The notes: generated by a model not told the origin, from the sequence alone. 64,000 nucleotides of DNA from an uncultured Armatimonadetes bacterium (GCA_963716175.1 OY970296.1:2688001-2752000), one strand, 5' to 3'. Counted from the first letter of the stretch, positions 1-64,000 are shown. Translations and numbers: made by a program.

Positions 1-1938
1 CGGCTTGCTGGCGAAGAGGATACCCGGCACCAGGGCGCGGTCGACGCAGTGGTCGCCACTCCATCTATCTGTGTTGTCCTCCACCAGGCGGGCCGTCACC
101 TCGCCCAGCACCGACGCGTCCGAACAGCGGTAGGCATCAGCGTAGCCGATCACCAGGTCTGGCGCCCGATCCGGCACGCTGCCTGAATAGGCCTCATCCG
201 ACAGGTAGACCTGCGCGATCACGGGCTCACCGGTGTCCGGGTCACGCGCCTGGCGCAGCTCATCCCGGAGCCGACGCGCCAGCGCGGGCCTTTCCGCGGG
301 ATCCACCGAGCCGTCAACCTCCCTTCCTCGCAGATTGAGGTAGAGGCTGTTGAACCCCAGCCCGTAGGCCGCGGTCTGCCCCCAGTCCGCGTTGGAGAAG
401 AGGTCGGCGCCGGCCTCCCACTCGGCCTTGCCCGCCAGATATCCATGCTGCGCCAGCCAGCCATTGAGGTTGAAGGCGCGACGGAACGGCGCGAACCCGT
501 GGTCGGACATGACGATCAGGGTGGTGTCTCCGTCCATTGCCTCCAAGGCCTGACCTACCAGCTGGTCGGCGGTGCGATAGCAGTCCTCGATCACGGAGCC
601 ATAGTCGCGGGCCAGGCGCGGATCGTAGGCGGGGTGCTTCGGGTCTATCGCCCGCCAGAACATGTGCTGGGTGCGATCGGTGGTGGAGAAGTAGTAGAAG
701 AGAAGGCCGCGCCGGAACTCTTTCAGCAGGGACTCATACATCCGCCGCCCTTCTCCCAGCACGATGTCGGACTGGTGAAGGTACTCAGCATCATCCAGGA
801 TGCCGTGCCTGAGGGCCTTGACGTCCTCGGGAAACCCCATGGTGTAGAACCGCCCGAACCGCTCGGCCAGCTCCCGCGCGAAGTCGCGGGGCGCGGCGAT
901 GGGAAGGGCCGGATCCATCGGATCCAGATTGATGGGCGTGACGTAGAGCTTGAAGTGGGGAGCGGCTTCCTTGAGGTAGAAGCGACAGATGCCGGTCACG
1001 CTGCTGAGATGCGGCATCAGCTCAAACTGCACCGGCAACCAGTCGCTCCACTCCCCTTGGCGCAGCATCACCTGCTGGCCCTGCAGCATGATCCTGGCCA
1101 GCCTGTGCTCGCGGTCCAGCCAGACCTCGAAATCCGCAGAGGCCTGTGGGTTCCCCTCTCGCAGCGTGTTCTCTGGTCCGATGAGGCGAGCCCGCGTGCG
1201 GCCATTTGACATGGTCACGCGGTAGACCGCGCCCCCCGAGATGCCTCTCGCACCCGGCGGCGGCGCGTCGGTGTAGTAAGAGAACTCGCCATAGGTGCCT
1301 CGCAGGTCGGGCGCTCCCAGCCCGGCGAGCTGCTCGGCGCCGGTGTCCTGGGGCGGGAAGTTGGAGGGCACGCGGTAGACTGCGCAGGGCAGGCCTCTCT
1401 CGGTCAGCAGATCCCAGAAAGCCGGGCCGCGGCGGAGGCTCTCCACTCTTCCGTGCGACAGCGGTAGCTTCCATCGGCCAACAGGCAGAGTTCGCTTGGG
1501 CGCTTCTGTCTGCGCGATCGAGAGGTATGGCAGATAGGTCGCGGGATCGCGCTCGATAAAATCGTAGATCCCGTGCCCTCCCGGGTCGCGGCCCGCGATC
1601 AAGGTGGCCCAGGCCACCGGGCTCTGCGGCGGGATGCTGCTGGTGAGCGCGCGGAAGCCGCCCAGCTCCCGCAGCCGCGCGAAATGCGGCAGCTTACCCT
1701 CGGCCATCCAGCGCGCGACCAGCCTGGCGTCGAGGCCATCCAGCCCCACCAGGATCACCTTGCGCTCTCTCGCCCGGGGCGAGAGAGCCTTTCTGCCGCA
1801 CGAGGACAGCGCGGTCAGGTCAAAGGCCGCCAGCGCGCCCAGGGCGGCCAGCTTCTTCAGGGTGGCCCGTTTCGCCGGGTCCCTGGGGCCTCCCGGGTCG
1901 GTGCGCGGCAGCCGTTGCCGTGCTTCGTCTCTACTCAC
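1..1938 (-). CDS. Alkaline phosphatase superfamily protein (type I phosphodiesterase/nucleotide pyrophosphatase-like), 3' end runs off the window
   Basis: Not in the ORF track because there is no stop in the window. Manual translation from GTG 1938 gives MSRDEARQ...KRATLKKLAALGALAAFDLTALSSC...KVILVGLDGLD...SSIPPQSPVAWATLIAG...HGIYDF. Paralog of the upstream gene, overlapping its stop codon. Confidence 0.85.
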   Translation of the reverse strand, partial: MSRDEARQRLPRTDPGGPRDPAKRATLKKLAALGALAAFDLTALSSCGRKALSPRARERKVILVGLDGLDARLVARWMAEGKLPHFARLRELGGFRALTSSIPPQSPVAWATLIAGRDPGGHGIYDFIERDPATYLPYLSIAQTEAPKRTLPVGRWKLPLSHGRVESLRRGPAFWDLLTERGLPCAVYRVPSNFPPQDTGAEQLAGLGAPDLRGTYGEFSYYTDAPPPGARGISGGAVYRVTMSNGRTRARLIGPENTLREGNPQASADFEVWLDREHRLARIMLQGQQVMLRQGEWSDWLPVQFELMPHLSSVTGICRFYLKEAAPHFKLYVTPINLDPMDPALPIAAPRDFARELAERFGRFYTMGFPEDVKALRHGILDDAEYLHQSDIVLGEGRRMYESLLKEFRRGLLFYYFSTTDRTQHMFWRAIDPKHPAYDPRLARDYGSVIEDCYRTADQLVGQALEAMDGDTTLIVMSDHGFAPFRRAFNLNGWLAQHGYLAGKAEWEAGADLFSNADWGQTAAYGLGFNSLYLNLRGREVDGSVDPAERPALARRLRDELRQARDPDTGEPVIAQVYLSDEAYSGSVPDRAPDLVIGYADAYRCSDASVLGEVTARLVEDNTDRWSGDHCVDRALVPGILFASKP

Positions 1939-4113
1939 GTGCGAGTTCGTCCTTCCCGCTCGCCGGCAGCAGCGAGTGCCCCTCCATGTAAGCCGGGGCT
2001 TTCACCCCGAAGAGGGCGAGCACGGTGGGTGCGAGGTCAGTGATCGCCGCTCCGGTGGCCTGCAGCGGCCGACTGCAGAAGAGCACGCCGGGCACGCGCT
2101 CCGGGTCCACGCAATGATCTCCGCTCCAGCGCCGCCTGTTGTCCTCGATCACCGGGCCGGCCACCTGCCCTTGAGCTGCCGCCCAGGAGGCGCGATAGCC
2201 GGGGGCATAGCCTACCGTCAGGTCTGGCCCCGCGTCCAGGTAAGGGCCTGGGCTCACGGCCGCGGTGTCGAATACCCGCTCGATGGAAACCTGCCCTGTC
2301 TCGTCATCCCGCAGGCCGGTCAGTCGCGCTATCAGCTCTTGCTTGAGCGCGGCCGCCTCGCCGCTGCTCACTATTCCCTTCGCCTCGCGGCCGGCCAGGT
2401 TGAGGTAGATCCCACTCAACCCGAGCCCGTAAGCGCGCGTGCGATCCCAATCAACCTCGCGCAACCACTCGGCCTCTCCCGCCGCGCCCGGCCTCAGGGC
2501 AAGATAGCCCTCGCGAAGCAACCACACATTCAAGTTTACCCCTCGCCGGAAGGAGCCGAACCCATGATCGGAGAGGATAATGAGCACATCTCTGGGTCCG
2601 AGTTGCGACCGGACTTGGCCCACCAGCGCATCGGCCTGCTCATAGGCCTCCTCGACCACTTCTCCGAAGGCGGTCGTTTCCTTCCCCGGGTTGGCCGCCA
2701 GGCGCTCTTCCCGCTGCCGCCAGAACATGTGCTGCACGCGATCGGTGGTATCGAAAACGCAGACCACGCATCCCTTCCCGCCGTTGCGCAGGGCATCTTC
2801 CAGCATCCTTACTCGCTCGGCAAACAGGAGCTGGCATTGGCGCAGGAAGGAGGCCTCATCCAGGACTCCCTCGTTCAGTGCCCAGGTGTCTTCGGCCAGC
2901 CCCAGGGTAGCATAGCGCCCCAGCCGCTTGGACAGGTAGATGGAGTAGGCGACCGGGTGGGACACCGGCAGGGCAGGCCGCTCGGGGTCAATGTTGATGG
3001 GCGAGATGTATAGCTGCACCTCGGGTGCGAGCTGCTTGAGGTAGCAGCGGACAATGCCGCTGGCGCTGCGGCCAGGCCCCAACCGGAAGCTCACCGGGAC
3101 CCAATCGGAGTACTCGCCCGGGCGCAGGGAAACGCGCTGCCCCGCGATCTCCAGGCGGGCGGCACCGTGGCCGTCAGGTCGAAGCGCGAAGCGCGCCTGT
3201 GCCGGCTTGTCGCTTCCTGGGAGGGGAGGACCGGGAAGGGTGCCGCGAAGCACGCCGTTGTCCCGGGCCAGCGGCAGGCGCTGGCCGCCGATGTGATCGG
3301 CTGACGCCGCGCTCTCGGTAGTGAGGAAAGTGAAAGACCCCTGGGTTCCCCGCAGGTCAGGCACGCACATGCCAGAGAGCAGCAGACCATAGAAGGGCTC
3401 GGGCGGAAAGGTGATCGGCACCCGCAGCACGGTGGAGAAGACGCCGTGCTCCCCCAGCACTGACCAGAAAGGTTTGCTTCTCCGCAGCAAGCGCAAGGTC
3501 GGCTTCGCCAACGGAATCCGCAGACCGCCCAGGCGCAGCACGCGCCGCGGCGGCCGGATCTGCGCGGATGAGAGGTCGGGCAGATAGGTGCGGGGATCGC
3601 GGTGCAGGAAGTCGTAGATGCCATGCCGGCCCGGCCCGGTCCCGGTCATGAAGGAGGACCAGGCAACCGGTGACATGGCGGGACAGGTCGTCTTGAGCCT
3701 GCTATAGGCCCCCGTGTCGCGCAGTTGGGTTAGATGCGGCAAGCGCCCGGCCGCCATCATGGGCTCCGCGATCTTGGGATCCATGCCATCCAGGCCCAGG
3801 ATCACGACCCAATCCACTTGGCTGCTGGCATAGGCTCTCCGCCGCCGGCGCCGCGGATCAGGAATCGGAGCGGCCACGTCAGCAGCACCAGGCCGCCGAG
3901 CACGATGGCCGCCACCATCACGAGGAAGGAGCCAAGCACCGCGAACCCGGCGCCGGGACCGATGTAGGCGTAGGCAGGCGAGGACGAGCAGAGAGCAGCG
4001 AGGATGCCAGTTGCGAGGATGAGCGCGCGCGGCCACAGGCGCGGTGCGGCCGCGGAATGTCCGCGCGAGGATGGCGTTGTAAGACCTCCCCAGAAACCGA
4101 ATCCCTGAGACAC
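1931..4113 (-). CDS. Alkaline phosphatase superfamily (NPP-like) protein with N-terminal signal and TM anchor; apparent 1-bp frameshift near 3847
   Basis: ORF 3802..4113 gives a signal peptide plus AYA-YIGPGAG and a TM helix. ORF 1931..4036 gives VILGLDGMD, TTCPAMSPVAWSSFMTG, SDHG, SGDH. Adding one C to a CC run joins the two frames. Confidence 0.85.
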
Positions 4114-4164
4114 TTCACTTATGGTATTCGCCGGGACACCCGCAGGCCCCTGTTGTCATGCTGC

Positions 4165-4193
4165 TTTACAGCCCATGCCTGCTGGGGTAAGCT
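4165..4193 (+). promoter_or_regulatory. Putative sigma70 promoter of the sulfatase-like gene
   Basis: TTTACA-N17-TAAGCT, 16 bp before ATG 4210. Same layout upstream of the paralog at 60241-60269. Confidence 0.5.
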
Positions 4194-4209
4194 TAGGCCA
4201 GAGCGCTCC

Positions 4210-5697
4210 ATGTCCGGTCAACGACGTCGCTATCTCTGGGTTCTCTGGCTGCTGTTCCTGCCGCTGTTCGCTTTCGCCGTCTACCACGCGTATTCGCGCT
4301 GGCAGGCCTCAGCCTTCGAGGCGGCGCCGTTCACGCCGGATGGACCTGAGGTGTCCCGCCTGCGCGGAGCGGCACAGGATGCCAACCTTGTGGTGTGTTC
4401 GCTTGACGCGGCCCGCGCCGACCACCTGGGCTGCTACGGGTATCCGCGAGACACCACGCCCAATCTCGATCGGCTGGCGCGCCAGTCCCTCGTGTTCCGG
4501 GAGCACTTCACGCAATACGTCTCGACCAAGCCCTCTGTCGCGTCTTTGCTGACGTCTCAATACAGCGACACCCACCTCGCCACCGAAGATCGCACTATGC
4601 TGGAGGGAACTTTCACTCTGGTACGCGGCCTGCGCGCCGCCGGCTTTCGCACCGTCCTGTTCAGCTCGAACCCCAACGCGTCGCCCGGCATGGGGATCGG
4701 CCGCGACTTCCAGGAGATCTACGATCAGACAGATATCAAGCCACTGGTGCGGCGATGGGAGGAGCTGACTCGCCCGGACCCGCTCCTCACCCTCATTGGC
4801 TCCTGGCTGAAGCAGCACGGGCGCTCGCGCTTCTTCGCCTACATCCACTTCGATCCGCCGCACCAGCCCTACCTTCAGCCCGCGGAGATGACGGCTCTCT
4901 TCGCGGGCCGGCAGCCGCCGAACTTCCAGCCTGGCGACTATCCATTCCCGGTCGGTGACAAGAAGACACTGGCCACCGCCGCCCACCCGCCGCTGCCGGA
5001 GTGGATCAACCTCTACGATGCAAATCTGCGCTACGCCGACTGGGCGGTGGGAGAGTTGGAGCGGCTGCTGAAGGAGGCCGGCGTCTTCGAGCATACTCTG
5101 TTCATCGTCACCGCGGATCACGGCGAGGCCTTCGGCGAACACGGCTATATCTGGCACGAGCGCGGAGTGTACGATGAGCTGACTCACATCCCGCTGATCG
5201 TGAAGTGGCCCGGCGAGAGCGGCCCGGCGCGATCGGTGCCGGCGCTGACTGAGAGCGTGGACCTGCTGCCCACGGTGTTCGATCTCTTCAGGATTCGCTA
5301 TCCCCGGGAGGGGGTTCAGGGTCGCTCGCTGCTGCCCCTGATCGCCGGCATCGCTGACAGGGTCCACGACTACGTCTTCTGTCGGTCCGATGGCAAACCC
5401 CCGAGCTATCTGGTGCGGAGCCTTCGTTACACGCTGATCCTGTACGGCAACGGCAAGTGGCGGGCGCTCTACGACTTAGGGGCCGACCCAGGAGAGCGCC
5501 ACGACATCATCGCGGAACAGCGAGGAGAAGCGGAACGCCTGCTCGCGGCCTTCGAGACCTTTGCTCGCAGTCAGCGCAGGCCGCCCGTGGATTTCCTGAG
5601 CCCGGATGCCGAGCCGGCCCCACTGCCGGAGGTGCCCAGGGCAACCTTGACGGAGGAGGAGAAGAAGCGGCTGCGCGGATTGGGCTACCTGCGCTAG
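4210..5697 (+). CDS. Membrane-anchored sulfatase-like hydrolase/transferase (Thr at nucleophile position)
   Basis: N-terminal TM helix; SLDAARADHLGCYGY..TTPNLD, TKPSVASLLTS, HFDPPH, TADHGEAF, H-IPLI, C-terminal LRGLGYL. Start taken at ATG 4210. Confidence 0.85.
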   Translation: MSGQRRRYLWVLWLLFLPLFAFAVYHAYSRWQASAFEAAPFTPDGPEVSRLRGAAQDANLVVCSLDAARADHLGCYGYPRDTTPNLDRLARQSLVFREHFTQYVSTKPSVASLLTSQYSDTHLATEDRTMLEGTFTLVRGLRAAGFRTVLFSSNPNASPGMGIGRDFQEIYDQTDIKPLVRRWEELTRPDPLLTLIGSWLKQHGRSRFFAYIHFDPPHQPYLQPAEMTALFAGRQPPNFQPGDYPFPVGDKKTLATAAHPPLPEWINLYDANLRYADWAVGELERLLKEAGVFEHTLFIVTADHGEAFGEHGYIWHERGVYDELTHIPLIVKWPGESGPARSVPALTESVDLLPTVFDLFRIRYPREGVQGRSLLPLIAGIADRVHDYVFCRSDGKPPSYLVRSLRYTLILYGNGKWRALYDLGADPGERHDIIAEQRGEAERLLAAFETFARSQRRPPVDFLSPDAEPAPLPEVPRATLTEEEKKRLRGLGYLR

Positions 5698-5718
5698 CGG
5701 AGGGCAGGTGAGTCTGCG

Positions 5719-7146
5719 CTACTTGAGGTACCCCAGGGCCCTCAGCGCCTCCAGCTCGCGCTCGCTGGCGGGCTGAGTGCCTTGGGGTGCGGGCGGGTGC
5801 TGTGCCAGCACCTCGCGTAGGTCTCCCTCCAGGCGCGCTACTGCGTCGGGCCTGGCGGCCGCCAGGTTCGTTTTCTCGCCGGGGTCTTGCGAGAGATCGT
5901 ACAGCTCCACTCCCCCGGGCGATGCAATCAGCTTGAGACTGCCGTCCCGAACCGCCTCCATCTTCCGGGACGGAAGCTCGGCCAGACCGATGCGGGGCGG
6001 AATCTTCTCCCCCTGCAGCAGCGCCTGGTAGAAGCTGTGGCCAGACATCTTCGCGCTGGTCTTGATGCCGGCGGCGTCGAGCAGGGTGGGGACGAGATCG
6101 ATGCCCTCGACCAGCTCCTGCACCTCCTGCCCGCCCCGCAGGCCTGGTAGGCGCAGGATCAGAGGCACCCGGAGCAGCTCCTGGTAAAGCGATCCGCCGT
6201 GCTTGATCTCCTGGTGCTCGAGGAAGGCCTCCCCATGATCGGCGGTGACGACGATGATAGTGTCGTCGTACAGCCCGAGGTGCTTGAGGCGCAGCAGCAG
6301 CTCCTCGATGTAGTGGTCGGCGCAGGCCACCTCGCCATCATAGAGATCGCTGAGGCGCTCCACGTCTCGCCGCGACAGGCCATGCTCGGCGAGAGCCCGG
6401 TCGGTCACCGGGGTCCACTGCTGAGGGTCGAAGACGGCGTTGTAGTCGGCGTTGACTTGGTTGTCCCTGGAGGTATAGCCAGGCCGGCCGAAGGCGGCGA
6501 AGGCCGAAGGCGGCCGGTACTGGTTGTGAGTATCCAGGTAGTGGAGATAGAGGAAGAACGGCCCCTGGCCAGGCCGGTAGCGATCCAGCCACAGCTGTGC
6601 GCGCTGGTTGAGCTTGTCCGCTGATTTGAGCTGCCATACCGAGACCCGCCCGCACTCCTGGTCGAAGTAGTCGAAGCCCCGGTCTACCCCGATGCCGGGC
6701 CCCACCAGCGGACTGGCGGAGATCGCCGCGGTGACATACCCGTGTTTTTTGAGCATCTCGGCAAGTGTGGGAAGGCGCAGGCCCGGGCCCGAGTACACCT
6801 TGCCGTCCAGCTGGACCCACAGCACACCATGCTCCCGCGGCAGCCGGCCTGTGAGCAGGGATGGAATCGAGGTGACGGTCTCTGCCCCCTGGGCCATGGC
6901 GTCGGTGAACAGCACCCCTTCTGCCGCGAGGGCGTCGAGGTTGGGCGAAGTCGGCCGGTCGTAACCATAGCAGCTCAGGCGGTCGGCGCGCATGGCATCC
7001 ACCACGATGAGCACGATGTTGGGCCCCCGGTTCTCGGGTGCGGCCTCCCTGCGCCCACACCCAGGGGCGAGCAGCAAGAGCACCGCCACCAGCGCGGTCG
7101 GGATCAGCCGAGCCCGCCGACCGGTCTTCCGGATGCACTCACTCAT
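5719..7146 (-). CDS. Sulfatase-like hydrolase/transferase, probable lipoprotein
   Basis: Lipobox-like LLLLAPGC; PNIVLIVVDAMRADRL, ETVTSIPSLLTG, HYLDTH, TADHGEAF, LRALGYL. Confidence 0.85.
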   Translation of the reverse strand: MSECIRKTGRRARLIPTALVAVLLLLAPGCGRREAAPENRGPNIVLIVVDAMRADRLSCYGYDRPTSPNLDALAAEGVLFTDAMAQGAETVTSIPSLLTGRLPREHGVLWVQLDGKVYSGPGLRLPTLAEMLKKHGYVTAAISASPLVGPGIGVDRGFDYFDQECGRVSVWQLKSADKLNQRAQLWLDRYRPGQGPFFLYLHYLDTHNQYRPPSAFAAFGRPGYTSRDNQVNADYNAVFDPQQWTPVTDRALAEHGLSRRDVERLSDLYDGEVACADHYIEELLLRLKHLGLYDDTIIVVTADHGEAFLEHQEIKHGGSLYQELLRVPLILRLPGLRGGQEVQELVEGIDLVPTLLDAAGIKTSAKMSGHSFYQALLQGEKIPPRIGLAELPSRKMEAVRDGSLKLIASPGGVELYDLSQDPGEKTNLAAARPDAVARLEGDLREVLAQHPPAPQGTQPASERELEALRALGYLK

Positions 7147-7192
7147 GACGATTCCTGTCTCGGCGCGCCAGCGCAAGAAGCGGGGCGGTCCG

Positions 7193-7900
7193 CTAGCTCC
7201 CAGCCCCGTGCCGACGGAGCAACGCCACCGCCGCCGCACGGCCCTTCGATCGGGCCTCGTACAACGGGGTCAGGCCCAGCTTGTTCCTCGCGTTCGGGTT
7301 CCCGCCCTTGGCCAGCAGGACGGCCAGCACGTCGGTGTGGCCTTCATAGGCGGCATGATGAAGAGGAGTCCAGCCCTGGTTGTCCTGGGCATTGGGATCT
7401 GCTCCTCTGGAGAGCAGGATCTCCGCCACCCGTTTCCGGTCTTCATCGGCCGCATGATGTAGAGGAGCCAGCCCGGCGTCGTCCCTGGCATTGGCGTTCG
7501 CGCCCCGCGTGAGCAGCAGCTCCACCGATTCCGTGCGTCCCATTCCCACGGCCATGTGCAGCGGTGTCCAGCCGCGCTCCTCCCGCGCATTGGCATCGGC
7601 TCCTTTGGAGAGCAGCAGCGCGGCGGCTTTAACCTGCCCCTCGACCGCGGCGTAGTGGAGCGGTGTCATGCCGAACTCATCCCTGGCGTTGATGTTCTCG
7701 CCTCTTGAGAGGGAGGTCTCGAGGGATCTGAGCAATCCCTTCTCTGCCGCTCGGTGCAGCACTGTGAACTGGCCCCTCTCGCAGCTCTCCTCTCGGGTTC
7801 GCGGCTGGCGCGCCCTCCGCAGACCAAGTGCCGTGGCGCCGATGCCCAGAGCCAACAGGATCATCCCGCCAGCGATGAAGAGAATGCGCCGGATTGACAC
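7193..7900 (-). CDS. Ankyrin repeat protein with N-terminal TM/signal
   Basis: Repeated G.TPLH.AA..G....V..LL..GA..NA units (about 5-6); hydrophobic N-terminus from GTG 7900. Confidence 0.9.
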   Translation of the reverse strand: MSIRRILFIAGGMILLALGIGATALGLRRARQPRTREESCERGQFTVLHRAAEKGLLRSLETSLSRGENINARDEFGMTPLHYAAVEGQVKAAALLLSKGADANAREERGWTPLHMAVGMGRTESVELLLTRGANANARDDAGLAPLHHAADEDRKRVAEILLSRGADPNAQDNQGWTPLHHAAYEGHTDVLAVLLAKGGNPNARNKLGLTPLYEARSKGRAAAVALLRRHGAGS

Positions 7901-8141
7901 CCGAACACTCCTCGCAGGTCGGCTCGGTTCTGCCCCGCCAGGCCGCGCGCGACCGCACACTGTATTCTACCCCGCGTTCCGCGCAGTTTCCTCCCTGCGG
8001 CAAGCAGAGTGGCCGCGACCGGTGAGTTGCCATCCCCGCGAGGGCGGGGCTGGGTGTTGCAGGATGGGTGGCAACAGGGCAGAAGTCGAAGCACGACGCG
8101 CGAGTAGTGCACGAATCGGCGCAGCCACGAGGATGAAGACC

Positions 8142-9392
8142 ATGCCTATTGCTGACGGACGAGCGCTGCGAGTGGAAGTCGAGAGTGCGGTGAACGCAGC
8201 CAAGGTGACTGATGTCCACACCCACCTCTACCCGGCCAGCTTCGGCGAGCTGCTGCTCTGGGGGATAGACGATCTGCTGACTTACCACTACCTGATCGCG
8301 GAGACGTCTCGGTGGATAGACATGCCGTACGCGGATTTCTGGGGCCTCAGCAAGCAGGAGCAGGCGGAACTCATCTGGCGCACGCTCTTCCTGGAGAACT
8401 CGCCCTACGCCGAATCCTGCCGCGGCGTGCTCACCGCGCTAAACAGGCTCGGGCTGGATACCGGCACCCGCGATCTCGCTGCCTACCGGCGCTATTTCGC
8501 GGGCCTGACCCGAGAGCAGTATGTGGACCAAGTGTTCGCAGTCGCCGGGGTGAAAGAGGTGGTCATGACTAACGACCCCTTCGACGACGCGGAGCGCCAG
8601 GTCTGGCTGCAAGCCCCCCCCAGCGACTCTCGCTTCAAGTCGGCGCTGCGCCTCGACCCCTTGCTCAATGCCTGGGATCAGAGCTGGACGAAGCTGAAGG
8701 GCTGGGGATATGGGGTAGGGGAGGAGTTGAACGCGGCGGCTCAGCAGGAGGTCCGCAGGTTCCTCACGGAGTGGGCGCGCCGAATTGAGGCAGTTTACCT
8801 CGCGGTGTCACTGCCGCCGACCTTCGACTACCCGGAGGACTCGACCCGCGGCTTGCTGATCAGGGAATGTGTTCTCCCCGTCTGCCAGGAGCTCAACGTC
8901 CCCCTCGCCATGATGATCGGGGTGAAGAAGCTGCTCAACCCGGAGTTGCGTCTGGCCGGGGACGGGGTGGGAAAGGCGCGCATCGAAGCCGTGGAACGCT
9001 TGTGCGTCGCACACCCGAGGAACAAGTTTATGGTCACCATGCTGTCCCGGGAGAACCAGCACGAGCTGTGCGTGGCCGCGCGCAAGTTCCGCAATCTGCT
9101 GGTCTTCGGGTGCTGGTGGTTTCTGAACAACCCCAGCCTGGTGGCAGAGATCACGCGCATGCGCTTCGAGCTGCTCGGCCCCAGCGTGGTCCCGCAGCAC
9201 TCCGATGCCCGGGTGCTCGATCAACTGATCTACAAATGGGAGCACTCCCGCAGGATCATCGCCGACGTGCTCTACGACAAGTACCAAGACCTGCTGGCCA
9301 CCGGCTGGCGAATCGAGCCGGCCGAGATCCAGCGGGATGTCGAGAAGCTCTTCGGCGGCAACTTCCGGAGTTTCCTCAGCAAGACCCTCTGA
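8142..9392 (+). CDS. uxaC: Glucuronate/uronate isomerase (amidohydrolase fold, BH0493-type)
   Basis: DVHTHL metal motif, LLWGIDDLLTYHYLIAE, MTNDPFD, GCWWF.NNPS, PQHSDARVLDQLIYKW. GAGGA RBS before ATG 8142. Confidence 0.85.
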   Translation: MPIADGRALRVEVESAVNAAKVTDVHTHLYPASFGELLLWGIDDLLTYHYLIAETSRWIDMPYADFWGLSKQEQAELIWRTLFLENSPYAESCRGVLTALNRLGLDTGTRDLAAYRRYFAGLTREQYVDQVFAVAGVKEVVMTNDPFDDAERQVWLQAPPSDSRFKSALRLDPLLNAWDQSWTKLKGWGYGVGEELNAAAQQEVRRFLTEWARRIEAVYLAVSLPPTFDYPEDSTRGLLIRECVLPVCQELNVPLAMMIGVKKLLNPELRLAGDGVGKARIEAVERLCVAHPRNKFMVTMLSRENQHELCVAARKFRNLLVFGCWWFLNNPSLVAEITRMRFELLGPSVVPQHSDARVLDQLIYKWEHSRRIIADVLYDKYQDLLATGWRIEPAEIQRDVEKLFGGNFRSFLSKTL

Positions 9393-9681
9393 CTCGACTC
9401 GGAGGCCCATGGGCCTGTGGGCCCCTGGGTTCAGTGGCCGTCACGGGTAGGACGGAGAACAGGCTCCTGCCTCCGGGCAGATCGCCCTGCCTGGCCCAAT
9501 CTGACGACACGACGGCCGCTTTGTCGTGTGAAACCACCATGAGTGTGCATCTCCGGTACGGAATCGGTGCAATAATGTTCCCACTCTCTCTGTCCGGAGC
9601 AGGGCCTTCGGAACCCAGGGCGAGTGGGCCCGGCGGGTCCGACACGAGAGCGGCGATCACTCGATGCAGTGACAGGGAGCT

Positions 9682-10998
9682 ATGGGACGTTTGGCGCCTA
9701 TCGCACCGGAAACCACGGCATTCGTCTTCCTCTCCTTCGAAGGTCCAGACCGTTATTCGATGGCTGGGGGACTGGGCACCCGGATCACCCACCTTACCCA
9801 AGCGCTCGCCCATGCCGGCTATGAGACCCACCTCTGCTTCGTGGGAGACCCCGAGGCGCCGGGCGAGGAACACTGCGAAGACGGGCGGCTGGTGCTGCAT
9901 CGCTGGTGCCAATGGATCAGCAGGTACTACCCGCTTGGGGTCTATCAGGGTGAGGAGGGGAAGCGCTACGACTTCACGGACATGATCCCTCACTACATCG
10001 CCGACACCCTGATGCCACATCTCCTCTCAGCGGGCAAGCAGGTGGTGATCCAGGGAGAGGAGTGGCAGACGGCCGAGGCCCTCTGCGCCGCCTCGGACCT
10101 GCTGCACTGGCGGGGCCTGCGGGATCGTGCCTTCTTCGCCTGGAACGCCAACAACGATAACGGGTTCGAGCGCGTTAACTGGGGGAGGCTCTCCTATGTG
10201 GCGCTGCTCACCACCGTCAGCCGCTACATGAAGCATCGCATGTGGCAGGAAGGCGTGGACCCCGTGGTGATCGGTAACGGCATCGCGGAGTCCATGCTGG
10301 AGGCGCCTGCGCCCGAGGCGGCCGAGGCCCTGCGCCGGGCCCTCCATGGTGACACCTTGCTGTTCAAGGTGGCGCGCTTCGACCCGGACAAGCGCTGGGA
10401 CATGGCCCTGGGGGCGGTGGCCGAGATGCGCCGGCGGGGCCGCCGGCCCACCCTGTTGATGAGGGGAGGAGCCGAGCCCCACGGCGCCGAGGTGCTGGCG
10501 CGGGCGGCCCAGCAGGGCCTGCGGGTGTCACCGGTATGGCGGAACGGCGCGGACGGCGAGAGCACGGAGGCATATCTGGCGGCGATTGCGCAGGCGGATG
10601 GCGCGGATGTGATTGACCTGCGTTTCTTCCTGCCCGACAACCTGGTGCGGCTGGGATACCGCGCTGCAGACGCGGTGCTGGCGAACAGCGGGCACGAGCC
10701 CTTCGGCCTGGTGGGCCTGGAGGCGATGGCGGCCGGGGGCATTGCCTTCACTGGGGCTACCGGGGAAGAGTACGCCCGGCATCTCGAGAACGCAGTTGTG
10801 CTCCAGACCAGCGACCCCCGCGAGATTGTCTACTACCTGGAATGGCTGCGCGCTAAGCCGGAGGTGAGCGCCGCGCTGAGAGCGGAGGGGCGGCGGACCG
10901 CTGAACGGCACACCTGGCCCAAGGTCATCACACAGTTGATGGCCGCGCTGGAGTGCGGCTTGTCCGATCGCTTCCCATCTTCTGAGGCGGCACCCTAG
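9682..10998 (+). CDS. Glycosyltransferase family 4 (GT-B)
   Basis: SFEGPDRYSMAGGLG; KVARFDPDKR; intact E-x7-E motif in HEPFGLVGLEAMAAG. Confidence 0.9.
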   Translation: MGRLAPIAPETTAFVFLSFEGPDRYSMAGGLGTRITHLTQALAHAGYETHLCFVGDPEAPGEEHCEDGRLVLHRWCQWISRYYPLGVYQGEEGKRYDFTDMIPHYIADTLMPHLLSAGKQVVIQGEEWQTAEALCAASDLLHWRGLRDRAFFAWNANNDNGFERVNWGRLSYVALLTTVSRYMKHRMWQEGVDPVVIGNGIAESMLEAPAPEAAEALRRALHGDTLLFKVARFDPDKRWDMALGAVAEMRRRGRRPTLLMRGGAEPHGAEVLARAAQQGLRVSPVWRNGADGESTEAYLAAIAQADGADVIDLRFFLPDNLVRLGYRAADAVLANSGHEPFGLVGLEAMAAGGIAFTGATGEEYARHLENAVVLQTSDPREIVYYLEWLRAKPEVSAALRAEGRRTAERHTWPKVITQLMAALECGLSDRFPSSEAAP

Positions 10999-12176
10999 TG
11001 GCTCAAGCGTTCGTCCTCTACACCGCGATACACGAGCCTGTGCCGCTTCGCCTACCTTCGGTGCCGCCGCCTGCGGCAGCAAGGCCGGAGGACCTGGAGC
11101 GGTGCATCTTCGACCTGCGCGCGGCCGAGCTGGCCTTCCGCGAGGTGATCGCGCCGGCCTACGGCCCTGCCTTGCGGGAGACCTGCGCCCTGGCTGAGCG
11201 GGGAGTGTCGCTCTCGGTATCGGTCTCTGCTGCTTTCATGGAGATGAGCCGGCGCTGGAGCCCGGAGCTGGTGAGGCCCACCCGCCGCCTGCTGCGCGCC
11301 GCTTGCGTCGAGCCGGTGGCGTCTGATCCGCAGGGCGGCCTGCTCTTCGCCTTCGACATCGAGCGCTTCATGCGCAACCTGGCGAGAGCGCGGGAGGCAT
11401 TGGGGAGGTTGGCGAGACGGCCGGTGACTGCAGCCGAGGTGAGCGGCTTCTGCCTCAACCACGAGATCTATCACGCCTTTCGCCAGCTTGGCTTCGCCGC
11501 CGCGGCCGCGGAAGGGGAGGACCGCGCTACCCAGGGGCGCCATCCCTGCCATTCCGCGCGCTGGGGAGAGGGCCCTCTCATTGCTTACCGGCTGCAGTGG
11601 CTCTCGGATGAGCTGCGCTACCAGCTGCGGAGTGGAGGGCATGACCCGGGCAAGCTCGCCCACACCATTGCCAGCTTGCCCGGCGAGGTGGCGCTGGTGT
11701 CCTTTGACTTCGACTCTCTCGCCTTCGGCACGGGTGGCGCGGCGCGCGCTGCGGGCCTGCTGGGCGCTCTGGCCGAGGCCTGCATCGAGCGCGAGTGCGA
11801 GCCCCTCAACCTGAGCGAGGCGGCGCTGCGATTTGCCTCCCGCGCGGTGGAGCACGCCCCGCCGGTCACCACCGTTGTCTCTGGGTTGTCCATCGAAGAC
11901 CTGGGGCGGGACGGCTGGGTTGAAAGGCTGCTTTTCGGGCGGATGCAGCAGGCCTACCAGATCAGCCGGCTGGTCGAGGGCCGTGGTGTGCGCCGCGTCG
12001 GGGAGTGGCTGCTGCAGAGGACCAACCTCTCGCTGCCCCGCCTGGCGGTGGATGGAGAGGGCCGCCCCCCCAGCTACTGGCGCACGCGCTGGTGGCAGAC
12101 CAATCCCAGTTACGACGACACCGCCGAGCAGACGCTGGCGGTTTACGATAACTTCATCCGCGCCGCGAGTGGCTAG
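10998..12176 (+). CDS. GH57-family homolog, probably catalytically inactive
   Basis: Colinear with the GH57 at 16048 (AIHEP vs VVHQP; LSDELRY vs LSDDVGY; VYDNFI vs VYENFI), but the nucleophile Glu position aligns to Gly (AEVSGF vs TDTTEM). Confidence 0.7.
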   Translation: MAQAFVLYTAIHEPVPLRLPSVPPPAAARPEDLERCIFDLRAAELAFREVIAPAYGPALRETCALAERGVSLSVSVSAAFMEMSRRWSPELVRPTRRLLRAACVEPVASDPQGGLLFAFDIERFMRNLARAREALGRLARRPVTAAEVSGFCLNHEIYHAFRQLGFAAAAAEGEDRATQGRHPCHSARWGEGPLIAYRLQWLSDELRYQLRSGGHDPGKLAHTIASLPGEVALVSFDFDSLAFGTGGAARAAGLLGALAEACIERECEPLNLSEAALRFASRAVEHAPPVTTVVSGLSIEDLGRDGWVERLLFGRMQQAYQISRLVEGRGVRRVGEWLLQRTNLSLPRLAVDGEGRPPSYWRTRWWQTNPSYDDTAEQTLAVYDNFIRAASG

Positions 12177-12252
12177 GCCCGCCTGCGGCGGGCCGCCATG
12201 GCGGTTGCTGCTGGCGACCTAGCCACCGGCACGCACGGGGGGAGGTATTCGC

Positions 12253-13410
12253 GTGAAAGTCGCTATGCTGAGCTGGGAATCGCTGCACTCGATCCCGGTA
12301 GGAGGAATGGCAGCCCATGTCACGGAGCTGGCGGCCTCCCTCGAGCGCAAGGGGCACGAAGTGCACGTGTTCACGCGCATGGGCAACAACCAGCCGCACT
12401 ACGACCGCGTTGACGGGGTGCACTACCACCGCTGCCCGGTCGATCCAAACCGGGATTTCGTGGAGGAGACACTCAACTTCTGCCGTTCCCTCACCCACCA
12501 CGTCCTCGCCACCGAGGATTACATCGGGCCCTTCGATCTGGTTCACGGGCACGATTGGCTCACCGGCCCCGCGCTGACCTGGATCAAGCGGGGCCGGGGA
12601 CGGCGCACCGCCTGGACCGTGCACGCTACCGAGTACGGCCGCTGCGGCAATCGTTTCTTCGGGGGCAACTCCGAGCGCATCCGCGGCATCGAGCGGGAGA
12701 CCGGGTGGGTGGCGGACCGGGTGCTGGCGGTGTCCAACGCCATCCGGGGCGAGGTGATGTGGATGTACGAGTTCCCGGATGACAAGATCCGGGTGGTCTA
12801 CAATGGCGTCAGCCCCCACAAGTGGGGCCGCTGGCTCGACCCCGGCGCGGTGAAGCGGCGCTATGGCATCGGGCCCCTGGAGCCGACCGTGCTCTACACC
12901 GGGCGCATGGCCTACCAGAAAGGACCGGATCTGCTGGCGGAGGCGGTGCCGATGGTGCTCGACAGCTACCGCAACGCCAAGTTCATCTTCGTGGGGGATG
13001 GCGATATGCGCGGGCACGTGGAGGGGCGGGCCCGCCACAACGGCGGCGGGGGCGCCTCGCGCTTTCTCGGCTACATCTCCGAGGACGAGCTGATCAACCT
13101 CTACAACGCCTGCGACGTGGTGTGCGTGCCCTCCCGGAACGAGCCCTTCGGCATCGTGGTGCTGGAGGCCTGGTCGGCCGGCAAGCCGGTGGTGGTGACC
13201 CACAGCGGCGGCCCCGATGAGTTCGTCTGGCACGACGTCAACGGCTACTTGGTCTACCAGAACCCCCAATCCATCGCCTGGGGATTGGGGACGATGATGA
13301 GGGACTGGGATCACGCCCGCTGGATGGGGCACAACGGCCGCATCTCGGTCGAGACCGCTTTTCACTGGGACCGGATCGCAGACCAGACTCTGGGGGCCTA
13401 CTGGAACTAG
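12253..13410 (+). CDS. Glycosyltransferase family 4, possible alpha-glucan (glycogen) synthase
   Basis: SWESLHSIPVGG, HGHDW, GRMAYQKG, RNEPFGIVVLEAW; GGAGG RBS. Confidence 0.9.
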   Translation: MKVAMLSWESLHSIPVGGMAAHVTELAASLERKGHEVHVFTRMGNNQPHYDRVDGVHYHRCPVDPNRDFVEETLNFCRSLTHHVLATEDYIGPFDLVHGHDWLTGPALTWIKRGRGRRTAWTVHATEYGRCGNRFFGGNSERIRGIERETGWVADRVLAVSNAIRGEVMWMYEFPDDKIRVVYNGVSPHKWGRWLDPGAVKRRYGIGPLEPTVLYTGRMAYQKGPDLLAEAVPMVLDSYRNAKFIFVGDGDMRGHVEGRARHNGGGGASRFLGYISEDELINLYNACDVVCVPSRNEPFGIVVLEAWSAGKPVVVTHSGGPDEFVWHDVNGYLVYQNPQSIAWGLGTMMRDWDHARWMGHNGRISVETAFHWDRIADQTLGAYWN

Positions 13411-13412
13411 CC

Positions 13413-14605
13413 ATGCCCAGACTCTACCACGCTCTTGGCTTCCACATGCACCAGCCGCCGGGAAACCTGGAGCTGCTCTGGCGCCACCACGAGTGGGAGG
13501 CGCGGCAGATCGCGCTCTGCTATCAACGGCCTCTCAAGTACGCCCAGCGTTTCGCCGGGTCGGGACGCTTCCATGTGGATTTCTCTGGCATCTTGCTCGA
13601 GCAATTCCTCGACCCGGTGATCCAGAACCTCTATCGGGAAGTGGTGGACTTCGAAGCTATGCTCGCTGGCTATCGCGAGACGGAGAACATCGAGCTGCTC
13701 TCCACCGGATACTACCACCCGATCTTCCCACTCATCCCCGAGCACGATTGGCCGGACCAGCTCCAGCGCTCCATTGACCAGATGGTGCGGGTCTTCGGCC
13801 GCCGCCCGCGAGGCTTCTGGCCCCCGGAGATGGCCTTCTCCATGGAGTTGATCCCGGCCTTGGCGAAGGCTGGGTTCGAGTACGTGGTGGTGGACAATGT
13901 GCATGTGATGCCGGAGGAGGACGCCGACCAGGAGGACGCGGCCACCCAGCCCTATCGCGCCAGCCATCTGGGGGAGGAGATAGTGGTGATCCCGCGCCAC
14001 CGCGACCTATCGAACGCCCAGGAAAGCGGGCTGTCTCCCTCCTGGCTAGCCGACCAGATCGCGCAGCGCGCCGGCCGCGTGCAGAGCCCGGCCCTGTTCA
14101 CCACCTGGTCTGACGGTGAGAACGGAGGTTGGTTCCGCCAGATGGCGGAGGAGGCCGGGTTCTGGGGTCATTTCTACGCTCCCTACATGGAGCAGGTGGA
14201 GGCCGGAAGCTTTCCCTCCGGCCCACCTTGATCAGCGAATACCTGGCCCAGCATCCTGCCCAGCGGGTGGCGGAGGTGAGGACAGGAGCCTGGAATGTCG
14301 GCACCACAGGCGGATTCGATTTCTCGCAGTGGGCGGGCAGCCCGACACAGAAGGCCGCCCTAGAAGAGGTGTGGCAGACCAGCCTGCACTACCATCACCT
14401 GGCGCGGAAGCTGGAATCTCTGCGCCAGCAGGGCAAAGCCTCGGAGGAAGCCGGGGTTCTGCTTCGGTCGGCGCGGGAGTCGCTGCTGCAGGCCGAGACC
14501 TCCTGCTACTTCTTCTGGGGCGATAGCTGGACACCGAAGGCGCGGGAGCATGTGAGGCGCGCCGAGCAGGCGCTGCAAAGGGCGCGGGAACTGGTGAGCG
14601 CATGA
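13413..14605 (+). CDS. GH57 glycoside hydrolase; apparent 1-bp frameshift near 14215
   Basis: HMHQP, GYYHPIFP, GFWPPEM, SDGENGGW in ORF 13413..14231; AETSCYFFW in ORF 14129..14605. One extra C in TTTCCCTCC restores the frame. Confidence 0.85.
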
Positions 14606-14615
14606 GGAGTCTGCG

Positions 14616-15827
14616 GTGAGAATCGCACTCATATCCTGGGAGAGTCTGGGGGGCCCGGCCTGGACGGAGGTGGCGCAGCTGGTGAGCGAGACCGCGCTCG
14701 CCCTCTCCGCCCGTGGCCCCGAGGTCCATGTCTTCACCGGCCGGGGCCCCGGGCAGTCGGCGGACGCCGAGCTCGACGGGGTGCGCTACCACCGCTGCGC
14801 GCACGACCCCGATGCCGACCCCTACGAAGAGACGGTCAACTTCGGGCGGGCGGTGCTTCACCGGATCGGCAAGGTGGAGCCAAGCGGCCGCTTCGGGGTG
14901 GTGCACGGGTTCGAGTGGCCCGCCGCCGGCGTGCTCGGGGAGTTGCGCCGGGAGGGCGGCCGGGTGACGGCATGGTCGTTCCTTCACCCCCACCAGGACT
15001 GGCGGCCCCCACTCTGGCTGCTCGCTCAGCCGGATTCCGAGTCCCGCTGGAGCTACAGCCCGGATGATTTCGCGGACCGGGTGATCGCGCCCTCCTCGCC
15101 GGCGAGGGCCGAGTTTCTGGACCGCTGGAGCATGCCTGCGGAACGCGTCGAGGTGGTTCATCCCGGCGTCAACCCGGGCTGGCCTGGCAACCCGGTGGAC
15201 CCGGCCCGGGTGAAAGCAGGCTACGGCTTCGACGTCCTCGACCCAGTGCTGCTCTTCATCGGCGCGCTCACCCCGAAAGCCCGCCCAGGCTTGCTGCTGG
15301 AGGCGATGCCGCTCGTGCTCGATCAGCACCCGAAGGCGAGAGTGGTGTTCGCGGGGGAGGGCGAGCTGGCCGGGTTCCTGGCCGACCGCGCGCGGGTGCT
15401 GGGGATCGAGTCCGCGGTGCGCCTGCCCGGGGAGCTGCCGGCCTCGGAGCTGGCGAAGCTCTGTCGCTCCTGCGATGTGGTATGTCTGCCCCAGCGCTCG
15501 CAGGCCCTGCACTCGCCCGTGCTCCAGGCCTGGTCGGCGAGCAAACCCGTGGTGATCACACGATCTCACTCCGCGGCCGCTTTCGTCTGGCCCGAGATCA
15601 CCGGCTATCTGGCCGACGAGTCGGGCGAGGGATTGGCGGCCGCCCTGCTGTGGATGTTCTCCGATTTCGATCGCTGCCGCTGGATGGGGGAGAACGGCCG
15701 GCGGGCGGTGGAGGACGCCTTCGGCTGGCCGGCCATCGCGGCTCATCTGCTGGATTGCTACCGGCGGGCGGCGGCGGAGGGGAGGCTGAGCACGGCCCTG
15801 GACCTGCCCACGGGAGGACGAGCATGA
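14616..15827 (+). CDS. GT4 paralog with degenerate donor-binding and catalytic motifs (pseudo-glycosyltransferase)
   Basis: Full-length paralog of 12253 (SWESL, DGVRYHRC, AWSA.KPVV.T, RWMG.NGR), but EPFGIVVLE is replaced by QALHSPVLQ and GR...QKG by GA...KAR. Confidence 0.8.
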   Translation: MRIALISWESLGGPAWTEVAQLVSETALALSARGPEVHVFTGRGPGQSADAELDGVRYHRCAHDPDADPYEETVNFGRAVLHRIGKVEPSGRFGVVHGFEWPAAGVLGELRREGGRVTAWSFLHPHQDWRPPLWLLAQPDSESRWSYSPDDFADRVIAPSSPARAEFLDRWSMPAERVEVVHPGVNPGWPGNPVDPARVKAGYGFDVLDPVLLFIGALTPKARPGLLLEAMPLVLDQHPKARVVFAGEGELAGFLADRARVLGIESAVRLPGELPASELAKLCRSCDVVCLPQRSQALHSPVLQAWSASKPVVITRSHSAAAFVWPEITGYLADESGEGLAAALLWMFSDFDRCRWMGENGRRAVEDAFGWPAIAAHLLDCYRRAAAEGRLSTALDLPTGGRA

Positions 15828-16042
15828 AATGCTGGTTCTGCGAGAGTGAAGCGCGGGGAACCTGCGCCGCCTGTGGGCGGGGCCTGTGCCATCAGCACGC
15901 TCACATTCACGACGAATTCACCATCGCCAAGAGCGATACCAGCACCGGCTACACCAGCTACTACAACGTCTACGGCGCACTCAAGTGCCAGGACTGCCGC
16001 CTCGAGTGGAAGCATCACATCCCGGAGAGGCAACAGGGGTAG
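15824..16042 (+). CDS. Small Cys/His-rich zinc-finger protein (72 aa, DUF2180/B-box-like pattern)
   Basis: GGAGG RBS; ATGA overlap with upstream stop; MKCWFC..RGTCAACGRGLCHQH...LKCQDC. Confidence 0.75.
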   Translation: MKCWFCESEARGTCAACGRGLCHQHAHIHDEFTIAKSDTSTGYTSYYNVYGALKCQDCRLEWKHHIPERQQG

Positions 16043-16047
16043 GCCGC

Positions 16048-17349
16048 ATGCCAGAGGCCGCCGTCATCTATGCTGTTGTCCACCAGCCGCGGCGACCGCG
16101 GCTGCCGGCCGCGCCCCTGTCCCCCGACCTCTCCCCGGCCGAGCTGGCCGATGCCATCTTCGACGAGCCGCTGAACCGCCGCTATTTCCGCAAGGTGGCT
16201 CGCTACTGCTACCACCCCGCGGTAGAGGAGTTCCAGTCGCACCTGGAAGCCGGGCTGAAGCTCAACCTGGGCTTCTCCTTCTCTTTCCTGCGCCAGGCCC
16301 AGGCTTGGGACCCGGGCCTGGTGGACAAGCTCCGCCGCCTGGTCTCCCATCCCAATGTCGAGCTGATCGGCGTCGAGCCCTACCACTCGTTTCTGTTCTG
16401 GCTCGACCTGGAGCACTTCCGCCAGCGCATGGCCTGGATGAGGGAGGCGCTGGGGGACTTCTTCGGCAAGCGGCCGCTGATCACCGACACCACGGAGATG
16501 ATCGTCGCCAACGAGATCTACGTCGCGCTGGAGTCGCTGGGTTTCCACGGCGTGCTGGCGGAGGGTCGTCGCCAGCTGCTGGAGTGGCGCTCACCGGCCT
16601 ATCTCTATCGGCCGCCAGGGCACACGCTCTGGCTGCTGCCTCGCCACAACGCCCTGAGCGATGACGTCGGGTATCGCTTTTCCAACAAGCAGTGGGACGG
16701 CTATCCGCTCCGTGCCAGCACTTACGCGCGTTGGGTGCGGGACACCGGGGGAGACTTCGCGCTGCTGGGCTGGGACTTCGAGACCTTCGGCGAGCACCAC
16801 AACGTGGACAGCGGCATCTTCGAGTTCCTCCGCTGGCTGCCGGGCGAGCTGAGATACCACGGCGTGACCACCCTGGGCGCCAGCGAAGCCCTGGCGCGGT
16901 TCGGCGATCGGGCGCACGAGCTGGAGCTGCCGGTCCCCGCCACCACCTGGGCGGGCAAGGGCGACATGTCGTTCTTCCTGGGCAACCCGGTGCAGCAGGA
17001 GCTGTTTCACCTCATGCGCCACGCCTACCAACTGGCCGTGCTGAGCGGCGACCCGGAGCTGCTGGACATCGCGCTCTGGCTCTGTCAGTCGGACAACCTG
17101 CACGTGTTGGAGTGGTACGAGGAGTTCAGCTCGGAGGCGGAGGTGGCCGCCTACTTCACGGCTGACGAGTGGTGGCGGCTCGGCCACGAGCGGCTGCCGC
17201 GCGAGCTGCGCCAGGTCTACGAGAACTTCATCCTCGCGGTCTCGGCGCGGCTGGCGAAGCGGCCCGCGGAGAGCCGACTCACCGCCGAGGAGGCGGCCCC
17301 CGAGCTATTCCGGGCAGCGGCCGCCCAGGCCTCGTTCGCGTTGCGCTAG
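16048..17349 (+). CDS. GH57 alpha-amylase-type glycoside hydrolase
   Basis: HQP, GVEPYHS, DTTEM (nucleophile), SDDVGYRFS, WDFETFGEH (acid/base), QSDNLH. Confidence 0.9.
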   Translation: MPEAAVIYAVVHQPRRPRLPAAPLSPDLSPAELADAIFDEPLNRRYFRKVARYCYHPAVEEFQSHLEAGLKLNLGFSFSFLRQAQAWDPGLVDKLRRLVSHPNVELIGVEPYHSFLFWLDLEHFRQRMAWMREALGDFFGKRPLITDTTEMIVANEIYVALESLGFHGVLAEGRRQLLEWRSPAYLYRPPGHTLWLLPRHNALSDDVGYRFSNKQWDGYPLRASTYARWVRDTGGDFALLGWDFETFGEHHNVDSGIFEFLRWLPGELRYHGVTTLGASEALARFGDRAHELELPVPATTWAGKGDMSFFLGNPVQQELFHLMRHAYQLAVLSGDPELLDIALWLCQSDNLHVLEWYEEFSSEAEVAAYFTADEWWRLGHERLPRELRQVYENFILAVSARLAKRPAESRLTAEEAAPELFRAAAAQASFALR

Positions 17350-17383
17350 GCCGGCCCAGTCCATCTCCTGCGGAGGCAGACCT

Positions 17384-19408
17384 GTGCCGCGGATTGACTT
17401 CGCCTTTTGCCTGCATAGCCATCAGCCCGCGGGCAACCTCGAGTTCGTGGTGGAGAACGCCTACGAGAAGGCCTACCGCCCCTTCCTGGAGGTGGTTCGG
17501 CGCCATCCCGAGGTGAGAGTCGTGCTTCACTACTCCGGCGCGCTGCTCACCTGGTTTGAGTCTCATCGCCCGGAGGCGCTGGAGATCATCCGCGGGCTGG
17601 TGTCCGAGGGCCACGCCGAACTCATGACGGGCGGCTTCTACGAGCCTATCCTGCCCATCATCCCCGACCGGGACAAGCTGGGCCAGATCGGCGCGCTCAC
17701 TAGCTATCTCGAGCCGCGGTTCGGGACTCACCCCAAAGGCCTGTGGCTGACCGAGCGCGTGTGGGAGCCGGATCTGGTATCGCCCCTGGTCCGCGCTGGC
17801 GTCTGCTACACCATCGCGGATGACAACAACTTCCAGCTCGCCGGGATCTCCGAGCAGCACGGCCTCGGTCACTTCAGCGTGAATGGATCAGAGGGTGAGG
17901 GCCTTCAGGTCTTCCCCATCAACGGCTCGCTCCGCCGCGCCATCCCGTTTCAACCCCCGGAGGCGGTGATAGAGCTGCTCGCGCACCTGGGCAGGCTGCC
18001 GGCCGGCTGGCAGGCCGGGAATGGGAATCGCTTGGCGCTGTTCGCCGACGATGGGGAGAAGCTAGGTGAATGGCCCGGGACTCACCAACTGGTATACTCC
18101 GAGGGTTGGCTGGAGCGCTTCTTCCGGCTGCTGGCAGACAACCGGGACTGGATACACATGACCACTTTGGCCCAGCACCTGGAGCAGGTTCCTGCTTTGG
18201 GCCGGGTGGCGCTGCCGGCCGGATCCTATCCGGAGATGATGGAATGGTCGGGCGGGTCTTGGCGCAATTTCCTCGCGCGCTACCCCGAGAGCAATCTGAT
18301 GTACCGCAAGATGCTCCAGGTCAGCGACGCGGTGGCGAAGATGACAGACCCCCCGGATCAGGTCGCCCGGGCGCGGGACTATCTCTACCGGGGCCAGTCC
18401 AACTGCCCCTACTGGCACGGCGTGTTTGGCGGCCTCTACTTGCTGCACCTGCGGACGGACAACTATCGCAGCCTGCTCACCGCCGAGAAGCTCGCCAACC
18501 CGGGCCAGGGGCTGCAGGTCGAGCAAGTGGACTTCGACGGTGACGGCCAAGAGGAAACACTGGTCAGCTCGCCGCGCCTCAACTGCTACCTGCACCGCAC
18601 CGGCGGCCAGATATTCGAGCTGGATCACCGCGCCCTGGCCTGGAACCTGCTGGCCACGCTGGCTCGCCAGCGAGAGCGCTATCACGAGCAGAGCGGGGAC
18701 GGCGACTATGATTGGTATCTCCGCCGAGCGCTGATAGATCACTTCCTCCGCGATGGAACCAATGCGGAGGACTTCGCCCGCTGCCGATACGGGGAGCAGG
18801 GAGACTTCGTCAACCAACCCTACGAATTCGTAGGGCAGGTCCGCGACCTGCCCCGGCCATCGGACCGCGAACGCGAGGCGGTCATCACGCTCCGGCGGCA
18901 GGGCGGAGTGTGGGTGGGGCAGGAGTTTCTTCCGGTCACGATCACCAAGCGCCTGGCCTTCGGCCCCGACTCGCCAACCGTCGGCCTGGAGTACCAGATC
19001 GAGTGGCTAGGCGGAGCCGCCAGCCCGGCCCAGGGTGCGCAGGGTCAGTCCGCCAGCGAGTCCCTTCCGCTCTGGTTCGCCTGCGAGAGCACCTTCGTGC
19101 TCTCCTCCAGTGACCCACAAGAGCGCTACTATCAGGTCAATGGGTCCAGCAGTAGGCTCCCGCTCTCCTCCCGGGGCAGCCACAGTGGCGTGCGCGAGAT
19201 CGCCTTCATGGATGAGTGGCTGGGCGGCGGGGTGAGGCTGCACTTCGCGCAGCCGACGGAGGTCTGGGTATTCCCGGTCGAGACCGTGTCCCAGGGCCTG
19301 GAGGGTCCCCGGCGGTCCTACCAGGGCAGTTGCGTGGCCGCTCACTGGCGCCTGAACCTGCGCCGCGGCCAGCCGTGGGGGACATCGTTCAGCATCATGC
19401 TGCTGTAG
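17384..19408 (+). CDS. GH57 4-alpha-glucanotransferase/alpha-amylase (AmyA-like, with C-terminal beta-sandwich)
   Basis: HSHQPAGN, GGFYEPIL, WLTERVWEP, DDGEKLGEWPGT, WRNFL.RYPESN, QSNCPYWHGVFGGLY. Confidence 0.9.
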   Translation: MPRIDFAFCLHSHQPAGNLEFVVENAYEKAYRPFLEVVRRHPEVRVVLHYSGALLTWFESHRPEALEIIRGLVSEGHAELMTGGFYEPILPIIPDRDKLGQIGALTSYLEPRFGTHPKGLWLTERVWEPDLVSPLVRAGVCYTIADDNNFQLAGISEQHGLGHFSVNGSEGEGLQVFPINGSLRRAIPFQPPEAVIELLAHLGRLPAGWQAGNGNRLALFADDGEKLGEWPGTHQLVYSEGWLERFFRLLADNRDWIHMTTLAQHLEQVPALGRVALPAGSYPEMMEWSGGSWRNFLARYPESNLMYRKMLQVSDAVAKMTDPPDQVARARDYLYRGQSNCPYWHGVFGGLYLLHLRTDNYRSLLTAEKLANPGQGLQVEQVDFDGDGQEETLVSSPRLNCYLHRTGGQIFELDHRALAWNLLATLARQRERYHEQSGDGDYDWYLRRALIDHFLRDGTNAEDFARCRYGEQGDFVNQPYEFVGQVRDLPRPSDREREAVITLRRQGGVWVGQEFLPVTITKRLAFGPDSPTVGLEYQIEWLGGAASPAQGAQGQSASESLPLWFACESTFVLSSSDPQERYYQVNGSSSRLPLSSRGSHSGVREIAFMDEWLGGGVRLHFAQPTEVWVFPVETVSQGLEGPRRSYQGSCVAAHWRLNLRRGQPWGTSFSIMLL

Positions 19409-19431
19409 GGTGGGCGCAGGGCCGCCCTGCA
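19403..19431 (+). repeat. GTAG-type REP-like hairpin supplying the GH57 stop codon, between convergent genes
   Basis: CTGTAGGGTGG...CCGCCCTGCA stem-loop; TAG 19406-19408 is the stop. Confidence 0.45.
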
Positions 19432-19435
19432 AAAC

Positions 19436-20425
19436 TCATCGCATGCGGGCCAGAAGGTCCCGCACCGCCCTCTCAACCTCGTTCAGAGGATGCTGCAGAG
19501 CGGTCTGCTTGAGTCGCGAGAACACCGGATACCCGGCAGCTTGCTCCAGCTCCCATTCCCGCGCGAACTGCCCGTCCTTGATCTCCGCCAGCGCCTCCTC
19601 CATGCAGGCCCGGAGGCCGGGTGGAAGCGCGCTTTCCATGTGGGTCAAGGTGCCGTACTGGCTGGTCTGGGAATGGAACGAGAGCTGCTGGAAAACGCCC
19701 ACCTCCGCCATCTGTTGTAACACCTCCGACGCCTCCCTGGAGGCCCACAGCTCCATCACCAGAGCCTCCGGCTGGTAGCCGCGGGAGACTAGAAACTCGA
19801 AGGAGCCAACCAGGATGCGGAAGATCGCGGGCCACACGAAATGCTCGTTGAAGTGATCCAGCTCCGTCTCTTCGGCGAAGCTGCTCTCGATGGCGCCGGC
19901 GCGAGTGGAGCCGATGGCGCGGGCGAGGGCCAGCGTCTTGGGCCAGGCCTCTCCCGATCCGTCTTGCTGGACGGCGACGAAGGCAGGCACGCCTTTTCCG
20001 GCCAGGTACATGGAGCGCACGCTCACCCCGATCATGCGCGGCGCCACCATGATCACATCAACCTCCGCGGGGGGTGTGATGAGACCGTAGTGCACGTTGT
20101 ACCCGTGGGCGAAATCGAGCGCCTTGCCTGGCCTGAGGTGGGGCAGGATGTGCTCCCGGTAGGCGCGCTGCTGCACCTCATCCGGGATCAGCAGGCAGAT
20201 GATGTCCCCGGCCGCGGCTGCCTCCGACATCGTCATCACCGGGAAGCCGTCAGCCGCGGCCTGCTCCAGGGTAGCATCGCGTATCCCGCCGACGACCACC
20301 TTCACCCCGCTGTCGCGTAGGTTCAGCGCTTGCGCCCGGCCCTGGTTGCCATAGCCGATGATGGCTACCGCTCTGCCTTCGAGCCGCGCCAGGTCGGCAT
20401 CGCCATCGTAGTAGATCTTCACCAC
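19436..20425 (-). CDS. ilvC: Ketol-acid reductoisomerase (divergent, short class I)
   Basis: KIYYDGDAD, IIGYGNQGRAQALNLRDSG, FAHGYN, APRMIG, EETELD, SQTSQYG; GGAGG RBS before GTG 20425. Confidence 0.85.
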   Translation of the reverse strand: MVKIYYDGDADLARLEGRAVAIIGYGNQGRAQALNLRDSGVKVVVGGIRDATLEQAAADGFPVMTMSEAAAAGDIICLLIPDEVQQRAYREHILPHLRPGKALDFAHGYNVHYGLITPPAEVDVIMVAPRMIGVSVRSMYLAGKGVPAFVAVQQDGSGEAWPKTLALARAIGSTRAGAIESSFAEETELDHFNEHFVWPAIFRILVGSFEFLVSRGYQPEALVMELWASREASEVLQQMAEVGVFQQLSFHSQTSQYGTLTHMESALPPGLRACMEEALAEIKDGQFAREWELEQAAGYPVFSRLKQTALQHPLNEVERAVRDLLARMR

Positions 20426-20454
20426 GTTAGCCTCCCGGGAGATAACTGGCTGGA

Positions 20455-23400
20455 CTACTGCTGAAGCAGGATCCGGATATGCTGCATCCGCGCGCGCTCC
20501 AGGCGGACGCACTGGCGATCCGGCTCGTACTCAAAGGCCGCCTCCTTGCCGTCCACCAGCACTTTGGCCGGCGGCCGATGGCAGTGAATCCGGACCATCA
20601 TGCTGTCGTAGAGGTTCAGCTTCGCCTCCGTGGCGTCGGCGTCGAAGGTCAGCACGGCGTCGCCAGAGCTGCTGGTCTCGAACAGCAAGACCCCGTCGGC
20701 CGAGAGGCGCTGGCCTCGGTGCAGCGCCGCCCGGGTCACCTGTTCGCCAGCGCGGCGCACGAAGCACGATCGCCCCACCGCCTCCACGCCGGCCGCTTTT
20801 ATCTCCGGCTGATCCAGCGCGAAGAGCGCCACATCCCTGGCGGCGGGGGTCACGATGCTTGCCCCGAGCACGTTGGGCTCGCGGATGGGAGCGACTTGCA
20901 CGTCGCTCGTGCTTCGTAGCGAAGTAGCATCGCTACTTCGCAGAGTAGTATCGGGCGAGGCCGAGGCGGGCTTGCCCGCCGGCCGCGTGGCGGGGCGCGG
21001 CGCGAGCACTGACAGGAAGTAGGTTCGCGGCGTCTGCTCGGCGGGCCGCAGCGTGAGTTGGGTGAAGGCCCGGGCGGTCTCGAAGGGCCGATCCGAGCCG
21101 GCCTCCTCGAAGGTCCTCTCCCGGATCTCGGATGCGAAAGCCTGCGGCACGACCATGGTCACGTCCACCGCCGCCTGATCCTGCGTCACGGTGATGCGGC
21201 TCCCATCAACCTTCATGTCGCCATAGGTGTGCAGCAGCCAATCCACGCGGGAAGGCGCGACGGCGTCCACGTCATCGAACAGGACGAAGTAATCCGGCGG
21301 CTGCGCCGGGTCCGCGTGCCTCAGGTACATCACCTCGCGCACGAAGCTGTTCACATCCTTGGGGTCATAGGCGAGCGAGGCATCGCCCACCAGCCCGCGC
21401 GTACCAGGGCGCTTCCATCAGGTCGGAGACGATGCCGCGGTGCCGGGGGTCGCCCCGCGACCCTGCCACGTGCACGTCGCCGAGCTGTTCCTTCCCGTTC
21501 ACCATGATGGTGTTGTGCGCCTCGGTCTGGCAGCCCCAGACCTGATGCGGGTAGAGGAGATCAACGAGCAAGGGCCGGCCATAGGCGTAGAGCACGAAGC
21601 TGTTGGTGTCATGATGGTGGTGGTCCCAGTCCTTCTGGCCTCCCTTGAGCGCGAAGAGGGTGGCCTGCGGGTCGTGCCACCGGCTTCGCACCACGGCCCA
21701 GCTGATGTCCGGGAACAGTTTATCCAGCGGAAGCCCGCTGGGATCTCTCGCCTCCAGCGCCGGATCGCACCACAGGAAGCTGAAGATATCGCCGGAGCCG
21801 CTCCGTTCAGTGATCGTCTGGGCGAACCACTGAGCGTAGCCGTCTCGGTACTCGCGGGCCAGCCGGTAGAGAATGGGCGCGGTTCCGTCGGTGCCCTGGC
21901 CGCAGTTGGAGAAGGGGATGAAGCTCCGCTCGTCCGGCTCCATGATGTTGATGAACCACTGCGCCAAGCGCGGTAGCTTGGCATTCTGGAACAGATTGAC
22001 CTGCCCCTTGGTGACGCGCTGGAGGGCATCGGCATAGAGGACGGCGCGGAACCAGATATAGGTGCCGTAGCTGCCGCTCTCCCCCCATCCGCCTTCCCGG
22101 TCCAGCGCCTGCGGGTAGTGCCAGGTCTTGAGCTGGAAGAGGCGGGCCCAGTCTGCCGCCTGCGGCTCCTCCCCGAGCAGGCTGAGGGCGGCGACACCGA
22201 CCTGCCCGAGGATCACCCCGCCCCAGTTGCAGCGATACCAGTGGGTCCACCACTCTCCCTGGTCAATGGCGGCGAGCATGGGCTTGATGCCATGGTTGAT
22301 CACGGCCTCTCGGATCTGTTCCCGTTGCGCCTCAGTGAGGGCATCGTACATCCAGTCGTAGGCCAGGGCCAGGCTGCAGGTGGCCTCGGCGGTGACCAGA
22401 GCTTCCGCCTGGGGCATGAGCCAGCCCGTGTCGGCTAGCAGCGCCTCCAGCGCGGTCACCGCGCGCCGAGCATAGACCTCCTGGCCGGTGAGGGCGTAGA
22501 CGAAGGCGAGGGTCCGCAGCCGCCGCGAGTTCTCCCAGTGGGAGCCCTCGGCCGTCCACTCGGAGGGATCGCCGCCCGCTAGCTCGTCGGCCTCGGCCTT
22601 GATGTGCTGCCACATCCCCGCCGCAGGCGCCTGCTTGGTCTTCTCGAGCAGCGCCGCTAGTTCGTCGCGGCTGAAGAACAGGTAGGGATGCGGCCCGGGC
22701 GCGGCCAGGCCTGGCCCGTGGGCCTTCAGGTAGGCCGCTCCCAGCCCTTTGGCGCGCACGGTATAGGCCGCATCCACCGGAGCCACGTCGAAGCGGACAA
22801 TGCGCCGGCCCTCCGCCCGCTCGATCCTGGAGGGCAGAGCTTTCCCGGCCGCGTCACACACCTCCAGTGCATCGGCGGCAGGGGGCAGGTCCACCTCCAG
22901 CGTGAGCGGCTCCTTGTAGAAGTCCGGGTCAGTGGCGCAGGCAAGCTGAAGCGCGAGTGTGTCGTCCCCAGTGGGGTGGGCCCAGAGGGCGGCGTTATCG
23001 CGCTCCTGCCAGTACTGGTTGATGGCGCTCATGCCGGCCTGCCAGAGATTCTCCTTCTGGGACTGCACATACTCGAGCAGACGGCGGAAGAGCGGCGGGG
23101 TGATGTGGAGGTGGCCTTCGCCGATGGGATGGAAGTGAAACTGGAGCGAGTCCCCCTCGGCCACGCCCTCGTCCATCCGCTGCTTGAAGGCCTCGAAGTT
23201 GAAGGAGGGGTAATCCTCGCTGCACGACATGGATCGGTAGCTGCCGCGGGAGAGGTCGTACTTGGCGGTGAAGAAGTCGAACGACTTGCGCTGCATCCAC
23301 AGCGTGGCGCCGCCGCTCAGGAAGGTGAGCAGCTTGACGTCTGGCTGAAGGCGGTGCAGGAGCTTCGCTGGCTCCCCGATCTCTCTCTCCGCCTCCCGGT

Positions 23401-23797
23401 CTGTCCTGGCGCCGTTGTGAGTCAGAGTGTGGTCGCCCAACTCGTGCCCCTGCTCGATGACGGCTCCCTCCCAGGTGCTCTTGTACTGCTGATAGCTCGA
23501 CTTGCCGGGATTGACCAGAAAGGTCCCGATCAGACCATATTCGTTCAGCCACGGGACCGCGCGCTCGATGTGGGTGCGATTGGAGTCATCGAAGCGCAAG
23601 CTGAGGGCGGCACGCTTCCCGCCGTACCAGCGGCAGATGTGTGCAGATAGGCGGTCGGAACTCGGCTTTGGGTTACTGCTCATCTCCATCTCCTGACAGA
23701 AACTTGGCCCGGGGTGCACCAGCGCCAGCATCAGGGCAGAGAGAGCGAGGGCCACCCGCGTCATTCTGGAATTCGCCGATGCAGGCACGGGAGACAT
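20455..23797 (-). CDS. Secreted polysaccharide deacetylase (NodB-like) fused to DUF4962/heparinase II/III-like lyase; apparent 1-bp frameshift near 21393
   Basis: Signal peptide; LRFDDS and DHTLTH (NodB); HPYLFF, CNWGG, GGWGESGSYG, HHHHDTNSF, TEAHNTIMVNG. ORF 20455..21390 continues the lyase after one extra G in a GGG run. Confidence 0.8.
20905..20948. repeat. 44-bp palindromic element (family A), in frame inside the lyase gene
   Basis: Reverse complement matches 51202..51245 at 41 of 44 positions; translated within TTLRSSDATSLRSTS. Confidence 0.85.
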
Positions 23798-23917
23798 AGA
23801 GGCCTTCCTTGTAGACCAGCCGGACGCAATTGCGAGGGGCGGGGCCTGCCCGGAGTGACCTGTCCTGCGAAGCTTCAGCCAAGCAGCAAGCCGAGCGGAC
23901 CGCCCCTCGCCGGCTCA

Positions 23918-23941
23918 GATTCCGCTCCCGGGAGCGGAATC
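23918..23941. repeat. Perfect 24-bp palindrome, intergenic
   Basis: GATTCCGCTCCC-GGGAGCGGAATC, between the S8 gene stop and the lyase start. Confidence 0.7.
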
Positions 23942-24077
23942 CTTCCCTATCAGCAAGGCGATCGCTCTGGAGCCTCACCGCGCCATCGCCAACACCGGCC
24001 AGCCTCACGATGCCGCGTTGCTAGCAACCCGCCTCCGCCACCAGCAAGCAGGGCCGGTGGGCCCGACCGTCTCTGGC

Positions 24078-24101
24078 GGGCAGGTCGCGGACTTGCCCTA
24101 C
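24078..24101 (-). repeat. GTAG-type REP-like element
   Basis: GGGCAGGTCGCGGACTTGCCCTAC resembles 56744..56767 (GGGCAGGTCGCAGGCCTGCTCTAC); just downstream of the S8 stop. Confidence 0.65.
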
Positions 24102-24117
24102 CTATTGGCTGTGGCCG

Positions 24118-26145
24118 TCACGGCACGGAGATGGAGTCGCTGGTCTCCAGGTTCGCCGCTGGGTCATAGCTCCAGCCGGCCAGGCTCGCATTGTCCACTG
24201 TGAAGGTGAAAGTGATTCCCCGGGCCGCCCTCTTCACAGAGTTTGACTGAAGCGTGACCCGGCCGCTGGCATTGGTGAGGCCCACGTCGCGATCCCCGGT
24301 CGCTTCGCTCCAGTGCCCGGAAACGCTGGCTCCGGCCACCGGATACCCGTTGCCATCACGGATCGTGACTGTGGCCAGAGCCGAGGTGTTCACCCCCCCT
24401 CTCTTCAGAGCCATGCCAATGTCAGCCACATGCAGTGACCGACCCGCCGGCAGAATGGTCACAGGGGCGGTCCTGACGTTGTCGGCCACCTTGGTCTCCC
24501 CTGCGACCGGGCCTGCCTCCGCCTTCAGCAAGTGGTCACCCGGCGACGCCGACTCGGCGTGCCAGGTGAAGGAGAGGGCCTGGCTCTGCCCCGGTGGCAG
24601 GCCCGCCACATTCTGGCTGCCGATCACAACGTTGTCTGTGGTGTCGGTCAAGGTGACGCCGAAGCTCTCGCTATCGTCGCCGCGGTCGGTCACTGACACC
24701 TGCACGGCAACATCGCCCTGCACGGCCGAGCCAGGAGCGTTCAGGTCGGTGACGGCCACATCGTGCACGGGGGCGAACTCATAGCTGAGCGCGGCATAGG
24801 CGTCCACGATCCCCCACCCATACTGCTGGTCCCAGCCCGCCGGCCCCTTGTCCTCCGCGGTCATCTCCAGGGCCTCCCGCACTCCGTCTGGGTCGGTCAC
24901 ACCGTTGGCGATGAGCAGTGCCGCCACCCCGGAGACATGGGGCGTGGCCATGGAGGTGCCGGAGAAGAACCAGTAGCCGAAGCTCCCGGTGTTCTTGGTG
25001 TTCGGGTTGAAGGTGTTCTGGAGCACCCCGTCACCGTAGCCGTCGCCGTTCTGGTCCACGTTGAGGTCGCCCCCAGGGGCGGCCAGATCAACGTAGGAGC
25101 CGTAGTTCGAGTAATAGGCGCGGGTCTCGTCGTAGCGCGTCGCCGCCACCGCGATGCAGTAATCATCGTAAGCTGCAGGATAAGAAGGCAGGTTCGACTT
25201 GTCGCCGCCGTTGCCGGCGGCGCAGACCACGGTGGCCCCGGCCCCGTAGGCATAGGCGACCGCGTTCTCCAGGGTGCTCGAGGTGCCGGGCCCGCCCAGG
25301 CTGAGGTTCAGCACCTTCGCGCCATGATCAGCGGCATAGTAGATGCCATCGGCGATGTCGGCGTCGGTGCCGAAGCCGTTGCCATCCAACACCTTGACCG
25401 GCATGAGCTTGGCATCGAAGGCCACCCCGGCGGTCCCCAGCCCGTTATTGGTGCTCTGGGCAATAGTGCCGGCGACATGGGTGCCGTGGCTGTTGTCATC
25501 ATTGGGATGCGAGTCGTTGTTGACGTAATCGTAGCCCTGGACGAAGGTCATCGGGTCCAGGTCGGGGGCCCGGTAGTAGGTCTTGCGGCGGTTCCCGATC
25601 CGCTCCGAGTAATCCTCGTAGGCGATGCCCGTGTCAATCACCGCCACCACGGCGCCCGCCCCAGTCGAGATCGCCCAGGCTGGCCCTAGGTTGATGCCGC
25701 CTCCGTTGGCGCCCCCATACGGGTTCGGGGTTGTGCTGTCGTCGAGATGCCACTGATAGGGGTAGTAGGGATCGTTGGGAAAGCCCAGCGCGGAGCGGAC
25801 GAAGTTTGGTTCGGCGTACTCCACTTCTCCGTGCCGCCGGTAGGCGGCCACCGCCTGGGCCACGCTCCGGCCTGGCCGCAGGCGCAAGCGCAGGAACCCC
25901 GCGAAGGGGCTGCGGTAGATCATCGCGGCTCCGTGGCCGCGGTTAATCGCATCAACCGCGGCCGGCGGCGCCCCAGGCTTGAACTTGACGATGATCTCCC
26001 CGGCGACCGCTTGCGCCTGCTCATAGGGGATCATCTGGCTGGCCGACAGATCCTCTCGCGCCTGAGCACCTGTGACGCCCGCGACCAGCAGGGCCAGCGC
26101 CACCAGTATCGCCGCTGCGGTGAGATTGAGCCATCTTGCCGTCAT
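24118..26145 (-). CDS. Secreted subtilisin-like S8 serine peptidase with prodomain and CARDB/Ig-like C-terminal domains
   Basis: Signal peptide; triad VAVIDTG, HGTHVAG, GTSMATPHV; oxyanion AAGN; HDVAVTDL CARDB-like segment. Confidence 0.95.
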   Translation of the reverse strand: MTARWLNLTAAAILVALALLVAGVTGAQAREDLSASQMIPYEQAQAVAGEIIVKFKPGAPPAAVDAINRGHGAAMIYRSPFAGFLRLRLRPGRSVAQAVAAYRRHGEVEYAEPNFVRSALGFPNDPYYPYQWHLDDSTTPNPYGGANGGGINLGPAWAISTGAGAVVAVIDTGIAYEDYSERIGNRRKTYYRAPDLDPMTFVQGYDYVNNDSHPNDDNSHGTHVAGTIAQSTNNGLGTAGVAFDAKLMPVKVLDGNGFGTDADIADGIYYAADHGAKVLNLSLGGPGTSSTLENAVAYAYGAGATVVCAAGNGGDKSNLPSYPAAYDDYCIAVAATRYDETRAYYSNYGSYVDLAAPGGDLNVDQNGDGYGDGVLQNTFNPNTKNTGSFGYWFFSGTSMATPHVSGVAALLIANGVTDPDGVREALEMTAEDKGPAGWDQQYGWGIVDAYAALSYEFAPVHDVAVTDLNAPGSAVQGDVAVQVSVTDRGDDSESFGVTLTDTTDNVVIGSQNVAGLPPGQSQALSFTWHAESASPGDHLLKAEAGPVAGETKVADNVRTAPVTILPAGRSLHVADIGMALKRGGVNTSALATVTIRDGNGYPVAGASVSGHWSEATGDRDVGLTNASGRVTLQSNSVKRAARGITFTFTVDNASLAGWSYDPAANLETSDSISVP

Positions 26146-26491
26146 CTTCCTCGCCTCCATTCTCGCCTCGGGAGGACAGCCGTCGCCCGCGCCCGCTCCT
26201 GGGTGTCGCCGCTCGTGCCGCAGAGGCCTCCCGCTCAGGATTATAGCCGACAGGCCGAACAAAGATCAAGCTCGGCAACGGGCCTGCCCAGAACGTAGCC
26301 GAGGGGCTGAGGTATGAGCGGAATGGGTCCGGCGCGGTGTGGGCTCGCACCAGCGGCTGTATAGTGGCGCGCTGGCGGGGTGCGAGAAGCTCGCCGCCAA
26401 TGGTCCGAAATGACAGCCAGAATGTCGCCATGATCAGCAGGATAAGGGCCGCGATCTTCCCAATATCACCTCGGCAGTAGGTCGGCATCAT
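26021..26491 (-). CDS. Possible small single-pass membrane protein (3' end uncertain)
   Basis: AGGAGAGG RBS and TM segment IAALILLIMATFWLSF. The tail runs through the S8 promoter and start and is probably not real coding. Confidence 0.35.
   Translation of the reverse strand: MMPTYCRGDIGKIAALILLIMATFWLSFRTIGGELLAPRQRATIQPLVRAHTAPDPFRSYLSPSATFWAGPLPSLIFVRPVGYNPEREASAARAATPRSGRGRRLSSRGENGGEEDDGKMAQSHRSGDTGGAGPAGRGRHRCSGARGSVGQPDDPL
26240..26269 (-). promoter_or_regulatory. Putative sigma70 promoter of the S8 peptidase
   Basis: TTGATC-N18-TATAAT on the minus strand, about 95 bp before the start. Confidence 0.6.
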
Positions 26492-26621
26492 CCTCTCCTG
26501 AGGCGCGGCGGTGCGCCGCTTGGGTCGGGTGCCAGATCAAGGCCCCGACCACTGCCAGTCGGTTTGGGCCTCGATTGGGGTATATTGCGTGCATAAAGGG
26601 CATCGCATGGGAGCTGGTTCT

Positions 26622-26957
26622 ATGAAGCATGCCGTGCTGCTCTCAGCCCTCGGCAAGGTGAGCGGCCACTTTGTGGCGGTGGTATATCTGGTGCTGGGCC
26701 TGGGGGATCTGATCATGTCTCTGGCCGCCTTCCGGCTGGGGGTTGTCGAAGGGAACCCGGTGCTTGCGTTCATGGTTGTCCACGGTCTCTTCGTCCCTGC
26801 CAAACTGATCTTCACCTTGCTCGCTGCGGGTCTGATCGTCATCCTCTACTCTCGGAGTCGAGTGCAGCTCATCTGCTGGTCGGTCCTCATCTTGATGGCG
26901 CTGGTTGACGTGTACCACGTGGTGAGCCTGTCAGCCCGTCTGCAGCTTGGTTGCTAG
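26622..26957 (+). CDS. Small membrane protein, DUF5658-like
   Basis: About 3 TM helices with D...S...G..E.NP...K pattern (GDLIMSL..GVVEGNP..AK); GGGAG RBS. Confidence 0.7.
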   Translation: MKHAVLLSALGKVSGHFVAVVYLVLGLGDLIMSLAAFRLGVVEGNPVLAFMVVHGLFVPAKLIFTLLAAGLIVILYSRSRVQLICWSVLILMALVDVYHVVSLSARLQLGC

Positions 26958-27140
26958 CAGGGGAAGCGGCCGGCTCCGCAGAGGCATCGCCCGGCGCTCC
27001 CGGATGAAGCTCTCCGGGACCAGGTCCACGATCTCATGCTCGATCTCGCAATCCCGCGAATTGACAAAGGCCACCCCCAGGGCTTCGGCCAGCACCGGGC
27101 CCAGGTCCTTGGGCTTGACGCTCCCCAGCGCGACTACAGA
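26931..27140 (-). pseudogene. Remnant of a PilB/GspE N-terminal (MshEN/T2SSE_N) domain
   Basis: Manual translation VVALGSVKPKDLGPVLAEALGVAFVNSRDCEIEHEIVDLVPESFIRERRAMPL matches the MshEN-region pattern; preceded by in-frame TAG with no start codon. Confidence 0.6.
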
Positions 27141-27384
27141 CTATGGTCTTAGCGGGGCAGCTGGACAGCGATCAGCTGGATAGCTGACAGGCGACAACTA
27201 AGGTAGCAGTTGAGCAGCAGCCAGCCTGGGTGTGAATACGCCCCGTCTGCCATTATCAGGCCCCCGGCCGAGTCAGTGAACGCCATTGGGCCCGCGGGCT
27301 GCCGATTTCAACGGAACTGTGGCATAGGGGCCTAGGACAAAGGTCTCGTCTCCTGTGACGCGGCCTATCCCCGAGGAGCTTGCG

Positions 27385-28083
27385 ATGACCGTGCGACTAG
27401 AGCAGCCGAGAGTCCGTCTGCGCTGCCTGGTAGTGGCGGCCTCCCCTTCGCCCTTGCTGCGACAGGGGCTGCGGCAGCTGCCGCGCGTGGACCCAGCGCT
27501 GGCGCTGGTGGGGGAGGCGCGGAGCGGAGAAGAGGTGCTGGCCCTGCTGGCCCGGTCCCAGCCGGACGTGCTGCTGCTGGACTCGGAACTACCCGGCGTG
27601 GCCGATCTTGAGCTGCTCAGGCAGGTGCTGTCAGAGCATGCCGGCCTGCGGGTGTTGGTCTTGCTGGGAGCCGAGCCGCCGGATCATTACCTGGGACAGG
27701 CGGCCGCCTCCGGCGCCACTGGGTTCGTGCTCAGAAACGCGGATCTTGCCCTGCTCGCCAAGGCGCTGCGGGCAGTGGCGGTCGGTCGCACCTGGCTCCA
27801 GCGGGAGCTGACCGACAGGCTCTTACGCGACTATGCGATTGCTAGCTCGCCGGCAGTGCACACTCCCGGGGTTGCCCTCAGCCGCCGCCAGCGCCAAGTG
27901 CTCGATCTGCTGGCCCAGGGGCTGCGCACCCGCGACATCGCCCGTCAACTGGCCATCTCCGAGAAGACCGTGAAGGCCCACCTCACCGGGCTGTTCCGCA
28001 AGCTGGGCGTGAGCAACCGGTGCGCAGCGGTCTGCTTCGCGCTCCGCCGGGGGTTGGTTCGCGCCGGGCTGCGAGGAGCCTGA
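27385..28083 (+). CDS. NarL/LuxR-family response regulator with atypical receiver
   Basis: PDVLLLD receiver and LS.RQ.QVL.LLAQG....IA..L.ISEKTVK.H HTH; GAGGAG RBS before ATG 27385. Confidence 0.9.
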   Translation: MTVRLEQPRVRLRCLVVAASPSPLLRQGLRQLPRVDPALALVGEARSGEEVLALLARSQPDVLLLDSELPGVADLELLRQVLSEHAGLRVLVLLGAEPPDHYLGQAAASGATGFVLRNADLALLAKALRAVAVGRTWLQRELTDRLLRDYAIASSPAVHTPGVALSRRQRQVLDLLAQGLRTRDIARQLAISEKTVKAHLTGLFRKLGVSNRCAAVCFALRRGLVRAGLRGA

Positions 28084-28221
28084 TCGGCCCATCTGCTAGC
28101 TGTTCAGTTGCCAGTCGGGAAAGCAAGCGGAGCGTCCGCAGAACTCTCTCAGGAGCGGCCCAGGGAGTGACATGCTTGGCCTCCCGGCCATGAGCTGAAC
28201 AGTTGCCCCATCTTGCCGGGC

Positions 28222-28250
28222 TTGCCCTTATCTCGACTGCGTGGTACCAT
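28222..28250 (+). promoter_or_regulatory. Putative sigma70 promoter of the vWA gene
   Basis: TTGCCC-N17-TACCAT with an extended -10 TG. Confidence 0.4.
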
Positions 28251-28388
28251 GCGGAGCACGATTGCCGCAGTACGGCGAAGCACATTCCCCCCTGCTCAGA
28301 AGGGACCAATCGGGGCCTTGGCGCCTCGGGTCTCGGGACCGCTCTGACGTCAGAGCGAGGAGGAGCAGATAGGGGGGTGGCGAACTGG

Positions 28389-28434
28389 AGGCCTGCTCCC
28401 TCGGCTGCGCTCGGAGCAGGCCTGAGCGCAGCCG
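28389..28434. repeat. Interleaved inverted repeats A-B-A'-B' (two perfect 11-bp pairs)
   Basis: AGGCCTGCTCC / GGAGCAGGCCT and CGGCTGCGCTC / GAGCGCAGCCG. Confidence 0.75.
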
Positions 28435-28498
28435 CAGGGGGGGGCGCGTTAGGCTGGGCGGCAGGGCGCCTCAGACGTTCTGCCTAGCAGGGGCATGG

Positions 28499-29920
28499 TT
28501 GATGAAGCTCGGGGACGTGGAACTGGAGTTCCGGGCTGACCGCGTTGCTATCGTCCAGGGCACCGAGAACCCGACGGTGCGGGTCTGGTTCTCGCTTCGG
28601 CCCACCGCGTCCCAGTCGGTTGGCCGCCAGCCAGCCACCGTTACCGTGCTGCTGGACTGCAGCGGCACCATGCGCAGCTTCCGCATGAACGAGGAGGAGG
28701 CCAGGCGCTGGATCCAGACCGCGCGCGAGCGCTCCGAGCTGCGGCTAGTCGAGTCCGACCGGCGAACCGTGCATCAGCTAACCGGGCAAACCCTGCAGGA
28801 TGTTCGCACCTCGGCCCGCTGCTCCCTCGCGGTGGCAGCCTCGGCGCTGGAGAAGATGGCGGCCGAACTGCACGACAGCGATGTCTGCTGTCTGGTCGGG
28901 TTCGCCACCAGGGCTGGCATCTTGCACGACGGAAGGCGCAGGCTGCGCCGCCAGTCACTCCAGGACGTACTGCACCGGATTCAGGAGGACCCGGCTTCCC
29001 CCGGCCTGGGCGACGATACCCGCATGCAAGAGGCCACCCGGATTGCCGCGACCATGTTGAAGGGCGACCCCAGCGCCCGGCGGGTCCGCCGCCTGATCGT
29101 GATCACCGATGGCATCATCCAGGATGACGTGGATACCCTCCGGGAACTGGAGGAGATCCGCAATGAGAAGATCGGGGTTACCACCATCGGTGTTGGGCAG
29201 GAGTTCAACGAGGAGTTTCTGACCCGGGTCGCGGATTGGACCGGAGGCACCTACCACTACGCCCGGACCGCGGAGGAGATCGAGAAGCGGCTGGCAGAGG
29301 ATTTCGGCGTCTTCCAGTCCATCGCCGGGACCGACCTGACGGTCTCGGCCCGGGGGCTGGAGGGCGCGGTGGTAACAGCCGTGACGCAGCTCACCCCGCA
29401 GACCCGGATGTTCGAGGAAGTGCGACTGAGGGATGATTGGTACCAGGTGGAGGTGGGAGATGTCTACGGGGGTACGGGCCTGGGCCTGATGAGCGAGTTC
29501 TCGCTGCCCTGGCTCTCGACAGGCAAGCACACGGTGGGCGAAATCCAGCTGGAGTGGCGGGACCCCGAGACCCGTGCCACTACCAAGGGCGGGCATCTGG
29601 TCCACGTGGACTGCCTGGCCCCCAACTCCCCCGGTCCTGCCGTTGATCCCGAGGTGGAGGGGATGTTCTTCCGGCTTCAGGTCTACCGCGCAGAGCGCCA
29701 TGCCCAGTGGGCCCAGGAGAGCGGGCGCCCGGGCGCGGCCACCGTGCGCCTGCGGGAGGCGAGCACTATCCTGCGGCATCTGGGCGAGCCCGAGCTGGCC
29801 GAGCGGTTCGAGCAGCAGGCCGCGGACATCGAGGCCGAGCATCCGGACTCGGACCGCACGAAGACTCTCAAGGACTGGGTGCGCCGCCTGGCGCAGCGCA
29901 AGGAAGAGGAACGGGAGTAG
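28499..29920 (+). CDS. von Willebrand factor A domain protein with helical C-terminus
   Basis: MIDAS-like LDCSGTM, VITDG, TIGVGQEFNEEFL..VA..TGG.Y.Y; C-terminal helical AT..LR.A...L..LG segment. Confidence 0.85.
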   Translation: MMKLGDVELEFRADRVAIVQGTENPTVRVWFSLRPTASQSVGRQPATVTVLLDCSGTMRSFRMNEEEARRWIQTARERSELRLVESDRRTVHQLTGQTLQDVRTSARCSLAVAASALEKMAAELHDSDVCCLVGFATRAGILHDGRRRLRRQSLQDVLHRIQEDPASPGLGDDTRMQEATRIAATMLKGDPSARRVRRLIVITDGIIQDDVDTLRELEEIRNEKIGVTTIGVGQEFNEEFLTRVADWTGGTYHYARTAEEIEKRLAEDFGVFQSIAGTDLTVSARGLEGAVVTAVTQLTPQTRMFEEVRLRDDWYQVEVGDVYGGTGLGLMSEFSLPWLSTGKHTVGEIQLEWRDPETRATTKGGHLVHVDCLAPNSPGPAVDPEVEGMFFRLQVYRAERHAQWAQESGRPGAATVRLREASTILRHLGEPELAERFEQQAADIEAEHPDSDRTKTLKDWVRRLAQRKEEERE

Positions 29921-29946
29921 CTACAGGCCCTGCCCTGCCGCGCCGG

Positions 29947-31533
29947 TCAGCCCCTGAACAGGCGGCGGCCGATCTCGTGCCAGAATCCGGTGCGGACTCG
30001 CAGGGTCAGCCGGACCCCCGTCTGAGAGATGCCGGACTCAGCCCGGAATGACACTAGCAGACTGTGAATGCCGCTGCGCAGCTCCCGCGCCAGAGGCCGG
30101 ATAGAGAACTCCACCTCACTATCTGGCTCGAGAAGGCATTCGGTCGGCGCCACCTGGACCAGTCCGGGGCGGGAGACCTGCACCCACACGCGCTCCCCGG
30201 TTCCACCTTGGTTGCGAACCTTCACCGTCATTCGCTGCACCGTCTCGCGGGTTACCGTCAGGCTGGCCTCGGTGGGGCTGGCAACCAGGGCGATCGGGGT
30301 GCGGGGCCGGCGGCGGAACCGGCAGGTGACCAGAAGGTCGCCCTGGGGCGTGCTCACCAGGATCTCGCCCTGCTCGGCCTGCCCCGAGGAGGGGCGGGCG
30401 TCGGCCACTACCCGCACGGCCTGGACGTTACCGTCAAAGGCGAGCTCCGACACTCGGCTGCCATCGGGGCGCCGAAAGGCCAGACTGGGCTGGAGCGCGC
30501 GCACCGTGCCGGACAGGGACCCGCCCCCGGCGTTGGTGATCACCAGGGTATGCTCCACCTCTCCCCGGCCGGCCGAGAGGTCGAGGTCAACCTCTTGCTC
30601 CCGGAGCGCCGGCCTCGGCGGGATCATCTGCTGCAGGTCGAGCAGCAATTCCTGGGCTGAGGGATATCGGCCCTCGGGATCCAGGCTCAAGGCCTTCCCC
30701 GCCGGACCCGCTAGCTCCACTGCCCGTTGGGCGATCTCCCGCACCGCCTCCTCGATCAGCAGCGGGTTCCGGGCGTCAATATCATCTTGCTTGAGCTGGC
30801 GATTGGTGATGAGCTCATGGATGGTGCAGCCGAGGGCGAACACGTCGAGCCGGTAGTCGGAGGTGACGACATCGGACTCCACCATCTCGCGCAGTTCCGG
30901 CGCCATGTAGCCGGGCGTGCCTGCGATCTGGGAGGCGGTTCCGTCTATGAAGGCCTGCGCCGGCCCGCCCTGGGTGACCGGGCGCAGCTTCTGGCCGGCA
31001 GGCGCGCCGGCAAAGCGCGCCGAGCCCAGATCGAGCAGCATCGCCAGGCCAGTGGCCCCTACCTTCACGTTCGCTGGCTTCACATCGTGATGGACTACAC
31101 CGTGACCATGGAGTGAGGCCAGGGCGCGCGCGAGCTGGAGGGCGAGCGGGCCCACCTCGGAGGGCGGCATCGGTCCCTCCTGGGCGAGGCGATCCCTCAG
31201 CGACTCCCCCTGGATGAACTCCAGCACCAGGTAGTGCATGCCGTCCTGGGAGAAGGCCTCGATCAGGTCCGGCAGGTGGGGATGCAGGCGAAGGCCCCAG
31301 AGCACATCCCGTTCGTGCAGATAGAGGTCGCGGACGTACTCCCGCTCGCTGACCGTGCTGCCGGGGACGAACTCCTTCAGCGCCAGGGCCACCTGCTTGC
31401 TGGACGTGGCGGCGTAGACCACCGCGTACCCGCCTTCGCCGATGACCTCGCCAACGCGGTAGCTGTCCTGTCCTCTCAGGGTCTGACCCGCCAGCAGAAC
31501 AGTGCGGTCATACTTACGGCGGCGAGTCTGCAT
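29947..31533 (-). CDS. Hanks-type Ser/Thr protein kinase with C-terminal Ig-like (BACON-like) domains
   Basis: IGEGGYAVVY, ALKE, HHDVKPANV, DLGSAR, GTPGYMAPE, DVFALG; ITNAGGGSL and VRNQGG beta-sandwich motifs; no TM. Confidence 0.9.
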   Translation of the reverse strand: MQTRRRKYDRTVLLAGQTLRGQDSYRVGEVIGEGGYAVVYAATSSKQVALALKEFVPGSTVSEREYVRDLYLHERDVLWGLRLHPHLPDLIEAFSQDGMHYLVLEFIQGESLRDRLAQEGPMPPSEVGPLALQLARALASLHGHGVVHHDVKPANVKVGATGLAMLLDLGSARFAGAPAGQKLRPVTQGGPAQAFIDGTASQIAGTPGYMAPELREMVESDVVTSDYRLDVFALGCTIHELITNRQLKQDDIDARNPLLIEEAVREIAQRAVELAGPAGKALSLDPEGRYPSAQELLLDLQQMIPPRPALREQEVDLDLSAGRGEVEHTLVITNAGGGSLSGTVRALQPSLAFRRPDGSRVSELAFDGNVQAVRVVADARPSSGQAEQGEILVSTPQGDLLVTCRFRRRPRTPIALVASPTEASLTVTRETVQRMTVKVRNQGGTGERVWVQVSRPGLVQVAPTECLLEPDSEVEFSIRPLARELRSGIHSLLVSFRAESGISQTGVRLTLRVRTGFWHEIGRRLFRG

Positions 31534-31888
31534 CCTGGGCCCCTGCCAGGTGGACAGTGAGCACGGAGAGCCGCCCTACGGCCACGCGGTCGCCTTCCTT
31601 CAGCGAGCGGGGTTGGCCCACCGATAGCCGTTCCCCGTTCAGCCAGGTGCCATTGGTGCTGCCCTTGTCCACAAGCGATGCCGTGCCGCCGGTCCAGCGG
31701 ATTTCCGCGTGCTGGCGAGAGACAGAGTCGTCTGGGCTCAGGTCAACGTCCGGGGGCTGGGGCTGCGCGGGATCGGCGCGACCAATGGTCACGACAGGGG
31801 TGGAGAAGCGCATCTCGCGCCGAGACGTGCCTACCCGCACATCCAGTCGCAGCTGACCAGCTTGTGGCCCGGACTTCTCGCCTGACAT
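31514..31888 (-). CDS. FHA domain protein
   Basis: TIGR, VSRQHA, DKGSTNGTWLNG; overlaps the kinase start by 20 nt. Confidence 0.9.
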   Translation of the reverse strand: MSGEKSGPQAGQLRLDVRVGTSRREMRFSTPVVTIGRADPAQPQPPDVDLSPDDSVSRQHAEIRWTGGTASLVDKGSTNGTWLNGERLSVGQPRSLKEGDRVAVGRLSVLTVHLAGAQDADSPP

Positions 31889-32013
31889 CTGCACCACTCC
31901 CTCGGCCGTGTCATCCCGTTCTGGCCGGCGCTGGACAAGGGAGTTCTGAGAAACCTGAGCGGAATCCTTCCCGGGAACGCCAGCGCTCCGTCGAAGTCGG
32001 GGCGGCCCCGCCG

Positions 32014-34881
32014 TCAGCGCGTGTGGATGTGATCCAGTGCAATGACGCGGGTGATAACGGAGGGTGAGAAGCAGTCCTTGCTCAGGCACTCCTCTGCCGG
32101 CACTATCTTCTCGGTCAAGCGACACATCAGGTGAGCGCGACGGTGAAGCCGCTCCTCATCGTCCTGGAAGCCAGTGGTGCCCTCCAGCTTCAGGTTGCTG
32201 CACCGCTCCCAGACTTCGGGCAGATTGCAGCTAGCGCAGGCGGACAGGGTCGTACCTCCTCGCGTGGTGTCTTGCGGTAGCGGCTGGCGGCAGCGGTAAC
32301 CGATGCCCGGCAGCTCCTCCCGCAGCTCACAATACCGGTCCTGGTGCGGCTCGAGCAGGTCCTCACGAGGCGACTCGCACTCCACCGTGCGGCTGGCCAC
32401 CAGGCCCACGTTCAGGTCCCTTACCGCCATGCGAAAAGCGGCCCGCAGCAGGATCTTCTTGACCTGCTCTGGGTCTGTCTCAAACAGCTCGCGCAGCGCC
32501 CGGTGATGCGACCGCACCTCCACTGCTTTCTCCACTCTCCCGGACAGGATCGGAACCGTCACGATGCAGCCGCACCGCCTCCGGCTCTTCCAGAGGTGAC
32601 CGACCAACTCGAACCGCCGTCCCCGCGGGCCGATCGTCTCGGCCCGGAAGAACCGCTCATCCCAGGGCTCGGGCGCGTCAGGCGCCAGCCATTCCGTAGC
32701 CCAGGTCCCCAGGCTTGCCCCCACCCCCCGCAGCCAGCGCCGCCAGGGCGGGTCCACCAGGCGCTTTCGCAAGGCCTGCTCGCGCGCCGCCTCCGGCGTG
32801 GCGGCCGCGCCAGGCACGACATCCGGCGGGGGCCCAATGCCCAGGGTCTCGGTCTCGACCTGGGTCTCGGGGCCTGCTGCCTGTTCCTCCTCGACCAGCG
32901 GCTCCGCCCGCCGGGCCCGCACGTGCGCCAGCCAGGCCACCCCCGCCACCAAAGCCAGCATGGGCAGGCTGAGGTAATAGCTCAGTACCCCTTGCTCTGC
33001 CTTCTCCTCCTCGGCTTCCCCCGGCTTCCTCTCCTCAGCCCTGGCCAGGGAGACCAGAGGTGCTGGCTCCTGGGCCAGCACCACTCTCTGCGCCGTCGTC
33101 GGCAGCGGCTTGCCCAAGATCAGCGCCAGCAGGCTGCCGACCAGCCCGCTGATCACGCCTACCACCATCGCCGCCAGGGCATAGACTGCCGACCAGATCG
33201 CTCGCAGCAGGCCGGAGGCCATCCACCAGGGCAGGTAGCCAAGATAGGTCAGGATCCGCAGCACCAGAAGCCACAACGGATAGCTGCCCTGGGGTACCCG
33301 GCCGCCGCGCCCTGACACTGCGGAGGTCTCGCTTAGTCCCCACTCGCGCTTCACCCAGCGCCAGATCTCGGCCGGTCGGGATGGCGCCAGGCTGATTTCC
33401 GAGGTGACCAGAATGAACAGCACGACAGCGCCCAGACCAGCCACGGAGAACAGCAGCCGCCCCACGCTGGTCCAGGCCTGCCAGCCGGCGTGATGGCTGG
33501 CTCCTAGCCTGGACAGGTAGCCCAGAATGGAGAACGAGGCCATCCCCCAGCTTGCCCAGAGCCAGACGGGATGCACAGGCCCGACCAGCGCGCCGATCCC
33601 CGCCACCATGGGCAGAGCCAGGCTGAGCAGCGCTCCCGCCGCCACCAGCAGAACGACCAGAGCTGGCTCAGGGTAGCGCAGGCCTGCCCCGAGGGCAGCC
33701 GAGGTGCTCCCCGGGTGGGCGGTCCCTATCGGAGCCCAGGTCAGGACCAAGGCGATGGCCGCCCCCGCCACCCCGGCAACGCAGACCCGGTTGAGGCCCA
33801 CGCGGCCCAGCGGCCAGGCATCTGCCGCCATCCCACCGATCACTGCCCCCAGCGCGATCCAGATCAGGGCCTGGAGGGCGGGCATGTCGCCACCCGCATG
33901 CCCGCCGCCCGCCAGCGCCCCGAGCCCAGCCGACAGGGCCGATCCGCGACCTGCCCACCCCGCCGCCCGCGCCAGCAGGGGCCACACCAGCAGCGCCGTC
34001 GCTGCCGCCCAGAGCAGGGCCATGATGTGGAGGCGGGCAAGGCCCAGGCTCTGGTCTCGGTGCATGCCCCCGAGGAAAGCGACCGGCGCCAGCACCGCCA
34101 GTGTCGCGCACAACCAGATCAGCGGGGAGTGAAGAATCCCCAGGGCCGCGTCCGACGGCAGCCAGGGAGTGATGCGCAGTATCAGAGGGAGTGCACCAGC
34201 CGGCGCCAGGTTGTGCCAGACCAGCGGCGCCGCTGACGCCGCCAGCACCACCCCCGCCACGCCCCCTAGGGCAGCAGCGGCGGCCCCTGCCACCCGGCCG
34301 CGCAACAGCAGCAGCGCTCCCACCGCTCCGGCGCCACCCACCAGCAGCACCGTCACCGCCCCGGGCAGGCCTGCGTCGAGCGGAGCCGAGGGGGCAGCAA
34401 CGCTAGCTCCTGCCGCCCTCGCGCCTAGCAGCAGCGCTCCCACCCCGCCCGCCAGATACGCTGACGTGTAGTGCCCGCAATGCGCCTGGTTGCTGTAGAG
34501 CAGGGCGGCCAGCGCCACACCGGCCAGCAGCCCCGAGCCAGCCACGAGGGCAGGAGCGACCACTCCTGCCGCCAGGCTCCCGGCGCCCGCCGCCGCCAAC
34601 CACACCGCGGCGGCATTCGCCACCGCGAACAGGACCCCGCACGTGGCCCCGCGACGCCCTACCGCAGCTTCGTCCTCCTGCTCCCTGCGCCACCACACCG
34701 CCGCGCCCAGCAAGCCCACGAGCACCGCCGCCTGCGTCCCAGCCACCAGGAAGACAGCCCCGCGACCCGCCAGTTCCCCCCCCATGACCGCGGGCAGAGC
34801 AAGAGAGGCAAACGCTAACAGCGCCACACTCGCGAGATCGAGATGGCCCGAAGCGGCACCTCGGCTCGATCGCCTCCACAT
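32014..34881 (-). CDS. Large polytopic membrane protein with Cys-rich soluble C-terminal domain, function unknown
   Basis: About 650 aa of Ala/Gly/Leu-rich hydrophobic segments, then a hydrophilic tail with 11 Cys; GGGAGTAGGA RBS. Confidence 0.7.
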   Translation of the reverse strand: MWRRSSRGAASGHLDLASVALLAFASLALPAVMGGELAGRGAVFLVAGTQAAVLVGLLGAAVWWRREQEDEAAVGRRGATCGVLFAVANAAAVWLAAAGAGSLAAGVVAPALVAGSGLLAGVALAALLYSNQAHCGHYTSAYLAGGVGALLLGARAAGASVAAPSAPLDAGLPGAVTVLLVGGAGAVGALLLLRGRVAGAAAAALGGVAGVVLAASAAPLVWHNLAPAGALPLILRITPWLPSDAALGILHSPLIWLCATLAVLAPVAFLGGMHRDQSLGLARLHIMALLWAAATALLVWPLLARAAGWAGRGSALSAGLGALAGGGHAGGDMPALQALIWIALGAVIGGMAADAWPLGRVGLNRVCVAGVAGAAIALVLTWAPIGTAHPGSTSAALGAGLRYPEPALVVLLVAAGALLSLALPMVAGIGALVGPVHPVWLWASWGMASFSILGYLSRLGASHHAGWQAWTSVGRLLFSVAGLGAVVLFILVTSEISLAPSRPAEIWRWVKREWGLSETSAVSGRGGRVPQGSYPLWLLVLRILTYLGYLPWWMASGLLRAIWSAVYALAAMVVGVISGLVGSLLALILGKPLPTTAQRVVLAQEPAPLVSLARAEERKPGEAEEEKAEQGVLSYYLSLPMLALVAGVAWLAHVRARRAEPLVEEEQAAGPETQVETETLGIGPPPDVVPGAAATPEAAREQALRKRLVDPPWRRWLRGVGASLGTWATEWLAPDAPEPWDERFFRAETIGPRGRRFELVGHLWKSRRRCGCIVTVPILSGRVEKAVEVRSHHRALRELFETDPEQVKKILLRAAFRMAVRDLNVGLVASRTVECESPREDLLEPHQDRYCELREELPGIGYRCRQPLPQDTTRGGTTLSACASCNLPEVWERCSNLKLEGTTGFQDDEERLHRRAHLMCRLTEKIVPAEECLSKDCFSPSVITRVIALDHIHTR

Positions 34882-36068
34882 TTCCTACTCCCTACACCAC
34901 CACCATCCGCGGCTCTGGCCACACCGTCCGTAGCCAGGGCGGCCGCGCTGAGCCGAGGTGTGTGCGGGTTAGGCGTCGTCTCTTCGGCCGGCCTGCGAGG
35001 CGCCGGCGGACCCGCCAGCGCGAGCTGGGAGAACTCCTCGGCATGCTTCGCCCGGTACAGCGCCTCCTCGTACTTCACCTGCCCGGTTCGCACCAGCCGC
35101 GCCAGGGACTGGTCCAATGACACCATGCCCGCGCGGGTCCCGGTCTGGATGGCGGAGGGAATCTGGTAGATCTTGTTATCCCGGATTGCGCTCGCCACGG
35201 CGGGGACGTTCGCCATCACCTCGAAGGCCGCCACCCGCCCCCTGCCATCCGCCCTTCGCACCAGGGTTTGCCCGATCACCCCCACCAGGTTGACCGCAAT
35301 TTGCATTCGCACCTGATCCTGCTGATAGGTGGGGAAGATGTCTATGATCCGGTTGATGGTCTCCGCCGCGTCCATGGTGTGGAGGGTGCTGATCACCAGG
35401 TGGCCGGTCTCGGCGGCGGTCATCGCCAGCCGCACCGTCTCCAGGTCTCGCATCTCGCCCACGAGAATCACATCCGGATCCTCGCGCAGCGCGTTCCGCA
35501 ACGCCTGCGTGAAGGAGTCGGTGTCGCCCCCCAGCTCCCGCTGGCTCACCATCGCTTTCTTGTTGCGATGGGTGAACTCGATGGGGTCCTCGATGGTGAT
35601 GATGTGGCAGGGGTAATGCTCGTTGATGGAGTCAATCATCGCCGCCTGCGTGGTTGACTTGCCCGACCCCACGGGCCCGGTCACCAGCACCAGCCCCCGG
35701 ACACGAGCGGGGAAGCTGCGGGCAAGCTCGGGAAGCCCTATGTCCTCCATGGTCATGGTGCGCTTGGGGATTACCCTGAGCACTGCTTCCGTGGTTCCCC
35801 GCTGCTTGAACAGGTTTAACCGGAACCGCTCCCCGTCACCGATGGTGTAGCCGAAGTCCAGCTCCCAGGCCTCGCAGAAGCGTTCCCAGGCGCGCGTCCC
35901 CACCGCCTCGGCGAGCATCTCGTCCAGTTCGAAGGCGGAGAGCGCCGGCAGGTCAGTGGTCAGCAGGTCGCCGTGAATCCGCAGCAGAGCGGGGCGGCCC
36001 GCCTTCAGGTGGATATCGGAGGCCTCCATTTCCGAGGCGATTCTGAGGTACTCATCCAGCACTGGCAT
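34815..36068 (-). CDS. pilT: PilT/PilU family retraction ATPase (3' end may be extended by an indel)
   Basis: ASDIHL, GPVGSGKST, TIEDPIE, LREDPDVILVGEMRD, HLVISTLHT, AVASAIRD. Confidence 0.9.
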   Translation of the reverse strand: MPVLDEYLRIASEMEASDIHLKAGRPALLRIHGDLLTTDLPALSAFELDEMLAEAVGTRAWERFCEAWELDFGYTIGDGERFRLNLFKQRGTTEAVLRVIPKRTMTMEDIGLPELARSFPARVRGLVLVTGPVGSGKSTTQAAMIDSINEHYPCHIITIEDPIEFTHRNKKAMVSQRELGGDTDSFTQALRNALREDPDVILVGEMRDLETVRLAMTAAETGHLVISTLHTMDAAETINRIIDIFPTYQQDQVRMQIAVNLVGVIGQTLVRRADGRGRVAAFEVMANVPAVASAIRDNKIYQIPSAIQTGTRAGMVSLDQSLARLVRTGQVKYEEALYRAKHAEEFSQLALAGPPAPRRPAEETTPNPHTPRLSAAALATDGVARAADGGGVGSRKCGGDRAEVPLRAISISRVWRC

Positions 36069-36084
36069 CGAACTGCTCCGCCTG

Positions 36085-37200
36085 CTAGCGCTCGATCCGC
36101 TTCGCGGTGGGCTCGTCGGGCTCCCGCGGCATGGGGCCGATGACGCCCGAAGCCCGCGCCCGGAAGTCCTTGGGGTTCATGCTCTTGGAGAGGGCTTGCT
36201 CGTAGGTGATCACCCCTTGCCGACAGAGGTCCACCAGGTGCATGTCCATCAGCTGCATGCCGGACTCGCGGCCGGACTCGATCACGCCGTAAAGCTGATG
36301 GGTGCGCCGCTCCCGGATGATGTTGCGGACGGCGGGAGTGGCGATCATGATCTCGAAGGCCGCCACTCGGCCGGGCCGGTCGGCGCGGGGCACCAGGGTC
36401 TGGGAGACCACGGCCTGGAGAGTGAGTGCAAGCTGGGTGCGAATCTGCTGCTGCCGCTGCGGCTCGAACACATCAACGATCCGGTCCACGGTCTGAGCGG
36501 CGTCCGTGGTGTGCACGGTGGACATGACCAGGTGGCCCAGCTCGGCCGCGGTGATCGTGAGCTGAATGGTCTCCAGGTCCCGCATCTCTCCCACCAGGAT
36601 CACATCCGGGTTCTGGCGCATGGCGTGCCGGAGCGCTTCCGCGAAGCTGCGGCTGTCGAACCCGACCTCCCGCTGACTGATGGAGGCCAGCTTGTCGCTG
36701 TGAGAGAACTCGATGGGATCCTCGATGGTGAGCACGTGCACCATGCGGTGATCGTTGAGCCGGTCCACCATTGCCGCCAGGGTGGTGGACTTGCCGCTGC
36801 CCGTGGGTCCGGTCACCAGGACCAGGCCCCGGGGAAGCATGGCCAGGTCCTTCAGGATCGGCGGCAGACCTAGCTCTTCAATGGTCTGAATCCGCAGCGG
36901 TATCAAGCGCAGCGCGGCCGAGATCCACCCCCGCTCCCAGTAGACGTTGACGCGGAAGCGCGCCATGCCGGCCACTTCGTGAGCCAGGTCCACTTCCTCG
37001 CCCCGCTGCACCCGTTCCTGCTGAGCCGGGTTCAGCATCCCGTAGATGAGCTCGGCCAGATCCTGCTGGCTCAAGGGGGGGAGATCGGTGCGCACGAGGT
37101 CGCCATGGATGCGGTAGATGGGGGGCTCGGCGGCCCGCAGATGAAGATCGGATCCCTCCCTCTCCACTAGCTCCTGCAGAAGGGAATCCAGATTGGTCAT
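36085..37200 (-). CDS. pilT: PilT/PilU family retraction ATPase
   Basis: GSDLHL, GPTGSGKST, TIEDPIE, RQNPDVILVGEMRD, HLVMSTVHT, AVRNIIRE. Confidence 0.92.
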   Translation of the reverse strand: MTNLDSLLQELVEREGSDLHLRAAEPPIYRIHGDLVRTDLPPLSQQDLAELIYGMLNPAQQERVQRGEEVDLAHEVAGMARFRVNVYWERGWISAALRLIPLRIQTIEELGLPPILKDLAMLPRGLVLVTGPTGSGKSTTLAAMVDRLNDHRMVHVLTIEDPIEFSHSDKLASISQREVGFDSRSFAEALRHAMRQNPDVILVGEMRDLETIQLTITAAELGHLVMSTVHTTDAAQTVDRIVDVFEPQRQQQIRTQLALTLQAVVSQTLVPRADRPGRVAAFEIMIATPAVRNIIRERRTHQLYGVIESGRESGMQLMDMHLVDLCRQGVITYEQALSKSMNPKDFRARASGVIGPMPREPDEPTAKRIER

Positions 37201-37958
37201 CGCGGCCGCCTACCATCCGTGGGGCCGGCCCCATTGCGCTCCACCGCACCCGGCTCGGGGGCCTGCGCTCTGCGGGAGACCTGCACCATGGGCGCGCCCA
37301 CGGGCCACTGCACGCGCTGGGAGGGAGCGAGGATGAGAGGCGCCTTCGAGCTCTGGAGCTGCTGGCGGATCTCATCGCCCGTGATCTTGCCGTAGGCCTC
37401 CGAGTGTATGCTCCACCAGGGGATGAGCATGGGGAACAGGGGCCGTTCGTTGGCCTGGGCGAAGCGAGCCGCAAGCGAGAAGGGCGGCGTGCTCAGCCGC
37501 TGATTGTACGCGCGCACGGAGCGGTTGAAGCGATCTCGCAGGGGCGCCAGCCGGCTGTCTACCGCCTCGACCGCTTCCATGAGTCGGGAGATGTCCCGGT
37601 CGGCCTGGAAGGCCGGGCCCCGGTGGAACTGCTCTACCGCAGTCTGCACTGTCAGCACCAGCCCGTTCTGGACTGCGGCATGGGTATGCGGGTCGTTGGT
37701 CTCCTCCATCCGCCGCAGCAGGTACTGGATGTCATCAGCTAGCTTGGGGTTGGTGCGCAGGAGCTTGCGCAGGTGGTTGTTGAGCTCGCCCACTAGGTGG
37801 CATCGCTCACGCAGCTGGAAGTAGATGTCGTCCCAGAGACCGCGCATGCGCTCCAGCTCATACCCCAGCCAGAGACGGCAGAGCAACACCATGGCCCCTG
37901 CGGCCACCACGGCCAGGCTGAGAACCCACCACCAGTCTGCTCCAGCAGCCTGCGACAT
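37197..37958 (-). CDS. LemA-family protein with C-terminal extension
   Basis: N-terminal TM; W.DI..QL.ER..L; PAFQAD; RDRFNRSVRAYNQRL..PP.SL.A; ATGA-coupled to pilT. Confidence 0.75.
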   Translation of the reverse strand: MSQAAGADWWWVLSLAVVAAGAMVLLCRLWLGYELERMRGLWDDIYFQLRERCHLVGELNNHLRKLLRTNPKLADDIQYLLRRMEETNDPHTHAAVQNGLVLTVQTAVEQFHRGPAFQADRDISRLMEAVEAVDSRLAPLRDRFNRSVRAYNQRLSTPPFSLAARFAQANERPLFPMLIPWWSIHSEAYGKITGDEIRQQLQSSKAPLILAPSQRVQWPVGAPMVQVSRRAQAPEPGAVERNGAGPTDGRRPR

Positions 37959-38128
37959 ACCGGCCTTCGCTCCGCGGGCGCGCGCTGCGCCCGCCTCCCC
38001 CCTCCCGGTTCTCCGGGAGACCCTCGCCAGATGCGCGACGCCCGGTCACGTCTGGCTTTCCGTGTGGCTCTCAGGTTGTGGCAGCGGACTCTATCTTGCC
38101 TTCGCCCCTTCTCTGTCGCGGTGGAACC

Positions 38129-38626
38129 TCAGTCGAATACCGGCTGCGCCCTCAGTCCAACCGCCAGTGAGAGCAGCGACAGCGGGAAGCGACCGCAAGC
38201 GAACGTCGCGTCCGCCGCCGACAGGTTGTAGTCGGCGACATCGCCCTCGAGCTGCTCCAGCACACGGTCCAGCTCCGATGCCCGCTCTCTCACCAGGGCC
38301 AGACCCACCTCCGCACCGCGGGATTCAGCTTCATCCTCCCGCAGCAGCAGGCCGATCTCCGTTGAGATCTGGACCTTTTCCTTCAGGCTCTCATCGCCGG
38401 CAAGCACCTCCAGCGCTCGCCCCACACTGGTCGCCGCCTCTCGCCACTCCCGCCGGCCCAGGCCCTCCAGGCTCTGCCGCCAGGCCTCGGCGCGGTCCTC
38501 CAGCAAGCTGAGATCCCACGCCACCGCATGCTCCCTGGCCTTCAGCACTCGGCGCAGCCCGTCCAGGTACGCTATCGCGAGGACGATCCACACCAGGAAA
38601 CCGGCAAGCAGCCAGGTGCCGGTCAT
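38129..38626 (-). CDS. Divergent LemA-like protein
   Basis: N-terminal TM, helical body, C-terminal DYN.SA......FPLSLL..AVG....F; GAGAGGGG RBS. Confidence 0.6.
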   Translation of the reverse strand: MTGTWLLAGFLVWIVLAIAYLDGLRRVLKAREHAVAWDLSLLEDRAEAWRQSLEGLGRREWREAATSVGRALEVLAGDESLKEKVQISTEIGLLLREDEAESRGAEVGLALVRERASELDRVLEQLEGDVADYNLSAADATFACGRFPLSLLSLAVGLRAQPVFD

Positions 38627-38894
38627 CTTCCCCTCTCTCCTCTCACTAGGCCCGCCTCCGGCTCTCGTGAGCCGGCGCGGGATTCGGGAGACTTGGGCCC
38701 ATGCTCTCGGCCTGTCACGTCCCGCGCACCGATCCGCGCAAGCATCACCGCCGGCGCCTGAGACCGGCAAGCAGCCGCCTCGTTTCTGATGCCAGAATAT
38801 AGCAGCAGCGATAGCACGTGTCAAGACGCTGGGCTTGCCGACCATGTCCAGGACCGGTCAGACGGCGCGGAGGCCAAAGATCCCGGCCCTGCGC

Positions 38895-40898
38895 CTATCG
38901 CCGTGGTGCCAGGCTGTCTCCGGTGAGGCGCCACAGCAAGGCCCCATTGGGGCCCAGGTGGATCGGCACCCGCAGGTCGCCTGAGGCCCGCTCGACTGGA
39001 AGGGCCCTGCCTTCGTCGTCGAGCACCCCGGCGTAGTCCCCGCGGATGGTGGCAGTCCCGTCTGCGGAGACATTGTCGTAGTTGATCAGTAGGGCCCAGT
39101 CAATTCGGCCCGCGGCGGCGCGAAACAGGGCGGTCTCGACCCAGGGAAGGTCCGCGTCTACTGGCGGTGCGCAGCCCGACATGTCGCGGAGCCCGCGGAA
39201 CAGGGAAAGCGCGGCGCGACAGGTGGCCTCCCGCGGGTCGCTGAGGTCCAGCAGCCGAGGGAAAGGAATGGTGGCGAGGAAGGCCTTGCCCTGGCCGAAG
39301 GCATTCGCCGTGAAGAAGGGATAGCCGTCATCGAAGGAGGCGATCGCCTCGGCCTTCCCCGGGCTCGCCCAGAGGCGATCCGCGCTGCGGCCGAAGGAGA
39401 GCACCTCACCTTCGGGGCTTCCGCCCCAGGGGCGGTCCAGAGCGGCTGCGGCTACGCCAGGGCGGTAGCCCTCGACGGTGACGCCGAAGAGACTGGCGAA
39501 CATCGGGCTGAGGATGGTCAGATCGTCCATCACAGCCAGCAGGTAGCCGCCCGCGGAGACGAAATCGCGCAGCTTGGCCCAGGTGGACAGGCGCAGCGAG
39601 ACTCCCGGCACGATGAGCAGCCGTAGGCACGCAGCTGTAGGGCGGGCATGCCCATGCCCGCGGCCGATCACGCCGGTTAGGCGGTCCTCTCGCACCAGGT
39701 CGAGGTTCAGGTTGGCGCCTTTGGCCAGGGTGAAGTGGCGCCAGAGCTTGTCGTGAAGGCGGCCGGCTCTCTCGTAGTAGCCATGGGGGTAGATCAGGGC
39801 GGCGCGGGGAGGTTCCAGCGCGAGTTCGTCCAGAGGCAGACGGCGGACATCGGCGGCGAAGCGCACGAACTCGCGCCCGCGCGGCTTGAGAGAACGATCC
39901 ACGTTGCAGATGCCGAAGTTGGGCTCCAGCGGGGAGGCGTCCAGCGGCCAGCGATAGTGCTGTTCTTCTTCGTAATCGGTGTAGTTCCAGGGCAGCACGC
40001 CCAGGTTGCCGTTGGCCAGGCTGGTGTAGAGCCAGGCGCGAAAGCGGTCCGCGAGCACCCGCTCGGAGGCGACGGAGGAGGAGATGCCGGGCCCCTCGTG
40101 AAGGAACGCCGGTCTGCCCGCGGCAAAGAACCGAGTCTGGAAAGCACCATAGGCGACTAGCTCGACCTCGCCCCGCGTCAGCGGCCAGGGGTAGATGCAG
40201 TAGGACATCATATCCAGATGCTCCGCCACCTCCTCCAGGGCGAACCCGCTGTCGGATCGCACCGGGTGCGGGTCGAATCCGAGTGTGATCAGGTGGTTGG
40301 GGTCCACCTCCCTGATGGCGGCCGCGAGCCGGGCCACCCATTGGGTGGCGATGTCACGGCGAGCAGGGGGCCTGCCGGCCGCGGTGCGCGGCGGAGACGG
40401 CGGTATCTCCTCCAGGTAGTAGGGCTCATCGCTCAGATCCCAACACAGGATGGCGTCGTCATCCGCGAAGCTGCGGGCGAAGGCGGCGACGTGCCGCGCC
40501 TCCATCTCCAGCATCTCTCCCTGGTACATCCCCGGCGCTTTCCAGTAGGGAGCATCGTACATGCCGGTCCAGGTTCCGATCAGAAACACCGGCATCACCA
40601 ACAGCTCTCGCGCCCGGCATTCCTCGACAAAGGAGCGGAAGACGCGCAGGTAATCCTCGCTGTACTTCCCTGCTTCCGGCTCGAAGCCGGCCCAGAAAAC
40701 AGGGACGCGGATGCTGTTGAGCCCCAACTCCCTCATGTGGTCGAGGTCCGCGCGGATATGCTCCACTCGGTAGTCGGCGAAGTAGTTGCCGCAGAGATAG
40801 CTGGGCAGGTAGTTGATGCCAATCGGGAAGAACCGCCGGCCGCCGCGGACGAGGTAGTGGCCATCGCAGGTGACGAAAGGCATGGGAGAAGCCTCCAT
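38895..40898 (-). CDS. Clan GH-A glycoside hydrolase (GH5/GH42-like) with C-terminal trimerisation-type domain
   Basis: GINYLP, LNSIRVP.FW..FEP, WDLSDEP (acid/base), FLHEGP (nucleophile), WNYTD..E.NFG. Confidence 0.75.
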   Translation of the reverse strand: MEASPMPFVTCDGHYLVRGGRRFFPIGINYLPSYLCGNYFADYRVEHIRADLDHMRELGLNSIRVPVFWAGFEPEAGKYSEDYLRVFRSFVEECRARELLVMPVFLIGTWTGMYDAPYWKAPGMYQGEMLEMEARHVAAFARSFADDDAILCWDLSDEPYYLEEIPPSPPRTAAGRPPARRDIATQWVARLAAAIREVDPNHLITLGFDPHPVRSDSGFALEEVAEHLDMMSYCIYPWPLTRGEVELVAYGAFQTRFFAAGRPAFLHEGPGISSSVASERVLADRFRAWLYTSLANGNLGVLPWNYTDYEEEQHYRWPLDASPLEPNFGICNVDRSLKPRGREFVRFAADVRRLPLDELALEPPRAALIYPHGYYERAGRLHDKLWRHFTLAKGANLNLDLVREDRLTGVIGRGHGHARPTAACLRLLIVPGVSLRLSTWAKLRDFVSAGGYLLAVMDDLTILSPMFASLFGVTVEGYRPGVAAAALDRPWGGSPEGEVLSFGRSADRLWASPGKAEAIASFDDGYPFFTANAFGQGKAFLATIPFPRLLDLSDPREATCRAALSLFRGLRDMSGCAPPVDADLPWVETALFRAAAGRIDWALLINYDNVSADGTATIRGDYAGVLDDEGRALPVERASGDLRVPIHLGPNGALLWRLTGDSLAPRR
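39635..39661 (+). repeat. GTAG-type REP-like element, in frame inside the glycoside hydrolase gene
   Basis: CTGTAGGGCGGGCATG-CC-CATGCCCGC; same 16-mer at 45129 and 56715. Confidence 0.8.
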
Positions 40899-40986
40899 GG
40901 ACTACGAACTCTCGTGCTTCGCAGTCAAGCCGCGAAGCTTCGTCGCTGCTGGGCAGAGTGGTATCGAGACGCGCTCTCGGGGACGC

Positions 40987-41988
40987 TCAGACCAGCTTCA
41001 CTTCTCGCCCCGAGGCGGCGCTCTCCTCCGCGGCCAGCACCACCGCCACCGCCGCCCTTCCCTCTGCCAGCGAGCAGGCCGGGCTAGCGTCTCCGCGCGC
41101 TACGGCCAGGAAGTGGCGCAGCTCTTCCACGTACACCCCTTGCGCCGCGCCGCGGACGACCGGCAAGTAGAGGATGTCGGGGAACCGGAGGCCGGCGGAG
41201 CCATCAATCCTCAATCCCTGATCCTGGACGGAGATATAGAGCGCGGCTTTGCTGCCTACCGCCTCTAGCTGGAAGTCGAGAGGGCCCGAGCCTCCCGCCG
41301 GCAAGATCCAGGCCGCTTCGATGCAGGCCAGCGCGCCGCTGGGGAAGCGCAGCAGCAGGACGTAGGCATCAGGGGTGCGCAGGTCGGACAGCACCCGGCC
41401 GGCGGTGCGGGCGATCACCGAGGTGGCCCTCTCGCCTAATGCCCACTGGACCCAGTCAATGTCGTGCACGGCCAGGAAGCGAGCCACGTTGGTGTCCGGG
41501 GCAACTCGCCGCGCTACGCTGATGCTGTTATTGCGCCGCGCGTAGATGTAGCTGATCTGTCCCATCTCGCCTCTGGCAATGGCCTCCTGTGCCAGGGCAT
41601 AGCGGGGCTCCCAGCGGAGAGTGTGGCCGACCAGCACCCGGATGCCGTGCTCCTGGGCAGCCGCGGCGATGGCGTCGCAGTCGGCGAGCGTGGTGGCGAG
41701 CGGCTTCTCGATCAGTACGTGTGCGCCTGCTCTGGCTGCGGCCAGGCAGGGATCGCGGTGGGCGTGGTCGCTGGTGGCCACTATCACGGCCGCGAGGTGC
41801 TCTCGCGCCAACATCTCGTGGTAGTCGGCGTAGGCAGCAGCTCCGCCCTGGGCGGCCAGTGAGCCCGCCCGATCCTCTCGCGCGTCGGCGACCGCGGTCA
41901 GCTTCGCCTCCGGCAGCGCGGAGAGGGCTAGGGCGTGCTGCCTGCCCATGACGCCGGCGCCGATCAGCCCCACGCGAAGAGGGGTCAT
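40987..41988 (-). CDS. Gfo/Idh/MocA family oxidoreductase
   Basis: GLIGAGVMG, IEKPLA, GHTLRW, HDID. Confidence 0.92.
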   Translation of the reverse strand: MTPLRVGLIGAGVMGRQHALALSALPEAKLTAVADAREDRAGSLAAQGGAAAYADYHEMLAREHLAAVIVATSDHAHRDPCLAAARAGAHVLIEKPLATTLADCDAIAAAAQEHGIRVLVGHTLRWEPRYALAQEAIARGEMGQISYIYARRNNSISVARRVAPDTNVARFLAVHDIDWVQWALGERATSVIARTAGRVLSDLRTPDAYVLLLRFPSGALACIEAAWILPAGGSGPLDFQLEAVGSKAALYISVQDQGLRIDGSAGLRFPDILYLPVVRGAAQGVYVEELRHFLAVARGDASPACSLAEGRAAVAVVLAAEESAASGREVKLV

Positions 41989-42070
41989 GCTGCTTTCCTT
42001 TCTTCGCTCAACTGGGTGGGCGGTGGCCGCGGCCAGCGCGGCACCCGGCTCCGCAAGGCGCCGTCAGAAT

Positions 42071-42089
42071 CCCGCCAGAGGCGGGCAAG
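42071..42089. repeat. 19-bp palindromic repeat (family C)
   Basis: CCCGCCAGAGGCGGGCAAG, identical at 42633 and 62731. Confidence 0.8.
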
Positions 42090-42143
42090 CCCGCCGGGAG
42101 CCGGGGCTCAAGCGAGAACTGGCCGCCGCGGGAGCGAGGGTGG

Positions 42144-42620
42144 TTACTGCGCTTGCGCAGCCTGGGGTCTGCCCACCAGCCCGAGCACGGCTTCGATGAC
42201 TATGCCTGCGGGCACCAGCACGATCGGGAATATGGGATTGGTGGCGCCGATGGCCGCTCCTACGCCGGCCAGCCCGAGAGCGATCCCCCGCAGTTCGCGA
42301 AACCGATAGATGATCTGGAAGACCGCCAGGCCGCCCATGATGCCTCCGATGAACCGGAGGCCAGTGGCGCAGAACTCAAGGAACATCAGCAGGATGTAGT
42401 TCAGTGACGGATCCCTGAGCCCGATGGGGCCGCCGGCCTGGTCCCTTAAGATGCCTGCGCCCGTCGCCAGGCAGGGCAGGATGATGGAAGCAATGGCGAA
42501 GCGACTGAGCCGCCGCCCGTCAGCATAGCGAACTCGCTGGGCGGGCCCGGCCGCCTCTACCACGACGCTGGAGCTTGCTGCCTCCTCAGGCTTCTGCTCG
42601 TCAGGCCCTGGACCGCTCAT
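42144..42620 (-). CDS. Small membrane protein (DUF4190-like)
   Basis: GGAGGAG RBS; S.FAIASIIL; G.LA..QI.....LRG..L.LAG pattern. Confidence 0.6.
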   Translation of the reverse strand: MSGPGPDEQKPEEAASSSVVVEAAGPAQRVRYADGRRLSRFAIASIILPCLATGAGILRDQAGGPIGLRDPSLNYILLMFLEFCATGLRFIGGIMGGLAVFQIIYRFRELRGIALGLAGVGAAIGATNPIFPIVLVPAGIVIEAVLGLVGRPQAAQAQ

Positions 42621-42632
42621 AAGCTCCTCCTC

Positions 42633-42651
42633 CCCGCCAGAGGCGGGCAAG
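42633..42651. repeat. 19-bp palindromic repeat (family C)
   Basis: CCCGCCAGAGGCGGGCAAG next to the RBS of the gene starting at 42620. Confidence 0.8.
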
Positions 42652-42823
42652 TCCTTCGAGTAGCCGCCCGGTGTGGCCAGGGGCTTCGCCCGTAGAGTCC
42701 CAGAACTGCCCTGTTTTGTCAAGGACGGGAGGCCGCTGGGGAGCAATGCCAGGTATCTGGCCTCGCGCTGGCAGGAGCTTCCGCTCCTGGCCAACAATCA
42801 TCTTGAACTCACGGAGGTGCTCG

Positions 42824-43513
42824 ATGACGAGAAAACCCATGCTCCTCGTTCTTCTCACCGCCGCCTGTCTGGCCATACCGGCGGGCTTGGGCTGCGGGCA
42901 GAACGCGCGGTTGCCGAAGGCATCACCGGGCGGCGAAGTGTCTCTGCCGGCACCTAACTTCAAAGGACAAGTGTCCGTCGAGGAAGCGCTGGCCCGCCGG
43001 CGCTCGGTGCGGCAATTCGCGGCCAAAGACCTGACCCTGGAGCAAGTCAGCCAGCTCGCCTGGGCGGCGCAGGGCATCACCGATCAGAGGCGAGGATTGC
43101 GAACTGCGCCGTCGGCCGGCGCGCTCTACCCGCTGGAGGTGTACCTGGTGAAGCCGGATGGTATGTTCCGCTACCTTCCCCAGAGCCACCGGCTGCTCGG
43201 GCTCTCGGCCGACGACTTGCGGTCCCGGCTTTCGCAGGCCGCGCATGGGCAGCCATCTGTCCGGGAGGCGCCGCTGGACTTCGTGATCGCGGCCGTGTAT
43301 GAGCGCACCAGGGTCAAGTATGGAGCCAGGGCGGACCGGTACGTGCCCATCGAGGCCGGCCACGTGGGACAGAATATCCACCTGCAGGCCGTGGCGCTGG
43401 GGCTGGGGTCGGTATCGGTCGGCGCCTTCGATGACAAGGAGGTGGCAAGCGCGCTGGGCCTGCCCGGCGACCAGGAACCCCTCTATATCATACCTGTGGG
43501 CTATCCGCGGTGA
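42824..43513 (+). CDS. SagB/ThcOx-type nitroreductase-family flavoprotein, probable lipoprotein
   Basis: RRSVRQF, RTAPSAGALYPLEVY, EAGHVGQN, VGAFDD; signal ending AGLGC; GGAGGT RBS. Confidence 0.9.
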   Translation: MTRKPMLLVLLTAACLAIPAGLGCGQNARLPKASPGGEVSLPAPNFKGQVSVEEALARRRSVRQFAAKDLTLEQVSQLAWAAQGITDQRRGLRTAPSAGALYPLEVYLVKPDGMFRYLPQSHRLLGLSADDLRSRLSQAAHGQPSVREAPLDFVIAAVYERTRVKYGARADRYVPIEAGHVGQNIHLQAVALGLGSVSVGAFDDKEVASALGLPGDQEPLYIIPVGYPR

Positions 43514-43528
43514 GGCGAGATGTGAGTA

Positions 43529-44320
43529 TCACCGCAGGCCGGCGATGACACCCACTCCGGCCATCCGCAGCCAGATGCAGCCTGCGGCCAAAGCCACGCA
43601 TAGCGTAAGCGCGAGCCAATCCCGGGCGCGCATCCGGAGCTGAAGCAGACTGGAGCGCCGGGGGCTGGCGCGGAATCCGCGGGACTCCAGGCCCATCGCC
43701 ATCAGATCAATGTTTCTGATGGACGAGACCATCACTGGCACCAGCAGGGGGAAGTGGCGAACGAGGCGAGAGAGAACGGACCCGGACTCCAGATCCAGGC
43801 CGCGAGAGCGCTGCGCCTCCACTACCGTGGCGGCGCTCACCAGCAGAGTGGGCACCAGGCGGAAGGCGGTCGAGAAGGCGAAGGTGATGACGAAGGGCAC
43901 GCCCAGCCGGTGCAGCGCGAGCGAGAACTCCTCCACTCTGGTGACTGAGAGAAACACCAGGCCGGCCGCCACCATGGTGGCCAGGCGAAGGCCGGTGCCC
44001 AGCCCGTAGAGGGCGGACTCGCGGGTCACCAGCAGCGGCCATCCCGGGGCGAGAGGCGTCTTGCCCCGGGCGAAGAGCGACCAGAGCAGGCCCGCGAAGA
44101 AGAGAAGCAGAGCCAGCACCAGCCGCATCCGCCACAAGTTGGCGAAGGCCCGCGCCGCAGCCGCCAGCAGCAGGATGCAAGCGGCGAGCGCGGCCACATA
44201 GGCGGGATGGGTGAAGGCAAGGCAGGCGGCGAAGAGGGCGGCCACGCCGGCGAGCTTCACCCGCGGGTCGAGCCGGTGGAGGGGACTTGCTCGGTCAAGG
44301 TAGAGATCGCCGGCAGACAT
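43529..44320 (-). CDS. ecfT: ECF transporter transmembrane component T
   Basis: SPLHRLDPRVK, FRLVP, EAQRSRG, LESRGF. Confidence 0.92.
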   Translation of the reverse strand: MSAGDLYLDRASPLHRLDPRVKLAGVAALFAACLAFTHPAYVAALAACILLLAAAARAFANLWRMRLVLALLLFFAGLLWSLFARGKTPLAPGWPLLVTRESALYGLGTGLRLATMVAAGLVFLSVTRVEEFSLALHRLGVPFVITFAFSTAFRLVPTLLVSAATVVEAQRSRGLDLESGSVLSRLVRHFPLLVPVMVSSIRNIDLMAMGLESRGFRASPRRSSLLQLRMRARDWLALTLCVALAAGCIWLRMAGVGVIAGLR

Positions 44321-44321
44321 C

Positions 44322-46037
44322 TCAGGCTCGCCTCATCACCTGGATAGCCTCCGCGACTGATCGCAGGGGCCTTCCCAGCACGGCGCCCAGCCGGGCGATG
44401 GGGGGCGCCACCAGTGAGGCCTGAGCGAGGAGCGCCGATTCGCCGAGGACCGCGCGCACGGGCTCATCGGCCAGCATGCGCCCCTGGTGCATCAGCACTG
44501 CGCGGGCCGCATACTCGGCGACGACCCACATGGTGTGGGTAATGATGATGATGGTGTGCCCTGCGAGATGGAGCCGGGCGATGAGGCCCATCATGTCTCG
44601 GCTCTCCCGGTAGTCCAGGCCGGTGGTGGGCTCGTCGAAGACCATGATCTCGGGCCGCGCCGCCAGCATGGAGGCGACGGCCACGCGCTGGCGCTCGCCC
44701 TTGGTCAACGAGAACGGGTCCTCTTGCTCGCGGCCGCCGAGGTGGACCGCGGCCAGCGCCTCACTCGCCCGCGCGGCCACTTCACTTGGGGGCAGACCGA
44801 AGTTGCGTGGACCAAAGGCCACCTCATCGAGCACGGTATCGGCGAAGATCTGATGATCGGGGTTCTGAAAGACGTAACCGACCCGCCGCGCCAGCTCCAC
44901 CCGGCTCTGCGCCCGGGTGGGCTTGCCGGCGACGCGAACTTCGCCTTCGGTGGGCTCCAGCAGGCGGTTCAAATGCTTCGCCAGTGTGGTCTTACCGGAT
45001 CCGTTGGGGCCCACGAGCGCGACGAATTCCCCCTGGTGGATGGAAAGATCAACCCCGGAGAGCGCGCGCGTGCCGTCGGGGTACCGGTAGCCCAGGCCCT
45101 CGATCTCGATCACCGGAAAGCCTGTGCCCTGTAGGGCGGGCATGTCGCCGCATGCCCGCCGAACAGCCTGGTCAACGCGCAATCCGTGCTGCTGCAGGAG
45201 GCGCGCCGCCTCCTCCGGCTCGCGCGGCCGGTCGGGCAGACCGAGTTGAGCGAACAGCGCAGCAAGGTCAGGAGGGCGCACACCATGGGCATCCAGCCAG
45301 GCCGGATCGGAGAGCATCTCCTGGGCTGGCCGGTTGGCCTCCAGCCGGCCGGCGTGGAGCGCCAGGGCGCGCTGGGCCAGTCCCGCCTCCTGGGCGTCGC
45401 AGGTGGTGAACAGGATAGTGGACGGCTTTGCCCGCGCCTCCGCGCCCAGGCCGCGCAACACCGCGAGCACGTCGGCCTTCCCCACGGGATCGAGGTCGGT
45501 GGTGGCCTCGTCGAGCACCAGGATATCGGGTGCGCCTGCCAGCACGGCGGCGATAGCCAGGCGCTGTTTCTCACCTCCAGAGAGAGCGGCGGGATGCCTG
45601 CGCTCGTATCCACTGAGCCCGACCGCGCGCAGGGCTGCGCTGATGCGAGCGCGGATCTCGTCCGCTGGCACCCCGAAGTTCTCCGGCGCGAACGCCACCT
45701 CCATCTCCACACTGGTGGCGAAGAGCTGGGACTCGAAGTCCTGGAAGACCAGCCCCACCCGGCGCGCCAGCTCGGGTACACGAGCCTGGGCGGTGTCCTC
45801 TCCGAAGATGGCGACCGAACCGGAGAGCTCTCCTCTCTGGAAGTGAGGGATGAGGCCGTTGAGGGTGCGGCAGAGGGTGGACTTCCCGGCCCCTGAAGGC
45901 CCCAATGCCGCCACGGTCGCGCCCGCCGCGACCTGGAGGTCCAGCGATAGCAGCGCCGGGCTCGTCCGGTCCTGGTAAGTGAACCCGACCTCTGAGAGTC
46001 GAATGGCAGGGACGGAAGCGTTTGGGGGGACGCTCAC
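44322..46037 (-). CDS. ecfA: ECF transporter ATPase (fused double ABC domain)
   Basis: GPSGAGKST/LSGGEKQR and GPNGSGKTT/LTKGERQR; VFQ.P..QIF; GTGA overlap with the S-component stop. Confidence 0.92.
   Translation of the reverse strand: MSVPPNASVPAIRLSEVGFTYQDRTSPALLSLDLQVAAGATVAALGPSGAGKSTLCRTLNGLIPHFQRGELSGSVAIFGEDTAQARVPELARRVGLVFQDFESQLFATSVEMEVAFAPENFGVPADEIRARISAALRAVGLSGYERRHPAALSGGEKQRLAIAAVLAGAPDILVLDEATTDLDPVGKADVLAVLRGLGAEARAKPSTILFTTCDAQEAGLAQRALALHAGRLEANRPAQEMLSDPAWLDAHGVRPPDLAALFAQLGLPDRPREPEEAARLLQQHGLRVDQAVRRACGDMPALQGTGFPVIEIEGLGYRYPDGTRALSGVDLSIHQGEFVALVGPNGSGKTTLAKHLNRLLEPTEGEVRVAGKPTRAQSRVELARRVGYVFQNPDHQIFADTVLDEVAFGPRNFGLPPSEVAARASEALAAVHLGGREQEDPFSLTKGERQRVAVASMLAARPEIMVFDEPTTGLDYRESRDMMGLIARLHLAGHTIIIITHTMWVVAEYAARAVLMHQGRMLADEPVRAVLGESALLAQASLVAPPIARLGAVLGRPLRSVAEAIQVMRRA
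45129..45160 (+). repeat. GTAG-type REP-like element, in frame in the inter-domain linker of ecfA
   Basis: CTGTAG-GGCGGGCATG-TCGCCG-CATGCCCGCC; encodes RRACGDMPALQ. Confidence 0.8.
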
Positions 46038-46837
46038 AGCAGCGCGCAGGCCAGCAGCACGAGGACCACCGCGGGCAGGACGCCCAGGGCGATGCCGCTC
46101 TCGCCGGCCATGGGAGCGATCTGCGCGACCTGGCCGATGATAGGCACGTGATGCAGGCCGAAGGAGATGACGCACCCCGCGGTCACTCCCCCGGCCGCAG
46201 CGATCCACAGCACGGCCTGCGCGCCCAGGCCGAACCGGCCTGGAGAGAGATCCTCGGCCCCCATCACCTGGTGGTAGAGCAGCCCCCAGCGCCGGACCCG
46301 GGGGTAGAGAGCAGCGAGCAGGGGAGGGGCGAGCACGGCGGAGACCAGGAAGTTGTTGAGAGTGACGACAATGGCCATAGGGCCGAACGGGAACAGCCGC
46401 AGCACGCTCACTCCGTAGGCTACGATGAGCGCGCAGCACAGGCTGGAGAGGAGGCTGACCAGCAGCACCCCCAGCGGCCAGATGCGAGACGACAGATCGG
46501 GTTCTGCGGCCCGCCTCAAGCGAGAGAGGGATTGCCAGGCGCGGTAGGGGACATAGCCGTAGATGAAGTTGGCCACGAACCCGAACAGGCTGCCCGGCCC
46601 CAGGGTGCCGAAGAGATCGCCGATAAGGTTGCCGAAGGCCGCTCCCCAGGCCGCGGCGGGCCCGAACAGCAGAGAGCACACGATCGGGATGGCGTTGGCG
46701 GGCCGCACTTCGGTGAGCCCGGGGATGAGCGGAATGCCGACCTTGAAGGGGATGAGCACGGCCGCGTACAGCCCGGCGCAGAGCGCCACCAGAGCCACCA
46801 TGCGAGTGGAGCGCCAGACCGTGATCAGATCTTTCAC
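46034..46837 (-). CDS. ECF transporter S component (QueT-like)
   Basis: ALCAGLYAA, TEVRPAN, LFGPAAAWG..FGNL.GD; several TM helices; first gene of the S-A-T operon. Confidence 0.8.
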   Translation of the reverse strand: MKDLITVWRSTRMVALVALCAGLYAAVLIPFKVGIPLIPGLTEVRPANAIPIVCSLLFGPAAAWGAAFGNLIGDLFGTLGPGSLFGFVANFIYGYVPYRAWQSLSRLRRAAEPDLSSRIWPLGVLLVSLLSSLCCALIVAYGVSVLRLFPFGPMAIVVTLNNFLVSAVLAPPLLAALYPRVRRWGLLYHQVMGAEDLSPGRFGLGAQAVLWIAAAGGVTAGCVISFGLHHVPIIGQVAQIAPMAGESGIALGVLPAVVLVLLACALL

Positions 46838-46853
46838 CGTGGTCCCCTCAGAG

Positions 46854-49800
46854 CTATTCGGGCCACCATACCATATCCCTTGGCCGCTGATGGAATCCCA
46901 CCGACGCCAACAGCGGTCCTGCTGCACTCTCGAACACGGGCGCGCCGTTCCAATGGGTGACGCGGAAGCGCCTCGGCAGGCCCGGCGCGCGCCTGGCAGT
47001 CACCTCCGCCACCAGTGCCCCGAGGGCGCGCGCAAGGAGTCCCTCCTCGGCGCCCTGCGCGGTGGTGATGCGGCTGCCCTCCGCCACCAGGCACGGCCGT
47101 CCCCGCTCCAGCACATAGTAGGAGGATGGCTGGCGGCCGGTGGTAGCCCAGGCCCCCAGCCTGGCCTTCAACTCGGGCCCGAAGGTGTTCGCGGGGTCAT
47201 AGGCGCTGAGCACGACCAGGGCACCCTCGTCGCGCGCCTCCTTCCATTCCCGCAGCGCCTCCACCGCCTCGGGCAGGGCGAACTGCGCCCCCGGCAGGGC
47301 GTCCACGAAGTATCCTCTCCGCACCTCTCCCCGCAGCTCCATGCGCTGCAGCCATTGGTGGAGATCAGTCCAGGCCCAGGGGCAGTCCTCTCGTGCCAGG
47401 CAGATGCGAGTGAGAACCCCATAGCGCAGCAGCAAGAGGCGCGCCCAGGCCTGGATCTGCTCCTCGCGCTCCGCCGGCCGGCCCCAGGCCCCCAGCCCAC
47501 GCACCAGGCTCCAGCGTCCCTCCAATGATCTGGTGGCGCGCAGCCGCGCCTTCACCTGTCGCTTCGCCTCCCGCATCTGAGCCGCGGTGGGCCGGCGCCC
47601 GATCGACGGTGGGATGTTCGCCCCCGAGACGAGTTCGGCGGGGGCCTCGGGGCCTGCCCTGAGCGAATGCGAAGGGAGCCGATGCTTCAGCAGGTTGCGC
47701 AACGCCTCGAAGCTGTCATTGGTGACCAGGCCCGCGCCGGCCAGCTCCTCCAGCCCTTGGTGCAGTTGGGCCGGAGTCTGGCCCAGGGCGCGCTCCATAT
47801 CCGGCCGGAAGCAGGCGCCCTCTTCCTCTAGCAAGGCCGCGATCTGCTGGCCGATAGGAGACAGTTGGAGGGCGGACATGCCCATGCCCGCCGCCTCGCT
47901 AGGGCCCCACAGTCTGCCGCCTTCCCCGCGCCAGAGAAAGGCGGCGCGGGTCCGCGCAGGCTGATCCGAGGGAGCTCGGCCGACCCACATCACCTCTCCA
48001 GTCTCGCACAACGCATCCAGCAGCTCAGGGCCATAGTCCTCCACGCGCGTGGGCAGCACTTCGCGCTCCCACAGGTCGGCGGGCAGCCACAAGGCCCGCA
48101 GTTGCTCCAGCACCTGCCTCAGGCCGGATTCGCCCCGCGGCGGTGGCGGGGGTGCCGGTGTTGCCAGCGCAGCAGAAAATCGGCATACGAGAACAGGGAG
48201 ACGGGCTCGACCTGGCGGCGCAGCACGGCCAGGCTGCGGCGATGCAGCTCGCCCAGGTTCTGCCGGTCGCACCACTGGGTCTCAGTGACACCCTTGGTGA
48301 ACCGTCCCGCGGCCACCTCCCGTGCGCGCACCAGGCGCTCCAGCTCTCGCGACAGCCAGCTTTCATCGAGGGCGTACCGCGCCCGAATCTCCGACATGGT
48401 CACCGGGCCGTGGTTGCGCAGGAACCGCCGCAGGATCTGGGTGCGAGCAGACTCACTGGAGGCCGATGGCGCACCTTCCGCCGGCGCGAATGCGGCGCGA
48501 TAGGCGGGAACGAGCTCTGCTGCGATCCAACGGCGCACCGCCTGTGGGAGCCTCGTCCCCGAGGCGACTATGGCGGGCAGCTCGACTTCGATGACCCGCC
48601 GCTGCCGCGCCAGCTCTGCCATCCACTCTTCCGCCTTATCTCCCGCCCGCTCCCGGATCTCGTGAGCGGACAGGTCGCCCAGGGCCGCGAGCAACTGGGC
48701 CAGCTCCTCCGCGGATCGAGCGCGAAGGCCGGGCGCGGTGTGCTGCAGTCTGGCCTCCAGCTCATCCTGCGCCTCCGGCCGCAGCAGCTCGGACAGGCCG
48801 GCTGGCTGCTCCAGCACCTCCTCCAGCATTTCCTGGCTGAGGGCCAGGGCCTGCAGTTGTCTCTCTGCTTTCGGCGCGTCCCAGGAGTACATGTAGGTGC
48901 TGACGAAATCGGCCAGCAGCCCCCGCGCCAGCGGAGATGGCACCATGGTCTCAGCCCGCACCACCCGGATCCGTCCCTGCTGGATCTGTTCGAGTACTTG
49001 CTCCAGGTGCTCCAGGTCGAAGACGTCGCGCAGGCAATCGCGGATGGTCTCGGCCACGATGGGGAAGTCCTCCAGCCCGCGGGCGATGGCCAGCAAGTCG
49101 CGCGCGCGGAGCCGCTGCAGCCAGAAGGGCGTGCGTCGCCTCCCGGCCAGCCCGGGCAGCAGCAGGGCGCGGGCGGCGTTCTGGCGGAACTGGGCGCCGA
49201 AGGCGGCGGAGTTGGGCAGCTCCTCTAGAATGCGCTGCCGCGCCTCCGCTGACGACATGCGCTCCAGCAGATCCAGCGGGGGATCGGCCTCCGCCTCCGG
49301 GAAGCGGAGCAGGATGCCATCATCATCGGCCTTGCACTCCACCTCCAGGCCCCGCTCGGCACGCAGCGCGCTCGCCAGCGCCAGTCCCCAGGCGCCATTC
49401 ACCCGCCCCCCGAAGGGGGAATGAACCGCCAGCCGCGGATCCCCGATGGCGTCGTGGAACAGCTCCAGGATCACGGTCTGGTCGGAGGAGATCGCGCCCA
49501 GGGCCTCCACCTGGCTGCGCACATAGCTAAGGAGGGTGCGGGCCGAATCCCCGTCCAGCGCGTGCTCTCGCTGCAGCCAGGCGAGCGCTTCCCGATCGCC
49601 GAGACGCGCTGCCACCTGGCGACGGAAGCGCCCCAGGGCTTGTCCCACCTCGAAGCTGCGCCAGGGGTACTCACCCCGCCAGAAGGGAAGCCGCGGCAGA
49701 GCGGAGGCGGCATCGCTCACGATCACCCGATCTTCTGTGATCCTCTGCGCCCGCCAGGTGTGCGTGCCGAGGGTGAAGACATCGCCCTCCCGGGCCTCGA

Positions 49801-51442
49801 ACACGAACTCTTCGTCCAACTCCCCGATCTTGGTGCTGCCGTCGGCCAGGTACACGCCGAAGGCGCCCCGGTCCGGGATAGTGCCGCCGCTGGTGACCGC
49901 AAGGCGGCGGCTTCCCGGAAGTGCGACCAGCCGGTCATTCACCCGGTCCCACCCGATACGGGCCCGGAGCTGGCGGAACAGCTCAGCCGGATAGCGCCCG
50001 GCCAGCATCTCCAGCGCCGATGCGAATAGCCGCCAGGACAGCTCCTGGTAAGGATAGGCCTGACGGAACAGGTCCCACAGCGCGGGGGCCTGCCAGCTCT
50101 CCCCGGCCACTGCCGCTACGATCTGCTGCGCGAGCACGTCCAGGCAGAGGCGGGGCGTGCGGATGGGCTCGACTTCCCCGTGCCGCATGCCACGGGCGAT
50201 CACGGCCGCCTCCATCAGGTCCTCCTGGAAGGTGGCGAAAATGCGGCCCACGCTGGTCTCGCCGACGAGATGGCCGGAGCGCCCCACGCGCTGAAGGCCC
50301 TGGGTGACGCCCTTGGGTGATTGCAGTTGCACCACTAGGTCCACGGAGCCAATGTCTATGCCCAGCTCCAGGGAGCTGGTGGCCACCAGGGCTGGCAGCC
50401 GGCCCTCCTTCAGGGCCTGCTCGAGGTCGCGGCGCACCTCACGGGACATGCTGCCGTGGTAGGCGCGGATGACGCCGGGGCCGAAGCGCTCGTTCAGCCG
50501 CTCGGCGAAACGCTCCGCCAGGCGGCGGCTGTTGGCGAAGATGAGAGTGGTGCGGTGGGCGCGGATCAAATCCACCACCCGATCCACCACCGCGGGCCAG
50601 ATGGAATCGTCCGGCAAGGGGGCGAAGTCAGGGACGGCGGTGATGACTTGCAGGTCCAGCGGCTTATGGCGGCCTGCGTCTACGATCGTGACCGGCCGGG
50701 GCTGGAGCCGCCGCGCCTCCCCCTCTCCCACCCAGGCCTGGCCGCCCAGGAAGCGAGCGATCTCCTCCAGGGGCCGCTGGGTGGCGGAGAGACCGATGCG
50801 CTGCACCGGGCCCCCGGCGACGTGGTCTAGCCGCTCCAGGCTGAGCGCGAGATGGACGCCGCGCTTATTGCCGGCCAGGCTGTGAATCTCGTCCACAATC
50901 AGCGTTCGCACATCGGCGAAGAGTCGCGGCGCGTGCGAGCTGGTGAGCATCAGGTACAGCGACTCGGGCGTGGTGATGAGCAGGTGCGGTGGCTTGCGCG
51001 CCATGGCCGCGCGGGCCGAGTTGGGGGTATCGCCGGTGCGCACCGCGGTGCGGAGAGCGGGCAGCTCTTCTCCCAGTTGGGCCGCCGCCGACCTCACCCC
51101 GGCCAGCGGCTCTCGCAGGTTGCGCTCGATGTCGTTGTTGAGGGCCTTCAGGGGAGACACGTAGAGCAGCCGCACACCGCCGGCGCCGCTGCTCTCCCTT
51201 GCTACTCTGCGAAGTAGCGAACCTCCTTCGCTACGAAGCACGAGCAGTTCCCGGTAGAGCGAGTCAATGCCCCAGAGGAAAGCGGCCAGGGTCTTGCCCG
51301 AGCCGGTGGGGGCGTGCAGGAGCGCGTGCTCACCCGCGATGATGGGTGGCCAGCCCAGGGCCTGGACCGGTGTGGGCCGGCCGAAGCGCTGACTGAACCA
51401 GGCCTGCACCCAGGGCGCGAAAGCGCCCAGTTCGACGGACAT
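46854..51442 (-). CDS. lhr: Lhr-family ATP-dependent DNA helicase; apparent 1-bp frameshift near 48135
   Basis: PTGSGKT, YVSPLKAL, TTPESL, DEIH, GLSAT, TSSLELGID, QRVGRSGH; C-terminal RYGV...GEVRRGYFV...GAQFA in ORF 46854..48275. One more G in a GGGG run joins them. Confidence 0.9.
51202..51245. repeat. 44-bp palindromic element (family A), in frame inside lhr
   Basis: 41/44 identical to the reverse complement of 20905..20948; encodes LVLRSEGGSLLRRVA between helicase motifs I and Ia. Confidence 0.85.
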
Positions 51443-51462
51443 CTGCGCTCCTTACCATCCCG

Positions 51463-51496
51463 TGCATGAGATAGTAGACGATTTGCGTGAGATAGT
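51463..51496. promoter_or_regulatory. Direct repeat TGCRTGAGATAGT x2 at 21-bp period in the lhr/MEMO divergent promoter
   Basis: 51463..51475 and 51484..51496, 12/13 identical. Confidence 0.5.
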
Positions 51497-51588
51497 GAAT
51501 GGCCTGAGGTGCAGCCAACAGCCGCGCGTGCTGTGGAGGGCCGAGGGAATCCCAGCCTCGGCGGCGTATACGGGAGGCCGGTTGCTCC

Positions 51589-52812
51589 ATGCCAGACGAT
51601 CGGCCCAAGGTCAGACCTCTCGACATCATCCCGGTGCAGGCGCGGGGGCAGCAGGCGTTCCTGCTGCGCGACCCCCAGCGTCTGAGCCCGCGGGAGATCG
51701 TGGTTCCCGCAGACGTGGTCTTCCTACTGAGCCAGTTCGACGGCACCCGCACCGTCCGCGAGGCCCAGGTAAGCTACGTCCGCCGGTTTGGCACTCTGCT
51801 CACCAGCGACAGGATCGAAGGATTGCTGCGCCAGCTCGATGAGGTGCTCTTCCTGGAGAGCGAACGGTTCCGGGAGTTTCGGACCGAGTTGGAGGCCGAG
51901 TTCCGCGCTCGCCCCACGCGCCAGATGGCGCACGCCGGCCACTGCTATCCGGAAGGGGCGGCAGCCTTCATCCTCGACTGGCAGCCCCGGCTGGAGGCCG
52001 CGGTTCTGCCTGGCGACTTCGCTCTCGACCGGCGCCGGCCCGCGCTGATCGCGCCGCACTACGACATGAACGGCGCGGCCGAGTGCTATGCCTCTGCCTA
52101 CCGATTGCTAGCTGCGACTGAGCCTCCCGAGGCCATCGTCATCCTCGGTATTGCCCACAGCGGCGGCGCTTCGCCCTTCACCCTCACCCGCAAGCCCTTC
52201 GAGACGCCCTTCGGCGCATTGGAGGCCGATGGCCAGCTCATCGCGCCCCTGATCGAAGGCGCCCCCTTCGATCTCCTGTCGGACGAGTTCCTCCACCGGG
52301 ACGAGCACTCGATCGAGTTCCAGGCGGTGCTGCTTCACTTCCTGTACCGCGAGGTCGAGCCGCCCAGGATCGTTCCACTACTCTGCGGAGGCTATCATCG
52401 GCGAGATCACGAGCTCGCCAATCCGGCAGAGGTGGCGCCGGCGGCGCGGTTCCTCGACCTGCTGCGGGAGCTGATCGCCGCCGACTCACGGCGCATCGCC
52501 GTGATCGCCTCCGCCGACCTCAGCCACATCGGCGCGCGCTTCGGACAGCCGCCTCCCATCACCCAAACCCATCTCGAGCTCGCTCGCCGGCACGATACCG
52601 CGCTGCTGGAACGGGCACAAGCCGGAGACGCGGATGGCCTCTACCGAGTGCTGGCGCAGGAGCAGGATCGCTACAATGTCTGTGGCTTTCCGGCGATCTA
52701 CGCGCTGCTGCGTTTACTGCCGATAGCAGCAGGCCTGGTCCTGAACTACCGGCAATCGGTCGAGCCGCAGACGCAGTCTTGCGTGAGCTTCGCGAGTGTC
52801 GCCCTGAGATGA
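51589..52812 (+). CDS. MEMO1-family protein (AmmeMemoRadiSam system protein B), long form
   Basis: HAG.CYP, IAPH.D, ILG.AH, FETPFG, EHSIEFQ, SADLSH.G, NVCG. Confidence 0.88.
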   Translation: MPDDRPKVRPLDIIPVQARGQQAFLLRDPQRLSPREIVVPADVVFLLSQFDGTRTVREAQVSYVRRFGTLLTSDRIEGLLRQLDEVLFLESERFREFRTELEAEFRARPTRQMAHAGHCYPEGAAAFILDWQPRLEAAVLPGDFALDRRRPALIAPHYDMNGAAECYASAYRLLAATEPPEAIVILGIAHSGGASPFTLTRKPFETPFGALEADGQLIAPLIEGAPFDLLSDEFLHRDEHSIEFQAVLLHFLYREVEPPRIVPLLCGGYHRRDHELANPAEVAPAARFLDLLRELIAADSRRIAVIASADLSHIGARFGQPPPITQTHLELARRHDTALLERAQAGDADGLYRVLAQEQDRYNVCGFPAIYALLRLLPIAAGLVLNYRQSVEPQTQSCVSFASVALR

Positions 52813-53375
52813 CTCAGCGAGCGCCAAGGCATGTGCTCCTCACCGGCGCGCCCGGGTGCGGCAAGACCACGCTGGTGATGGCAGCGCTCCGGCTGCTGCG
52901 CGAGTCCGGCCGGCCAGTCTTTGGATTCTGGACAGAGGAGATCCGGCAGGCCGGGGCGCGGCAAGGCTTCGCGCTGGAGCTGGTGAGCGGAGGGCGGGAG
53001 GTGCTGGCCTCGATGCGACGCCCGGGCCCCCCGCGGGTGGGCCGCTATGGGGTGAACCTGGAAGTGATGGATCACCTGGTGGTGCCTGAGATCGAGCGGG
53101 GGCTGGCCGCAGCCCGGTCGCAGTCAGGAGTGGTCCTGGTGATGGATGAGATCGGAAAGATGGAGCTGTTCTCCGCCTCCTTTCAGCAGACCGTGGTTTC
53201 CGCCTTCGACGGCCCAGCGCGTGTGCTGGCAACCACTATGGCCAGGCCGCACCCGTTCGCCGAGATGCTGAAGCAGAGACCTGACACCAGGCTGATCACC
53301 GTGACGCGCGAGAATCGTGATAGGTTGGTGGCGCAGATCGGAGAGATGCTGCTGGGCCGCGCGAACGGGGCCTAG
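52809..53375 (+). CDS. THEP1/NTPase_1 family nucleoside triphosphatase
   Basis: TGAPGCGKTT, GFWTEEIR..G.R.GF, RVGRYGV, MDEIGKME; ATGA-coupled. Confidence 0.9.
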   Translation: MTQRAPRHVLLTGAPGCGKTTLVMAALRLLRESGRPVFGFWTEEIRQAGARQGFALELVSGGREVLASMRRPGPPRVGRYGVNLEVMDHLVVPEIERGLAAARSQSGVVLVMDEIGKMELFSASFQQTVVSAFDGPARVLATTMARPHPFAEMLKQRPDTRLITVTRENRDRLVAQIGEMLLGRANGA

Positions 53376-53662
53376 GCGGGTCCTGCCCGGCTCTCGCGGG
53401 TGGCCGCGAGCAGATCCAGCGCGAGGAAGAGGGAGGCGCCGAGCTGGCCGGCGCAGGCGATTCCGGCCTGAGCCGGTCCGATGCCAAGCAGATCCTCTCC
53501 GCGCAGAGCCAGCCACAACGCCGCGCAGAAGAACGTCGTTGCCAGCAGCGAGATAGCCAGGGCGATGGCGCGGAAACGCAGGCCTCTGCGCAGGCAGGCT
53601 TGCACATAGGGCGGCCAGTTGCCGGCGGGCAAGCGGTGCTTCCGCTTCCGGGGATCCCTCAT
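53372..53662 (-). CDS. Small two-TM hypothetical protein
   Basis: 96 aa with two hydrophobic segments, directly after the preceding minus-strand gene. Confidence 0.5.
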   Translation of the reverse strand: MRDPRKRKHRLPAGNWPPYVQACLRRGLRFRAIALAISLLATTFFCAALWLALRGEDLLGIGPAQAGIACAGQLGASLFLALDLLAATRESRAGPA

Positions 53663-53690
53663 CGTCGGCGCCACAGGCTCCCGGCCTGTG

Positions 53691-54509
53691 CTAGCTGGCC
53701 GCCAGCTCCCGCACGTACTGCGCGTTCTCCGCCACCTGATCGCGATACTTCGGGAACATCCCCACCACCACCCCGTCGCTGGGCTTAATGCTTCTGAAGG
53801 CGTAGGCAAAGGCCTCCCTGGTCGCCTCGGGGGAGGTGGCGTTGCGGGTGGCGGCCAGAATCTTGAACCCGAGGCACGGCTTCTTGGTCTGCCGGATCAC
53901 CGCGGTCATGGCGTCCGGGTCGCCCGCATGATAGCGGTCCCGGGCGTAGGCATCTTGCTCCGCCGCGGGCGCGGACTTGTACCCGCGGGCGAGGTTGTAG
54001 AAGCAGGTCATGTAGAAATCTGTCTCCCAGCCCTTCTCTTCCGCGTACTCCACCACTTGCGGGATGTGAGTGCCGATGCCGGCCGGGAGGCCGTGGTCCT
54101 GGATCGCCTTCAGGAAGTCTCTCACCTGGTCAATCTTCCCCTCGTGCCAGGAATTGTCCACGTGCGTACCGTGGTGGTAGATGGCGACGGCCCCAAAGGA
54201 GGCGATCTGGTCAATATTGTGGTAGATGTCCCGGAACTCCGAGGCGGTCTGCGCGATCCACTGCATCTTTCCGCCGTTCTCGCGGTGCTCCAGATACATC
54301 CGCATCTGGTGGCGATCCCCTCGCGACTGAACCGTGTTGATCCCATGTTCCCAGCAACTGTCCAGCAGTTGCTGTAGGCGGGGCATGGTGTAGTAGGTGG
54401 TCATGTCCCAGTCCATCTCTCCGCTCACGTGCGAGATGCCGCTCAGCGGATTGCCGCCGCAGATCAGGCGCGTGACCTGCTTGTCTCCGATCTGGATTGT
54501 GGGTAGCAT
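53691..54509 (-). CDS. Aldo/keto-reductase-like TIM-barrel protein
   Basis: LPTI.IG...VTRLI.GGNP.SG.SH; YHHG; GIGTH.P; GFKILAA. Confidence 0.7.
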   Translation of the reverse strand: MLPTIQIGDKQVTRLICGGNPLSGISHVSGEMDWDMTTYYTMPRLQQLLDSCWEHGINTVQSRGDRHQMRMYLEHRENGGKMQWIAQTASEFRDIYHNIDQIASFGAVAIYHHGTHVDNSWHEGKIDQVRDFLKAIQDHGLPAGIGTHIPQVVEYAEEKGWETDFYMTCFYNLARGYKSAPAAEQDAYARDRYHAGDPDAMTAVIRQTKKPCLGFKILAATRNATSPEATREAFAYAFRSIKPSDGVVVGMFPKYRDQVAENAQYVRELAAS

Positions 54510-54640
54510 CACTGTCCGCCTCCGGCGAGGTTCTCGAGTGATAGGGCAGGCCCGCATCGAGCCCAGTCGAGGGCTCCTCGGCCGGCCCACTGGTTTCATA
54601 TTCGTTTCCGGTTCTGGTTGTCCTGCCCACGGAGAGCAGG

Positions 54641-55731
54641 CTAGGAGAACCCCTCCATGCTGGTCCTCAACTCCTGCGCGCGCCCAGTCTGGGCGGCGCG
54701 ATAACCGGATTCGATGATGTCTACCACGTGGCGGGCGTGCTGGGCGGTCGCAATCGAAGGCACGCCCTCGCGGACCCAGTCAACGAGCTGCATCATGTCC
54801 TCGAACACGTGCGATTCCTGGATTTCCGTGTGCACTCCCACCACATGCGGCTGGTGATCTCCCTCCTGCCGCATGTCCTCGCCGTTCACCTCCGCGCCGA
54901 TGACCGCGCCCTCGGTCCCGAAGATGCTGGGATGAAAGCCCCGCGTGACGGAGCCCGATACGGTGCCATAGATCACCGCGAACAGTGACTCCCCGAACTC
55001 AGCCGAGATGAACGTGCTGTCGTCCATATCGCACTCGATTGTGCCTCCCCGGAAAGGTCGCTGGGGCAGCACCAATCCCGAGGCCGCGTGCACCCGCTTC
55101 GCCGGGCCCAGCAGGCCGGTCAGGTTATGGAGGCTGTACACCGTGACATCGTAGAGCGGCCCGCCGCCGGGCCTCCTGAAGTACCAGGTGGGGTCAATGT
55201 TGGTGAGGACATCGTCCCCGGTCCGGAACTCCTCCTCTAGGTGGTAGTCTCCCACGGCGGTGCCCGCCATCGCCCACACCAGCCGGCCCAGGGCCCCCTC
55301 GCGGATCCGCTCTCGGATGCGCTGGTTGTAGGGGTGGAGCATCATGCCGGGAGAGGCCACCAGTCGCACCCTTTTCTCTGCCGCCCCGCGATGAGGTGGT
55401 CGCACTCCGCCACCGTGGTCGCCATGGTCTTGTTGAAATGCACGTGCTTGCCGGCCTCGATCGCGGCCAGGCCCTGCTCGTAGTGCAGCCCGATGGGAGA
55501 GCCGATGGTTACTGCATCCACCTCCGGGTCGGCCAGCAAGGCCTCGAAGTCCTGGTGCCATCGCGCTACGCCGAACTTGCGCGCGGCCGCCTCGGCCCGG
55601 CCGGGGAATGCGTCGCAGACTGCCGCCACTCTCACCCTATCCTGCACGTCGGGCTGCGTGAGGTGGCTGAGCGCTCCCCGCATGCCGATGGCGCCGGTTC
55701 CTACGATCCCGATCCCAACTGGCTTGGTCAT
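54641..55731 (-). CDS. Gfo/Idh/MocA family oxidoreductase; apparent 1-bp frameshift near 55386
   Basis: GIVGTGAIG and HVHFNKTMA in ORF 55342..55839; GGGPLYD..VYSL in ORF 54641..55561. Joined by one G in a GGGG run. Confidence 0.85.
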
Positions 55732-56633
55732 GATCTCACTCCCGTTCCCTCCCTCCAGGAGGTGTGATGTCGCCAGCCCACAGTCTCGCGGAGCCTGCGG
55801 TTGGAGAACAGGCTGGCATGGCCTGGCATCTCTGCGCACAACGGCAGCAGCTCGGGCTTGAACCTCGCGATCAGCTCGCGGGTTGGCTCCAACGCGCTGG
55901 TGTCATCACCATTGCAGAAGTAAACCCCGTGGGGCTCGATCTCGGTTGCCTTCTCCATCAGCAACCTGTGGGCGGAGGCCAGGTCCTCAGCGCCAACCCA
56001 GGCCCACAGCCAATCGCTCCACGCATCGGTCGGCTTGGCGCTGCGCGCCATCTCGGTGCGATGCGCTGGATCACAGATTCCGGCGGACCGCAGGGCATAG
56101 GTTCTCATGCCATAGGCCCGGGTGTAGCTTGCCAGCAGCTCCTCGCCGACCAGCTTGCTGTAGGAGTAGGAGTCGTGGACATCGGAGCGGTGAGCTTCAT
56201 CCACCGGGAGATACTGAAACGGGAAGGCGGAACCGCGCAGGCGAAAGCCGTGGCCCAAGGCGCAATTGCTACCAGTCATCACAAACAGGCCGATCTCTCT
56301 GGCGAGGGCAGCTTGGAGCAGGTAGTAGGTGCCCATGACGTTGGTCCGCATGGTCTCATCGAACGCGGGGCCCCTCTGCGAGGCCCGCTCGCGGATCCCG
56401 GGATGGTCTGTCGGATAGGGGGTGGCGGCCAGATGCTGAATGGCCTCGATGCCGCCTGCCGTCGCCCGCAGGCAGTCGTCGAAGCTGGTGATGTCCCCCT
56501 TCACCCAGGGCCAGTGATCGGCGCCGGAGGGCCGAGACCGAGACGTCAGCACCAGATCGTGGCCGGCGGACTCAAGCTCCGCCACCACGAACCCTCCCAG
56601 AAGGCCACTCGCCCCGGTGACCAAGACCTTCAT
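55728..56633 (-). CDS. NAD-dependent epimerase/dehydratase (extended SDR)
   Basis: VTGASGLLG, GDIT, TNV.GT, YSYSK. Confidence 0.9.
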   Translation of the reverse strand: MKVLVTGASGLLGGFVVAELESAGHDLVLTSRSRPSGADHWPWVKGDITSFDDCLRATAGGIEAIQHLAATPYPTDHPGIRERASQRGPAFDETMRTNVMGTYYLLQAALAREIGLFVMTGSNCALGHGFRLRGSAFPFQYLPVDEAHRSDVHDSYSYSKLVGEELLASYTRAYGMRTYALRSAGICDPAHRTEMARSAKPTDAWSDWLWAWVGAEDLASAHRLLMEKATEIEPHGVYFCNGDDTSALEPTRELIARFKPELLPLCAEMPGHASLFSNRRLRETVGWRHHTSWREGTGVRS

Positions 56634-56714
56634 CGCCATCCTCCGTTCGCTATCTCGCAGTGCGCAGGCGGAATGCTTCCACCAACTCCGCGGGCTCTCC
56701 TCGGTGCGGCGGTG

Positions 56715-56767
56715 CTGTAGGGCGGGCATGCCTACGCCCGCCGGGGCAGGTCGCAGGCCTGCTCTAC
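56715..56767. repeat. Convergent GTAG REP-like doublet, supplying the degT stop codon
   Basis: CTGTAGGGCGGGCATG...GCCCGCC then GGGCAGG...CCTGCTCTAC; CTA 56764-56766 is the TAG of the aminotransferase. Confidence 0.8.
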
Positions 56768-57996
56768 TGCGCCTTCTTCACCCGCTCCACCGCCTCCAGG
56801 ACTGAGGCGGCAATGTACTCGTTGTCTCCCTCGGGCATGTAGGGGTGTATGGGCACGCAGAAGGTGCGGGACATGACCTCCTCGGAAACTGGAAGCTCTT
56901 GCCCGGGGTTGAGCGTATCGTAGAAGCGGGATTTGTGCAGGGGCTGCCCACCACCCGAGCATTCCACCTTGTACTCCTCTCTGAGCAAGGACCTGAGGCG
57001 GGCCATTCTTTCGCCCGCCCAGCCGCGCGCGGCCTGGATGGGGTAGAGGTAGTAGGTGTGGAAGTAGCCCGGCGGCTCGTAGGGCGGGGTGAGGTCCTCG
57101 CACCCCGCCAGCATCTGCTCGCGGGCCTGGGCGACCTTCCGCCGGCGGGCGATGAAGTCATCGAGCCGGCCCAACTGCACCAGGCCGACGGCGGCCTGCA
57201 CCTTGGTCATCTTGTAGTTGGAGCCCCAGCCGATCCCCTTGAGGTGGACATCGCCCGGGATGGTGTTCCATCCGAACTGCCGTATCCCCCCAAGGCGAGG
57301 CACGATCTCGCCATCGTCAGTGGTGATGGCGCCGCCTTCGCCCAGAGTGGTCATGTTCTTCTGGGTGTGGAAGCTGAAGACGGTCATCCAGCCCTTCTTC
57401 CCGATCTTCGTATCCCGGTCGCCTCCCCCGCAGGCGCGGGCGGCATCCCCGATCACCTTCAGGGGGCCATGCTTCTGATGGGGGTAGCGCCGGGCCAGCT
57501 CCAGCAGCTCGTCCATGGGGGCGGAGAGGCCGAAGTTGTGGACGGGGAAGATGGCGCGAGTGCGAGGCGTGATCTGCTTCTCCACGTCATTCGGGTCGGC
57601 ATTGAGGGTCTTGGGGTCAACCTCGCACCACACCACCTTGCCGCCTGCGCCATAGACGGCATTGGGCGCGGCGCGGAAGTTGACCGCGGGCACGATCACT
57701 TCATCTCCCGGCTCCAGGTCCAGCAGCATCATGGCCATGTCTAGGCCGGTGCCCGCGCCATTTACCGCCAGGCAGTGGCTCGTGCCAACGTATGCGGCGA
57801 ACGCCTGCTCGAGCTGGTCCAGTTCTTCGCACTCGAAGCCGAAGCCTATGGTGGGGTCCATGGAACCGCGAATGGCGCGGACCGCGGCCTCCACTTCCTC
57901 TTCGCCGTAGTAGCCTCCCAGCAGACACTCCGTCTGCCAGGGCTTAGAAGGCCTTCCTCGCTTGAGCGCTTCTTTGCGCTGCTTGGGGTCGATCAT
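56764..57996 (-). CDS. DegT/DnrJ/EryC1/StrS PLP-dependent sugar aminotransferase
   Basis: LEPGDEVIVP, TRAIFPVH..G, DAA.A.G, FSFHTQKNMTTLGEGG, G.NYKM. Confidence 0.93.
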   Translation of the reverse strand: MIDPKQRKEALKRGRPSKPWQTECLLGGYYGEEEVEAAVRAIRGSMDPTIGFGFECEELDQLEQAFAAYVGTSHCLAVNGAGTGLDMAMMLLDLEPGDEVIVPAVNFRAAPNAVYGAGGKVVWCEVDPKTLNADPNDVEKQITPRTRAIFPVHNFGLSAPMDELLELARRYPHQKHGPLKVIGDAARACGGGDRDTKIGKKGWMTVFSFHTQKNMTTLGEGGAITTDDGEIVPRLGGIRQFGWNTIPGDVHLKGIGWGSNYKMTKVQAAVGLVQLGRLDDFIARRRKVAQAREQMLAGCEDLTPPYEPPGYFHTYYLYPIQAARGWAGERMARLRSLLREEYKVECSGGGQPLHKSRFYDTLNPGQELPVSEEVMSRTFCVPIHPYMPEGDNEYIAASVLEAVERVKKAQ

Positions 57997-58050
57997 GGTC
58001 GTGAGATCCTCCTACTGAAGTAAGTGTGGATGGTCTCGATTCGGGAGTGG

Positions 58051-58590
58051 TTACCCGCGCTTGGTCGTGACCAGAGACCGGATCAGGTCCAGGTCCAGCA
58101 CGCCCTTCTGGCCCCAGCCTCGGGTTCCCGCCAAGACCGCCGGCCGGAATCTCTCGTACAGGCCGAAGGCCTGCTCGGCCAGCTCCTTGCGTTGGAGGGA
58201 GGCGGCCAGCTCGTCCATCACCTGGCGCACCGCCTCCAGGTTCTCGCCGAACTTGCTTCTGAGGTAGGCCTCCACCTTGCCGGGGTCAATCGCCTCCGCG
58301 CCCACCACCGCCCTGACTCCGGCCTCCGTCTGCTTTGCCGGCACCGGTCGGCCGCACACCTCGACCCAGAACTCCTCGCCCAGCCCCGCTTTCTTCGGCC
58401 GCTTGCCTTCTAGCGCCTTGGCCGGCGGGAAGATCCCGAGGCTCCGGCCCTTGGTCTGCGCATTGAGCCCCGCCAGCGCTCGGCCCAGGGTGAGGGCGGC
58501 CTCCCAGTCGAACCCCATGCGCGCCGCCACCACTGCGGCCCACAGCGTCAGCACAGGCGCTCTGTTGATGGTTATGGTCTTGTGTGGCAC
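58051..58590 (-). CDS. Hypothetical protein (NRAPVLTLWA motif)
   Basis: GAGGAGG RBS; globular composition with Y..SKFG, LYERFRP and GWG.KG.LDL motifs. Confidence 0.75.
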   Translation of the reverse strand: MPHKTITINRAPVLTLWAAVVAARMGFDWEAALTLGRALAGLNAQTKGRSLGIFPPAKALEGKRPKKAGLGEEFWVEVCGRPVPAKQTEAGVRAVVGAEAIDPGKVEAYLRSKFGENLEAVRQVMDELAASLQRKELAEQAFGLYERFRPAVLAGTRGWGQKGVLDLDLIRSLVTTKRG

Positions 58591-58664
58591 GTCCCTCCTC
58601 GCTGGGCAATCGGTCGCTCCGGCCGGGGCCGGGCCCTGATCGGAGGCCTACGGCGATTCCCCTA

Positions 58665-60230
58665 CTACAGGTAGCCGAGCGAACGAAGCTTGCGGCGAGT
58701 CTCCTCTGAAAGCTCCGCTCCGGGCGCGCCCGGGGAGGTCACGGTCTTGAAGCCGGGGTCCACGAAGTCCAACGGCAGGTACTTCTGTGTCTTCGCGAAC
58801 TGGACGAAGACCTGGGCGAGCTTGGCCGCCTGCTGGGGCTGCTCGGCGATGACATTGCGGGTCTGCCGAGGGTCGGCGGCGAGGTCGTAGAGCGCTCGCA
58901 TGGTGCCCCCCTGGTAGAGCAAGAGCGCCCAGCGATGATCCCGCACCACGTAGCAGGGCCAGTTGCCGCTGGTCCGGCAGAACACATAGTCATTGATCTT
59001 GCTGGCCTCCCCGGTCATCAGTGCCGTCAGGGATCTGCCCTGCACGGTGCCCGCCGGGGCCGGGATCGCGAGCAGATCCAGGATAGTGGGCAGGACGTCT
59101 ATGGTCTGGGTGAGCGCGCCCACTCGCCCCACGGGCCCGCCGGACCCCGGGAACTTGATCAGGAGCGGGATGTGGATGGCCTCGTCATAGGGGCAGGTGG
59201 CATGCCACTGATAGCGGTGCTCTCCCAGCGCGTCCCCGTGGTCGGCGGTGACGATCAGGAGGGTGTTGTCGTAGACGCCGAGCCCCTTCAAGTAGCTGAT
59301 CAACTCGCCCACGGCCCAGTCCGACCAGCGGAGTTCGGCGTCATAGAGGTTCACCCAGTCCGAGCCGTAGGCCGGCGGGTCCTCATCGTGGAACCGGTCA
59401 TAGACGCGGGTGAAAGCCGGCTCTGTCTGCCAGTAGTCGGGGGCCGGCTTTCCCTTGAACATGTCCTTCAGCTTCTCGGGAGCTTCGTATGGGTTGTGCG
59501 GCGGCAGGAAGTGCACATAGGAGAAGAACCGCGGCTCCCGGTGCAGGTTCGCGCGTATCAGCTCCAGCAGATGCTCTGGGGATCGCCACTGCATCTCCTC
59601 CTGCTTCGAGTGCACCTCTCCCAGAGGGCTGAACAGCACATCGAATCGCGCGCCTAGCCGCAGCACCGGCGCTGTCGCTGGGTTCGAGGTGAACAGAAGG
59701 GTGCGGAACCCGGAGGTTCCCAGCGCCCAGTCTATGGTAAAGGCCTCGGGGTCAACGGGATGCAGGCGCTCGTGCTTATCCCTGGTTCGAGGCACCGCCA
59801 CCCCATCGGTGTCCGGGTATTGGCCTGTGAAAAGGTTGGCGGTGGAGGGCGAGGTTTGAGGATACTGGCAGAAATGTTGGTCGAACACCACCGCTTGGCT
59901 GGCGAGGCGGTCGAAGTTGGGGGTGGTCTCCCGGGGATATCCGTAGGCGCTGAAGTGATCGGCCCGCGCCGCGTCCATGACGCAGATGACGATGTTGGCG
60001 TCCTTGACCAGGCGGCGAAGGCCATCCAGGTCAGCGCGCCGGGTCAGCGAGATGCCAAAGGAGGGAGGCTTCACCGGCTGGCCGGTGGCGGAGGCTGCGC
60101 TGCCTCGGAAGGGGATGGGCTGAGGTTGGCGCCGGCGAACCAGAACGTGCGCGCCCAGCCCGAGCACACCGGCAAGGATCACCAGCGCGAGCGCCCAGCG
60201 AAGGAGTCTCTTCATCGGCAGGCCCAACAC
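58665..60230 (-). CDS. Membrane-anchored sulfatase-like hydrolase/transferase (paralog of 4210; start may be 60215)
   Basis: N-terminal TM; MDAARADH..YGYPR.TTPN.D, QTSPSTANLFTG, HFLPPH, TADHGD, LRSLGYL. Confidence 0.85.
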   Translation of the reverse strand: MLGLPMKRLLRWALALVILAGVLGLGAHVLVRRRQPQPIPFRGSAASATGQPVKPPSFGISLTRRADLDGLRRLVKDANIVICVMDAARADHFSAYGYPRETTPNFDRLASQAVVFDQHFCQYPQTSPSTANLFTGQYPDTDGVAVPRTRDKHERLHPVDPEAFTIDWALGTSGFRTLLFTSNPATAPVLRLGARFDVLFSPLGEVHSKQEEMQWRSPEHLLELIRANLHREPRFFSYVHFLPPHNPYEAPEKLKDMFKGKPAPDYWQTEPAFTRVYDRFHDEDPPAYGSDWVNLYDAELRWSDWAVGELISYLKGLGVYDNTLLIVTADHGDALGEHRYQWHATCPYDEAIHIPLLIKFPGSGGPVGRVGALTQTIDVLPTILDLLAIPAPAGTVQGRSLTALMTGEASKINDYVFCRTSGNWPCYVVRDHRWALLLYQGGTMRALYDLAADPRQTRNVIAEQPQQAAKLAQVFVQFAKTQKYLPLDFVDPGFKTVTSPGAPGAELSEETRRKLRSLGYL

Positions 60231-60240
60231 TCCTGTGACC

Positions 60241-60269
60241 AGTCTACCGTGCCGGGGGCAGCCTGTAAA
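60241..60269 (-). promoter_or_regulatory. Putative sigma70 promoter of the sulfatase-like gene
   Basis: TTTACA-N17-TAGACT on the minus strand. Confidence 0.5.
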
Positions 60270-60328
60270 GGTGTGGCGAGGACGCGTCAGGAGTACCGAC
60301 TCACGAGTTGAGGCGGGGCGCCTTCGCG

Positions 60329-60439
60329 GTCATTCTGAGCTCGCGGCAGCTTCGCGAGCGAAGAATCTGTTCAAGAGGTCCGGGGCCGCCGCGGCGGGCG
60401 CCACTCTGATATGGATTCCTCGCTCCGCTCGGAATGACA
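60329..60439. repeat. MITE/REP-like element with long terminal inverted repeats
   Basis: Left arm GTCATTCTGAGC..GAGCGAAGAATC; right arm GATTCCTCGCTCCGCTCGGAATGAC. Confidence 0.7.
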
Positions 60440-60611
60440 GCCTGCAGGAGCGCCTCTGGCCGCGGGCGAACCGGTACCCTGTTAGACAGGAGCCGTAGTG
60501 GCTAGGCCCCATGGGCCGCTGGCTAGGCCGGCAGAGCCGGCCGCCATCCCGGCCTTCAGGCCTAGGGACACCCCGGCCCGAACGGGGCCTAGGGGCTCCT
60601 GCCGCGCACCC

Positions 60612-62229
60612 ATGGAACAGGCATCAGGAGAAGGAGGGCCCGCTCGCGTTCCGGCGCTACTGCTCGCCCTAGAGAAGCGCGGGGCGCTCCGGGCGGTCGG
60701 GTTCTCCCTGGTCGCGCTGCTGGTAGTCACGGTGCTCCGGCTCAGTTACCCCGGCATCCCCGACCCCGACAGCTTCTACCACTTCCGCCACGCCGCGCTG
60801 TATGCGCAAAGGGGTCTGACCATGTCGGCCTTCCCCTGGCTGGTCTACTCCATCATCAGCCAGTTCTCGTCCGATATCGGGTACGGCTTCCATCTGCTGC
60901 TGGTGCCGTTCACGTTCTTGCGTGATCCCATCCTGGGCGTGAAGCTGGGGGCGGTGTTCGAGACCGCCGCGGTGATGATCATCTTCTACGCGGTCATGCG
61001 GCGGCACCGGATAGCGTTTGCCTTCGCCTGGCCCTTGGTGCTGGTTTTTCTCGCGCCCCCCATCGTCTACACCGTGCTGCAGACAAGACCCCAGACCTTG
61101 ACCATGGGCTTCTCGGCCTTGCTCCTGTCCTTCCTGCTGGTGGGGAGCGGCTGGGGCGTATTCCTTGGCAGCTTCTTGATCAGCTTCGTCCATCTGAACA
61201 TCGTGCTGATCGTGCCCATCCTGGTGGTAGTCGCGGCTCTTGCGCAGGGCCTGAGCGAGCGGCGCTGGGAGTGGCGGAAGTGGGTGCTGACCGTGGCCGG
61301 CATCGGCGCCGGGTGGCTGCTGCGGCCCAATCCGCTGGGGGCGGCGCGGCTGGAGTACGTGCAGGTGATCGCGCACGAGCTGGTACGGCGGAACAAGATC
61401 CCGCTGCTGTTCGGGCGGGAGTGGGAACCGGTCTCGGGCTCCGCCCTCGCCTCTTTCTCCTACTTCCTCTTCCTGTGGGGCGCGATCGCCGCCCTCTTCC
61501 TGATGGCACTGGCCATGCGTCGCCACGACCTGACTCCCAGAGATCGCACCTTCCTCTGGAGCAGCTTCTTGCTGTCGCTCATCTTCTTCATCGGAGCTGT
61601 CGCCATCACCAAGCGCGCTGTACCCCTGTGGGCGACCTTCGCGGTGATGTTCGTGGCCCAGGCCTTCACCTGCTTCCTCGACCCGCGCGAAGAGCTCGCG
61701 CCCGTTCGTCAAGGAGGAGACGCGCCTGGTGCTGGCCTTGTGCGCGGCTGCCATCTCCCTGGCGATGGTGTGGGACGGCGTGAAGGAACCCATGATGCGG
61801 GGCAAATGGCCCAGCACTGACCCCTACCGGCTCCAGGCCGCCGCCGACTGGCTGAAGCAGCATGCTCCGGCCGATGCCATCGTGTTCAACGTGAACTGGG
61901 ATGACTTCCCCGAGCTGTTCTTCTGGAATTGGGAGGACCGGTATGTGAGCGGCCTGGACCCCATGTTCCTGTTCGCCTACAACCAGGCGCTGTACTGGAA
62001 AGCGCATCATCTCCAGACCGGGGAGGGCGTGGACCACACCTGGGGAACCATGACCTATCAGGCGGGCCGCGAGGAGGATACCTACACCGCCCTCCGCCAC
62101 GACTTCAGGGCCTCCTACCTGGTGCTGATCCGGCAGCGCAACGGGGGGCTATACGAGTACTTGCGAGATCATCCCGGAGTCACATTGGGCTTTGATGAGG
62201 GGGGCATTGCCGTCTTCGCATTGGGCTGA
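60612..62229 (+). CDS. Polytopic GT-C-like glycosyltransferase; apparent 1-bp frameshift near 61702
   Basis: TM1 followed by PDPDSFYH, about 11-12 TM, EW.P loop; periplasmic tail WLK.H.P..A.VFN..WD...LDP in ORF 61729..62229. Removing one C from CCC joins the frames. Confidence 0.65.
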
Positions 62230-62700
62230 GAGCCGACGGCCCGGCTGACCCAAGAAGCCGCGATCGCGCTCGCGGCCCTGTCGCCCTTAGGGCCTCGCGC
62301 AGCGCACTGACGACGGGCTGCGCCTGCTCCTGTCTTCAGGATCTCAAGCACGACAGCGCGCTGGCTCCGCTGTTCACGGCCACCGCGCGCCGACACCCCG
62401 TGGACGTGGCCATCCTCTGCCTTAACTCGGGCTCTATCCAGGCCGACGCGGCTGCGCTGCGCCAGGGCGCATGGGGTCCTGGTACAGCCTCATAGCACCC
62501 AGGAGGCGTCTGGCCGCGGGCCGGGGCCGCCATTCCGGAGACGGGACGGGGGATGGCAGAAGCTGGTGCTCCTGCCTAACCGGCAGCCTGGTCTCCCAAA
62601 ACCCGGAGTTTTGTGGAATATGGCGAGCGGCTGAGCCTATTGCGGGAAGGACGAGCGAATAGAGCAGTTCGCGGAGGATGCTTTCGCGCGTCTTCACGAA

Positions 62701-62749
62701 GCCCGCCGGAAGCGGGCAGGCCGGCCAAAGCCCGCCAGAGGCGGGCAAG
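62701..62749. repeat. Two family C palindromic repeats upstream of parA
   Basis: GCCCGCCGGAAGCGGGCAGG and CCCGCCAGAGGCGGGCAAG. Confidence 0.75.
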
Positions 62750-62876
62750 CCTGACGGAGGCATTAGGGAGACTCCTGCATTGCGGCGATAGCCGGATTGC
62801 GGGAAGCTCCGACCGAGGTGGCTTGTGAAGGCTGCTGCGGTCACCCGCCGGGCTACTCTAATGCGGGAGACTCTCT

Positions 62877-63785
62877 ATGGCTATGGCAACCGGCGTCTCC
62901 AGTGGTGCCGCGGGTCTGGCGCCTTACGGCAACGCATCGGTGATCGCATTCGTCAATGAGAAGGGCGGGGTCGCGAAAACCACCTCCTGTGTCAACCTCG
63001 GGGCCGCCCTGGCCGTGCGCGGCCAGCGGGTGTTGTGCGTTGACCTCGATCCCCAGGCCAATGCCACCACGGCCTTTGGGGTGAGCGCGGAACAGGCGAT
63101 ATCGCGGGAGGCCCACTGCCTGCTCACCATGCCCCGGTTCCCCCTGGAGCGGGCGATCGTCTCCACCCAGATCAACGGGCTTGATCTGGTTCCCTCCAGC
63201 GGCCGGCTGGCCGATTGCGACAAGACCCTGGTGATGGAGGTGGGTCGGGAGGGGCGCCTGCGCGCCAAGCTCCGGGATTTCTTCCGCAGCGTGCTCACCG
63301 ACAAGTACGACTTTATTCTAGTGGACTGCCCGCCGTCCCTGGACTTACTGACCATCAACGCCCTCACTGCCGCCACCCATATGATCGTGCCGGTGAACAC
63401 GAAGTTCTATGCCTTGAAGGGGATGGCGCTGCTGGGCGATCTAGTGGCGACGTTGCACGAGCAGATCGGCGCCACCGTGAAGCTGCTCGGCATCCTGGTC
63501 ACCATGTTCGACAAGAAGACCGCGCTGGATATCACCATCTACCGGCTGCTCAAGGAGAAAGTGGAGAGTGAGTTCGGCAATTACCTCTTCACGACCATCA
63601 TCTCCAAGAGCGTGGTGGTGAGCGAGGCCGAGGCCGGGGGCCTGCCCGTGTTGATGCGAGAGCCCGAGTCCCGCGCGGCCTCGGCCTATCATACGCTGGC
63701 CGAGGAGGTTCTCGACCGACTGCGGTTCGATGTTCCCGGGCTGGTGATCCCGTCCGCTGGGCCGGCGATGGCCCGGGTGCACTAG
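62877..63785 (+). CDS. parA: ParA/Soj family ATPase
   Basis: NEKGGVAKTT, DLDPQANAT, DFILVDCPPSL, NAL.AA, Y..LA.E. Confidence 0.88.
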   Translation: MAMATGVSSGAAGLAPYGNASVIAFVNEKGGVAKTTSCVNLGAALAVRGQRVLCVDLDPQANATTAFGVSAEQAISREAHCLLTMPRFPLERAIVSTQINGLDLVPSSGRLADCDKTLVMEVGREGRLRAKLRDFFRSVLTDKYDFILVDCPPSLDLLTINALTAATHMIVPVNTKFYALKGMALLGDLVATLHEQIGATVKLLGILVTMFDKKTALDITIYRLLKEKVESEFGNYLFTTIISKSVVVSEAEAGGLPVLMREPESRAASAYHTLAEEVLDRLRFDVPGLVIPSAGPAMARVH

Positions 63786-63807
63786 GCGCCTCAAGGGAGG
63801 TGGAATC

Positions 63808-64000
63808 ATGACCGTGACAAGCGATGCAGGGATGACCCTCACTCCGCAATCATCGGATAGCGATTGCTCGGCTCTGGTGACCATCAGCGTCCCGGACTGT
63901 GCTTCGCCCATCTGTCGGCTGGGCGGCGCGCGGGAGATCCTCGGCGATCTCACGGTGCGGCAGTTGATCGAGCGAGTGGTGAGCCCCAGCTCCCTGCTCT
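63808..64000 (+). CDS. Hypothetical protein, truncated by the window end
   Basis: GGAGGT RBS; open to the end of the window: MTVTSDAG...GDLTVRQLIERVVSP; not ParB-like. Confidence 0.6.
   Translation, partial: MTVTSDAGMTLTPQSSDSDCSALVTISVPDCASPICRLGGAREILGDLTVRQLIERVVSPSSLL

Follow-up and report, generated by a model that had tools for sequence, protein, structure and literature searches.

Tandem retraction ATPases encoded by pilT and pilU are known from the type IVa pili of Pseudomonas and Vibrio. In the threonine-phosphorylation pathway of the type VI secretion system (T6SS), comprising the kinase PpkA, Fha1 and PppA, the assembly of a membrane-embedded machine powered by a ring ATPase is under the control of a Hanks kinase and an FHA protein; PpkA also carries a vWA domain. 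According to the accessible parts of two papers, ArnA and ArnB regulate the archaellum, a type IV filament machine with a secretion-superfamily ATPase (PMC6509490, PMC12852372). The accessible text on Deinococcus radiodurans describes DRA0331-DRA0334 as an operon for a vWA protein, a Ser/Thr kinase, an FHA protein and a PP2C protein (10.64898/2026.01.23.701218). LemA proteins, in turn, reportedly remodel membranes and serve as hubs of membrane complexes, as stated in the accessible part of another work (10.64898/2026.10.21.759321).

Here we describe a block of eight genes joining two retraction-type motors and three unusual membrane proteins with an archaellum-type phosphorylation switch. It was analysed within a 64-kb stretch of genomic DNA, called the window below. 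The host is an uncultured soil-type bacterium, and the block belongs to an uncultured Armatimonadota family. Our literature search returned no description of a LemA/PilT/polytopic/FHA-kinase-vWA combination, in line with the initial annotation of this DNA, which considered the combination undescribed.

Layout and conservation of the block

Upon rechecking of the coordinates, all eight genes, with their overlaps and gaps, were found where the initial annotation had put them (Table 1). We refer to g1, g2, g3, g4 and g5 as module A, and to g6, g7 and g8 as module B. Genes g2 and g3 are coupled by an ATGA overlap, g3 and g4 are spaced by 16 bp, and g4 and g5 overlap by 67 bp; the 20-bp overlap of g6 and g7 couples the kinase gene translationally to the FHA gene, and 26 bp separate the stops of g8 and g7. 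As the start of g6, we accepted ATG 31888, which is the most likely one judging from the sequence and orthologue starts, and not the longest-ORF start at 32125. The ATG of g1 has GGAGAGAGGGG upstream, a Shine-Dalgarno-like run, and a candidate promoter sits approximately 170 nt upstream of the g1 start. In a scan of 14.2 kb, which gave two promoter-like sites against a shuffle mean of 0.7, this was the sole match as good as 11/12. The leader upstream of g1 had no Rfam match. Taken together, the tight coupling of the genes (ATGA, 16 bp, overlaps) and the single near-consensus promoter before g1 argue for an operon.

Table 1. Features of the eight-gene block and its surroundings (window coordinates)
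Feature	Coordinates	Strand	Description
sigma-70-like promoter (candidate)	38796..38824	minus	TTGACA-17-TATATT, 11/12 match, TG before -10
g1	38626..38129	minus	165-aa single-pass membrane protein, helical domain; LemA-like in architecture only
g2	37958..37197	minus	LemA-family single-pass membrane protein, 253 aa
g3	37200..36085	minus	PilT-type hexameric ATPase, 371 aa
g4	36068..34815	minus	second PilT-type ATPase, 417 aa
g5	34881..32014	minus	polytopic membrane protein, 955 aa, cytoplasmic tail (predicted)
g5 C-terminal domain	32017..32679	minus	residues 735-955; alpha/beta half and 8-Cys half
g6	31514..31888	minus	small stand-alone FHA protein, 124 aa from ATG 31888
g7	29947..31533	minus	soluble Hanks-type Ser/Thr kinase, 528 aa
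g8	28499..29920	plus	cytoplasmic ArnB-like vWA protein, convergent with g7

Across this and related Armatimonadota contigs, the PilT-PilT-g5 order was found in all eight loci covering it (the window, L025, L027, L028, L029, L031, L032 and L034); L034 was counted, though its g5-like protein can be aligned only in the C-terminal domain, with 41% identity. Genes g1 and g2 lie upstream of the PilT pair in 6/6 loci reaching that far, and module A is intact in every locus covering it. Module B follows g5 at seven of the ten junctions seen, being missing in L031, L034 and L035, and the switch is thus dispensable for module A. Even between lineages whose g5 proteins share only 43-47% identity, this junction retains its orientation and the inverted vWA gene; the genes flanking the block, by contrast, are different each time. 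Since this order, on whose conservation the initial annotation had made its reading depend, recurs in related loci with differing flanks, it reflects more than chance. The union of modules A and B probably goes back to a single event, which makes the seven loci non-independent. Overall, we conclude that the block is an accessory, lineage-restricted unit consisting of two separable modules. The single system of seven genes plus one proposed initially survives as a conserved unit, but this unit is divisible, for its switch also occurs alone and is missing at three junctions.

The PilT pair and the membrane proteins of module A

The assignment of two PilT proteins proved correct, as both g3 (469.8 bits) and g4 (445.2 bits) exceed the cut-off of the PilT/PilU family TIGR01420 (319.1 bits), with catalytic boxes readable in both: GP(T/V)GSGKST, TIEDPIEF, DPDVILVGEMRD and GHLV.ST.HT. 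Under the definitions of Walker A, Asp box, Walker B and His box that we assume here, these motifs are kept, where covered, in all six rows of both clade alignments. The best solved relatives in the PDB are PilT retraction ATPases (6.3e-111 for g3 and 1.9e-98 for g4), and by score both proteins are nearer to PilT than to PilU structures. The signature helix of PilT reads AIRNLIRE; at this position g3 has the closely similar AVRNIIRE, and g4 has a diverged AVASAIRD, conserved in its clade. A C-terminal extension of approximately 55 aa in g4 is unique to this genome. Identity to g3 is 75-86% in four full-length orthologues and 64% in the partial copy of L034.

In the PilT tree, g3 and g4 fall into module-specific clades (support 100/99 and 100/98, respectively). 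The sisters of the PilT1/PilT2 clades are neighbouring genes at 2.3496 and 2.3507 Mb, belonging to the genome's own four-PilT tandem; tandems of three or four PilTs occur in 10 of the 14 other family genomes. By this topology, g3 and g4 are duplicates, private to the module, of two genes in the core PilT tandem of the family. The module pair was found in only two of the 15 family genomes, all 15 of which have several other PilTs, and the only other family genome with a g3-type copy of more than 80% identity is G011. The genome studied here has eight other PilT genes, in the core array and in pilB-pilT-pilC operons (one set at 3.27 Mb and a second, with a split pilT, at 4.145 Mb); ordinary retraction needs are therefore met by genes outside the block.

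No pilB, pilC, pilin or secretin gene had been noticed in the window, and our searches agree. No T2SSE ATPase is present there beyond g3 and g4 (21 matches genome-wide), and none of the genome's 17 T2SSF/PilC, 9 secretin and 71 prepilin N-methyl matches falls inside it, a regex scan agreeing on the last. In a type IV pilus or type II secretion cluster, the retraction ATPase would come, by location or by function, with a PilB/GspE assembly ATPase, a PilC/GspF platform, prepilins and, in diderms, a secretin. Genome-wide, there are approximately eight PilC-type genes and seven or eight PilB/GspE-type ATPases, and in reality g3 and g4 might work with any of these.

Of the two LemA proteins annotated initially, one stands. 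Protein g2 matches Pfam LemA (PF04011) with 52.8 bits (E 5.1e-14, cut-off 26.2) over profile positions 2-136 of 149 and carries a strongly conserved C-terminal extension (residues ~171-218 in the alignment). A LemA search of 401 phylum genomes gave scores above 300 bits only in G000 and G011; the remaining matches reached at most 47 bits and ended at profile position ~177. Protein g1 matched no family in Pfam or NCBIfam. As a LemA candidate it was rejected: only two of five orthologues touch LemA, at E >= 0.22, and hhalign against the g2 family gave a probability of 0.4%. Its orthologues (35-47% identity) occupy the equivalent position in L025, L027, L028, L029 and L031. Common to g1 and g2 are an N-terminal TM helix (residues 6-24 in g1) followed by a helical domain, a short FP.S-like C-terminal motif and R/K-rich C-terminal flanks. 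By the charge rule, the soluble parts of both would be cytoplasmic; since the accessible text of the LemA paper places the soluble domain of the family member MamQ in the periplasm (10.64898/2026.10.21.759321), this side is to be taken as a charge-rule prediction only.

Protein g5 matches nothing in Pfam, NCBIfam or PADLOC, and the combination is very rare: we found 17 relatives of g5 among 1.84 billion representatives, full-length matches in 2 of 401 phylum genomes and any match in 4 of 401. Hydropathy and an AF2 model (pLDDT 56) indicate about 15-17 hydrophobic helices. This transmembrane part is poorly conserved and modelled with low confidence, and may be only an anchor. The last TM helix is followed by RARR and then the tail, where eight cysteines are invariant in the alignment (C851, C864, C882, C885, C894, C920, C932 and C937), probably binding metal. 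The AF2 model of the tail domain has a pLDDT of 66 overall, with block means of 73-91 over domain residues 1-110 and values below 50 in the Cys-rich part; structural comparison gave a best match of Z 5.4, and Foldseek returned no structural match. Elsewhere, the tail domain is found as soluble proteins without a hydrophobic start, which, together with RARR and the positive-inside rule, suggests a cytoplasmic tail in g5. The 8-Cys domain also occurs elsewhere as a stand-alone protein or fused to Schlafen AlbA_2 (1.3e-14), and other proteins combine it with a TIR-like domain, albeit as a weak match below the cut-off. A stand-alone 8-Cys paralogue in the same genome lies between transposase genes.

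The FHA-kinase-vWA module

Protein g6 (124 aa) is an FHA domain on its own (Pfam FHA, 2.3e-19), lacking an ArnA-like N-terminal zinc finger; its match to the T6SS FHA model TIGR03354 is weak (3.5e-11) and far below the cut-off. Orthologues following g5 share 50-69% identity with it in L025, L027, L029, L030 and L033, and 99% in L026. Protein g7 (Pfam Pkinase, 1.6e-33) ends in a beta-rich region of approximately 220 aa, and neither g7 nor g8 has a hydrophobic helix. Among the eight block proteins, Pfam recognised no phosphatase domain.

Protein g8 matches Pfam vWA families and is laid out as a vWA domain, a beta-rich middle part and a C-terminal helical region. Residues D53, S55, T174 and D204, which we take to be the MIDAS positions, are invariant in 19 g8 sequences. 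A profile built from 19 homologues was compared with the PDB at the sequence level. It matched 4FX5 (1.6e-14) over chain residues 94-421 of 464, including the vWA, middle and helical parts, and, in the vWA part, 8S05, the ArnA/ArnB co-crystal (9.2e-10), and 5A8J, an ArnB paralogue (9.1e-8). The accessible text of PMC6509490 assigns the tripartite ArnB/vWA2 fold to 4FX5. [quoted passage not shown] With genes for an FHA protein and a Hanks kinase next to that of g8, module B as a whole reads as a bacterial ArnA/ArnB/ArnC-like phospho-switch.

The same triad, co-directional and without module A, is found in other Armatimonadota, namely G020, G074 and G034; on a G018 contig, which ends within the kinase gene, kinase and vWA genes are seen. 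The kinase homologues of the stand-alone triads align with residues 1-501 of g7, and the FHA homologue of G020 starts with a C..C motif, which precedes its FHA domain. Homologues of g8 occur in 96 of 401 phylum genomes and are far commoner than those of g5.

Possible functions and comparison with known systems

Our preferred explanation, which we hold tentatively and with slightly less than even confidence, is that the two PilTs are dedicated to a new membrane platform, on which they dock, and that a phospho-switch gates them. Module A would form a membrane-anchored motor complex. Its motors, g3 and g4, would bind from the cytoplasmic side to a platform of their own, made of g5, through its alpha/beta and 8-Cys tail, together with the bitopic LemA-type g1 and g2; they would then act on something other than a PilC platform. 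Kinase g7 would phosphorylate g8, and possibly the tails of module A, while g6 would read the phosphothreonine mark, and the phospho-state of the g6-g8 complex would gate the engagement or activity of the motor. We regard a repurposed PilT pair as the best reading, drawing only on conserved adjacency and PilT phylogeny. The block may be a new PilT-driven machine.

It is also conceivable, if unlikely, that g3 and g4 are extra retraction motors working on a canonical PilC encoded elsewhere, while g1, g2, g5 and the switch localise, sequester or time them. By sequence, both proteins are genuine PilTs, pilus parts abound in the genome (the T2SSE, T2SSF, secretin and prepilin matches counted above), several of its PilB-PilC sets have no PilT alongside, and ArnA/ArnB control a type IV filament machine in archaea, as the accessible texts describe (PMC6509490, PMC12852372). 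However, the eight other PilT genes already supply this function, and the module pair is confined to two family genomes, other PilTs being universal. Moreover, PilT-PilT-g5 are inherited together in 8/8 loci, which suggests that the constant partner is g5 and not a PilC encoded far away. We find it rather improbable that the block is no more than a neighbourhood of two or three independent operons, with a PilT/LemA/membrane operon and a general FHA-kinase-vWA cassette serving unrelated targets. The 125 bp lying between g5 and g6, and the inverted vWA gene, do count against a single machine; module B occurs alone in G020, G018, G074 and G034 with varying neighbours (a TPR-kinase, a TPR protein), the vWA gene stands alone in many other genomes, and module B is missing after g5 in three loci. 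Against such independence speaks the junction itself, preserved in orientation and vWA inversion over divergent g5 proteins and differing flanks; nor did the consensus scan find a promoter-like site between g5 and g6.

Least probable, in our view, is a conflict or anti-phage island, where g5 would be a membrane effector or sensor, the PilTs would act as its NTPase engine or sense phages that enter by way of pili, and the kinase, FHA and vWA proteins would be the trigger. The distribution is patchy, the block being absent even from G005, a 93% complete genome from G011's genus; a large serine recombinase lies ~1 kb upstream of the block in L029, and an RHH+PIN pair directly upstream in L025. 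The Schlafen AlbA_2 fusion and the paralogue between transposase genes also fit this picture, as do matches of g7 to the PD-T4-6 and MADS kinase models (PD-T4-6, mad6 and MkoA in PADLOC-DB v2). The latter, however, are generic Hanks-kinase similarity, well below NCBIfam cut-offs, and the other seven proteins gave no significant system-specific match in PADLOC-DB v2 (weak P-loop matches for g3 and g4, none at all for g1, g2, g5, g6 and g8). Further, none of the proteins showed a recognisable nuclease, NADase or pore-forming domain, the flanks in this genome are of housekeeping type (a GH5-like hydrolase, an oxidoreductase and a response regulator), and neither a tRNA nor an integrase gene adjoins the block in the window.

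Returning to the PilT pair, it resembles the pilT-pilU tandem of type IVa pili in having two adjacent PilT-family genes with intact catalytic boxes. The helix of its first member stays close to the PilT signature, and that of its second has diverged. Here, however, both are accessory duplicates of core genes, always followed by a polytopic protein without a known family, and no PilB, PilC, pilin or secretin gene is near. With the T6SS pathway, the block shares a Hanks kinase and an FHA protein; unlike that pathway, it has no T6SS genes and no phosphatase, its kinase is soluble, and its vWA protein is separate and cytoplasmic.

Like MamQ and P. aeruginosa LemA1/LemA2, g2 belongs to the LemA family and crosses the membrane once; its topology may differ from that of LemA/MamQ. 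Ordinary LemA matches of the phylum do not align to its conserved C-terminal extension. While the accessible part of the LemA paper contains no occurrence of a PilT or ATPase partner (10.64898/2026.10.21.759321), the LemA gene described here adjoins two PilTs. Likened by domain content, DRA0331-DRA0334 is a bacterial signalling module with the same three domain types. According to the accessible text, it includes a PP2C phosphatase that carries a KI-FHA domain, and it is tied to DNA-damage kinases; the same text shows it without attached ATPase or membrane-protein genes (10.64898/2026.01.23.701218). Finally, the block resembles the ArnA-ArnB-ArnC/ArnD switch of Sulfolobus acidocaldarius in its related vWA protein, small FHA reader and Hanks kinase, which are encoded together here. 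In contrast to it, g6-g8 are bacterial and adjoin PilT genes, g6 has no ArnA zinc finger, and the block has no phosphatase gene. ArnA and ArnB act on gene expression, whereas the switch described here would act directly on a motor complex.

Organisation and conservation of the block

The source genome (G000) is a single contig of 4.56 Mb with ~67% G+C. Within the block, seven genes run head to tail—g1 (bitopic protein), g2 (LemA), g3 and g4 (PilT), g5 (polytopic protein), g6 (FHA) and g7 (kinase)—and converge on g8 (vWA), encoded on the plus strand, whose stop lies 26 bp from the end of g7. All of the couplings claimed in the initial annotation were borne out: ATGA at g2/g3, 16 bp between g3 and g4, a 67-bp overlap of g4 with g5 and a 20-bp overlap of g6 with g7. 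Larger gaps separate g1 from g2 (170 bp) and g5 from the most likely start of g6 (125 bp), which agrees with the starts of its orthologues. The sole strong promoter site in 14 kb is of near-consensus sigma-70 type (TTGACA-17-TATATT, 11/12 plus TG), and an Rfam search of positions 27000-41000, including the ~170-nt leader after this promoter, gave zero matches at E <= 1. The g4 frame in G000 reaches ~55 codons beyond the stop of five orthologues, into the start of g5, and this extension is not conserved.

Loci were compared with the window proteins in one genome locus (L025, from Armatimonadota genome G011) and ten metagenome loci. The gene-order check named in the initial annotation showed that the order is kept in relatives. 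PilT-PilT-g5 adjacency was found in all eight covering loci (the window, L025, L027, L028, L029, L031, L032 and L034), counting L034, in which the g5-like protein is alignable in the tail only (41%) and PilT identity is 60-64%; g1 and g2 precede the PilTs in 6/6 loci reaching that far. With L026 matching the window at 98-100% identity and both L027 and L028 closely resembling L025, these loci represent ~8 independent lineages, not 11. Genes beyond the block vary by locus, with GH5-like hydrolase, oxidoreductase and LuxR-type response regulator genes in the window, an RHH+PIN pair in L025 and a serine recombinase in L029. Neither the window's LuxR/NarL-type regulator nor the 94-codon ORF accompanying it stands beside the block in the other loci compared. 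A secreted subtilase (S8) encoded in the window has a 56% identical homologue in G011 at a comparable distance from the block.

The distribution is narrow, being that of uncultured Armatimonadota. A search of 1.84 billion representatives yielded 17 g5-family proteins at E <= 0.001, so the family is very rare. Of the 401 phylum genomes sampled, two have full-length g5, G000 and G011; within the bacterial family of G000, one further genome out of 14 carries it. The G011 assembly splits both g5 and the FHA gene between two frames. Because its completeness is 65% although it is a single contig, the G011 assembly is suggested to contain many frameshift errors.

Positions of the features discussed; unprefixed numbers are window positions
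Feature	Position	Remark
g1-g7	38626 to 29947	minus strand
Sigma-70-type promoter	38824-38796	
Most likely g6 start	31888	ATG
Extension of g4 into g5	34815-34979	
LuxR/NarL-type regulator gene and 94-codon ORF	27355-28487	same strand as g8, just upstream of it; ORF without family
Secreted subtilase (S8) gene	24118-26262	fervidolysin-type prodomain
G011 locus (L025)	G011:C1:2691031-2713656	
RHH+PIN pair	L025:5050-5714	toxin-antitoxin type; directly upstream of g1 in G011
Large serine recombinase gene	L029:2833-4704	~1 kb upstream of g1
Four-PilT tandem	G000:C1:2347113-2351749	first gene split by frameshift near 2347763
PilT gene at 4.145 Mb	G000:C1:4145204-4146245	between PilB-type and PilC-type genes
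Orphan g2-like LemA gene of G011	L077:9813-10937 (G011:C1:1261812-1262936)	adjoins glycosyltransferase-like gene
296-aa 8-Cys paralogue	L024:5205-6095 (G000:C1:2810204-2811094)	between Mutator-family transposase and rve-integrase genes
8-Cys protein with AlbA_2	P0017	
8-Cys protein with TIR-like region	L039:1099-2433	
8-Cys protein with helical C-terminus	L037:1006-2178	
Gene after g5	L031	dehydrogenase-like frame
Genes after g5	L034	respiratory-complex-like
Gene after g5	L035	oxidoreductase, other strand

Module A: the PilT pair, its bitopic companions and the 8-Cys membrane protein

PilT-family ATPases are known almost exclusively as motors that retract pili by working on PilC. Both g3 and g4 are full members of this family with every catalytic box intact, and their nearest solved structures are PilT retraction motors; a helix close to the PilT signature occurs in g3 (AVRNIIRE), and the corresponding helix of g4 is diverged (AVASAIRD). 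G000 has ten PilT-type genes, four of them forming a tandem at 2.347-2.352 Mb and others lying in pilB-pilT-pilC sets. Arsenical-resistance-type genes, a thioredoxin-reductase-like gene and Nuo flank the tandem. The PilT gene at 4.145 Mb is read in two frames and is therefore frameshifted or mis-assembled.

In a maximum likelihood tree of 18 PilT sequences with a PilB outgroup, from which two frameshifted G000 PilTs were excluded, module PilT1 and PilT2 each formed one clade (support 100/99 and 100/98) with the L034 copies inside, and the adjacent genes 3 and 4 of the G000 tandem were their sisters. Three to four PilTs in tandem are present in 10/14 other genomes of the family, while a g3-type copy of >80% identity was found among them in G011 only, the best match elsewhere being 63-68% identical. 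From this topology and family distribution, we infer that g3 and g4 are accessory duplicates of a core PilT pair, co-inherited with g5 since. No second copy of the module was found around the G000 tandem, whose flanks are unrelated, or around the g2-like paralogue of G011, which has no PilT nearby.

The initial annotation listed two LemA genes, one of which stands: a family-profile search places g2 in the LemA family. Its subfamily has a C-terminal extension that is almost invariant and to which ordinary LemA matches in the phylum do not align; ~38 clusters of it are present in a large protein collection, the single named one being from Armatimonadota. The orphan paralogue of G011 is 56% identical to g2, extension included. 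As for g1, its build is LemA-like (a single N-terminal TM helix and a helical remainder). Assignment of g1 to LemA was rejected: Pfam and NCBIfam gave no match, two of five orthologues reached only E >= 0.22, and the profile-profile probability was 0.4%. LemA proteins, MamQ included, remodel membranes and serve as hubs of membrane complexes, according to a preprint whose accessible portion makes no mention of PilT or ATPases (bioRxiv 10.64898/2026.10.21.759321).

The third membrane protein, g5 (955 aa), comprises ~15-17 hydrophobic helices followed by a tail of ~300 residues, and has zero matches to Pfam, NCBIfam and PADLOC models. By the charge rule the tail is predicted to be cytoplasmic, RARR following the last helix. 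Conservation is highest in the last 220 residues, with eight invariant cysteines, which suggest two metal sites, zinc or iron-sulfur. Structure prediction was confident for part of the tail: the AF2 model of the C-terminal domain (mean pLDDT 66) is reliable for its first ~110 residues only, an antiparallel sheet with two helices, while the full-length model reached a mean pLDDT of 56.1 and a pTM of 0.38. VIA-align of the tail model against 48,161 chains returned Mog1 as the best match (Z 5.4), followed by profilin, Gse1 and type III chaperones, all weak, with coverage of model residues 1-95 only; Foldseek against PDB gave zero matches at E <= 0.001. To the Cys-rich half, modelled with pLDDT below 50, these fold searches were effectively blind. 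ESM Atlas offered no usable match for the tail or for residues 1-700, and Pfam had none for the shared domain in any of the 11 proteins aligned over the tail.

The tail domain also exists as soluble proteins, namely a 296-aa paralogue in G000 and another protein in G018. Prepilin-type/DUF1559-like genes lie near the former. Elsewhere, the domain is joined to Schlafen AlbA_2 (1.3e-14). In a G361 protein it is joined to a TIR-like/DUF4062 region, a weak match (~4e-4) below the cut-off, and a third protein has a helical C-terminus without a family match. Overall, the 8-Cys domain is a new, very rare domain without a matching family, found also in proteins with Schlafen-type modules.

Module B and its junction with module A

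Bacteria widely carry FHA-vWA-kinase cassettes that resemble the ArnA/ArnB switch of archaea. The cassette of the block (module B, g6-g8) consists of a bare FHA domain (g6), a soluble Hanks kinase whose C-terminal region is rich in beta structure (g7) and a cytoplasmic vWA protein (g8). A profile of 19 g8 homologues matched the PDB entries 4FX5 (Caci_2163; 1.6e-14, spanning the vWA part, the middle and the helical C-terminal part), 8S05 (a co-crystal of ArnA with ArnB; 9.2e-10) and 5A8J (vWA2, an ArnB paralogue; 9.1e-8). In these 19 sequences D53, S55, T174 and D204 are invariant, consistent with an intact MIDAS site. In the C-terminal tail of g8, the threonine of the widely conserved K-A-x-T-R-R-L is a valine in the module's clade.

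The FHA-kinase(-vWA) genes follow g5 in seven loci (the window, L025, L026, L027, L029, L030 and L033) and do not in three (L031, L034 and L035). Full-length g8 homologues are far commoner than g5, occurring in 96/401 phylum genomes at E <= 1e-10. Co-directional FHA, kinase and vWA triads stand alone in G020, G074 and G034, and a short G018 contig ends within the kinase of a kinase-vWA pair. Their neighbours vary, and the surrounding ±10 kb (a shorter stretch for G018 and G034) contains zero PilT, LemA or g5 homologues. A small TPR/DivIVA-like gene is the sole companion of the vWA gene in another family. Because triads stand without module A (g1-g5) elsewhere and the vWA gene is far commoner, module B would be an older self-contained cassette; probably, it was joined to module A once, with the vWA gene inverted, and has mostly been retained since. 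The single system proposed in the initial annotation thus holds as to block order, which relatives keep, and gives way to two separable modules as to unity.

Possible workings and comparison with known systems

Overall, the evidence, which is comparative, points most likely to a docked PilT motor gated by module B. In this view, g5 and the two bitopic proteins would form a platform to whose cytoplasmic face two PilT rings, or one mixed ring, would attach; by spending ATP, PilT would displace or reshape something within the membrane. In loci with module B, the kinase would phosphorylate the ArnB-like vWA protein and perhaps module A tails, and the FHA protein would read the phospho-mark and gate the motor. 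It is tempting, if rather doubtful, to go further and suppose that module A is a distinct, previously unknown PilT-driven inner-membrane machine unrelated to pili. Acting through the putative metal-binding cytoplasmic domain of g5, the PilT/PilT pair would then exert force on the ~16-helix platform, and the two LemA-type proteins, as membrane shapers, would serve as stators or provide curvature; the output would be membrane remodelling or transport of a substrate other than pilin. A phosphothreonine switch of ArnA/ArnB type would, in most lineages, be wired directly to module A.

Other explanations have to be weighed against a gated, docked motor. As the initial annotation said of pilus parts, zero PilB, PilC, secretin or prepilin genes lie within the 64-kb window; the genome has many of each, and the PilT pair may act on a canonical platform encoded at a distant pilus locus, module A serving to localise the pair. 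Complex prediction of g3, g4 (1-355) and the g5 C-terminal domain scored 0.00 in two runs and gave no answer; performed without controls, it counts neither way. Modules A and B may also be functionally unrelated neighbours. Finally, the block may act as a conflict system, which would fit its patchy distribution, the mobile-type genes flanking it at two loci and the associations of the 8-Cys domain elsewhere.

If module A is indeed a distinct machine, it would be the first identifiable direct target of a bacterial ArnAB-like switch. The constant co-inheritance of a PilT pair with an unclassified membrane protein and LemA-type proteins would be a natural re-use of the motor on another platform, and module B beside PilT genes offers a concrete candidate target for a bacterial ArnA/ArnB-like cassette. 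Since archaeal ArnA/ArnB-switch genes are reported never to occur in type IV pilus loci, this adjacency is unusual. Two reports on Sulfolobus describe a tripartite fold of vWA, beta-sandwich and four-helix bundle common to ArnB, vWA2 and Caci_2163; according to them, ArnC/ArnD phosphorylate this bundle, the FHA protein ArnA reads it, and the ArnA/ArnB pair controls the archaellum (PMC6509490, PMC12852372). Unlike the archaeal switch, module B has a g6 without a zinc finger, and the block lacks a phosphatase. A comparable Deinococcus operon, as far as the accessible part of its preprint describes it, contains vWA, kinase, FHA and PP2C (bioRxiv 10.64898/2026.01.23.701218). In agreement with the initial annotation, we found no prior description of the combination in the searchable literature, taken as the main texts of openly accessible papers. 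Each ingredient is already known; the block would couple an ArnAB-like switch to a PilT-type motor module whose membrane partner is not PilC.
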